From Phoronis australis (lineage: Eukaryota > Animalia > Phoronida): a stretch of DNA of 64,000 nt. Of the stretch, positions 1-64,000 are shown one piece after another (within the stretch, counting starts at the first letter, position 1; each line of letters opens with the position of its first letter). Under the pieces are notes generated by a model. That model did not search any database. It had not been told where the DNA came from and saw only the letters and a program-made list of their open reading frames with translations. A program made the translations under genes and the position numbers. The stretch is taken from assembly GCA_002633005.1 (NCBI GenBank), contig NMRA01000595.1:106733-170732 (forward strand), written 5' to 3'.

Positions 1-499
1 CTTTAAAAAACAAAAAGCTAATGAATAATTCAACACACAGCCAGTGGACTTTTTGGCGTTCTCATTGTGAATGGAGGGCATTGATCTTTAGACTCCTGGG
101 AGCTCTGTGAACATTTTTTACGAGCTAACAAAATTCAGAACAAAAAAATTTTTTTTTCAGACTAATGTAATTTGCATATATCTTTAGTTATAAATAATAT
201 AAGGTGAACTTCATGCTGCTAAAATAATTACGTTATTTTTCAAATACAAATGTTGCAGAAGCTTGAAAAAGTTGGCTTTGGCCAGCAAAATGTACCTTGC
301 AAATTTAAAGTATGTCCAGTAAATAAAATTTTTTCTACACAAAGAACATACTTTGCATTTCATTAATTGTAACATTGTTAAATGTCATATGCCTGGGAAA
401 TGACTAGTATTAGCCACACTGCTGGTGCACTATGTATGCTCCAACAAATTATTCGAAACAGTCTACTAACTGAATCTTTTAAATTTATTTGACGTGTAC

Positions 500-3400
500 C
501 TGTTCAGGTATTGGCTCCGGTACAGATGGCGCCGCTGTAGCATCCGTCGGCTTTTGCAGCTTCTCCTTGTCATGATACAACATGGCCGACTGCTGGGTGG
601 TGGGTCGACTGTCCCACTCAGTGCCCTCCTTGGGAGGCTTGCCCAAGCCCAACGGGGACTCTCCAGTCAGCTCACAGATCAGTAACTTAGATGTGAACAC
701 CCACTCATCACACTCCACCTAGTGAGAGAAATAGGAACAACAAATTAACATAATTTATGTCAAAGACAAAATTTAATGTTACTACTGTGTGTTGAGACCC
801 AGTGACAAGTAACAAATGTCTGAACACAATTAAGTTCATTATAACACTTGAAATATGAAAGACAACCTCATTCTTAGATACAATCTGTTTTGAGTGTACT
901 ACTGTATGCAACAACAAAGATTTAAATGTGAAAAGAGGTTTTAAATAACAGTACACATCAATTTTCCTTTAAAATTACTGAATCTTTGTTTTGCCATTGT
1001 TCACAATTTTTTTCAATGAATAACAGTCTCAATTTAAACAACAAAATTATCCTTTATCAAGCTTGGGAGACTTAAAACCCGGCATTTCGGGGGGATACCA
1101 ATCAAATTTTCCACGATTATTGTCACAGAACACACGGATAAAAAACCCTTGACTTGAGATGTATATCATACAAAAATTGGAATGTCTAATTTGAATATAA
1201 GTCTTCTCATTTGCCAAACTCCAGCAACTTAACAGAAAAAGAGTACAAAAATCTTTCAGTCGACAGCAAAGTGTCTTAATGAAAAGATGTCAATATCTTA
1301 ACATGTTCTCATGCTCAAGTGAAATAGCTGAACTTTCACCCAAGGTGCAAGACCAGCTCCTAACCGACTGACCTTTAACCTCTTAAGATCTCTATATTCT
1401 AGATCGGCATCTTCATCCATGTTGTCCATCTTTTTCTGCATCCTGTCGTTGACAATGCCGCCACAACAACTAGAGGACACACAGACAGATAACATATTCT
1501 AAGTCAACTAATTGCTAAATGTAGGTATTACTTGAAAGCAACCGGGGCCTGTACATAGTAAAGGTGGCTTTTGCAGTTTAATTGTTTTCATTCTTAAAAC
1601 CGACGTTCTGTCTGGCCTCAATTGTTCCTTAACTGCTGAGACGTGAAGTGATTTCTGATTACTGAAAGACCTGACAGTTGGTAAATCCTTGAGACCATGT
1701 TCTATACACAAAGTGACAAGCCAACTTATAGAGCCTGGTTTCAAGCAACAACGTAATACTAACAGTAAGCCCTACTGAAACATTGGCTTACTTGGCCAGA
1801 ACAAAGTGTCAAACACAGAAACTGGGCACGGTGCAAAATTTGTAAAGTCATGACTTATTGTTTAACCAAATAATAGCTGGGAGTGATAAAGGGAATCATG
1901 GTCCCCCATTTCATGACCAGCAAACTGTTATGTCTAATTGAACCTCTAAGAAGGCAAGGCATGGTTCTGTCGCGTGCTATCAATCAGAGAGGAAACATTA
2001 CGTTTAACTTTAGTAACATGAACTGTACAACAGTTCCACACAGCATGCCTCATTTGACCATTTATTACATACAAGGGCAAAAAATAGCACCTGTCAAACA
2101 GAGGTTTTTGTACATGAAAATTGCTAGTTAAAACTGTGATTCTAATGAAAGGTAAATACTTTAATCAAGATGCACTTACGCAACAACAAACGTAGAGAAC
2201 TTCTCGATCTCCATCGAAAGTGACTTGGCTTTCTCCTGGATCTGCGGCACGGTGGCGCTCCCTAGCAGTGCCGCCTCTCTCACTTCCAGTGAGTTAGTTT
2301 CCAGGTCAGGCGCCAGTCTTAGCAGGATTTGCACCATCCACTTCACCATCTCAGTGTGTAGACTCGTCACCTGCTCCACCAGCTTGCCGTCCTCGCTGTC
2401 GATCCCGTTGGTGGTCGCCGTCAGCCATTTCTGTGACATACGGAACACTTCGGCGATGTCCACTCTAAAAATACAAAAAGATCTCCACATGTCATTGTTC
2501 ATACATAGAAGTGCCATACAGACGTACACTGAAAGCCAGACATATCCCTTTAAATTGAAAGCGAAACACATACGACTGTCTTTATGAACATGCAATGCAT
2601 CTGATGGCCAAAATGTCGTTTTTTGTATCAATGTTATAGTTTAAAACTAACTATTATTAATAATACAGCTTTGAGATAATGAAAATCATGCGATACTGTC
2701 ATAACACTTTGAAATACAGATGAGAAAGATCATTTTGCTTTGTGCTCAATGTGAGATTTTCATGTAGCAATCACGGAAAATGACAATAACAATTAACATC
2801 ATTCCAATCAAAAATGCTTAAACAGGAAGTTGTTGTTTTCATAAAGCCAATCAGCCATGGGTGATGAAAACATTAATCTAAAACCTCAGCTCGCAGTTCC
2901 AAATTTCCCATTTCAAATGTGGCCTGCAGCTTGCCAATAATGACCTACTTCACCACTAACTAAGATATCCCTAGACAGACACCAAGTTGGCAACACGATA
3001 CTCAGGTCTTGCATGTAGTCATCATAGCTTCAGTCAAAGCCCTTGTCACAGAAAATGTTACACAACACAGTGACTAGTGTACAGAGTGTATCAAATACTT
3101 TGCAATGATTTAAATGTCAGTATTCTACTGAGGTAAAAAGAGGATCCCAGGCAATGGTGCATAAGCCATTATTCAACCTACTGTTGAATCTTTGTTTCAG
3201 ATCTGTAGTATAAAGAGTTCAGGCAGTGCTATCACATCAGTAGTCACCTGGGCCCAGTTCCCAAACGATGGTGGCCATAAGAGTACACCGTATGAGCCAT
3301 CCCGATCCCAATGGTTATAGCTAGACCGTCCCCCAGATGAGATAGGTATGAAATGTTTGTTCTGCACTGCAAAACAAAGCCTGTTTGTGTCCCATGTGAC

Positions 3401-6400
3401 CACCTACTTTGCATGTGGAGTTTTCTTCTCACGTTCTTCTTCCTTCTGTGTGGTTCCAATCAGTGCCAGGGCAGCATCTACATTCATGGTCCAGTCATCC
3501 AGTAGCTAAAGACAGTCAAATAATTAGTAAATTAATACCTTAAGACTCATTCTACTACATCCAAACCAATGGTGAACTTATTTGCACCAATTTGAAATTC
3601 AAATGACTGTTTTCTTGAGAATTTTGACTCATTGTGAAACATTTTCTGAATTCAAGGCTTAGGTGCCTAGGTGGATGGTGAATCAAGGAGCCACCTCAAC
3701 TTCATGCAAGGAACATAATTCGATCATCAATGTGCAGACTACTAGCTCCCTCTAGTAATGCACATTTATTCCTCTTTACAGATTGTCATTTTAATTTGCT
3801 TTCGGCCCAATTAAGTGACATCCTACAAATTCGAGCTTAAAATATTGAGCAGTTTTTATGATAAATGTTTTCATTCCAAGTCATTTCAATCAGTTCCAAT
3901 ACTATTCAAGCACGTCGAGATATCGAGCATATCCAAAAGCAGCAGGATTAACAAATAAAGGAGCCCGTTCTTTCATATTTATTCGAGCATGTGCAGGGTG
4001 ACTCAAGTTAAACTTTGTAAATACATTACCTCATAAAAGACCTGCCAATCCCTCTCAGCAATTGGTGTCCCCATGCTGGCCTGAGTCAACTTCATGTCCC
4101 ATGCCTCAAACGAATTTGACAGCTGTATCAGGGCTCTAGCGACACCTAGAGGGATAACACAAAAACGCTGTCAACATAATTGCACCGAAGCTAGTTCAGT
4201 ATTTTTGTTTTCCAAAATTACTCACTAAGGTGAGAAATACAGATTAATAATTAAAGCGCCATCTTGTGTTTCAACTGAAGGATTAAAGGAATTCTGAAAA
4301 AGCGTCCGAGCTAGCTCCATCCAAATGAAGCTTTTTGCTCACAATTATGTAAACTTTCGATAAGGCCTCATTCCATAATTTTCTTAATTTCAAAACTGTG
4401 AGAGTACCAATTAAAACACTTATCATAACAAATTGTAAATACGTTACCAGAGCCTCCCTCTTACCGTTTTCCCCGAGAACAGCAACCTTTAACTGGGTCA
4501 ACATCTCATCAGCCAAGTCGTGCATGTTAGTATTGATATCTTTGGCTACAGGTTGAAAATGAGAATAGAAAGCTGTGCCAGAATAATCCAAGGCCCAGGG
4601 CTCCAACAGATGTCAGGACAATCAATGATATCGCAAAACTGATTGACAGTGCCAACTCTAGTGAAAGTTGTGTTAATGTTAAGCAATGGATATAACTAAG
4701 CTTTGTTTTTGACAATATGCCCAACATACAGATAACAAATGCTTTACTGACAAAATGTTTTACGATGTACATATTAAGAAGAAAATCATGCTTTATAGCA
4801 GTGGCGAGTCACAAAAATAATTTAATTCCTAGAAACTTCCGATTAAACTCCACCCATTCGGGCTTAAAGTCTCAACCTCTGATAAGACATATTTGTCAGT
4901 AAAGCAGGAAGAAAAAAAATCCAGTTTGCGATACCTTGCATTATATGACATTGTTGAAGGGTGGGCTGGCAATAGCACTCAGATGAGAGAGCAGTTCACA
5001 CGATATTTAATCACACAGTATCTCAAGGTTATAGTCTTATTTGGTGCAGCTCACTAACTTCAAATCAACTACAGTGTTCTAACACTCGAAAATGGTAGAA
5101 ACATTAATTGAGAGGCAACTTTTATGATGAAAAACTTTCTAGTAACCGCAAAAAATATATAATTGTAAAATATTCAGTCATTTACAAAACGGCTCACAAA
5201 AAGAAATTTGACTTTCAAGTTTGAGTAACATTCACAAAAACATAAAACATAAAATGAACACCAGAACCCAGGTGACAAAACACGCATTGGACTTTTTGTA
5301 CAACGTAAAATACTAAAACAAAACAGTGAACAAAAAAGTTTGCAAACAATGCACTGCTGTATTTTTTCAATTCAAAGTTCTTTAATTCCACCAAGAATAA
5401 ATTGGAACGTACGTACTTCAAAGTGTAATCCAAAATTTTAAGAAAATGTAGCATTTCCACATTCACAGTTTGGTAAAGGCTGTGTGAAACACAGGGAGAT
5501 TTAAAAACGGCAAACATACTAACACACAAACACACAGTGCAGTGATCGTTCTGGGGAGAAGTATCAGAGTGGGGGGAGATGTGACTTACAGGGAAGATGT
5601 GACATGACAGTTTTAATGACAGAAGTGTCAGTAATTTATACACAGTCAACTGAAATGTTCCTCAGGGAGTAAAAAGCAAGCTTCAAATGTTACCATACTG
5701 TATACACTTCAAACATTTATAGGTAAAATTTCATCAATTTTGTACATGCGTCGCAGCCAAAATTAACTGGTTTCATGTTTCAAATTACTTTTAATGCTTA
5801 CAATTGTTCAAAATCTTATTAGATGGTAGCTAGGGTAAAAATAAAAACAAACAAGTTCCCGTCATCCCCATTGTGTCCTCAATAGGCAAGATTTTACCAG
5901 GAATAATTGAAATTAAATATTGATGGTATTCAGATTGTTAGTTGTTTGCTGGCTTCTGTCACTAAAGTTGGGCGATTTTCCTTCAACGGCTCTAAAAACA
6001 CTGCAAGAAACTCGGAAACGAAATCAAGTTAGACACGCAGTGGGGTAGACACTTGACGGAATCACAACACAGACTACAAAACAAGAAGCCACACAGTGCC
6101 ACGGGACAGACACACAACGGCCAACTAATACCCAGTTTCCAAGGGGTCAAGCAGACGTGTTCACAACTCACCATTCTCTCCGTCGTTCCTCACGTGTAAC
6201 TGTTTCAACAGTTCATGTATACTAGTGTTCAATGTGTTCATCGTGCCCGTCTCACTGTATGTCTTCCCGCCCTCCTTGTGACGGCCGAACACTGTCAGCG
6301 CACACTCCGTCCAGCCGTCCATCTCAACTTTGACCTTGCCAAGCATTTCCTCTCCGCTCAGCATGGAGTCGCCGCTGAACTTTTCAACTTCATTTTGCAT

Positions 6401-9400
6401 CGACTGAAAGACCAGCCATTTGGACTTGAAAGCCATTTCAGCAAGGATGACATAAACAGGAACTTTGCAATACACAACATCCTAAAAATTCTCCAGATTA
6501 GGACAATGAAAAGTTAAGAGGGCCGTCTCCGATTACACAGTGACACACAAATCTCATTACCCACAATGCCGTAAAAATACTTCAGGCACATTTGGCGCCT
6601 CGTTTTCGTGCCACTGGAGTTGTACAAAGTTATTTGTTATTGTCTGATTCTTTACCAGTTCTTCTTGGGATACTTGGCCTTCAAATGCCAATGAAGAATA
6701 ACTGCTGTGCTGTGGGCTGCAACTGCGAGGGAGACAGTTTGATAAACTGGAAAAATACCTTTTGAAGCGTGATTTGAAATTGTTCACTTTCCTGACAACA
6801 ATGAGAGACACTGCAAGTGCCTGATAATCCAGGATGAACCTCATTGTTTTGGTAAAGGTTAGACCTTGGGCAATATATCTGTCATCCTCAATTCGAGAAT
6901 TATGCTTTAATGACAAACGATCATTCAACTTATAGAGATGCAGCCATTTTAACCAATTTGAAGTGCTGTGGCTATTTTCAGGCTATGTGGATGCAAAATG
7001 CAGTGTACAATGAACACAAAATGCAGTGTACAATGAACACAAAATGCAGTGTACAATTGCCCAAATCATAATCTTCAGAAGTTCACTTTTGGGTAGATGC
7101 CAGGTGTCCCAAATTTTTGAGACTGTCCAAATTGGAGATATTTACCTCAATATAGCTACAAAATATTTCATTTATCACAGATTAAGCTCCTAAAATGTGA
7201 ATTCCGTGTAATTGTATGGCAGACTGCATACCTTGGTCCACTTTTGAAGGTCTGTGTGTATCTCTTTTATCCTTGAAGACTTTGGAAGTCGAACAAATTG
7301 ACCATCTTTATTCCTGGAAGTGGAAATTCAATAAGTAGAGTTCACTTGGCAGAAAATAAATTACAATGTAGAAACACAAATGAAAACATGCGTATAATAG
7401 TACAGAGAAACAGTGAAGTGATTTATTTCATTTAATTTGTGACAGCAATAATTGTGGTGGTGCGAATAGCAAAATTATTTTTCACAATAAATTTTTAACT
7501 AAGGATGCATCGTATCAGCTGTCACCAGAGGGCGCTGGTGTAGAAAAATGTTTCCACGTGCAGTAAAGTTTGTTCCAACAGGGGGAGACATCAGAATACT
7601 GTGGCAAAGTATAATTACCATGGAAATTTTGCATCCAATAACTTTCATGTAAGAAATCAAATCAACAAATTAAATTTAAGTCAATTTGGCATCCTACAAT
7701 AAGGTTTTTTCCTATTCTACAGTGCAAAACCTGTAATACTCAATGTAGCTTATTCTAGAAAACTGACACGAAAGACTATCAAGCTCTACCACCAAAGATA
7801 AAAATCTGGCCACCTAAAACGGACAGGCTAATGGCAGTCACGCAGACTATAATATCAAAAAGGGATAAGCAGCCACACAAGATCTAAAAAACTGCATTTA
7901 TGTGCAATACAACCCAAAACACACTCAGAAGACTCGCATTTTCTTCTCAAAAGCCACAAACATGATTTGAACACACAATGCATAACACAACAATGAATAA
8001 TTAATTTTGATTCAGAGCCAAATGCCATTTGGTGCAAAAACCATGATGTGGTCCACACTTTCATCCCATTTCATATCAGTTTAGGTTCATCGCGCACACG
8101 GACACAGAACAAAAATGTATACAGTGCAAACAAATGTGCAATACTTTTGTTTAATAAACACTCTCCGACAAATTTACTTTGCCCAATGCGACAGCATTAG
8201 CAGGAGTCAAAAACAGGGACAGTTTCATGGCACACATTTCCATATTATTTGCATATAATTAACTCAAGCGCTAGTAAAAACTCTCCAGTGCCACTTTCCA
8301 AACACATACTTACGGCTTGGTTAATCTAGAGAACAAAGTGCAACCAGACGGATAACAAACCATAGTGGGAACAGGCCTTGACGTTCAGCAAAGCACAACA
8401 TCAGGGAAAACAAAACGTAGTGGAAACAGGCCTTGATAGTTTAACAAAACACAATATCAAGGATAACAAAGCATAGTGGGAACAGCCATGACAGTTCAAC
8501 AAAGCGCAATATCAGGTATAACAAACTTTAGTGCGAGCACGCCTTAATTGTTCAACAAATCCTCAGGTATAACAAACTTTAGTGCGAGCACGCCTTAATT
8601 GTTCAACAAATCCTCAGGTATTAACAAACCTCAGTAGGAACATGACATCACAATTCAATGGTTAACGTTCAATTGATACTTCAACAAAACACTAGCAAGT
8701 GACATATTTGCTGACCACCTAGTTACAGTTTGTACCATGTAGTTGGATACTTACAGCAAATGTGTTGCGCATTAAGGACATGTAAAGGCCTATATTTGCT
8801 TCATGCTGGCAGTAAGACATGGTCAGTTGTAGCAGCAAATTTTGCCACAAAGATACAGCACAGTTGCTACACAACGTCAACTGTAGCAAGAAAATTTTCA
8901 TTCAGGTTAGAACAAAATTGTGTAACGCTTTCTCAAGAGCTTATTCGCTTGCAGAAAATTTTCAATGCCAAGGATGAAACTGTTCGCTACAGTTCGCAAT
9001 TCCAAAGAATCAGCCATGGTTTTGATGCATGCTTAAGACATGTTTTCAGAGGACTAACAGCAAATACAGGAAACCATGGGGCTTGAAAAGCTTTGAATTC
9101 AGATTGTGCAGAACAAAGCTGTTTTTGAGTAAGTAAGTCAGCCAAATTACGTGTGGTGTGTGTATGAGTGTGTGCGCATGTCTATATCTACATGTGCAAA
9201 CAGGCTGGACACCTCGTGTCCTTCTGTGTAACTGTTAAATGTGATTATCATTCAATAAATTCAAAAAAAAAACATATAACAAGTCCAGGAAACATTTATG
9301 TCATGGTTTTTAATTTTGGGAATTTACATCAATTTTTTACTGTGAGTTCAAAGTGATGTTTCAGAAGACTGGCATGATTGCAGAAAGTTTACTTTATGTT

Positions 9401-12400
9401 CACAGGCCTAAAATAAATTGTAATATTTTTTCAAGTTCTGAATATGTACGGGAGGATGATGACTAAAAACTAAGTACAGGCGACCACTGCACAACACACT
9501 GGTAACTATGGGAAGAGTCTGAATCATGTCATTTTTAACATGCAAAAGACTGACAATTATAACAAAAACTACTTTAATTTTCAACAGTAGGTGGACATTT
9601 ACATTTTGGATGTGAACAAAAAAGGATCTGGGTCACTCTGGAGTGTGATGACCCAAAAACGACAAATACGCATCATCAAAGTCTCATGCAGCGCCATCTA
9701 TGGTTCACATTTTGGAGTTGGTAGAACCATGTGTTTTGGATCCTTAACATGGTTATCATCAATGATTTCAAATCACTACACCACGGACTGACCAGAGCTC
9801 ATTGATTCTTTCTACAGAAGATCATCGCTAATAACTCGATTCATTCGAAGAAATTAGTTCTGCATGGGACTTTAAAACTTAGCAAAGAATTTAAACACCT
9901 CAGCAAATCGCTTACATGATTTTGGACTGGAAGTATAGTCTGTACATCTGCAGATCGTCCCGGATCCCCCGCAGAGCCCGCGTCATCTCTGTCTCGTTTT
10001 GATTCAGCTTCCGAATGAAAATCTCCAGCATCTCGCGCCAAGAATCCACGTGACCCTGTAACTGAGTTAACACGATGGTGTCCTGGTCGCTGAGGAGGAT
10101 GGCGAAATGGCTAGCAAGCTTCGACCATGTTTTCTCACTCACATGAAGACGCTTGGCTGTGTTGAGGTCCTTCTCCTGGGTAACCTGAAGTGGCGTGAAT
10201 TACGTTGAATTTTTAGAATAAACAACTTTGCCTGTCGAAACATACAAATGAATAGCAAATTAGACACAATAGACAATGTGAGTACAAATTTAAACTTTAA
10301 TGAGAAGAATTCTACACCAATCATACCTTGAGAGCTAGACTGTAGGCGGCTGTACTCCAAATCTCGCGCTCTTCTGATAACGTGTTGACCAATTTCTCGA
10401 GTCGCTTCCTCTGCAGCTCATAGAGGTCATGATATTCCGCCAAAAGGCTGGCGTTCTTTTGAGACTCAGCTAAAGCAGACTTGAGCTGAAACCACATTTG
10501 CAAGCTGTTGCAGTGTCTGTAAATATGCATTCTGAACCCAAAAGCAATCTTTTAATTTAGGCCACTCATTGCTGTATAATAACTGTTCTCAAATTTCTAG
10601 GTTATAAATGACTGTTAGAGGATTATTCCTTGCTCAGCTCATAATAACTGAACCGACATTACAAGCCAATCAGCTCATAATAACTGAACTGCCATTACAA
10701 GCCAATTTCTAGAAACTCGTCTCCAGCAAAAACAAATGGTCAGCTGTTTCAAGCCCATAGAAAGCAGATTTTTAGCATTTGCCAAACGGGTTTTTGTGAA
10801 GAAGCTGACGTGTGTAGATCAGGGTACAACATGAACGGTATGTGATAAATGGACTTAATGGCCCTCTAGCACTCCAAAAGAAAATGAGTCAAAAACCGTC
10901 CAATTACTTGATTGAATTTTGTTAGTTGACTTCAGGCAAAATTCAGAAAATGTGACCACAATTAGCCAAAAAATGTGTCTTTTGTCTTTTGCATTACTCA
11001 AAAGGTTTTGTCTTCTCTCTAGCAGACTTCAGGTTATGCAAGTCATAGATTTTCTGACATTCAGCCTGTGTCCGATGTTTTAAATATGAAGTAGGCTTAG
11101 ACATCCGAAACATCCGAAGACTGCTTTTTAACCCTCGAGCCAAAAGACAGACGCTCATTGAGAAAAAGGTGCCGGGAGAAGGCAACAGAGCTCTTTTCAT
11201 CTCGGCAATGGGCATAAACCTTATCTAAGATTTGGTCAAGATGTATTTTAGAGGGACAGCGTGATACCATGAATGGATGTTGATGACAGTGAAGATACTC
11301 TGCCAGAGTCTGTGCCAAGTTTTGCTTTGGACATTAATGAAGTCAGGACACCCTTTGAAGGTCAGCGTGATTGTGCCTGTTCCAACAAAGACGAAAAAAA
11401 TAACGCATTAGATTTGTTTACTGGTCATCCAAATGTCATAAAAAATCACTATAACTATATAATGCTCCAAACGCTACTAGCGCCATCTGATGGTCGTTCA
11501 ACAGTAACTCACATCCTCCTGGGCCTTCTCTGCCTCAGATGTCACTTGCTTGTCATGCTCTTTCACCTCGGTCAACTCACTGAAACAACCAATCATATAG
11601 TGTCTCTTATTGTAGTAAATTTACTACATGCAAATTAGCACTGCCATCATGCTTAACACTTCTGATGTTTAAAATTACATTTCTTCATTGTTTAGCTATT
11701 AAAGCCTATCTTCAATGGTAACACATGTAAAATATTGGTTCCTACAGTATGTTAAGAGCATTGCTCTGAGCCCACTAGTGCCATAAATTGTCAAATGTAA
11801 CGAACTGTTAGGCGTATTGGATTGCTTTTGTCTACGTAACCGCGAGAATCACCTTTTAATTCAAACAGCTGCGAAATAACATCCGCACCCAATAGTGTTC
11901 TATTCAGACCCCTATTCAATACAACCTTTTGTTTGTACTGGCATCTCGCGGTGACGCAACATGGCACGAAAAGGCAGCTTCACTTATCATTTGACGGGCT
12001 TACACGTGATTGAACTAGCGTTTTCTTATTTTACTAAGGTTTTGCTAGGACTATCTGGTTAGCCTAATACATCTAAAGTAACAAAATTTCGTTGAAGTTA
12101 GGCTTAAAAGAAACCCCCATGGAAAAGTGAAACTTGAGCATTTAAAACCAATACGACTCATAATATTTCTTATAGTTATTTCCGTTATCAACAAGAACAT
12201 CAACCCGTCAACACCTCACAAAAACATTTCAGAGTTCAAGTTTCACTACCAATAAAAGGCCAATGTCAAGAGTTACACATTGCTTTAGACTTACAGTCTC
12301 AGATAATTTGTTAGCAGAGTTCTTACCAGTGCACACAACACAGAACTACAGCACATGAGTGAGCTGGGTCTATATATCATGGTTCCTAGCAGGAACAAAA

Positions 12401-15400
12401 TGTGTTACATCAACCCTTTCTCATAAGGCCACGTGTAGGACCACTTACAATACTCTTATCAACTGAAAACAGCGCCAAGTTACCTTGTCAGTTGTCCTAT
12501 TGTAGACCGGAACCTCATCAACTCTTCAGTTAACCTTCGATCCAATGCTCTCTGTGCCATGACCTCCTCATGGAGACTGTAAATATGAGCATTTAATAGG
12601 TGTCTTTAAATATTGTTATTTCTCACACATTAAAAGCTAACACACCAGGTCTATTACGCCAGTTATCTCATGGTTATAACAAAAATTTGATCTAAAACAG
12701 AGTTAGGAAAATTATTTCGTGGGAATGCATCAGAACGTACATCACATGTTCACGAAATTAAATAAAAAAATCACAAGCACAAAAAGTTGCATAACAAAAT
12801 ACTAACAGGGATATCAAATTATATTTTATTACAGTATCTTGAAATTGTTTTTCATTAATTTCTAATAGGCAAAGCTTGAAGAAGGCATTTTTTCAAAAAG
12901 GTTACAACTGGTTTAATTAGTTACCTTAATTTTGAAACTGTCTATGAGACACAGTACCATCTAAACATCAAGTGCCATTCTGCCTATAACTAGTAACCCA
13001 GTCCTGTGTTCATACCTTTTTATTTGCCTGGGAACCCTGTTCAGCAGGTCGCTATATTTTTCCCTTAAGTCCGACAGGAGCTGCCCTCTCTCAATACATT
13101 CCACGCTCACCTGGGAAAGATGAATCAAACACAATATAATGAATTGAATGCTTAATTCACATCAAAGTTGTTCTCAAGTCAGCGAATACTTATATATGGA
13201 CTTTTGAACTCCAAGGGAAACCTCGAACTTTATAAGCAAAGATTAGTCAAAACGCCTAAACATGACCTAGACAAGAAAAGTAGCATAACCAGTACAGGAA
13301 AATACAGCAAAAAATTCACTTTAGGCTCAGTGCAGAAAGAAGTGATTGGCCTGTTAGGTCAGAATGTTGCATTATGGGACTGAATTTTGTGAAGATTATT
13401 CTCTGTAAGCCCAAACCAATGTGTGAAGTCCATGGAAAGCCCTGCAACATGAGAGCACACAAGAATCAAAGCCAAGACCTCACCTGTCTAATCATTTCAT
13501 GGAAGATGATGTTGTATATGTTTTGCTCCTTCTTGATCAGCTCCAGGAGGTTGTGCATCTGTGTGGGACCTTTGACCTCCAGGTCAAGGTCGTCAACCCC
13601 AGCCTTCTCCAGCATGTTGTCCAACGTCTTCTTTAACTGGAGCACCTCAAACCGACTGGTGGGTTTCCTGAATAAATGTGGAGTTGAAGGTGAAAGCAAG
13701 TGGCGGAAAGCAGTACCGTACAAGATAAAATTCTAATATTAATCAGACAAATTAAATATTATTTCCCCATCATAATAGCTAAATTCTGTTATCAGCAAAA
13801 TAAAACAGTTGAAAATTCTACTTTTAAAGTGGCTTAGCCACCTAACTTTCCAGTCAATTTCCCTTCATTCATAGTCATCAGGGGAGACTACTCTGATGAA
13901 GAATTCAGCTTCTGCCCAGCTGCCATGACAGGGAATTATGGCTCATTTTGTCTGTATACTTTTGGCTTGTTCCATAGGCTATAATTTCCAAAATCCCTTA
14001 TCATGACCCTGGCGTCTCCCAAGGTGGAAACCTCTACAAAAAAATACTATCCTGCCCCTTACCGTGTAGATGAACTTGTAGCCACTGATGCGTTTTATAA
14101 GAAATGGTCGATAACAGACCTTGTGTGAGCCATCACCAATGTTTTACTTGGTGACCACGAGTGTATAAAGACATAGAAATTCCTGTAACGCAATTCTCAA
14201 ATTTCCTAACGATTTGTCTAAAGGTCATAAAAATGACCTTGCAAAACTAGGGCTAACCAACAATGTTCGTATTGCCTCCCCACTTTTGATCACGATTGCT
14301 ATAGGTACGTTCTGTTATAACTAACTGACCTCAGACATACTTACATTGATGGAAAGCTGACAAGATGTTTCTCATGGTCTTTAGCTTGACATGCATATTT
14401 ACTAAAAAAGAAATAAGTATAAAACAATAAAAACACATCCACCAGCATACGTCTACAAATTACATTTTAAATTGACACATATATATGATTCAAAAATAGT
14501 AACTGACATAACCAGTGCCATTGGTATAGTAATAAACTCCATCAAATAGACATTCAGCCAAAACGCAACAGACAGTGCCACCTAGTGTGATAGGAGCCTG
14601 CTTCCTTTACTCAAGGTCATGGGTTCAAGTCTCACTGGGGCACACAGCTAAACCCTTGAGTCAGGCTTCTAGCTCCTCAGCTTGGTTTTAACTATTATAT
14701 ATAATAAAGCACCAGATGATTAGTGCAATGGGCTTACGCGTGGCCTGTGGATGTCTAATACAATGTGTACCAAACCGAATGCAATAATTTTTTTCAATGC
14801 GCATTTAGAACGAAACGATTTCAAATGGGAGCAAACAATTAAAAACATTGTACTTATTTTTTCATAAAATTCATAATTTGTACAATTATTTTACATTATC
14901 TTTTCTTTATTCTTCAATGCTTGTTATGAGTGAAATCAATGCTTTATCTAATATTTTGTACAGATTAATTATTAGTTTGTCCTGTAACAAAAATCTAATA
15001 ACTTGCACAGTGTGTGTTTACAGATGAAGCGAATATATCAAAAATAATTTTTATTGAGTGAACAGAATATAACGGTACTTCATCTATTTTGCACGAAAAT
15101 AATTACAAAATTGTCAGTTTCCATTTTCAAAGACAGACATGATAACAGCAAATACTGAAAAATTTCACTAAAAGCTGTTTTATGACAACTACATTATACA
15201 AACCATGCTAGCAATAAAACAGTAAAATTTTGATATTCATTTTTGTGAAAAATAATTATAAAACAAAATTTCACTCTTCAACCATACTATTTGGTAAATA
15301 AGTAATAAATGACCAATGACAAAAAAGAGTTAAATAGTACAGGTGATGTATCGTTCCACAAATTAGCCTTGTGTAATAGAATATTTTTTGTGTTGTAAAA

Positions 15401-18400
15401 TTTTACTGAAATAAATGGTTTTGCATGAATAAAGTCAAAATATGATAAAAAGAGATGAAGAAAGGGGAAACTGGAAATCAAATAAGAGCAAATTGAAACC
15501 AAAAAAAGAGGAAAATAATCCTGTTAAAAGAGGAGACTTTCTGCAGAAGTGCCAACAAAAAATTCTAACTGCAGAATTCATCGGAACTTAACAAAAATAT
15601 CATCATCTTATAAAATCAACTCACTCTTCATTATACTCCAGACCCATCACACCCTTGTTTCGTACAATGTGATATTCCTCTGGGATGAGAGTGTCAGGCA
15701 GGGCCAGAACCTGGTAGCGACAAATACAAAATATCAGCATGGACTCTTATTATCACACCTCAACAGCCAGCATCAATTAGAATTGATATCAAATATCAAA
15801 TATCAAACACTGAATCAACTTGAAAATTAAGCATCAACAGCAAAGATCTAAAACATCAAAATGAAAAACCAAATGAATTAATTTTTCATATCAAATGAAA
15901 TCCATCAGTCAGCCTATGGCTAATCTGCTCAAACTGAAAAATATCATGACATCGTACTAAACGATCCCACTCTCCCACTCTCTGACTGGAGAGTAGGCAA
16001 TCTATTTCACTGAAAGAGACATTAAAAATCTTGGACGTTGGATTGAGGAGAGCCATACCTTAGGTTCAGTGTCCGGCCTCCTGGACATACTTTCATCTAC
16101 ACTGTCTGGGGGTCCAGGGTACTCCTCTTTCTGAGGAATGTCATACAGGAATGATATGTCTCTGTAACATGGAGCACATTCAATGAGAACAGATTAACAA
16201 ATCCTCCATTTTGAACATTTCAAAAATGAAGTTTCACCCACACATTTGGGACCAAGCGACTTTGAAAGAAAAATATTAAACATTAAACATCTGTCTGACC
16301 ACTAAATAAAGTGCTGGAAATTCTTTTACATAGAAAAAAGAATTTTTACACTTAAATTCTGTTGTTTTTTATGAAAAAAACAGGAAATTAAATTGAAAAG
16401 GTGTGAAATTTTTATGACAATGGACATACTGAGCAGAGCAGTGCCCAACCCGCCCCTGTCATCAACGTACTTGCCAGCCCCACAGGCGCACGCCGTCTTA
16501 TCTATGAGATGTTTAAACTTGTCCCTTCGTTTGTGATTCCATACATTGTTAGGAGGCTTCCTAGCTGGAACCTGCAGAATAAAAACACATTTCAGGCAAT
16601 TAGCATAGGTTGGAAACAACTTACTACAATCAATCCAATGTCAAACAATGAGCAAACTGCATGAACCACAAAGTGTTAGGACCTGCTTTTTGTTTTTGAA
16701 TTGGGTAATATAGAAGGTTGTTTTTTGTCTTCTTTTTCGTAGAAGGTTGTTGTTGACTGAAGTCGTTGCTCAGTTGCCTTACATTACCCTTGTGTATTCT
16801 CTTAATCACCTCAATACAGTAAATTTTATCTCACCAATTTAGCACACAATATGGCAAAAAAATGAAATTTCATTTCATCATTTTTTTCAAAAACGATGAC
16901 TGAGCAGCAAAATTTGAAGCAAAGCTTTTATTATTTATCATTTTCAAGTTCTAAGACACACCTGCTACCTGAAAATACTTCACAGAATGGCAGGGATTTA
17001 CAACATTTAGAAGCATTACAAAAAGTCAATTCCTTTGTTCGACGTAGGTGAGATTTGACACTAATCTGATATATGGATGTGGAAGTGTTGCGTGTGAACT
17101 TGAAATACTCAATAATCTCAAGATTGCATGTATGTGACTGTGAACTTGGAATACATTGTGAAACGTGGCAAGTTCACTCAAATAATCACGTTAGTGTTGC
17201 ACTGAACTAAAGCTATATGACAAGTTAATAAAACAACGAAAATTTTAGTCAACCACTTTTCAACTATCAGCGATCTTATTCACCAAACAACAAATTGATT
17301 AACCATTTGCATATTCTCCAATTCTGTGACACAAGTTCCAGTAAAGAGAAAATGGGTGATCATAAGGCCAATAATTACAAAAAAAGTACGTCAATTAATC
17401 AACAATTTTACCTGGTTCCTTAACGAATATTCAATTCCAAGTCCAGGCATATGTGATCTTGAGATAACGCAGCAGTCCTAGTTTGCGCACAACAGAAGCA
17501 CATCAAAAACTGCATAACAATCACTCAACTGGATGACTTAATTTGAGAGCAAGCAATTTGGCATTTCGCGTAAGTGGAAAAATTGCTTCAGATTGATACC
17601 AATTTCACATGGAAATATTGCAATCGAATAGTATGATACCTACCCCAGTGACAGCTAGGTTTCTTGACCTGGTAACAGGTCCAAGTTGTTCTTGAGCGGG
17701 TGGGGGTTGGGTCAGTGCAAATAGTACATCGTCAGGGAGGAAGTCACTCTGTAGAGATGTGGGGAGGGGCTTAGACCTGTCAATCACTTGGTCAGCATGC
17801 CTGAGATCCGGTAGGTTACCTGGAACAAGTAACATGTAATTCATGTAACTCAAGAGGATCATGTACATTACTTGACTACTTATTGTGCTGGTAAACACTT
17901 TGGAATGTTCAAAACTTAAGGANNNNNNNNNNNNNNNNNNNNNNNNNNNNNNNNNNNNNNNNNNNNNNNNNNNNNNNNNNNNNNNNNNNNNNNNNNNNNN
18001 NNNNNNNNNNNNNNNNNNNNNNNNNNNNNNNNNNNNNNNNNNNNNNNNNNNNNNNNNNNNNNNNNNNNNNNNNNNNNNNNNNNNNNNNNNNNNNNNNNNN
18101 NNNNNNNNNNNNNNNNNNNNNNNNNNNNATTCTCTTAATCACCTCAATACAGTAAATTTTATCTCACCAATTTAGCACACAATATGGCAAAAAAATGAAA
18201 TTTCATTTCCTCATTTTTTTCATAAACGATGACTGAGCAGCAAAATTTGAAGCAAAGCTTTTATTTATCATTTTCAAGTTCTAAGTCACACCTTCCACCT
18301 GAAAGTACTTCACAGAATGGCAGGGATTTACAACATTTAGAAGCGTTACAAAAAGTGAATTCCTGTGTTCGACGTAGGTGAGATTTGACAGTAATCTGAT

Positions 18401-19532
18401 ATATGGATGTGGAAGTGTTGCGTGTGAACTTGAAATACTCAATAATCTCAAGATTGCATGTATGTGACTGTGAACTTGGAATACATTGTGAAACTTGGCA
18501 AGTTCACTCAAATAATCACGTTGGTGTTGATAAAAATTTGCACTGAACTAAAGCTTTATGACAAGTTAATAAAACAATGAAAATTTTTGTCAACCACTTT
18601 TCAACTATCAGCGATCTTATTCACCAAACAACAAATTGATTAACCACTTCTCCAATTCTGTGACACAATCTCCAGTAAAAGAGAAAATGGGTGACCATAA
18701 GGCCAATAATTACAAAAAAAATACAATTAATCAACAATTCTACCTGGTTGCTTAACGAATATTCAATTGCAAGTCCAGGCATATGTGATCTTGAGACAAA
18801 GCAGCAGTCCTAGTTCGCGCACAACAGAAGCACATCAAAAACTGCATAACAATCACTCAACTGGATAACTTAATTTGAGAGCAAGCAATTTGGTATTTCG
18901 CGTAAGTGGAAAAATTGCTTCAGATTGATACCAATTTCACATGGAAATATTGCAATCGAATAGTATGATACCTACCCCAGTGACAGCTAGGTTTCTTGAC
19001 CTGGTAACAGGTCCAAGTTGTTCTTGAGCGGGTGGGGGTTGGGTCAGTGCAAATAGTACATCGTCAGGGAGGAAGTCACTCTGTAGAGATGTGGGGAGGG
19101 GCTTAGACCTGTCAATCACTTGGTCAGCATGCCTGAGATCCGGTAGGTTACCTGGAACAAGTAACATGTAATTCATGTAACTCAAGAGGATCATGTACAT
19201 TACTTGAGTACTTATTGTGCTGGTAAACACTTTGGAATGTTCAAAACTTAAGGATTTGCACAAAAAAAGTTAAAGTTAAAACTTGTTTCATATCCGGCAA
19301 AAACTCAGTTGAGACATTTTCCTTATAAATCTGTTATCAGTTTGTTGAATACATCTGAGGTCATTACTGTTTCCATGACCTAATAAAGCCTGAATACTGT
19401 CTATGACCACTCACTATCATTGCCATTAACAGAGACCAAAGCCTTGGCCGAAGTCCGAGGTGTACTCTTGGTTGACTGTGGCTGTGACCTGGGCACAGGC
19501 GGAGGACTGGGGGCAATCTGTACATCAGCCAT
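500..19532 (-). CDS. AXDND1: Axonemal dynein light chain domain-containing protein 1 (multi-exon; 3' end probably beyond the left edge of the window)
   Basis: Phase-consistent GT-AG exon chain on the minus strand: 19532-19415 (ATG, MADVQIAPSPP), 19151-18976 (identical copy at 17819-17644), 16571-16471, 16161-16059, 15710-15625, 14401-14345, 13667-13484, 13110-13016, 12576-12484, 11579-11513, 10485-10327, 10184-9916, 7313-7232, 6403-6172, 4145-4030, 3505-3408, 2464-2180, 1469-1373, 718-500. Motifs [60 protein letters not shown] and YHDLYELQRKRLE match AXDND1 / the Ax_dynein_light domain as I recall it. Confidence 0.9.
4465..4545 (-). other. Candidate 81-nt phase1-phase1 alternative exon of AXDND1
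   Basis: Strong acceptor ttctattctcattttcaacctgtag and donor G|GTAAGA. Encodes KDINTNMHDLADEMLTQLKVAVLGEN, similar to the end of exon 6403-6172. Confidence 0.55.
8350..8630. repeat. About 51-bp degenerate tandem repeat, about 5 copies
   Basis: ggataacaaa...agtgggaacaggccttga...ttcaacaaa units; the last two are identical (8513-8619). Confidence 0.75.
14575..14650 (+). mobile_element. Decayed tRNA-derived SINE head
   Basis: B-box-like GGTTCAAGTC at about 14622 with an A-box-like stretch upstream; no intact cloverleaf. Confidence 0.35.
16796..19254. repeat. About 1.13-kb direct duplication (16796-17922 / 18129-19254) flanking the N-gap at 17923-18128
   Basis: Near-identical copies with scattered SNPs and short indels; the enclosed AXDND1 exon is identical. 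Probably uncollapsed haplotypes. Confidence 0.85.
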
Positions 19533-21394
19533 GATGCCTGCTTATATTACGTTACACTGTTCTGTAACAGAAACACAAATGTCAATCAAGATGGAAACTC
19601 CACACATCTCACGATATCTTGTACTTTGTCAACATTTGTGCAAGACCAGCTATCATCAAGAAGCATGTTTAAGAAGAGCGCCATTATTACTAGACCATGT
19701 GGTTAACCTAAGGTGGAATGGCCCTGTCATAAATTAGTGGATGCAACAAAGAATTAATATTTGGAAAAAATATTGATTGCGTGACTGTTAACAGTTGAAG
19801 GTGTCTATTTTCATTTGAAATTGGTAAAAAGTAATATGCCTCTAACACATTAATTAGCCAAAGTGCAATTTGAAAAAAATCTTCCAGAGCGCTGAGTTAG
19901 GATGTACATGCTGTTGTCTGTATGGTGCTGCTGACCTGAGGTAAACATAAACGAAGTTTATCAATAAAATGTTCAAATCTGGCCCTGCTCATTAAACATG
20001 ATCAGGCTGAGTTTAGCTCATCAAAACTGCGATGTATTTTCCTTAGCTAGACACGCTGGAAAACTGTATACAGGGTTACCCTAACGAATTGGCCAAATAA
20101 CATCCAACACAAAATTAGTGTCATTAAAAACTGCACTCTTTCTTGAGTGAACTTTATCATTAAGGAAAATTGCAGTTCTACCATTTTTCTGCTACTTGAG
20201 TTGTGGGGCAATGTTATGCAGTCACGGGTTCTTGGCACCATCAAATACATAGATGATGAATTTCAAAGTAAGCGCATCGTTGGTCTTCTCTACTTCTACA
20301 CATATCTTCGATGAAGCTTAGTTGTGAGAATTAAGGTGACTTTGGCGAAGTATTCCAACTCCACTTTTTTGGTTGCCATTGACTTTTTCACCGCACGCGC
20401 GATAACCACAAAGTATGTCAGCTGCGTTGTCGTGAGTTATGCAAATGCTAGCGCGAGACTGAGCGAAGCGCGTGACACTAGCGCATGACACTTGCAAAAT
20501 AGCATGAGAAGGTATCAGGTGAAATTTGGAAGATTTGTATCCCTTGGACTTTTTATTCATCAACATGCATGATTTCACGTAACCTCCTTAAAATGGCGCC
20601 CGGTAACTGAGAGAAACTCGAGCAAACCATGACAGATTTTCATTGATTTGTTCAAATTGTTTTGACTGAACCATGTTCAGACTGATGGTATGAGTTGTTT
20701 ATAACTCCATATATGCATGTTTCGACATGAATAACTTTTTGTGGGTATGTTTTGCAGCTTTTTTTAAATGACATGAGTTTTAAGTGTGGAATGGATTTTT
20801 GTCGAGGTGAAAACTCAAAATCAGTGATCGGATTTGGGTTACCGCCCGTTTAAAATACATGTAATGAAATGTGTACAGAAAGCGAATGGAAGTATTGTAG
20901 CCCCTAAATGGCCAACGGAGGGCTATACTTCAGTATACTTGTTGCCTACATTGTGTCATGATGTGGCCAGTGCCCGAGCAACACGATGGGGAACTTGTCT
21001 TATCAGAATGATCTTTAAAACTCGCAAAGAATGAAGTGAAATTCTAATTGTCTCTTCATCTAATAAGACAAATCTAGTAACCCCTCATTGCCCACTGACA
21101 TTGACACTCAGTCAGTGCACAGCAAATTGAACGCTTGTTATTGGAAGTCCAAGCCGTCAGAAGTTCAGAAATGCCCCCTAGAAATAATTTTGATATTGTG
21201 ATTGGCTCATGCACTGTGGCTAACAAATGGTGCCTTTTTAATCGGGATTTATATCTGAACATGATCAAAAAGTCTGGAAACAAAACTTTCAAACTTACTT
21301 CATCGGTTGCTTTATGGAGTCAGCCATATTGTCGTTTGCGACTGTTGCCAGGAAAACGAAGGCATTGTGGGTGTCGATGACGTCATTTTTCAAG

Positions 21395-26967
<5,573 letters not shown>

Positions 26968-26970
<3 letters not shown>

Positions 26971-27088
26971 CCGGTGGTGTGTTGACCGGTGGTGTGTTGA
27001 GCGGTGGTGTGTTGACCGGTGGTGTGTTGGTCGGTGGTTGTCGGTCGTCATTGTGTTTACCCGTGGTGCTTTGACCGGTGGTGTGTTA
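26968..27088. repeat. 15-bp minisatellite beginning at the SURF2 stop codon
   Basis: Unit tgaccggtggtgtgt, about 8 partly degenerate copies. Confidence 0.85.
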
Positions 27089-28565
27089 AATGAACTTTAA
27101 ATGAAGGATCTGTCCTCCCTTTGCCAGAATTCATTATGGGGTTTTTCTTGTCATGTTATTTGGCAAAATCTGTTACCTTGCAACTGAGTTGAAGCTGAGA
27201 AGTCAAATGAAGTTGGTATTTAATGACTGTTTTAAAATTCTTTTTCCTCTCATAAGTACCTTATAAATTCGTTGTCATTTTTTTGATAATCATTGGTGAT
27301 AATTTGAACATCATTAATTTTTTGAGTGCTCTTTCAAAAAGTAAAGGTGAACAACAGAGCCTGTGAAGTCAGATGGTTAAAGCCATCAACACCATTATGA
27401 ACGTGTTTGCTGTCTCAGTAGACCTAGGAACAGCCAAAGGCTGATTACCCGACACGCCAAACAAGAAAAGATACAAACACTTGTATTCCAGATAGCTGAC
27501 ATCCTGCTGACCAAAAACAGTAAGGATTATGGAAATGAACCTTAATACACGAAGACTACATAACTCTCTAATTGGCAGTTTTCTTTAGTAATAGCTTACT
27601 TGTGCAGTTACCAGTGACAAGCTTACATAGACTCAGTCCACATTTCTAAACTATCATTCACATGTTGCTTTGCGGATTCCCAATGCCAGTAGTCAGATAT
27701 AACATGCCGGAATTTTGAGAACCAGTTTTCTCCATTGAATAATGAGGATCAAACTGGTTCTCAAAAGTGGGTATTTTATATCCGACTATTGGCGCACTGC
27801 CAGTCTACCACCTGCATATGTCTATCTACCCAAGCTGTATCACTGGAAGTTTGAAGGTGGCTCTCTCACTTGGACATCTTTCCATGACTTGTTCTGCACC
27901 ACTATGGATTCCAACATTTCTCTGGCCTGTGTGCTTATACACCTTTCTATCAGGAGATGTCAAAAAAAAATGCAAAAGTTCTCATGACAAAGACATTGGC
28001 CTTCTTCAATAATGGTATGACCTGAAGGCAAAATTGATCAACATCCTCGTAAACGCACCACTATATTCCAGGCCCATTAGTTCACTTCTCAAGTCTTCAG
28101 GGTTTCTGGGATGAGGTGGATTCCGGTCATATCCACAATGCTCATGGGCGAAGTGGAGTTTTATGTGTCATAATTTCGCTGATGATTTTTAGGAAGTTAC
28201 CACATGGTATCAAGACTACTATATCGTGAACATGACACCAACTGAAAAGAACATTCCCATTGTTACTGTCTGCCCAGTTTCTTCAACGTCGTCCAACAAA
28301 AATACTCTTGTCACCCTGATCCTAGTACTGGACTTGTTCTCCTGAGGATCGCCGCCTCTCGAACTCGCCACATATACAAGGGATTTCAGTTTGTGTTCTT
28401 GAGCGCGGAAGCTGACCAACATTCGCCAATCGTAAATTTTAGCGTGAACCTGTGAAGGCAATTGACCTAATCTCCACGTGCCTTCTAGTTCTTGATTAAT
28501 GATTCAATTGACTAGAAGATTTGGGTGATGTATTTATTATTCAACAGCATCAAATAATTTTGTGA

Positions 28566-31500
28566 TTATCGCGCACACGCTGCTTTCTTCAAGCGTACTT
28601 CCGGCAAGTAGCATTTTCGTCGATTTGTGTGAATGGAGACAGATGGTGCTGTCTTTCGACAAAACTTGTAATTAGGCGAATAAGTTGCTGGACCGGGGCC
28701 AGTTGAATCTAAAAGAATGCAAAAAGATACATTTTAGTTAAGGTTATGTTGGTGCCCATAAAAATGGCTAAATTTGGCCGACTCCGAGCATATCATACAT
28801 CACATGGCTGATCGGATCTAATTCATGTGAAACTTTCAGATCAGTACTATGCCCAGTCTCAAAGGTGTTATGAATTGTTTTTAAAATGTAACACTTTTGC
28901 ATGAAGGGCTATCAAAAAGTAGGACTTTGATGAATTTCATGAAAATTGTATAAAATTGCACAGTCCAGAATGAAATGATCAGTAATTTAGGAAACTAAAA
29001 TTAAAAACCGGACGATCGCCGCACAAATGAAGACGTACATGTATATGATAAATCAACGTTTTGTCTATTCGTTAGATATCATCAGGATGTTTACATACTT
29101 TAGGACAACAAGTGCCAACATACATCTCAGGTGACATCCATGAAGTGAGAGATACAGAGTAGTCAGTAGCTGGTCATCACCATAGTTGCAGGGTCACTGA
29201 ACTTTGCAGGTTGTTCAGAGAATCAGTAGCTGATTCTGAATGACTACTCTGTATCTCTCACTTCACTTCATGGATGTCACCTGAGATGTATGTTGGCACT
29301 TGTTGTCCTAAAGTATGTAAATATCCTGATGATGCCTAACGAATAGACGAAACGTTGATTTATCGTGACTTCTTCCTTTGTGCGGCGACCGTCCGGTTGT
29401 TAATCTTACTGTGGCCAAGAACTGATTTAATTAAGATGTGTTTGATACCTCACCTTCATGTTATTGATACCATCAGGGTGTACATTTATGTTTTTACTAA
29501 ATTTTACTAAAAAGACATGGTCACACGTGACCCAATTGGTAACAAAAGGTAAAAAATAAAGTCCTACAGACTTTCTACTTTAAAAAAATATCTACTTTTA
29601 CTCCTAATTAAAATCTACACTTTCCTACATATTTTGCTAAATATACTGAGTTGTCAATAACCTTAAAGTACTACTGCCGCGTGTTTTTTTGTGACTAAAG
29701 TGTTATATTTTTCATTGATTATTTAATATACAGTTGTACAAATGTACTCCAAGCCATCTATTTTTACACTGGCATGCATCACAGGTAAGCGAATGTAAAG
29801 TAAGCGGCCTACATTCATCTTTTTCTCGCTTGTTTTTCAATGAGTGTGCCATTGTGAACGCGGGCGATGTCTGGTACAGGTGTCTGTCGGCTAACTTGGT
29901 TTGGTAGTCGCACGGGGACGGAGCGCGGTCCCCCCAATTGTCTCGCCAGAATAAGGAGCGGCCGCATTTCTCGCCAACGGTTACAGACGGGTATTCGTGC
30001 GCCGTTGCTTGGTTCGGCCCCAAAGTAGATTTGTGGTCATAAGTCGCGGGCCCAGGCCACTGTAAGAGTTGTGATTATCCTTTCAACCTGCTCTTTGTCA
30101 TTTCTTTGAGTTCAGTAAATAAATGTTCTCCACGTGTCATACAACGAAGCTGTTGCGTGAACTGAGATCTACTTATTTATTCTTACTCAAACCTAATTAC
30201 TCCGCAATACGTACTGTCATTTGCATTTACTTAAAATTTTATTTATTTTTTTCTTATGCACGGAAGATCAGTTAATAATTTTCGTTTTATTAGCCGGCTT
30301 TGTAAACTGCCGAGAGTCACTACGTCATCAGTGTCACCGGCACAATCCACAGAATTGAGACAAATGTCATCGTTGAAAACACGCACTCTGACTGACTGAC
30401 TAAATGATACATCACCTGTGTACAGTGCTGTAGTGGTAAAATTAAAGGTAAGTAGGCGCCAAGAGCCCTCCGTATCACCTTGAGCACTGAACGTAACTTA
30501 CGGTGAGTAGGCGCTATGTTTAAATGCCAAAAGGTGGTTGGCTGCGCCTACGTGCACCTACGTCCCACTACAGCACTGCCTGCGTACACACACTGAGATT
30601 CTGTAAATCCTTTTCGCAGGAAGTAGTCAATGACTTGTTCATGAAGCACGCGTTTTGTGGACAGCCTTGAAGTAAAGTGCTCCACAAAACTTTTTATTTG
30701 GGACACTTTGGCCTACTGTTATAAATGTGTACTTGTGTTCATTACTAAGTTTAGATGTTATTAATCTATGACTGGAGACGAAGTGACAAACACTTCTTCA
30801 GACCAAGCCAATAAAATTTCAGGTCACGCGTAACCTAAAATTTAGGATCTTAGTCTAAAGAATTTTCGACGAAGTGTCAGTTGCTTATAAGCCAAGAATC
30901 GTCCCTATATATTTTTAATAAACAACAGTTTGATACAAATTTCATAACGCCAAGTGGTCTAAATCAATTTTGACACAAAGTGCGTTGTTAATGCTGTCGC
31001 TTTGAACATCACCTTAATTACCATTTAGGACGCCTGCACGAGCCCAGGCTGTTCTCACAGTTTAAAAAGTAACCACTTCAGTAGTGCAAACGATTCGATT
31101 GCCACTCCGATCCGGCCTGAACTCCACTCCTGGACCCGTGCCTACAAACTTGCGATACCAACACCCGTGCCACTGATCTCGGCGCACGCACCGACAGTAG
31201 GGACCTAGCCTACATGAAGGTCCATGCTGATCTCAACGCACGCGCCGACAGTAGGGACCTAGCCTACATGAAGGTCCATCAGTGCTGATCTCAACGCACG
31301 CGCCGACAGTAGGGACCTAGCCTACATGAAGGTCCATGCTGATCTCAACGCACGCGCCGACAGTAGGTACCTAGCCTACATGAAGGTCCATGCTGATCTC
31401 AACGCACGCGCCGACAGTAGGGACCTAGCCTACATGAAGGTCCGTGCTGATCTCAACGCACGCACCGACAGTAGGGACCTAGCCTACACGAAGGTCCATG

Positions 31501-33550
31501 CTGATCTCAACACACGCGCCGACAATACAGCGCCAGGCACGACCATTTTACTCATCGACATAACAATGGCTTATATCAGTTATGTTAACATCATGGTGTT
31601 TGATGGTATTTTTCTATGCCTACCTACATTTGTTTGCGCGAGGACATCTTTGTGTGAAATTAGAAATGGTTCATTCTCTTCCATTGTGTACCACGTGTGA
31701 CGAACGCCGGTTTCTGAAACTGGAAAAAATACAGTTGATTATAGATCACGAATGTAAGTCAAGTTTTCCTTAGAATTCATAAAAACGGACGTGCAGTACT
31801 AAGCGATAAAAAGCAAAATTAGAAATATAAAAGCTACGAATACAAACATAGGGTGTCTCAAAATAGACGCATCTCATTAACACTGGAACAAATGTCCACA
31901 CACGAACCCGTGTTAATTACCCCGTGTTTTCAGTTATGTACATTATGTACATAGATTTTGGTAGCCGGACAGACAGTTCTTTTGCAAGTACCAGTTGTTA
32001 TTTTATGTGCAGTAGGCCTGCTTCAAAATAATGCACCAAATAATATAGTTATATAAACAAACTCCTCTGGTTACCTCTTTTGGGAAAGCACAGTTTCCTA
32101 ATTGTGAAGGCGGGGGACTTTGTTTCACAAGATCTCACAGGCTGACGATTGACATCGTAGGAACATGGGGAAGGGCCGGTCGATTCAATTTTATACTTTA
32201 AACTCGGGTCACCCGGATTGTAGGGCCTGAAGTACGCCCTCCAGCGAGCGGGTAGAGCCCTAGGCTTCCACGAATTACTCTTTACGGACGCGTGGGATGA
32301 TTTCCTGAAAAGCGATTTTTCATATCCTTGCGTGCATCCTATCTAAAGCCCGGCCTGCCGGGAGACATTGTATCGCATCCCGCCGCGGAGAACACAACAT
32401 TTCTATACGCCCACTTGCATGTAGATGGCACGTGAAATCTGAAATCTCGTATATTTTGAAACCATGACACCTTTTTGTGCCTAGTGACTCAGGCAACGTC
32501 TAATTATAACCTGGACTGTGACTGCATTCCGAACACGAAGTAACGAACTCGTTATAATCGGACCGTCACACACCCTCGGCCTTAGCACGTGGGAGAACAA
32601 AAATATTTTGTTTTAAGACAAATGATCCGATAACTTTAATATATGTCAAAAAGAGGATAATGTACCGATAAATTCCAAACTTTGAAGAGCCGTTGCTGTT
32701 AGCAATCACACTGTTATCTTAGCGCAACTTTTTTGACGCGGCTCAAAAATAAGATGCGGCCGCCAAAGAAGTGAAACTGCCCGAAAGCGGTCACGGTGAA
32801 TAACAAGATGTTATGAATGGTGTTTCCAGCTCAATTTCATATTGTAGACATGATGAGGTTCAGTAGTCGAATTAAATACAGAACGTTTTGTTTTTATGTT
32901 GTACGTACAACATAGTCTTTCGAAGAGGACATGTATACATGTACATACCATGAGACGTAGTCAACCACGTCGAATGAGTAGGTCTAATTCAGCATAACGA
33001 TCTAGGTTGTCACTTGATTCATACTTGTGATCGTTGTGAGCAACCGCAGTAGGTGTTTGAGGACGCTACTTGTATGGAATAGTTGGATCAAGTAATGCAA
33101 ACGTGAACTTACTTTTTATCAGGCATGATTCCCAAAATGCTGATGACGTCACAAACTGAAAAGCCGTACGTCTCAGTGACGTACGTTTCTTCAGTGCCGT
33201 ATTACGTCGCCGTGCAAAATGCAACCCCACGGTTTTCGTAGGCACAGAGGCTCCTTACTGAGTCAAAGTCGTGTAGATCAAAACCGTGTCCCAAATCATA
33301 GCTACCGGATATAGGGAGATCGATACAATGAGAACTGTTGAGACCGAGGAGTGCAGCGGGAATTGTTGACGCCGAAGGGAGCGGCTCTAGCGTGACGACT
33401 GAGGGGTACAAAGTATTTTGACGGGTGGTTGTGTGGCCACAGTGTGGGGAGGGGCAGGATTTGTGAGGGCAGCGACAGGGCAGGGCCCGGACTTTTGATA
33501 GCTGAGGGACCCCGAGAAACCGGTACAACAGCGTTTCCACAAACGTCCAT
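28566..33550 (-). CDS. STPG3-like / SHIPPO-repeat (Pro-Gly-Pro) sperm-tail/axonemal protein, about 316 aa
   Basis: Exons 33550-33306 (weak donor CG|GTAGCT, least certain), 32304-32075, 31713-31628, 30059-29813 and 28708-28566 total 951 nt in frame. SHIPPO motifs: SPGPA, TGPSPCSYD..KSPAFTI, WPGPATYDHKSTLG..YPSVTVG, APSPCDY..TSPAFTM, TGPGPATYSP..TAPSVSI. Closest to STPG3 by my recollection. Confidence 0.8.
29001..29403. mobile_element. Inverted repeat (arms about 165 bp) resembling paired inverted Penelope-like element termini with hammerhead cores
   Basis: 29001-29165 is the reverse complement of 29241-29403. The right arm contains CTGATGA-T-GCCTAACGAATAGAC-GAAACGTT. Confidence 0.65.
29323..29359 (+). 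ncRNA. Minimal type I hammerhead-ribozyme-like motif
   Basis: AUC-CUGAUGA-U-[GCCUA acgaa UAGAC]-GAAA-CG-UU-GAU: stem I AUC/GAU, stem II with one mismatch, palindromic ACGU stem III. Confidence 0.5.
30423..30578. mobile_element. hAT-type MITE, 156 bp
   Basis: TIRs CAGTGCTGTAGTGG / CCACTACAGCACTG; 8-bp TSD cctgtgta / cctgcgta. Confidence 0.8.
31173..31523. repeat. 57-bp minisatellite, about 6 copies
   Basis: Unit ctgatctcaacgcacgcgccgacagtagggacctagcctacatgaaggtccatg-like. Confidence 0.9.
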
Positions 33551-33767
33551 CTAGCACTTGTCTGCTCGCTGGGACTAGCTGGGAAGCCAATGAACGTACG
33601 AAAGCCTAGAGCGGATTTAATACCCATCGTGTCACTCGATCGCTGGATAATTACATACCAATCAATGGTTTTTAGAAAAATAAAGAAGCCATATGGGCCC
33701 ATCTGTCGTTGAATTTATTTGCTCATGTTTTTTTACCTAAACATCATTCAACAAAGAATGGACTCAC

Positions 33768-33901
33768 CGGAGACAGCCCAAGAGTTGTTATCTCTGCAGC
33801 GAAGGATGTTAAAGTTGAGTCTCCGATGAGTTGCCAGCAGTCACTGGTACGGCGCGCGGCTTTAGACGCTCTGCGGCTGGGTTAAAGATCTTTTATAGGC
33901 C
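33768..33901 (-). promoter_or_regulatory. TATA box and probable non-coding first exon of the STPG3-like gene
   Basis: The minus strand reads CCTATAAAAG at about 33890-33899, followed by a GC-richer stretch of about 100 nt ending in the consensus donor CCG|GTGAGT at about 33768. Confidence 0.5.
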
Positions 33902-34028
33902 TAACTATCCCCAATTCCCGTACCAGGATGAATTTCAAAAAATAACTTGACTTGGCTGCATCAGATGTGATATGCAACGTTGATGTTGAAATTGCGCCAT
34001 ATTTTTTATGTTGATTTCCTTTGTTGGT

Positions 34029-34180
34029 TCATAATTCATATATTGCAATGTAGGCATCCAGGGGAGGCTTGGATGTACTTATGACTGTAGAGTCGTCAAA
34101 ATTTATCCATTCCCATGCTGACGATTTAACACAGCATGTGTAATGACCACCCGTCGTGTTTCTTCCATGGTGTTCAATGA
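34029..34180 (-). CDS. C-terminal fragment (His-box) of a ubiquitin-specific protease (peptidase C19); remainder lies in the N-gap
   Basis: IEHHGRNTTGGHYTCCVKSSAWEWINFDDSTV...DAYIAIYEL* matches the USP HxGxxxxGGHY / WxxFDDxxV / AYxxxY motifs. Confidence 0.8.
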
Positions 34181-35432
34181 NNNNNNNNNNNNNNNNNNNN
34201 NNNNNNNNNNNNNNNNNNNNNNNNNNNNNNNNNNNNNNNNNNNNNNNNNNNNNNNNNNNNNNNNNNNNNNNNNNNNNNNNNNNNNNNNNNNNNNNNNNNN
34301 NNNNNNNNNNNNNNNNNNNNNNNNNNNNNNNNNNNNNNNNNNNNNNNNNNNNNNNNNNNNNNNNNNNNNNNNNNNNNNNNNNNNNNNNNNNNNNNNNNNN
34401 NNNNNNNNNNNNNNNNNNNNNNNNNNNNNNNNNNNNNNNNNNNNNNNNNNNNNNNNNNNNNNNNNNNNNNNNNNNNNNNNNNNNNNNNNNNNNNNNNNNN
34501 NNNNNNNNNNNNNNNNNNNNNNNNNNNNNNNNNNNNNNNNNNNNNNNNNNNNNNNNNNNNNNNNNNNNNNNNNNNNNNNNNNNNNNNNNNNNNNNNNNNN
34601 NNNNNNNNNNNNNNNNNNNNNNNNNNNNNNNNNNNNNNNNNNNNNNNNNNNNNNNNNNNNNNNNNNNNNNNNNNNNNNNNNNNNNNNNNNNNNNNNNNNN
34701 NNNNNNNNNNNNNNNNNNNNNNNNNNNNNNNNNNNNNNNNNNNNNNNNNNNNNNNNNNNNNNNNNNNNNNNNNNNNNNNNNNNNNNNNNNNNNNNNNNNN
34801 NNNNNNNNNNNNNNNNNNNNNNNNNNNNNNNNNNNNNNNNNNNNNNNNNNNNNNNNNNNNNNNNNNNNNNNNNNNNNNNNNNNNNNNNNNNNNNNNNNNN
34901 NNNNNNNNNNNNNNNNNNNNNNNNNNNNNNNNNNNNNNNNNNNNNNNNNNNNNNNNNNNNNNNNNNNNNNNNNNNNNNNNNNNNNNNNNNNNNNNNNNNN
35001 NNNNNNNNNNNNNNNNNNNNNNNNNNNNNNNNNNNNNNNNNNNNNNNNNNNNNNNNNNNNNNNNNNNNNNNNNNNNNNNNNNNNNNNNNNNNNNNNNNNN
35101 NNNNNNNNNNNNNNNNNNNNNNNTCGATTAGAATTCATGAAAAAGGGACGTGCAGTACTAAGCGATAAAAAGCAAAAGTAGAAATATAAAAGCTACGAAC
35201 ATAGGGTGTCTCAAATTAGACGGAACTCATTAACACTGGAACAAATGCCCACACACGAACCCGTGTTATTTAACCCGTGTTTTCAGTTATATACATTCTG
35301 TACATAGATTTTGGTAACCGGTCAGGCAGTTCTTTTGCAAGTACCAATTGTTATTTTATGTGCAGTAGGCCTGCTTCAAAATAATGCACCAAATAATATT
35401 GTTATATAAAGCAAACTCTTTACTCTGGTTAC

Positions 35433-36890
35433 CTCTTTTGAGAAAGCACAGTTTCCTAATTGCGAAGGCGGGGGACTTTGTTTCACAAGATCTCAAGGGC
35501 TGTCGATTGACATCGTAGGAACATGGGGAAGGGCCGGTCGGTTCAATTTTATAATTAAAAAACTCGGATCACCCGGATTGTAGGGCCTGAAGTACGCCCT
35601 CCAGCGAGCGGGTAGGGCCCTGGGCTTCCACGAATTACTCTTTACGGACGCGTGGGATGATTTCCTGAAATGGGATTTTCATATCCTTGCGTGCATCCTA
35701 CATGTATCTAAAGCCCGGCTTGTCGGGAGATATTGTATCGCATCCCGCCGCGGAGAACACAACATATCTATACGCCCACTTGCATGTAGATGACAAATGA
35801 AATCTAAAATCTCGTATATTTTGAAACCATGACACCCAACGTCTGATTATAACCTGGACTGTGACTGCATTCCGAACACGAAGTAACGAACTCGTTATAA
35901 TCGGACCGTCACACACCCTCGGCCATAGCTCGTGGGAGAACAAAAATATTTCGTTTTAAGACAAATGATCCGATAACTTTAATATATGTCAAAAAGAGGA
36001 TAATGTACCGATAAATTCCAAACTTTGAAGAGCCCGTTGCTGTTAGCAATCACACTGTTATCTTAGCGTAACTTTTTTGACGCGGCTCAAAAATAAGATG
36101 CGGCCGCCAAAGAAGTGAAACTGCCCCAAACCGGTCACGATGAATAACAAGATGTTATGAATGGTGTTTCCAGCTCAATTTCATATTGTAGACATGAGGT
36201 TCAGTAGTCGAATTAAATACAGAACGTTTTGTTTTTATGTTGTATGTACAACATAGTCTTTCGAAGAGGACTTGTATACATACCATGAGACGTAGTCAAC
36301 CACGTCGAAAGCGTAGGTCTAATTCAGCATAACGATCTAGGTTGTCACTTGTCAGTACTGATTCATTCTTGTGATCGTTGTGAGTAACCGCTGTAGGTGT
36401 TTGAGGACGCTACTTGTATGGAATAGTTGGATCAAGTAATGCAAACGTGAACTTACTTTTTATCAGGCATGATTCCCAAAATGCTGATGACGTCACAAAC
36501 TGAAAAGCCGTACGTCTCAGTGACGTAAGTTTCTTCAGTGCCGTATTACGTCGCCGTGCAAAATGCAACCCCACGGTTTTCGTAAGCACAAAGGCTCCTT
36601 AGTCAAAGTCGTGTAGATCGAAACCGTGTCCCAAATCATAGCTACCGGATATAGGGAGATCGATACAATGAGAACTGTTGAGACCGAGGAGTGCAGCGGG
36701 AATTGTTGTCACCGAAAGGAGCGGCTCTAGTGTGACGACTGAGGGGTACAAAGTATTTTGACGGGTGGTTGTGTGGCCACAGTGTGGGGAGGGGCAGGAT
36801 TTGTGAGGGCAGCGACAGGGCAGGGCCCGGACTTTTGACAGCTGAGGGGCCCCTAGAAACCGGTACAACAGCGTTTCCACAAACGTCCAT
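35433..36890 (-). pseudogene. Partial second copy of the STPG3-like gene (first two coding exons) with a +2 frameshift
   Basis: About 35130-37082 duplicates about 31770-33730. The exon copy 35664-35433 is 232 nt versus 230 nt in copy 1 (ttttataattaaaaaactcgg versus ttttatactttaaactcgg). It lacks the TATA/first exon. May be an uncollapsed haplotype. Confidence 0.6.
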
Positions 36891-37082
36891 CTAGCACTTG
36901 TCTGCTCGCTGGGACTAGCTGCCGGGGAAGCCAATGAACGAATGAAAGCCTAGAGCGGATTTAATACCCATCGTGTCACTCGATCGCTGGATAATTACAT
37001 ACCAGCGACCAATCAATGGTTTTTAGAAAAATAAAGAAGCCATAGGGGCCCATCTGTCGTTGAATTTATTTTGCTCATGTTT

Positions 37083-37390
37083 TGAATATATAAGCTTCTC
37101 CAAAACAAAATATTCATAAATTTCTTTTTAAGTATAAACGAGGGCAATTTTTCTTAAACGCATGTTGTGCATGTGTAATTTTGCCTGAAAAATCGAAACA
37201 TTTTTTCATCTTTTCCAAAAATATATTCTTAAAAGTTAAATTTAACGGTATTCCTGTTTTATCTAAAATCCAACTTCGAAAGGAATTCCAAAAGGACTGC
37301 ACTTGCAATCAAAACAGATGGATTAAAACCTATGGGTCCCTTTTCAAAAAGGACACAAATTTGAAGACAAGATGACAATATTACAAAGGA
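37083..37390 (-). mobile_element. L1/Tx1-type LINE C-terminal (zinc-knuckle region) relic
   Basis: Frameshifted NLCPF..LIHLF..VQSFWNSFRSWI..IPLNLTFKNIF. It begins exactly where duplicate copy 2 stops matching copy 1. Confidence 0.55.
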
Positions 37391-39719
37391 AGTCAGTGTT
37401 ACTAATTATTCTAGGAATAAGTCTAATCTGGAACCAGTTTAATTTAACATCATTTGTAAAATTAACAACCACTACAAAAGCATAACGATGGCGTCTGTCG
37501 AGCCCCCCAAAGCCGCCAGGTCAGCCATATTTACTTCTTTGTAAGAGTGAGGGCAATGTGGGCATACGGAGGTTGTTTCATGAAAGTGACTAACGACTCA
37601 AGGCAGAAAGTTGACCTTACGCTACCACTTGACAATATTTCAGAATAGTTATGCGCGCATCTCAGTCTAGAAATTACTGATAGAAAGTATCTCGGTAACT
37701 AGCACGGTGTATATTCTCAGACTTCCCACTTTTGGGCAAGTGAGATTTTCAGTTAATTCTCAGAAATAGTTGTTCCCAAAGAAGACCAAATTTCTGACTT
37801 AATTAAGTCAATTTTCACAAATCATGCCCCAGGGTGATGATACACTTCGCACAAAATCAAATGTCCTAGAGAATTTGGGAAAACTAGTATGTTAAACAAA
37901 CAACACGTTTTTATACCATGTCAAAGCCGACTGCATTATACTTAACTTTCTAGAACCCAGTCCAGTATATATTTGGATATTAAATGAAAACTACATTGCT
38001 GTGAATGGCACTGCGAAATCATATTAACAAGATACTTCGACAATTTATTTATTTCTAAAAACAATGTACAAAATATAAAACTTAGTAAGAAAAGAACACC
38101 ATGTGCAGTGACCAGTGCCCAGTTGAATGGAACAGTCCCAAATATGGAATCAGCAACATCAATGAACTTTTATGGCATTTGTGGAGACACCAATTGTCCT
38201 TTGTATGCTGTTTTCTTCTCAGTCTACTTTTGGCTTTGATAAATACTAAGAGTGAACTCTATGTTGAATTCTCAATGTTATTGAAAATGAGTAGAGATCT
38301 TTTCATGCAAACAGACCCTAATTTAAGGACCAAGTCCCTTCATATTTTCACTGTCTGACAGAAGGGCTCAGCTTTTAGGTTAATTATTAGAAAATGTCAT
38401 TGAGTCAAAGAGGAACCCACAATAAAGACAAAATGATAGAAACACATAACATTTGTAAGTAAACATAGACACAAACACACAGATTAAGTGATCTTAGCCG
38501 AGTCCCTATTTGGCACTGTTTCATACAACAGGGTGATGGAGTACAATCTGTGAAATGAAGCACTGACATACATATGATATGTTAAAACATAAATATGCAA
38601 ACAAAATAAATTACTAAGCAAATTAATTTTTATCCAGATTTCCCTAAAACTAAGAAAATTAATAAAATTTATTCATGTACTATTCAGCAGGAAATGTTTG
38701 ATGATTTGATGTAGCTGATAACCAAGGACATTTTATAGTGGAAAGGTTTTAAGAAAATAACACAAGTCCCTGCGAACAAGGAAACACTATGATGACTCAT
38801 TCAATTTCTTAGAAACAATCTTGCATCCGACAGTAAAACTACTAACTTTTTGGAGCTGTTTATAAATATAAAGGTTAGAAAATGAAAAATTGTAGCTGAA
38901 AAATTCCTTCAATCATAGTGTACTAACGCAATTAAGTTCAGAGCAATAAACATTTCTCTGAAATCGACTTAAAAATATTTTTAATAACGAATCAACATTG
39001 CTCAAAACTTTCAGATCAGAACCAAAACAGTTTTAAACTAATACAACCCTAAAACATAAATACAATCTCATGTGGCGTACCCCAGTCACAGGTCTCTGTT
39101 GATGTTTCAAACGATAAAGTATTTCAATGCAGAACAACTGACAGAAAAGTATGGTTAAAAAATAATCGCTTCCAACTTAATGCTAGACCATTACGAACAT
39201 TGAGAAATTTGCAATTACTGAGTAACTAGCTGCAAATGCCAAACAACATGGCCGCCTTGGGATCCAAAAAACATTACAATAATAACATAACACTTAGCAA
39301 TTCTTAGCACCACTTAAAGATCACTCAACTGACAACATTACAATAACTCTCCAATTTGGGAAACAGAAAATTTACTATTTGCTCAAGGTTGTAGTGTAGC
39401 TTGTGCAAATTTTAGAAATAGACAATACTGGCCGTTTCAGTTTCAAGAATGATAGTCTGCAACATACGACCATTCACCTTGATGTCAAAAATTAAGGGAC
39501 GCATGAAAACCTTGTGTCGCCAGCTATCTTTTACAATTTTAAAAACTGTTATGACTATATTTAGACTCTATTCAAAACGCTACGATTAATATCAGAGAAA
39601 TATGACGAGCGCCAAAATCGCCCACGTTCCAATCAATAGAATCCAGAAAATTCATAATTGGCCTGAATTTTGTTATCGTAAATTTTAGAGACTGTTCCAA
39701 ACTGGAGAATTATATCGAA

Positions 39720-40904
39720 AAACAAGAACAATTCTCAAGAAACAACATGAACACCAATTGTAAGATAATCACTTAGTACTAAAAACTTCGAGAAACAAGA
39801 TGCATCCAGGGGTGAACTTGCAACAGGTTGATAATCTTTCCAACAAATTTGTCAGTCAACTCCTGGTGGAGTCACTGAGGTCACGACCTGCTCAGGATAC
39901 CTGTTAATAGATTCCTGTAGTCTTCTCATCTCAGCTAGGTGGAGCCGCTCTTGCTCAATTATGATATGCTCCCTGAGTTCCTGTGGGATACAACAGCATT
40001 AAATCGTGTACAAAAACAAAGTTTTCATCCGGCTAAAGAAATTTGTCTATCACAGCTCATCTCAATAAGATTATCACACTTACTTAAAAGTTCCACAGCA
40101 GTCACAAAACAGTTTCAACAACATTTGAAAATTATTATTAAAATCTCTTGGTCTATTTACACCGACCTCTAGTCTATATACACTGTCACGACGTTTCGGT
40201 TGGTCTCTTCTTCGGCCATCGTCAGGTGTTCCCGCATTCTTAGAAGAACGAGCACGGATACATGGTACACTCATGGTGTGATTTTTGTGCTTCGACCGAA
40301 ACATCGTGACANAAACAAGAACAATTCTCAAGAAACAACATGAACACCAATTGTAAGATAATCACTTAGTACTAAAAACTTCAAGAAACAAGATGCATCC
40401 AGGGGTGAACTTGCAACAGGTTGATAATCTTTTCAACGAATTTGTCAGTCAACTCCTGGTGGAGTCACTGAGGTCACGACCTGCTCAGGATACCTGTTAA
40501 TAGATTCCTGTAGTCTTTTCATCTCAGCTAGGTGGAGCCGCTCTTGCTCAATTATGATATGCTCCCTAAGTTCCTGTGGGATACAACAGCATTAAATCGT
40601 GTACAAAAACAAAGTTTTCATCCGGCTAAAGAAATTTGTCTATCACAGCTCATCTCAATAAGATTATCACAATTACTTAAAAGTTCCACAGCAGTCACAA
40701 AACAGTTTCAACAACATTTGAAAATTATTATTAAAATCTCTTGGTCTATTTACACCGACCTCTAGTCTATATACACTGTCACGACGTTTCGGTTGGTCTC
40801 TTCTTCGGCCATCGTCAGGTGTTCCCGCATTCTTAGAAGAACGAGCACGGATACATGGTACACTCATGGTGTGATTTTTGTGCTTCGACCGAAACATCGT
40901 GACA
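39720..40904. repeat. About 592-bp direct duplication (39720-40311 / 40313-40904) split by a single N; duplicates the last exon of the Tudor-SLFN gene
   Basis: Constant offset of 593 with a few SNPs. The second terminal-exon copy is at 39980-39852. Probably a contig-overlap artefact. Confidence 0.85.
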
Positions 40905-43900
40905 TTGTATATAGACTAGAGGTCTGTGTAAATAGATCAAGAGAGTTTAATAATAGTTGTAATACGCCACCACCTCAGAGCGGTTTTAGGAAGTCAACAC
41001 TTGAAAAGTACAGTTATCAAGCATTCACCTTACTTTGGTCATTACCTGACCCAAGACCACACAATAAATTGCAAAAGATTGACAAATTTCACCAAAACTT
41101 ATCTAGCTTAATCAAGCTTATATCAAATATTGTGAAACAAATAACGATTTAAATAATATGAGAATTAGCCTAAAATACTTTGAAAAAATTGCTGATCTTT
41201 GCACAAGATGCTTGCCATTTTTTAGGAAAAAATATTTTAAGGAAAGCTACACTGTAACAGTTACTGTATTTCTACCATCCTATTCGTTTTTAACTGTTGA
41301 TTAAAATTATAACTGAGAAGTGTCCATTAATATCAAACTGTATTTCCTTCGGCAGGGTATATACATTATGTACTAGACAACTGAAGCTTTATATCAACCT
41401 GAGTAGAGACTTGTCTTGTATTGGCCCCAAAGCGGCAGTAACAAGCGCCATCTGCAGCCGTGTACACTTTGTTGTAGTTCTCGCTAATCTTGACCTCTAT
41501 GACGTAACGGTCTGGCACGTACTCCCGGGTCGTGGGGTCAGCGTGACCTCGCTTATATACGACGGGCGAGTAGGTGATATCATACATAGTGTGCATGACA
41601 GGGGGGATAAATCTGGTGATGGGAAAGATGTTTTAGTCAAACAACAATATTCCATTCAGTATCATCAGAAGTTGATGCTGTGAGATAGTCATTCTTCATT
41701 ACAGCAGATGTAGTTTCAACTAGTCATAAAAAATAAAAAAATTGCTTAGTTAGTCAAATAAAGTTTAGTTGGCAGTCATGTCAGGAGCAAACACATATCA
41801 AAATCCCACTAAACTGTCGCTGATCAAAACTGTGAAAGAAGAAAGTTAATAATGTTGATTTTTGGTTGGAATTATTCTGTTTTAACCTGACTTATGTTAA
41901 TGAGGTGGGTAATTAGGTCATTCAAGGTGACAAGTAAACACCACTCTCATTGGTTAATGTCTGGCAAACTCAGATGTTCAGTAACTTGTCCACCTCAGAC
42001 AAAACTCACTCTCTACAGCAGGATACAGTCCGGACCTACAGACAAGACCACCAAACTGGCTCTTCATTGGATGGTACAGTCACAACCAGCAGACCACACC
42101 CCAAACCCACCTGTACAGAGCCCATGCCCAGACAAACCTCACTCTTTACAGCAGGCTACAATCCCGATCCACAGACCAGACCATGAAACTCACTCTTCAC
42201 TGCAGGGTACAGCCAGGGCTTCATCCAGGATTTCAAACATAGGGTGTTCAAAATGGGTTCCCAATATTCCAGGGCGTCCATGATTCCAACGACGCATTAC
42301 CCCCCCCCTCCCCACCACCATTCACCAGTAACCCCCCTAAACACACAGTGAGTTTTAATTTAAATTAAAAAATGCGTTGAACAAGGCTTTTACACCTAAG
42401 TTTACAAAAACAGCTCCCTTGTATTGGGCTTTTTTAAGTACTAAAAAAATTGTTGATAAAGACTTTTATGTTTAAATTTACGAAAACAGCCAAAAAGCTT
42501 ACCAAACAGGTATTACAGATATTACAGATATTGGTTGAACAATGAGTGCACTGTTTTTGGTCATCTCAAGTCAAATTCTGTTATAAAGTTTATTATATCA
42601 ACTTCACTAGCTTTATATGCTGTACAATGAGTCATCAAAGCTGCAGTTACCAACAAAAGAAAAATGCACAGATGATGTGTGGTTTATATTTTGGCAACAG
42701 GTGTCACTGCTGCTCCATTTTAGACGCACATACAAAAGCATGAAACGGGCGAAAACTTAAACATTTTAAATGGGGATATTCTTGCGGCACATCATATTAT
42801 TAAAATAATGACATTTATTTCGCTTTTGGTGTGTTCAAAAAAAGATGAAGTAGATGAAACTACAGCTCTGAAACACCAGTTTGGAGTTGAGCAAGGTCCG
42901 TGTCCCTATATAAAGTACAGAATTGCAGTGGCACATAAGTCTACTGAAAGCAGACACTCTGGCAACCAAACACCTGCTAATGATTGACAGATCTACCAAA
43001 TACTTTGAAAATAGTTTGAACATTGCAACATTTGAAATACATTGTATATTTCTTTCTGAGTTGAAAGGGCCAACTTCTCTCTTTGATTAACTGAGAGTCT
43101 TAGTAATCTTACAATTCGGGTGTCCAAACTGAAGAAATTCTGATTGACAGGGCGTCCAAATGATACATTGGGCGTCCTTGCCAGAGTGTCCACATTAGTG
43201 CTAGGACGTACGCTGCATGAAGGCCTGGGTACTGCCCCAACCAGCAGACCACACCCCCAAACAAACCTGTACAGTGTCCATGCCCAGATGAAACTCACTC
43301 TCTACAGCAGGGTACTTTACAGACTTGCAGACCACTCCACCAAACCCACCTGACAAACTCACTCTCTACAGCAGTGTACACTACCGACATGCAGACCACA
43401 CCTCCAAACTCACCTGTACAGTGTCCATGTCCAGACAAAGCTCACTGTCTACAGCAGGATACAGTACCGACAAGCAGACCATACCACCAAACTCACCTGT
43501 TCAACAACCTGTCCACCCCTAGACGGAACTCATCTCTAGTGTTCCTGTCCACCAAGATGCCCTGCACCACATTCTGCTCGTCCATGCCAAAGTAGATGCT
43601 TCCACCTTTCCCTAATAAATGACACAAGGAGGTCATGTTTCATGACTATGTATGACAAGGCAAGGGAAAACAAAAATTGTTTAAAAGCATGATTGTATAA
43701 TTAGGCCAAAAAAGCACATTTTTACTAATTGCTTATACAGATTTCCAAACACATTAATTTGGTGTTTCATTACCTTTTATAAAAAAATGAGAAAGTAAAA
43801 TTTTTCTTGTCCCAAAAATTCTGCAGAAAATTGGTGTAGAAAATTTTTCATAGTATAAGGTAAAAATAAGATAATCTGTGCAAGTAATTAATTTTAATTC

Positions 43901-46900
43901 ACAGCAAAGAGATCTGGATATACCAAAGAACTGCGCACAGTAAATTTTGCATTTTGCAAAAAACCTAGATCAAGTAAATCACGCAATTGAAAGGAGATTG
44001 TTTTGTGAGTATGCTCAGGACTTTCCTAGCGTATCCTAGCAAATGGCTGAAACTGAAGTGATTGGTTGGTGTGGTTGGGATGAGGAATTGTGGGATAAAA
44101 TTGACTGTTTCTGTTCCACAAGCGAGTCTTTCTAGCTGTAAGGCTTAGCAACTGTCTTGTATCAACAAAACACAGAACTTAGTAATTAATATGTTTCCTC
44201 AGGTATACTCCAAAAACACAAATAATGGAAGGGCCACAGGTGCCAACAAAGGCACAGCAAATTAATATTTAAGCTGTGGTCGAACTCCTTACCACTGTTG
44301 AGGAAGCTGACTACAATTCTTGATAATGTACGGCTGGAGATATGAGTAGCGTCTTTTGTTGGTCGAAGCTCGTGAGAGGAGTCATTCTTCACTTTGACTG
44401 GAAGCCCTGGAACCAAAAGAGACGGTAAAAGTAGTAAATTAATAAAAGCATTGAAGTGACAAATCTGACTGAAGCTTGACACATGATGGACTTGGGGATC
44501 TGTTTAATGAAAAGTGACTTATGATTTAGGGCACAGCCCTTCCTGCATAATTAGATCTCATTTATTTAGAAAAAGTACCGTCACTGAGAGTATACTAAAA
44601 CTGCTATAATTTTATAAATTATTTTTAAGCTGTAATGCGCTAATAATTACATGTCCAAACTTTTATTCAGAATCTGCCACGTGTGAAATGTAAGACCAAA
44701 ATTCTGCCACAAAAATTTAAGCCATTTTTCACAAAACAGACACCTCAGAGAAGCAAAATTTAAAATTAGTCGATCGATCAATGAAGGTTTGCTATAAATG
44801 GGAACACAATGGCCCTGTTCACGGACGCATTGCGGAAATTAAGTTACACCGAACGGAACAATAGGCCTCTTCAATTGTAGGGAAATATGTAAAAAGTCTA
44901 CAAGAACACATCAAAATTCATGACAATCTTTTGACAAACAATTACCAGGTGGCGCTGCACTTACAAGGTAACAATGAACTTAAGTAACTAGCCTAACACG
45001 CTAATTCAAGATTTTTTTACAGGCCTGACTTTTCTTACTGAACAGCTGTCTTTTTCAAGCTATTGCTAACCATTGGTTTAAAAGGGAACATGGAAATTCA
45101 AGCTGGAGAAAACTATTGAATAAAGGGAACTTAATAGCTCAGAAACCATTGTACACACAGCTGAGCAATACAAACATGCAAATATGGTAAAAATTCTGCA
45201 AGATCACATTAAAATACACTGCAATCTTTCAACAAAGAATTAGAAGGTGGCGCTGCATTTACGAGGTGACATGCCACAAATATTGACCAAGCTTGGTCAA
45301 GAACAGGATGTTGTACATCGACAGCATGTCTGTGATAGTTGACGTCATGGTAACAAACAGCTAGGTTAAGAACAATTAGGGTAAACCAACACCGAGATCC
45401 AATCTTGGTTAGTACCTTGTATAAAGAAGACAGTCTCTGTTTTCTCTTTATAATGTCTGGCTGCATCCACCAACACAGTGTTGTTTACACTCTTTCCTGC
45501 AGTTGTAAAATGACATGAAATAGTTTTAAAACACATCAAAGACAAATTGACAATACCTTCTAAATAACACTACACACCAAATATTTGGCTAAAAATGTAC
45601 ACTAAGTCTTGTAAATGAGGTCCTATGTAACATTATGTGACAATCTGGTATAAAACTGAACTCGTTAAGTCCTCCTCCAATGATAAAAGCCAACGATAAA
45701 ATATGCTTTGGTGAGGGTCATTAGCGTACAAAGTTCTGCATTTTTGTAACTACTAAAGCATTAGGAAAATTTCCAGCATTTTTCGTCTGAATTCTGTGCA
45801 AACACCGGCCCATCAACCTCTAGAATATTGTTTGGTGGCATACTCGAGCAATTGAAACAAAACTCTAAATTTGAAAATGAAAGACATTTCGTTTGTGTAA
45901 ATCTACATCAACTCAGCCCATATTGGGAGGGTATAAACCAGACTATGCCAACAGCTGGCCTTTGGAGATTGTGGCGATTGTTTTCTTCAGCATCGCGACT
46001 ACGCCACGAGTATTAATTTGTGAATCGATTAGGACGGATTAGTCACAGTCTGACTTAGGCGTTGAGCTAACACAACTCCAAATGTTAGTGTAGGAGTTGT
46101 CTCACGACTGACTGAAAGGATATGACTGATTGTGAGGTCTTGCTTTTCTCGCAAGAAGCTAGGTCTTAAGTACACTGTCCAGTAAGAGCCCCAACAGCCA
46201 TACCTTTTCTCTTGATGATGGTTTCACCTTCTGAGTCTCCTGATAAATATTGTCCCCGAGACAAAATGGTGTCCTCGTCCGAACTACTGTCACTCTGTAA
46301 AACATGGCAATGTAGTGGGCCAAAGACAGTGATGTCACATGACCTGCCCTCAAGCCTGTTGTGAACTAATCATAGGGAGGAAGTGATAGCTCTGACAAAT
46401 TTACATTGTCTGCCACAGCATTTGAATATGACACTTGCAAGGGCACTTATCTAGTGCAAGTACTGTGTATTCGACGCCCACATTAAGACATCTTTCATTC
46501 CAACTAATAAAGAACTTATCAAAGGCTTTTCCAGAATCAATGAAGTGCTTTGAGTGGACGAGATAATGTTTGTGAGACACAGGAGCTTGCTGCCTAGGAT
46601 CGATTTCATCAAAGTCACTTAGGACTCCAAACAGAAATTTGGTCTCACGCTCCCACAGCCAGGCTCAACAAGTTGACTTGGACAAGGTCTCAAGATATAA
46701 CAAAGTGCTTGTTGGCTTGGACAAGGTCTCAAGATATAACAAAGTGCTTGTTAGCTTGGACAAGGTCTCAAGATATAACAAAGTGCTTGTTGGCTTGGAC
46801 AAGGTCTCAAGATATAACAAAGTGCTTGTTGGCTTGGACAAGGTCTCAAGATATAACAAAGTGCTTGTTGGCTTGGACAAGGTCTCAAGATATAACAAAG

Positions 46901-49900
46901 TGCTTGTTGGCTTGGACAAGGTCTCAAGATATAACAAAGTGCTTGTTGGCTTGGACAAGGTCTCAAGATATAACAAAGTGCTTGTTGGCTTGGACAAGGT
47001 CTCAAGATATAACAAAGTGCTTGTTGGCTTGGACAAGGTCTCAAGATATAACAAAGTGCTTGTTATTCCCAATAACAGAAATCCTTTCAAATCTGAGTAA
47101 GAAACATGTAAATACCAATTTTACAAAAAATCAGTGGCTTAAATAGCAAGCAATTTTTTTCCACAGGCCGGATTATAGGATATCCAATATTCACCAATTA
47201 CCGAATTTGCCGAAATAACTGCTCATGCCCCTATAAGCGCCCCCCACACGTTTTCAGACTTTGCTAAAATAAACGCCCAGTCCATGAACGTGTACATGCA
47301 AAAAATGCCTTACCTACAGTCCTAAAATTCTACAGTAACGTCTTCAATTTATCAATAATATCTGACAGTCCTGAAAAAAATCATTGTGCGCAAAATTGTA
47401 GACCACGAGCCTCGCTGCTATGTCGGTATTTAGTCATGACTATACACTTCAAACTTCCGCCATGCCTCAAAACGAACACAAAAGTTCTGCTGATCTTGCG
47501 AGGACTAATGGCCTGGCCTTTCAGAGCAGAAGTAGTGTACTTGTCTATGGGATTGCTTTGTAGATATTTCCCGCTTTCAACAGGAATCCAAATTTCTTTG
47601 TACAAGTGAAAACCGCCAATTGAAGACTAATAAAAAGCTTGACCAGTGTTAAAAGCACGTGGCCAGGAAGCTACATAGTACATGAACCTGTCATCAAAGA
47701 CATTAGTCGGGAACTATCCATTCATGAAATGGGTAGCATAGCATCGACAAGAAATTAATATTGGCACTCATTTCTGACAGTTTCTAATACTAACTATAAA
47801 AATGTTTGCGTTATTTTTAAGATGAATTGTTTGATTAACCATAATTGGTGTTTTTAAGCCAAATATCCGATAAAATGACCACTGACAGTGAATGCTTACG
47901 CACCCTTACACCGAAAAATAACTGTCAGATAGTCAGTAGTCCCGTACGCATCCAGCCACACAGCGACTAATATGGGCCTTAACGAGACAAATGTCGAACG
48001 TTTTTAGCACGAGACCAGCAAGTGCTGAACGAAACACGCTCTGGTTTAGGCCTACTGCTTGTGCAATTTCTTTAGATGCAATGCACATCTAGCTCGTTAG
48101 ATAGCGTGGCTCTGGCCAAAAGACGGTCTTTGCTCTGGCAAATGAGCTCTGGTGACACGCAAGCGCTGGCTTACTCACAAACGCAGACGAACTTCAAAAC
48201 AAACGTCACGTGACAACAGCATGTGTATTCGTCCAGACATTTTTCTCATGTTGCCGATTATACATGTAGATGGCACGATGTAGCACAGATTTGTACTTAA
48301 GCCTGCTGTGATCCCGACTCCACGGGAACTTAAAAATCTTAAGGACGCTACTTGGAAAACTTAAGGAGGATTTCAGGTAATTTGATTGAGACGAAACTGT
48401 ATTTTTATTCAAGCATTCAAGTCGCAATTGCGAGGCAGCACAATTTTCTGTAAAAAGATCGTAATTTAGCAGCAAAGTTTGACAGCAATGCACCACGGTT
48501 TTGTAGAAAGTCTTTCATAGATTACAGATAACTCACACAGCATAAATATGATGAATCTTAGCTTCCAATTTCACCCGTTTCGGAGACCAGGTTTCAACGG
48601 CCTTGGGTTATAATAAGCACCCCCCCTGAAACAAACTTTTCTAAGCACCCTGGGTGGTTATTACAGCGAATACAGTAATCAACTGCATTATAAATTTGGT
48701 CCTATGATTGGACCATTCGGCCATCTGCACTTCACCAAAAACAATAACTATAAGTTACAATTAAAGAGAAATTCTACGATGAACAACCAACCTGAGTTTG
48801 CCTGCTACGTGAAACAGACCTCTGACCTCCGACCCTAGGTGCACTCGCTGACCTCCCCCGTCTGGAAGGAGGACTTGTGTCCGGATCACTGACGTATTGG
48901 CGTGCACTACGTCGTCTGCCACGTCGATGTCTGCTTGCCACATCGGGTCTCATGGAACTACTTTCAACTTTCGTGGCTGCCAAGGGTTTGGAACCAGCAG
49001 ACTGGGGCACAGGACTACGAAAGGAAAAAAGCTCATACTGACCTTTGATAGTTTACAGGGCAGCCACTATTCCTCCCTCGCACACCACAAGGACATTCTC
49101 ATCAACAGTGTTCTGTTGTCACGAACACAATTCTGACAATATCAGCTGTAGTATGCGTCGTGCTCACGCATCTCTTTTCTTATAATCCACCATTTTTTGT
49201 GGATAACTACTTGAAAGAAAAACATTACATTGCTGATGAAAACCACGCAATCACCCTAGTTGCTGAAAGTAACCAATTAAATTGACAAGCTATTGACATC
49301 ATTCCCAGACACAGGATTAGGAAAATCTAGGGATTCACACTTGCTGACATGCCAACTAATGTCCAGCAGGTAGACTGAGACAATGGCATTAAGCAGAGCA
49401 AGTTTCTCTCAAATTTGTCGAGAACACTAGCACCTAAAATGGCAGCCACTTACAGATTGGTAGGTGAGAATGCAATGCTGAATTGCAGGATAGAATTCGT
49501 AGACAGTAAAAAAGTGCTATTGTATCATTATACCACGCCCCCCCCTCAAACAGAAGACACACCTGGCCTTCGTACATATTTATACTACGCCCAATGCGGT
49601 TAGTCTCCATTCACCTGAGGTGTGAACATACGTGATTGGCCCAAATTTTCACATTTGACGGCTGATGGGACGCCTTACGAACATGTTTTAAGTGCCTGGT
49701 CTCCCCTCTTATCAGACATTCAATCTAGCTTCTCATAAAAGCAAGGGATAATATTTCATAGGTAAAAATTACCAATCCCCATTAGTATTCTATCAATTAT
49801 TTTTAACAACCAAACAAACTAAAACAGTTGCAAACTAATATAAACATTCAACTCACTCAATGATCTTACCATACCTATTTACATCGTCTCCCTTGAGCAG

Positions 49901-52900
49901 CATGTCAACAGACAATTTCATTTGACCGACAAAGATTCTCAGTGTCTTTATGGCTGCAGGGCGGATGAAGTTAGTGTCTTTTCTGGCCACCAGGTGCAAC
50001 AGAAGTTCCAAACCTAAAATTGAATAATGATGAAAATAGAATCCGTCAAAGACTGGTAAATTACAATAGATACGGACTGATGACCAGTAAATTACAATAG
50101 ACATGGATTGATGCCTGGTAAATTACAATAGATATGGACTGATGACCGGTAAATTACAATAGATACGGACTGATGTCAGTGCAAGAACACATTAATTATT
50201 GATATGCACTTGGGTTCTTCATTCAGTCGTCCAGTTATTATTTACAGTCATATTATGCTACAATTTTCTACGTTTCCAGGATATAATTTCAATTTTCACA
50301 ACCTGACTTTCCTAGTGCAAAACATGGAGACTCCAACTATTGTTGCCAAGTACAATTAAATGCAAGAGCCTGTAACATGAACCATAACTTGAAATAACTT
50401 GAAATTTTCTGGATCAGTTTTACTCTAAGACTTGCATTTTCCACCCATTCCATGTATGGAGGCTATCTTTGTAATTTGCGGGTCATCTTTGTAATTTGTG
50501 GGTCATCTTTGTAATTTGTGGGTCATCTTTGTAATTTGTGGGTCATCTTTGTAATTTGTGGGTCATCTTTGTAATTTGTGGGTCATCTTTGTAATTTGCG
50601 GGTCATCTTTGGTTTGCAGGATGAGTGTCTAAACATGTACTGTTGGGGAATGTTTTTGACAGGCAAGATAGCATTGGATAATGTTGTCCGTCCCAAACAG
50701 CTACATTGCATAAAACATCAATCAAACATAGACTTGTGGTTTGCTCAGCAATTCTCACTACGACATTGCATCATGACTGTAGACTGTGTGGTCCTCACAG
50801 AGTATTTATTGTATGTTAACACTACTCCCCCTAAAGTCTGCTGAATAGATTAATAGCAGACCAGCCACAACTACACAGATAATTCTTTAAAGATGTATCT
50901 GCATGGTCATATAATGTATAGCAGGAACTAAACAACAATGCTATTTGAACACCATCTACGCTCAACAAAGTGCAGTTGAAATCAGTTACAACTTGACAAT
51001 GTGAATTAACCAGAAAAATCTTCATATAGGTGACCTTCAAACTAATGATAAACCTTGGGGATTCACATTACCCACACCATGCAATGTTATTCCCCAATAC
51101 CAGGTCACCATACTTGCAGGAAACGGTTAAGGGATTTACGGCGGAAAATTTCTGACATAAAACTCATTCTTCAATACATTTGGCAATTTTCAACCAACAT
51201 AATATTCACATCATCGCTATAGGTTGCATTTGTAATGCTTTTGTCTAAGCAGTCACAGAGATAAGAAATTTGCATGCAAATTCCACTTTAAATTTGTCAT
51301 AAAAATAATTCATTTCAACAAAAAAAGGAAACTCTACAACAAGTCAACAAACAGGTATCTGGTATGAAATGAAATTGTCCACATTTTAATTTTGGAGTTT
51401 TATGTTGACTGAATGAAAAATAATCATAATATGTGAAACTCATACTGTACCCCTGAGGTCAGCAAACAACTGTTTGTTGTCTGCGCAGTTGAACATAAGA
51501 TTGGTGAGGGCGTTCAGACCCACTTTGACCACTCGTGACATGGCAGTGGTCAGCGACAGCACACACTTCTGACAACAAGCTGTAGAGAGAAGGCAGTCTT
51601 CAATAAGCTATATACCATGTAATGGAAAAACTCACCAATGCAATCCAGTTTCACAAAAACATTGACAAAAAGATAAAAATCCATTATGCAGTGAAAGTGT
51701 ACCCAGAATACACAGCTTTACGATTTTTAGTTTAGTGGCAGAACAAAAACACAGTCTGTACCTTACGTGTGACACTTTGTTTATTGGACTGCACAATAAA
51801 TGTGCAAAATCTTACACTTTTGAAAGCAGGTGACTGGAAAGTTTCCTTTTTTGAAAACTCATGAATCATAAGCAGAAATGTGTATGATATGGTACAATCT
51901 CATCAATTTTGGACAAAAAAAACAAAAAACAATTAACCTCAATTCCAAAGTCTTCTAAAATTGCTGTGAAAGTCCACAATTTTCAAAATATTGTCAGATA
52001 GAGAGTATAGTACAGACCCTCAACATGTAAAAGTATTACGTCATTGCTGTGCATCTTTCATGAATAAAACAAAAAATAGAATACGAGTCCGCTACATTTG
52101 ATTCTAAATTGGTAAGGTTATAGATATTTTTCTGCATTGAAAGTATTCATAATTCAGTTTAATTTAATAAAGTTGTTTAAGTCATGAAACCAGGACATAT
52201 AGAGACATGCTGTTGGGGACACTGAGTACACACTTTCGGGAGACAAGAAGTTTTTTATCGCTGGTAAAATTTTAGCCTCTTTATCGTTTTTTTCCTAGTT
52301 AACGTCGTTCATCAGACAAAAAATATGTTATTGTAGCATGCATACAAACTTTTGCAGAAATACAACAGAATTATTATGCAAGCAAATACAACAGAATTAT
52401 TATGCAAGCAAATACAACAGAATTATTATGCAAGGAAATACAACAGAATTATTATGCAAGCAAATACAACAGAATTATTATGCAAACAAATACAACAGAA
52501 TTATTATGCAAACAAATACAATAGAATTATTATGCAAGCAAATACAACAAGATTATTATGCAAACAAATACAACAGAATTATTATGCAAGCACAAAACAT
52601 TGTGAAAAGGTGTTGAAAGTGAGTAGTACTATAATTATGATTGTACACAGTAGGGCTAAACCAATAACTTAACTTACAACACGGTTCTAGAGATTTTACA
52701 AAAACTAATCTTGCATTCCCATCATAATGAAAACTCCGGTCTACCAACGATCCACGCAACTCCACCTCCCTTTCCATTCACTGGTGACATCAGAGTTACC
52801 ATTAGTTCTCTGGATTTAACACCAGATGGCGCATTTCAATCATAGAGGAAGATTAACGGAATTGAGATTAATGAACATGTCCTGCCATTTATGATGAGTA

Positions 52901-55900
52901 AAGCCAGACTGATCAGTGTTCTTTGTTGTCAGTTTTCTGTTCTCTTAATCCTTTATGAGCGGGAATGACATTAGTGATTGATATCGCGACCTCTGACCAA
53001 AGTGGTGTTAACATTTCCCACTTAAATTCACATATTTTGAGTGGAGCTGCGTTCGCTATTTAAGGTCGAGAGTTACGCTTCCCATAAAGCTAAACTCGGT
53101 AAAACAGGTGAGTACCGGTGCTGGTGGGAAAGTGGCACTAAGTACACAGGCCATATTTAGATAAAGGACTAAACTCACTGAAATAAACAATTTGTCTTAC
53201 TTAAAATTTTCTTGACACCCCCTATTTGACCGAGATTCAACCGTATCCTAGGCGATCGTGCAGCATTGGCAATGATGGATATAGCTAACTCTGCCACCTT
53301 TGGAGAAGATGGGTTAACAAGACTGAAGAAGACCGCAGCTGTTTCCTTAGAGTACATGACTCCCTCTGAAACCAAATCAGCCACATTACTGCAAGCATAA
53401 ATAATGCTTAGGCACACAGGGGGCGCTGTAACTGTACTCAGTTGGGTTTATACACAGATTAAATTCAGAAACTTAAATAAATAAACAGCAGGCAGGTATG
53501 GGTAATGTACTATGCAAATGACAGATTTGAGGAAATGCACTTATAAGCAAGCATGTACTTAAAATGCAAGAGTTTAAGTGAAAGCAAATATAAGATATAA
53601 TATACCTATACCAATATTACAAAATCATCAAGAAGGTCCTTAAAAGGGTGTAAAAAGTGCGTGTCATTACAACTCAAGTACATACACAAAAAACAATGTA
53701 GATGGAACAAACTTAGAAAAACAAAAATGAACAACTTTGTACTCTTCGTCAGCTTTGGAAGGAAAGACTGACACAGCGCAACTGTTGGAATACGGATGTT
53801 TTTTTCAAGATTGCATGGTCTCCTAATCTTTTTCTTAATTAGAGTTAAAACAACAGCATGTTTGTGTTGTTAGATTGAACATTAATACATGCTAATTATA
53901 GTTTTGTAATACTTGACAGAAAAACAGCATTTTAAAATTGTACAATGATAGTGTATATATTGTATACTGAAGACTAGCTTCCTTAAACCACCTTCAGGTG
54001 GTGATGGAGTAACATTGTATCTTTTCTAAAATCTCTTGGTCCAATTCAGACTAACTTCTAGCCTATTTACATTCTGTTGGCATTATGTTTTAGTTCATCA
54101 TTCATCCAGCCACTTTCATGGGTAAAAGAATTTTAGAAGTACAAGCGCGGGTTTTTAATAATCTTGTGGGGTCAATGATGATCACTTTCAGTGAATAAGG
54201 AACTTTGTCGGTCAAGCATTTTCGTCACTAGACCACTGAATCATCCGGTAGTTGTCAGTTGAGCACTCTCATCACTAGACCACTGAGTCATCAGGTAGTT
54301 GTCAGTTGAGCACTCTCATCACTAGACCACTGAATCATCAGGTAATTTAGGAATTTAATAAGTTTATCTTGTAATGTAAGACTGAAGACTTGTTCACATC
54401 ATTCATCGAACACAGAGACATACCAGCAGCAGTGACGTCCTGGCACACGGTACAGATGGTCTTCAAGATGGCCACCAACATGTCTTCACTGACCGGCGGT
54501 GGAATGGCATCTGAAGCAATGAGAAATGTCATGTTATAATATCAATATCAATATCAATATCATCTATTGTACATCGTGGGCATTGCCTACGAATACATAA
54601 ATTCAAAAGAACATGTTCTAAGTATTTACACAGAGCAGTTCCTGTCTTTAAGCCATAGCCCTCTGAATATACAATGCAAGGCTCTGGATACTGTCATGAT
54701 TCTTATGTTGGAATAACCTAACAAGAGAAGAGTTAACATTCATAAGCTTTGGTGGATTTTTCTAAGGTCTCCAAGAACAGGACATCGACACATGAAATGA
54801 GGCTCATCTTCCATTTCATCACGATTGCTCGATTGCTTATGCCGCATTTTCTCTCACTTCCAGGAATACCCATATGTCTACCTTTCTCTGCATTAAGTGA
54901 GTGACCTGAACATCAAACTGTGAAATCATTCTTCTCGAATAAGCAATTAAACAATTCACATATTGCTTGCTAACTACATGTCATTTAAGAAGACTATTAA
55001 ATTCATATTGATCTGAACTACCTCTTTCCAGTTGCCATTCTTGTACTCCACAATCTAGTGAACCTCTCCTTGAAAGCCATAATAAATTCAACAAACACTA
55101 CCTGGGCCAAATAACCACACCTTTCCATATTACCTGAGCCAAATAACCACACCTTTCCATATTACCTGGGCCAAATAACCACACCTTTCCATAACCGTAC
55201 CAACACAAAATTTCTTTGACAGGGTGTGCCCAGTTACAATTACCGTTTTCACCCTGTTCCCTAAGCATACTATAGCACTTCAGTGGGAACCTAATTATGT
55301 TCTTCCATATCATGTAATATTGTCCAAAAGATAATTGGTTTACACATTATATTTTGTAATTAACAATCGTCACATTCACCAGCAGCCACCACATACTCAA
55401 TCTGAGAAAAATATTTTTACAAGAATCACTATTAACTTCTTTGATTCACATATTGACGTGCCCAATATTTTTACACCATATCTTAGTATGGGCATTATCA
55501 CGGAGCCAAAAAGTTTAAAGTGCACTGTATGGGAAGTACAGTTCATTGCCTTTCGAGCTTGGCAAGCAAGTATTCTACAACACTCTGTTCTTTTAAGTCT
55601 GCAGAATGTGACTCCTAGGTACTCGTAGTCGTACCATTTGGTACATGTATCTATTTCCTTGTGGCAAAAAAAAACACCTTTCAGTATTTGAAAGTATGCC
55701 CCCTCGCTTAAATACTACAACATTTGTTTTCTACCAATTAATTTGCAAGTTCCAATCTCAACAAAACTTTTCGAGGACAATGAGCTTCACCTGTAGCCCA
55801 GCAACAGTATTCAAAACCAGAAGTGGACATCAAATAAAAATGTAACCTTGGGTTAAGGAGATTTACCTGGTTTTCATTTTAAAAGAAAATATAAAAGCAT

Positions 55901-57026
55901 ATTACTGAAGAACAAAAATGGACTAAAAGATTTCAGGAGCATCAATCAAATGGGGGTTGTCAGTGATGGATGTGAATATATTGGTTACACAATTTCATAG
56001 GGTATATATTTAAGCACATATTAATAAAGCATAAAAATATTTCCAGGTGATCAGTGCAATGGGTCCACATGTGAGGCCTGCGCATGTCTGGTACAACGTG
56101 TATCAGACCGCCTGCAATTATTTTATATTTTATATTGTTCGGAGGGAAACTTTTAAAAAAAGAGTGACGTCACAAAATGCATTGTTACCTTTAACAGAAC
56201 AGAAAGTGACTTGAGGGACGATACTCTTCAGTTTTTCAGGTAGCTCATATATATCCTGAGCAGAAACTTGAAATTTCCGCCCATAGTCAACGGCCAAAAC
56301 AGTGAAAGTGTGGTCTCCTCCACCAACTACCATGCAACGAACAAACTCTGATTGGCCACTGAGAGTGACGCTGCAGCAGACGAGCTGTCCAGTCACTGGA
56401 CTGGAAGAAAGTTTTCTCCGTTCATTTTCAGAAGTCAACTCTGATCGGACAAATTCGACTTGCTGAAACATTTTCTCCCCAATGTGGGCGAAAAAGTTTA
56501 AATTTGGTAAAACGTGCACCACTTCTACACTGTCCCACACAGAGGAGGATATGTCACTGTCAACAGTCCATATTGAGCCAGCTTCGACTAGTTCATCTCT
56601 CACAGTCACATCTGTTTCAGGGTTTGTTGTGTCAAACAGTTCCACCTGGTAGCACGTGATGACACTGCAGTACTTAACTGCCAGGGACCCGTTCAAATGT
56701 AACTCCTCGTGCAAATGCATTTTTAAGTTTGTTTTTGTGACATCTGACTGCTTAAACAAGTTCGCGACTAGTCTTTTGTCACGCGACAACTCCAACACCT
56801 TGTCGACGGCAGTACTTCGATAACAGAAGAAGGTACTGTTTTTGATTTCACACATACTAATGAGGCGACTAATGGCATCTGATTGGACAATCTGTTTACA
56901 ACATGAGGGGTCAGAGTTCATGAGGTTAAGAACAAGACCAGACACCTTACTGACAAGCTCAATGTTTCCAGAAAAACTGGACTTTATTGATGCAAGAGCA
57001 TTCTCGGCTGACTTGAGGACATCCAT
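40445..57026 (-). CDS. Tudor-ARM-Schlafen (AlbA_2) multidomain protein, 12 coding exons, about 774 aa
   Basis: Phase-consistent exons 57026-56189, 54510-54424, 53365-53201, 51579-51451, 50013-49875, 49014-48792, 46294-46204, 45496-45416, 44406-44293, 43611-43497, 41612-41399 and 40573-40445 (TGA) total 2325 nt. eTudor: VEVVHV..GQLVCC..FVRCMV..VLAVDYG..DIYELPEKLKSIVPQVTFCSVKG. ARM: AISIIANAARSPRIRLNLGQIGGVKKIL, ALTNLMFNCADNKQLFADLRGLELLL. SLFN: HELR..VVSFLNSGKGGSIYFGMDEQNVVQGI..RDEFRLGVD..FIPPV..YVIEVKI..GACYCRFGANTRQVSTQEL. Confidence 0.85.
40725..40955. mobile_element. About 230-bp inverted-repeat element (arms about 65 bp) with a hammerhead-like core, Penelope-terminus-like
   Basis: ttattattaaaatctcttggtctatttacacc...cacgacgtttcggt pairs with accgaaacatcgtg...gtgtaaatagatcaagagagtttaataata. 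Minus strand reads CAC-CTGACGA-T-GG..CC-GAAA-CG-TC-GTG. A degenerate relative lies at about 54028-54160. Confidence 0.6.
41990..43497. repeat. Degenerate minisatellite (aaactcactctctacagcagg...cagaccacacc units) split by the hAT insertion
   Basis: Related units at about 41990-42213 and 43228-43497, abutting the donor of exon 43611-43497. Confidence 0.7.
42214..43227. mobile_element. Non-autonomous hAT element, about 1.0 kb, inserted in a minisatellite
   Basis: TIRs CAGGGCTTCATCCAG / (rc) CAGGCCTTCATGCAG; 8-bp TSD ggtacagc / ggtactgc; subterminal GGGYGTCCA repeats at both ends. Confidence 0.8.
46677..47064. repeat. 33-bp minisatellite, about 12 near-perfect copies
   Basis: Unit cttggacaaggtctcaagatataacaaagtgcttgttgg-type; no spacers. 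Confidence 0.95.
47201..48675 (-). mobile_element. Non-autonomous Tc1/mariner-pogo-type element, about 1.5 kb, carrying a decayed HIRAN-domain ORF
   Basis: TA-flanked TIRs ta|ccgaatttgccgaaataactgctca and (rc) ta|ctgtattcgctgtaataaccaccca; subterminal ATAAGCRCCCC repeats. Internal minus-strand peptide GGFHLYKEIWIP..NPIDKY..PRKISR..LRHGGSLKCIV..GLQ at about 47381-47620. Confidence 0.7.
50051..50174. repeat. 31-bp minisatellite, 4 copies
   Basis: Unit gactggtaaattacaatagatacggactgat. Confidence 0.85.
50466..50611. repeat. 20-bp minisatellite, about 7 copies
   Basis: Unit atctttgtaatttgtgggtc. Confidence 0.95.
52358..52591. repeat. 26-bp minisatellite, about 9 copies
   Basis: Unit aaatacaacagaattattatgcaagc. 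Confidence 0.95.
54225..54345. repeat. About 47-bp tandem repeat, about 2.5 copies
   Basis: Unit tcactagaccactgaatcatcaggtagttgtcagttgagcactctca. Confidence 0.85.
54541..55846 (-). mobile_element. 5'-truncated, decayed non-LTR retrotransposon (CR1/L2-group-like RT 3' half)
   Basis: Minus-strand relics YEYLGVTF, LKLFGSVIMPILRYG and RFPLKCYSML..GNCNWAHPVKEILCWYGYGKVW; (ATCAAT)n tail at 54541-54562. Confidence 0.7.
56189..56530 (-). other. Extended Tudor domain coding segment
   Basis: The DYG motif, the LP..L..I.PQ...C.V.G motif and the N-terminal V.V.HV...FF strands are typical of Tudor-SN-type extended Tudor domains. Confidence 0.85.
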
Positions 57027-57734
57027 TCTGTAAAAATAAGAATTAGGAATACAGTTGTGAGAGAATCGTCAACAGAGTACCTCGTGTTTTCTATGTATCC
57101 ATTCAGGTAAATTTGACCTCAACTTGACACCTCAGCCAGGATTGNNNNNNNNNNNNNNNNNNNNNNNNNNNNNNNNNNNNNNNNNNNNNNNNNNNNNNNN
57201 NNNNNNNNNNNNNNNNNNNNNNNNNNNNNNNNNNNNNNNNNNNNNNNNNNNNNNNNNNNNNNNNNNNNNNNNNNNNNNNNNNNNNNNNNNNNNNNNNNNN
57301 NNNNNNNNNNNNNNNNNNNNNNNNNNNNNNNNNNNNNNNNNNNNNNNNNNNNNNNNNNNNNNNNNNNNNNNGAACTTTATTTTTTATCTAAGGCAAGTTT
57401 ACATTGCTAGAACATCGCTAGGTTTATACAAACGAAGTAGAAAATAACATCCAACCAATGCTCATGCCAGTGCCTTTTCAAGCTATAGCATGATTGTGAT
57501 TTAAGTTAGTTATATTTTTGAAACAAGATCACGCAAACTCCTTTGGCAGAAAAACATGTCTTTTTCTTGAAAAGTCGTGGTTTGCAACTTTTGTACTCAA
57601 TAGTAATTATGCAAAGATGGTTACCACTGACCATAGACCAGGTAGTATCACACCTGATGTACTCCGATCATGGTATATTACTTAACCCCCTTATACTATA
57701 CATGCGCATTTATCATTGTACATAAACCCACCTA

Positions 57735-57872
57735 CCGAGACTTGAACTCAACTGAGACATGCGATTCGCTTAAGTTGGCTAATCGTTTGTTATATGACTG
57801 CGACCACTGCTGCACCCAAAGAGACGCTGAAGTCTGAACACAATTTGACGTCACTGGTTGGATATAGCAGTC
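57735..57872 (-). other. Probable upstream exon (5'UTR or coding) of the Tudor-ARM-SLFN gene
   Basis: Donor TCG|GTAGGT at about 57735. The open frame DCYIQ...VEFKSR splices in frame to the acceptor at 57027 (cag|A ATG). An N-gap lies in between. Confidence 0.4.
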
Positions 57873-58007
57873 CCTGATTTAGAGACGCTGATCGGCTGAT
57901 TCGTACTCCGAATAAAAGCAAAAACAGGTCTGTTATTCATGGATTATGGGTTCTCCGAGAAGAAGGGACCATCCTGTGCTATCAGTGCTACCCAGTGGCT
58001 GTTGCAA

Positions 58008-58090
58008 ACACAGGCGTCTTCAGCTTATGATCCTTCCCACACTACCAAGTAAGTGTACTGGGGACGACCAGAAGCTGAGGACGTCTGTGG
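58008..58090. mobile_element. 83-bp palindromic MITE with 6-bp TSD
   Basis: acacaggcgtcttcagctt...aagctgaggacgtctgtgg flanked by ttgcaa / ttgcaa. Confidence 0.7.
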
Positions 58091-58188
58091 TTGCAAACAC
58101 GTAGCACCTGCGGCCTTTCAGGGCGTTGTGATTGCCTAGCTTGAAAGCTATATCAGACTGTCTATTACCGTCAGATAGCTGCCGATTA

Positions 58189-58266
58189 CCACAGGCGTCC
58201 TCAGCTTCTGATCGTCCCCAATACAGTAGTGTATTGGGGACGATCAGAAGCTGTGGACGTTTGTGG
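58189..58266. mobile_element. 78-bp palindromic MITE with 6-bp TSD (same family)
   Basis: ccacaggcgtcctcagcttctgatcgtccccaataca-gtag-tgtattggggacgatcagaagctgtggacgtttgtgg flanked by cgatta / cgatta. Confidence 0.8.
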
Positions 58267-58656
58267 CGATTACATCGGATTACAGCCAGCCAGCTTACTC
58301 TTTGACTTTTGTATGAAGTTTATGAAGGCTATCGTCACCAAGAAAAAAACCTAAATTCTATTTCCAAACCTTCATCTGAATCTCTGTACAGATCCTTGTC
58401 TTCACTTAAATCTTAATCCCTTGTTGATTCGGTCATAAACTGCAGAACAATAGCTGTGATTTGACCATGGGGATGGTCGGTCCATGCGTCTCTCACGCAC
58501 CGGTACGCCATTTAACAATGCACCACCTAGTGTTCGACAACGAAACTGTCTTTCCACGAGAGCACCAAAAGGACAGGCTGATCTTGAAAAATTGGGTGTT
58601 CATACGCGTTATACCTATAACTGTTTGATTTAATTGTACTTGTCACTGTAATAAAT

Positions 58657-58704
58657 ACTACTACTGCTGCTGCTTCTGCTGCTGCTGCTGCTGTTGCTGC
58701 TGCA

Positions 58705-58735
<31 letters not shown>

Positions 58736-58776
58736 CCTGCTGCTGCTACTGCTGCTGTTGCTCAGCGGCTGCTACT
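58657..58776. repeat. Interrupted (CTG)n microsatellite
   Basis: About 40 triplets of ctg/cta/ttg. Confidence 0.95.
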
Positions 58777-61700
58777 AGGCCTATGATCCTGGTGAGATAT
58801 GATCAACAAGTTAATTTGATATTTTTAAGTTAGAGCATTATGAATATTTTGCCCAACATAGCCTGTTTTTGGTTAAAAAGGGGTCAGTTAATAAAGTTGT
58901 TCTAAACACTGGAAAGAAAAAATATTTATTCGATGTTTATCAGTTAAGATCATCACTGACCTTTCCGGCTACTAGAGGGCAGTCTTCGCATCTTTAAAGG
59001 ACTTTCCGTTAACTTTCCGAAGACTGGAGCTTTTTGTTTTCTAGCAACAGCTTAATTTACAGTGCCTGATTACGGGAAGTTGGCAGTTGTATCTCGTAAA
59101 GCTCACAAATAAAGTGGCTTTATCAATTTTTGCAAACGCGTTTCTATACGCATGGTGATCAATTCAGTCGACGTCAATTTTTAGATAATTTTACTGCTGA
59201 CCCCTGGTAGCAGTTTATATAACTAGAATTCTTTAGTGAAATTTCAGAAAATTTTGCCTAAACCTTTCCATAGAGGAAACGATGGCATATGCATGTTTGA
59301 AAACGGCGTTTTGATAATAATCTAGCACTTGATATGATTCTGTTACGCTTGTTTTCCGCATTTTGTAACTGAGGAAGACTTTTAGTTTTTATCGAAACGT
59401 CGTTTGCATGCTACCCTCGAGCCTCGTTTTTGATTTCAAATTCTGACTTGGCCAAATCCTGATATTATTTACATGCAAGCTTCCGAATGATTGTAACGTG
59501 TGCTGCTCCACCAGTGACAGTGATCTCGGAGATTACTTTGTACAGAGTACAAATTAATATGTAAACTAAAATGATCGTAACAACCATTTGCCACAATAAG
59601 TAACTAAGAATTTCAGGCATACAGACTGAGCAAAAATCACGTTAAGTACGAAGGTAGACATGCAAAATTCTTACCATGGCGATGAGTTTCATGAAAGTTT
59701 TAATCCTAACTTAGAATTTAACAAGCATGATACTAAAAGTACATGTATGAAGCTATGAGGCTGAAGGTACCGCGTAGGCTTCACACTTCATCACCGTAAT
59801 TTAACCAATTAATTTTGTAAATTAAGTAATATTTTTCACATTTTGTTGCTTTGATATATCCTGAAGTAGAAAGTAACTTGTTATAAAACATGAATCAAAA
59901 CTTCGGAGCACAAATTATGCATTAATTTAAAAAATGTGTCTCCTATGACGCATAATCATATCCTGAAGAAAAATTGACTTTCAAACAAAATAAAAACGAT
60001 TTCAAAACAACGTCAACTATTTTTCAAGTTAACAGGGTGTAACACTCCGCTCAGAGTCAGTCCAGTGACCGAAGTTAGAGTAGGTTACTGCGGAAGGCCA
60101 CTTAACAAGTGTGCAGCAGTTTGTTTCCGTTAACAGCTTCGCATTTGATTTACTGCAATGATAAGCTATCTGGCTGTCTGTGAGTGGAATAAGCCTGAGT
60201 ATTCGGTTAGTTCAACTGTTGAATTATTCTCATATAATTTTGATATTTAATTTTGAATTATCTCATGTCGACCACAACGGTATGTTTTTGTTCAAAATCG
60301 GCTCACATTTGCTAAAGATACGCCTATATATCCATATTAAAACAAAGAATACATTCCCGTAGAATTGTATTAATGCGTGTGAAGTTAATGTTATTACATT
60401 TCGTTTAATTGCCGAGGGCTCTAGAGTGATTTTTTTAAATTGTCACAACAAGACTTTGCTGTGTAACCATCGGCTTTCCAGAAAATCTTAGGCATTACTG
60501 AGCGTGAACAAATTCGAACTCTCGGATAAAGAAATAAAGGCCTCTTCCTTTTTTGTTATGGGACCCCTGATAGTGGAATAAATAAAGTTGTAACACCACG
60601 CACCACTACCAAGAAACAAAGCTAGCGGTAAAGATGTGCTGGACTCTCTTTGCACACCTCAAAATAGTTCCATTGAAGAACACCACTGTCTGTGACCTGG
60701 CATACAGTTGTTTTCACAACAAACGTTCGTTTAAAAAGTGTAGAATACGCAATATTGGGGCATTTTAGATCAAAAAATGAAAAAAAAACATTCGAGAGTC
60801 TTCTTAAATTTGTTACACATCCAAAGTCTATTCATAAACATATATTTAAAGCATATATTTTAATGTAAACTGGCTTGTAGAAGCACTTGAGCGACACCCA
60901 CTTTCAACAGTACAAAAAAGTGCCTCCAGATTTATTTCCCGTGTCACGTGATGAATGCAGCGAAATTATTAGCATCAGTTTTATTTGGTAGTCCTAATAT
61001 TCCACTTCCTAACCCCATCGTGTTTTATCTCTCATTACATGCAATGTAACTGGTCTTTTATATTGAAAATTGCTGTTTTAGGTAAACAAAAACGTTTAAT
61101 TTTCTTCGTAAAAATTAAGAGGTCAATAAGTGCAAAATTGGTGATTTTTGTATCAAAGCCACACCACGACCACATACATGTACACAAAGTTTAAGCTGAA
61201 TATGAAAGCTAACCACCAGAGTGACTTTTTGATTCCTTGTGATTTTCTCGTGGAATGGCTCTTAATATTGCAAACCCTGTGGTCCTTAGTGGTCTTCGTT
61301 GCACTGTCACGCACATCGCAATGCATCGACATTTCAGAAAAACAAACTGAGTATGGGTGAATTAACCTACATTGCTTCTAGTTGATGGCCCAATTTGCAA
61401 GACCTATGACCATCTTAGTTTTCTGTCCTTTTTCGTTTCCGATTTTTAATGGGCTTATTTGCCCGGCACGCTGAGCAAATTATCGCAACCTCACTAGTGC
61501 GCCAAGTCATTTGAACCGTGACACGGGACGCGCTCCAAAGTTATACCACAGCCAGTGATCCACAGCCTCTACTTGCATCAAGAGTCAGTGGCGAACAATT
61601 CTGGAATTCTTCTTTATTGGTCAATCAAGGACAAGGTCAAACGGCAGTGTATGATTTCAGATGCTCCCTGAGAAAAAGGACGCCTTTAAAAGCACACTGC

Positions 61701-62348
61701 AACGTAAGACCGGCATAATCCAGATGCTGGTTGTAATCATCACAATGATATTTGAGTGCAGACCACTTGTTTTGCAGTAAAGTACTCTATAACCGTGCTT
61801 CTATTTTCGCAACTTCCATAAACGCTATGAAAATGGGAAGAACTCGATCCTAGGGACGAGACACAGCAACTCATCTCCCTGAGCGTTGAACAACCCGGCG
61901 AATGCCTTCAGAAACTTTACCAGGAGAAACATGAGACTGAGGGGAATGGGAAGATTTGAAATTACATTGAATCTCATCCTCAGTCATTGACATACAAACC
62001 TGACCAAATGCTCGTAGCGGTTAATCCTTTGACCGTCTGCAGACAGTACAAGGCTCATCTACGTAGGCCAATCGTTTTATTGCCCTAAAATGCCAGGGTG
62101 ACATCCGTGACAAGGGCATTTTCGCAGTATTCATCGTTTACAACAGATTATAACAATCGTGAAAAGGACCGATTTTTCGCTGTCTTCGTCAAATACCATA
62201 ACCAGAACAAAACAAGTGCAATTAATATCCAAAGCATCGATTATTCGTGGATTTGGTATTCAATTGTAATTAATTTTTAAACAACAGTGCAACGTACATG
62301 TATCTCCTCACCTCAACCAACTGACGTCCGATAAGCTAATCATTCCCA

Positions 62349-62361
62349 GTTGCCTGGCAAC
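62349..62361. promoter_or_regulatory. Canonical RFX X-box
   Basis: GTTGCCTGGCAAC, a palindromic match to GTTRCC-N-RGYAAC. Confidence 0.5.
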
Positions 62362-62819
62362 GTTTGCAGGCTTGGATCTGGGTCGCAATACCGCAAGCAA
62401 GATTTCATAGCGGCAAACAGGTGCCGTATTTTCAAACGGACATTGCTTTGTAATATCTGGCATCGGAATCAATGCCGTTAATAACTTCTGTTGCTTTCCA
62501 TTCTCGTGAGTTTTGTGGGCTATTTATGAGCAGACTTTACCCACTCGTTCTTTTCTGTTACAAATTGTTTTAAGAACGTTTGTTTTGAAAGTTATGAATT
62601 TGAGTACACTATTCCTAACTGCTTTGGGCGTAACCATTTTCGATAAGCTCTCCAAGTCTTTTGACAGGTAGTATTAAATTACATTATCACCTAATTTTGT
62701 AATTCTGATGACATGTAACATCGTTTTTTTCTCTGGTGTCTCCGTGGTCAGCGGACCCTTCGAGTCCTTCACGGAGTTTTAATTTGTATTAATTGCATTT
62801 CTTATCTTAAAGAGGACTG

Positions 62820-63442
62820 TGCCCGGTTCCATGAAACAGTCCCAAATACGGATTCAACTAAGCTTCCTAAATCTACTGCGTATTAGTGGACTTGCAAAAA
62901 CGCTAATTGTTCCTTCTGCCATTTTAGTTTCATTACTCAGTCTACTATTGGATTTGATTCAAATCGAGAGGGAACTCAACATATTGAATTCGCAATATTA
63001 TCAAAACTATTAAGGGATCTTTTCATGCAACACTCCTAACTTAAGGACTAGGTCCCTATTTAGTTTTATTGAATCCAGGCCTCAGTTTTTTGTTATATTA
63101 TTAGAAATCGTCATAAGACGATGAGTAGGTCATAATAACGAAGATACTAGATTGCATCGGTTGCTAAGCAAACACACAGATCGGCAAAAGATTTAGGGAA
63201 CTTCATATGCGCACCCATTTGGTGAAGTGGGCAAAAAGATCCGCCTCAGAGAAACGAAAAGTCCAAGAAAACGAGACAAAAGTCCACTAAACAGGCGCAA
63301 ACGCGAAATTCACGGTGATAGCCCGTTGTTTTGTTAACAAAAGGTCCACATCGTCAGAAATTCGAGCCCCCCATTAAAACGGCTGGGTGCGCGCATGAAC
63401 TTAGTTGAGTCCCTATTTGTGACTGTTTCATGCAACCCAGCA
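62820..63442. mobile_element. PIF/Harbinger-like MITE, about 620 bp
   Basis: TIRs of about 43 bp, tgcccggttccatgaaacagtcccaaatacggattcaactaag and (rc) tgctgggttgcatgaaacagtcacaaatagggactcaactaag; 3-bp TSD ctg. Related pieces at about 38305-38340 and 38493-38533. Confidence 0.75.
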
Positions 63443-64000
63443 CTGGAACGCGATAAACAGAGTAAATTTCAACATTGATTCTCTGCCACCGAAACAAAAT
63501 TCAACCTGCTCACCACATAACGCTAAACCCTCGTGAGAGACCGCCCCGAGTTGGCTGCTGGAGCAACTCGGGGCGGTCTGGGATCAAGCGGAAAAACCAC
63601 AGGGTAAATCTGTGGTCGACGAATCTATTCGGTCGATTACATTTTATTGCCCGTGAAGCCGCTAAGGGCTGCCTGAAGAAATATGACTCGCGCGTTTGTA
63701 TTTTCGCCTTTTTCAATAACATGTAAAAGATTCATCAACAAATTCCTCGTAAAATTCTGAAAACAAGCGTTTTTCTCCCACGAAAATCGATGAAGTTTTG
63801 GCCGAGATATTTCACTTTCAGTCCAGGCTAGCCCTGCACACTCAGAGAATCGTCACACAAGATTACTACGCGGTAATGCGGTTTCACTGTCAACAAAGGA
63901 AGACGTCAAAATCGACTTATAATTGTCATTTTTAAACTATTTGCATGGTAAATTATCAAAATGTAAGTAAAATCGTACTCTATATTTTAACAAGAAAACA

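Follow-up and report, generated by a model that had tools for sequence, protein, structure and literature searches.

A gene on the minus strand of the 64,000-nucleotide stretch of Phoronis australis DNA analyzed here (the window) codes for an ARM solenoid, an extended Tudor and a single Schlafen domain on one chain. It is a genuine spliced single gene, and sequence comparison makes it a member of an ancient protein family of animals, with members from corals to clams. Reasoning by analogy, we tentatively regard its product (probability of ca. 0.45) as a subunit that serves as a scaffold and does not cut, within a Schlafen-based RNA-processing complex, probably located in germline RNA granules.

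All 11 introns of the gene are GT-AG, and its 12 exons (Table 1) are spliced into a frame of 774 aa with one terminal stop, from an ATG at 57026 to a stop at 40445, reproducing the first-pass annotation. RNA evidence came from three stranded raw-read runs with the same species label and tissue unspecified. Exon joints appear in these reads for 10 of the 11 introns, and the intron between exons 6 and 7 is represented by a loose end, seen in 10 reads of one run, whose letters equal window positions 46265-46294. Tudor and Schlafen exons belong to one gene and one chain, as had been proposed. No exon joints were seen at this gene in a contig-type RNA run. Expression is low, with a read depth of about 3-10, or roughly 2-5 RPKM by our own arithmetic over the three runs. 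An alternative acceptor for exon 3 at 53425, giving 794 aa, was ruled out by reads that join at 53365. Orthologues have about 50-100 extra N-terminal residues, and a single base separates the ATG from a preceding TTTTTACAG that resembles an acceptor; the window frame therefore probably lacks one 5' exon. An upstream coding exon was sought by profile and tblastn within the 64-kb window and was not found, and the read-joint listing contains no joint at the acceptor-like site. The second copy of exon 12 is likely an assembly overlap.

Table 1. Exons and other elements of the ARM-Tudor-Schlafen gene (window coordinates)
Feature	Position	Strand	Evidence
Exon 1, aa 1-279: last part of N-terminal ARM repeat (aa 1-62), Tudor C-half (aa ~68-153), linker, N-half and barrel (aa 165-279)	56189..57026	-	Joint 54510/56189 in 8+5 reads
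Displaced staphylococcal-nuclease-like C-half of extended Tudor, before barrel	56568..56825	-	HHalign
Tudor core, degenerate cage	56196..56528	-	Pfam TUDOR, alignments
Exon 2, aa 280-308: ARM helix resuming past Tudor insertion	54424..54510	-	RNA joints, alignment
Exon 3, aa 309-363: ARM repeat	53201..53365	-	Joint 53365/54424 in 7+4+2 reads; ARM_ARMC5 E 1e-4
Exon 4, aa 364-406: ARM repeat	51451..51579	-	RNA joints
Exon 5, aa 407-452: final ARM repeat and linker start	49875..50013	-	RNA joints
Exon 6, aa 453-527: Arg/Ser-rich linker	48792..49014	-	Joint 49014/49875; loose end to exon 7
Exon 7, aa 528-557: linker, acidic and Ser-rich	46204..46294	-	Loose end; joint 45495/46203
Exon 8, aa 558-584: linker end and first Schlafen strand	45416..45496	-	RNA joints
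Exon 9, aa 585-622: motif-bearing part of Schlafen	44293..44406	-	RNA joints; alignment to SLFN11 and 5yd0
Schlafen motif N592-D593-x3-E597-x-R599 (within exon 9)	44363-44386	-	Alignment
Exon 10, aa 623-660: Schlafen strand GGxIYFG, with D633 and the invariant D649 and D656	43497..43611	-	RNA joints; Pfam E 0.04
Exon 11, aa 661-732: Schlafen C-terminal part	41399..41612	-	RNA joints; Pfam E 0.0043
Exon 12, aa 733-774 and stop: charged C-terminal helix	40445..40573	-	Joint 40572/41398 in 8+7 reads; hydropathy; models
Tract of pyrimidines plus CAG, resembling an acceptor, just upstream of ATG	57028..57047	-	Sequence; orthologue N-termini
Second exon-12 copy	39852..39980	-	592-bp 99% duplication adjoining single N

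The family was recovered by HMMER search, and motif and cage counts refer to 16 of its sequences. Full-length orthologues (743-940 aa) with ARM, Tudor and Schlafen parts were found in cnidarians and molluscs as well as in an annelid, a nemertean and a brachiopod, all of them unnamed or "uncharacterized." The first-pass annotation was right in placing the architecture outside nematodes and in linking it to no named gene. No nematode is among the named family matches. SLFN_AlbA_2 was detected in 13 of the 31 picked matches, i.e., in all 13 with at least 610 aa, and 11 of these also have TUDOR; for two short matches, full-length cluster mates carry both domains. That two adjoining genes have been wrongly joined is extremely improbable and largely refuted. 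Exon 6, read past its donor, does hit a stop after six codons, Schlafen is missing from 18 of the 31 matches, and the joints come from RNA reads other than long reads. However, exon 6 is tied to exon 7 by the ten reads, the short matches are fragments (13 of the 15 checked end at the point equal to the end of window exon 1), and full-length models exist in 14 named species. In a quick tree, the cnidarians cluster together and so do the molluscs, as vertical descent predicts. Word-index protein searches gave no match for exon 1 or exon 11 and only the orthologue P0092 for the family alignment, weak blanks given that HMMER found the family. No paper naming this architecture appeared in the literature searched, mostly without full text, and PMC9885605, consulted for expression evidence, yielded none. 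A survey of Tudor proteins (Piccinini et al. 2025, PMC12147562) reports 12 never-named groups, four of them in more than two phyla, and the window family may be one of these unnamed orthogroups; its main text contains none of the terms Schlafen, AlbA and armadillo.

The Tudor match (Pfam TUDOR, E 4.9e-9) covers aa 167-277 in exon 1. The nuclease-like C-half of the unit was found upstream of the barrel (HHalign 95%, E 4e-8, against 0.4% downstream), with a score of 37.8 versus at most 9.2 in 30 shuffles. Profile comparison and model secondary structure, the two sources for the permutation, show an extended Tudor that is circularly permuted, the halves having changed places; in fold searches with the complete model, ARM chains took up the match list. 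What had been described as a helical N-terminus is actually an ARM repeat plus the displaced Tudor half. In the window protein, Ala245 replaces the cage aromatic and Arg250 the Asn. Both cage positions are absent from all the family sequences (0/16 each), compared with 114/116 (aromatic) and 110/116 (Asn) canonical units, so by alignment the methyl-arginine cage is lost throughout the 16 sequences. In cage, Asn and C-half order, the putative unit departs from the canonical methyl-arginine-reading extended Tudor (TDRD). Neither the permutation nor the lost cage featured in the first-pass annotation. By profile search, the Tudor half is nearest to multi-Tudor proteins, some with MYND, and among the best 60 of 140 PDB matches the nearest are Drosophila Tudor, TDRKH and SND1; TOFU-6 is not among these 60, and no special kinship to it was seen there. 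Searches of the PDB with single exons gave nothing significant, and a structure-atlas search with exon 1 gave no usable match. The family resembles nuage scaffolds of the multi-Tudor kind (Drosophila Tudor, TDRD1/6/15 type, TDRKH/PAPI, SND1) in having an extended Tudor with a staphylococcal-nuclease-like part, but differs from them in its single unit, swapped halves, insertion in an ARM repeat and lost cage.

The structure models are those of the orthologues P0092 and P0056, with a full-chain pTM of 0.56. The solenoid is continuous in the orthologue model, where the stretch 43-541 aligns with 239 of the 242 residues in ARM chain 4rzp (Z 24.6, rmsd 2.8), and the tandem three-helix repeats modeled in one solenoid are those of an ARM protein; the Pfam match in exon 3 is below the family cut-off. 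The model thus predicts a single solenoid built from both ARM blocks, with the Tudor unit as a protruding insertion that separates two helices belonging to one repeat. A permuted extended Tudor inside an ARM repeat did not turn up in the literature searched; such an arrangement suggests a way in which one unit can be excised from a tandem Tudor array and reused. The linker appears disordered (pLDDT <50 over the part of P0092 matching exon 6), and the charged C-terminal helix is present in the orthologue models. There is no membrane segment: over 19 residues, hydropathy within the C-terminal 78 aa peaks at -0.24 in the window protein and at no more than 1.26 in the 16 sequences.

The Schlafen domain, believed earlier to be split over three small exons, actually spans exons 8-12. 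Single-exon Pfam matches are weak and in order (Table 1), whole orthologues exceed the Pfam cut-off, and a profile built from 14 Schlafen domains of orthologues scores the spliced window protein at 215 bits. Profile comparison to the SLFN11 N-domain (E 9e-7) and Foldseek matches of the model to SLFN12/5/11 and SAMD9 (prob 1.00, E 4e-6 to 1e-4) place the domain in the AlbA_2/Schlafen fold. Every full-length orthologue has a single Pfam stretch, i.e., one Schlafen fold per chain, and this is the best-conserved part of the protein (32-46% identity to the window, versus 13-28% elsewhere). The Schlafen catalytic motif is reported to be Ex4(E/D)xK (PMC9482658, PMC13056530), and SLFN11 E209, E214 and K216 are each described as essential (PMC9482658). 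PESQSIEFK of SLFN11 aligns with ENDETHELR of the family, and the window protein has N592-x4-E597-x-R599 instead, having lost the first Glu and the Lys; judged by alignment, it lacks the complete SLFN11-type motif. The complete Ex4[ED]xK is present in 0/16 sequences (Lys in 0/16, the first Glu in 2/16), and 10/16 have N, H, T or Q at the first position. Acidic residues are nonetheless near-invariant at four positions (D593 in 15/16; E/D597, D649 and D656 in 16/16 each), and four of the 16 sequences, both cnidarians included, keep [ED]x4[ED]xR, which makes a variant active site conceivable. A Schlafen homodimer prediction (P0092, residues 678-861), made without alignment, scored 0.03, a value that favors neither outcome.

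The first-pass annotation had proposed a complete "PUCH/PETISCO-in-one" nuclease. As described in PMC10567574, PUCH consists of three different Schlafen subunits (TOFU-1, TOFU-2, SLFL-3/4), only one of them catalytic. SLFL proteins have one Schlafen fold per chain, and SLFL-3/4 bears a C-terminal membrane helix for mitochondria; TOFU-1, without catalytic residues, docks on the Tudor of TOFU-6, an extended Tudor with a degenerate cage that binds it through its nuclease-like surface. The window family is, like PUCH/SLFL, a single-Schlafen-domain protein and, like TOFU-6, has an extended Tudor with a degenerate aromatic cage. Unlike PUCH-PETISCO, it combines Tudor, Schlafen and an ARM solenoid in a single chain, and the Tudor is permuted. 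It also lacks the C-terminal membrane helix of PUCH, has one domain per chain with an incomplete motif, and, by Pfam, its orthologues show no SPRY or RRM match and no cap-binding part. The earlier interpretation thus held for the single gene and chain and for the architecture, and was not supported for the all-in-one nuclease, which is unlikely because the Tudor is permuted, its cage is lost in all 16 sequences and none has a complete Ex4ExK.

An active single-chain small-RNA nuclease would cut piRNA-type precursors in homo-oligomeric form, through a variant site made up of D593, E597, Arg in place of Lys and perhaps D649/D656. We consider this doubtful. The conserved acidic residues in the most conserved domain would fit it, as would the four sequences with the Arg variant, the report that an AlbA_2 site can work with three to four acidic residues (PMC12680541), and the meeting of extended Tudor and Schlafen in PUCH-PETISCO. 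Against it stand the motif counts, the requirement of PUCH for three different subunits and a membrane helix that is absent here, and its substrate, capped C. elegans precursors, flies and mice using Zucchini (PMC10567574).

The closest analogy, and our best reading, would be a TOFU-1-like non-catalytic Schlafen fused to a Tudor of TOFU-6 type. Protein partners would dock on the ARM groove and on the surface of the Tudor, without methyl-arginine being read, and the Schlafen domain would pair up with a second single-Schlafen protein, an active one, so that the two make a groove for RNA in the way of TOFU-1 and TOFU-2. The chain would then supply targeting and one inactive half-site. The piRNA or germline setting is suggested by domain precedent alone, and the loss of the cage, which removes the usual Tudor-Piwi link, argues against this scaffold. 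It is conceivable, if somewhat unlikely, that the protein is an RNA-binding scaffold outside the piRNA pathway (e.g., one that helps to store or process mRNA in gametes or in cells with cilia), with Schlafen as an Alba-like RNA binder and ARM and Tudor as protein docks. The degeneracy of both Tudor cage and Schlafen motif and the Arg/Ser-rich linker are in keeping with such a role, and so are the adjoining genes, previously described as sperm/cilia genes. They do resemble axoneme and sperm-tail genes, but the Pfam matches are weak (Ax_dynein_light E 0.006 and 0.01; SHIPPO-rpt E 0.01-0.09 in four exons) and gene neighborhood is weak evidence in animals. Moreover, the Tudor stems from the multi-Tudor type, reported to be linked to piRNA biology (PMC12147562), which speaks against a role outside the pathway.

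The AlbA_2 fold is shared with the tRNA nucleases SLFN11/12/13/14 and SAMD9; unlike these, the window family has a single lobe, no helicase or STAND NTPase, and an incomplete Ex4ExK. A sensor-effector for stress or viral attack, in the manner of SLFN11, SAMD9 or the Schlafens of bacteria, in which ARM-Tudor senses a trigger and frees a tRNA-cutting Schlafen, would agree with the modeled fold matches and with bacterial sensor-Schlafen fusions, reported to be common (PMC13056530). We find it improbable, given the incomplete motif, a family tree close to the species tree, and one gene per named species with no expansion among the matches (library clustering hides paralogues more than 50% alike). 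The nearest structure-atlas cluster (TM 0.84) combines RRM and Schlafen and presumably contains SLFNL1, a testis-enriched vertebrate protein that also has one C-terminal Schlafen fold. To our knowledge, SLFNL1 has neither Tudor nor ARM. It is reported to keep its catalytic residues, unlike the window family with its incomplete Ex4ExK, and the question whether Schlafen-made piRNAs extend beyond C. elegans has been raised for it (PMC12492265).

PUCH established that single-Schlafen proteins can make piRNAs, so far only in C. elegans, and here Schlafen and extended Tudor are joined in one gene kept from cnidarians to molluscs. A Schlafen small-RNA machine might even predate the cnidarian-bilaterian split, a speculative and rather unlikely scenario in which the ARM-permuted-Tudor-Schlafen protein would be the targeting subunit (active in cnidarians, with E-x4-D-x-R, and a decayed pseudo-nuclease in most bilaterians) and nematode PUCH-PETISCO a split, derived form of the same coupling. 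One of the orthologues (LOC5514712 / A7S0C2) belongs to Nematostella, a tractable model in which the question can be tested directly.

The gene lies on the minus strand in 12 exons (E1 to E12, from an ATG at 57026 to a stop codon at 40445), every intron is GT-AG, and its frame is 774 aa long. Stranded RNA reads with a Phoronis australis label (runs X1, X2 and X3, 18-19 in 100 of each run, over 40330-46660 and 48650-57140) cross the joints listed in the table, always with the first mate on the plus strand, as expected for minus-strand RNA in most stranded libraries. Exon read depth is ca. 3-10, i.e., ca. 2-5 RPKM by our own arithmetic. The E6-E7 intron falls outside both stretches, and this link is the most important one because exon 6, with its donor read through, meets a stop after six codons. 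A chimeric gene model is highly improbable, since 10 X1 reads that stop at 48792 have loose letters identical to the first part of exon 7 (46265-46294) and so tie the two exons together. The first-pass annotation had placed the Tudor and Schlafen exons on one transcript; the short reads bear this out as links between adjacent exons, which is not the same as a single molecule. Its protein length was also recovered, as the reads fix the exon-3 acceptor at 53365; a 794-aa frame with another exon-3 acceptor was rejected for this reason. The frame is probably incomplete at its start because the ATG is placed one base after an acceptor-like pyrimidine tract with a terminal CAG, and orthologues have ca. 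50-100 extra N-terminal residues of ARM repeat. No upstream ARM-coding exon was found within the window, which has an N gap at 57145-57371, and the RNA joints listed for that stretch include none at the tract.

This ARM-Tudor-Schlafen architecture is real, ancient and undescribed. Exon 1, searched against 1.84 billion representatives, gave 102 matches, among which we chose by eye 31 whose alignment extends into the part ahead of the Tudor; the other 71 were taken as multi-Tudor proteins (confirmed in 6/6 checked). All 13 chosen matches of at least 610 aa contain SLFN_AlbA_2, 11 of them TUDOR too (at an E threshold of 0.01) and most of them ARM-type matches. The proposed architecture recurs in other animals as full-length members with all three domains. 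The 18 shorter ones lack Schlafen, and two short matches are clustered with full-length proteins in which Tudor, ARM and Schlafen are all present (P0109 from Nematostella and P0112 from Lingula). Of the 15 short records checked (alignment A2), 13 end where exon 1 does (56189). This suggests a conserved intron there, right where the Tudor insertion ends on its C-terminal side. Names were looked up for 30 of the 31; those that have one are “uncharacterized” or “hypothetical” proteins from cnidarians, an annelid, a nemertean, a brachiopod and molluscs: Acropora, Nematostella, Actinostola (partial), Owenia, Tubulanus, Lingula, Liolophura, Haliotis, Patella, Solemya, Mytilus, Ylistrum, Sinanodonta, Mercenaria and Mya. 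Nematodes, arthropods and vertebrates are not among the named matches, in a search too narrow to mean loss. Over 14 rows, identity to the window protein amounts to 21-28% along the whole length, rising to 32-46% within the Schlafen domain. In a quick tree built from 16 rows, the two cnidarians form one group (100) and the nine molluscs another (100); the window protein falls outside the molluscs. The Liolophura protein (P0062) has an extra helical linker segment at ca. 660-710, UBA-like by eye and with no Pfam match at E 0.01. Our literature search, thin for subscription journals, found no description of the architecture, in agreement with the earlier statement that no named gene is known to have it. 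UniRef calls members “Schlafen AlbA-2 domain-containing” or “Tudor domain-containing”; the domains are thus on record by automatic annotation, and the family itself is, as far as we have seen, unstudied. It may be one of the 12 unnamed orthogroups listed in a Tudor survey (PMC12147562).

The Tudor has its halves in swapped order. A canonical extended-Tudor profile (120 of 224 units, taken from multi-Tudor matches) matches the family strongly over its first ca. 122 positions, and its last part weakly, at a location ahead of the Tudor. The segment there (window aa 62-156) resembles the canonical C-half with 95% probability (E 4e-8; score 37.8, where 30 column shuffles reached no more than 9.2), compared with 0.4% for the segment behind the Tudor. 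In multi-Tudor proteins, 11 of 15 matches to the upstream-segment profile begin -30 to +40 residues from the Tudor core end. By these profile comparisons, the extended Tudor of the family is circularly permuted. In an AlphaFold2 model of the orthologue P0092 (14-row alignment, pLDDT 74.6, pTM 0.56), the displaced segment is a confident helix-strand-strand-helix, from which a low-confidence loop leads into the Tudor N-half, and we infer that the two halves pack as one domain. In this model, the flanking ARM blocks align as one solenoid, matching 4rzp (239/242 residues, model 43-541, Z 24.6, rmsd 2.8) and 7r0r (236/239 residues, Z 22.9, rmsd 2.1); in our reading of the family alignment, the Tudor unit would sit between helix 2 and helix 3 of one ARM repeat.

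Compared with Drosophila Tudor, the family has Ala at the cage aromatic preceding xDYG and no Asn behind. The cage-forming positions were checked against the canonical counts: aromatic and Asn are each found in 0/16 family rows, versus 114 and 110 of the 116 canonical units with the motif (out of 120). Their absence makes it unlikely that this Tudor reads methylated Piwi tails. TOFU-6 has a degenerate cage and binds TOFU-1 on a nuclease-like surface (PMC10567574, in excerpt), which corresponds to the half displaced here.

The claimed Schlafen AlbA_2 domain is upheld by a model of part of the orthologue P0056 (pLDDT 83.7), by Foldseek (best, SLFN12, SLFN5, SLFN11 and SAMD9) and by profile matches (the window protein scores 215 bits). 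Family ENDETHELR is the gap-free counterpart of SLFN11 PESQSIEFK, the site residues of the window protein being N592, E597, R599 and D633. In human SLFN11, any one of the mutations E209A, E214A and K216A is enough to abolish cleavage, and relatives without one of these residues are inactive (PMC9482658, in excerpt); Ex4(E/D)xK is common to bacterial Schlafens (PMC13056530, likewise). Of the 16 rows, two have E at the first position, four have D and ten another residue; all have E or D at the second, and nine have R at the Lys position. Judged by these residues, the family site is degenerate. An active all-in-one nuclease is unlikely, with Lys in 0/16 rows and so few Glu at the first position, although D593 (15/16), D649 and D656 (both 16/16) are conserved and [ED]x4[ED]xR is retained in four rows, those of the two cnidarians and of two bivalves. 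As AlbA_2 sites may employ three to four acidic residues (PMC12680541, in excerpt), a variant active site is possible; a tRNA-cutting defence effector seems quite unlikely. The “PUCH-in-one” nuclease of the first-pass annotation is unlikely. The window protein is not PUCH: against the PUCH features in the excerpt of PMC10567574, it has one Schlafen domain, an incomplete motif and no C-terminal membrane helix. At most, it might combine a function like that of TOFU-1 with a TOFU-6-type Tudor. It falls within the loose definition of SLFL proteins (single Schlafen fold). SLFNL1 is different in that it retains its catalytic residues (PMC12492265, in excerpt).

We favor, at a probability of roughly 0.45, a putative role as both scaffold and non-cutting Schlafen subunit. 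The ARM groove and Tudor surface would dock partners, and the flexible linker (pLDDT <50 across 120 residues in the P0092 model) would leave the Schlafen domain free to pair up with a single-Schlafen protein that is active. Such pairing is proposed because Schlafen nucleases act as dimers or trimers, one active site being sufficient in SLFN11 (PMC9482658 and PMC10567574, in excerpt). Candidate active partners come from the ESM Atlas, where further single-Schlafen clusters rich in molluscs (242 and 298 aa) and a cluster with RRM plus Schlafen are present. The Tudor type (PMC12147562, in excerpt) and the PUCH precedent suggest a possible germline/piRNA setting; an RNA-binding scaffold outside the piRNA pathway is rather unlikely.

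Both neighbors are on the minus strand. The one labeled AXDND1 (ca. 500-19600, multi-exon) is in line with weak Ax_dynein_light matches in two adjacent exons (E 0.006 and 0.01), and the one called STPG3-like (ca. 28500-35600) has exons with SHIPPO (sperm-tail PG-rich) repeats, with four weak Pfam matches; the argument from neighbors is weak because the labels depend on these sub-threshold matches. Three near-tandem duplications look like allelic assembly overlaps. Reads pile up on four intronic stretches (40726-41000, 42238-43297, 46134-46166 and 56009-56124), mostly on both strands; they carry loose ends and differ at many positions. These stretches are copies of repeats transcribed elsewhere. 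The 413-bp palindrome is possibly a small inverted-repeat transposon.

Exon joints with reads per run, and repeat features of the window
Feature	Positions	Reads X1/X2/X3	Remark
E1-E2 joint		8/5/0	
E2-E3 joint		7/4/2	
E3-E4 joint		4/0/6	
E4-E5 joint		0/4/4	
E5-E6 joint		5/1/0	
E7-E8 joint		0/4/4	
E8-E9 joint		4/0/0	
E9-E10 joint		14/4/7	
E10-E11 joint		5/0/2	
E11-E12 joint		8/0/7	
Duplication, 99%	39720-40311 / 40313-40904		copies exon 12 of this gene; flanks N gap
Duplication, 93%	31770-33731 / 35128-37083		copies SHIPPO-repeat exon; flanks N gap
Duplication, 95%	16796-17922 / 18129-19254		copies exon of left-hand gene; flanks N gap
Inverted repeat, 71 nt	40723-40793 / 40888-40958		
Minisatellite 39 x 10	46672-47064		intronic
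Minisatellite 26 x 9	52358-52592		intronic
Minisatellite 20 x 7	50465-50611		intronic
Minisatellite 31 x 4	50051-50175		intronic
CTG/CAG triplet run	58664-58773		upstream of gene
Imperfect palindrome, 413 bp	28996-29408		81% to own reverse complement
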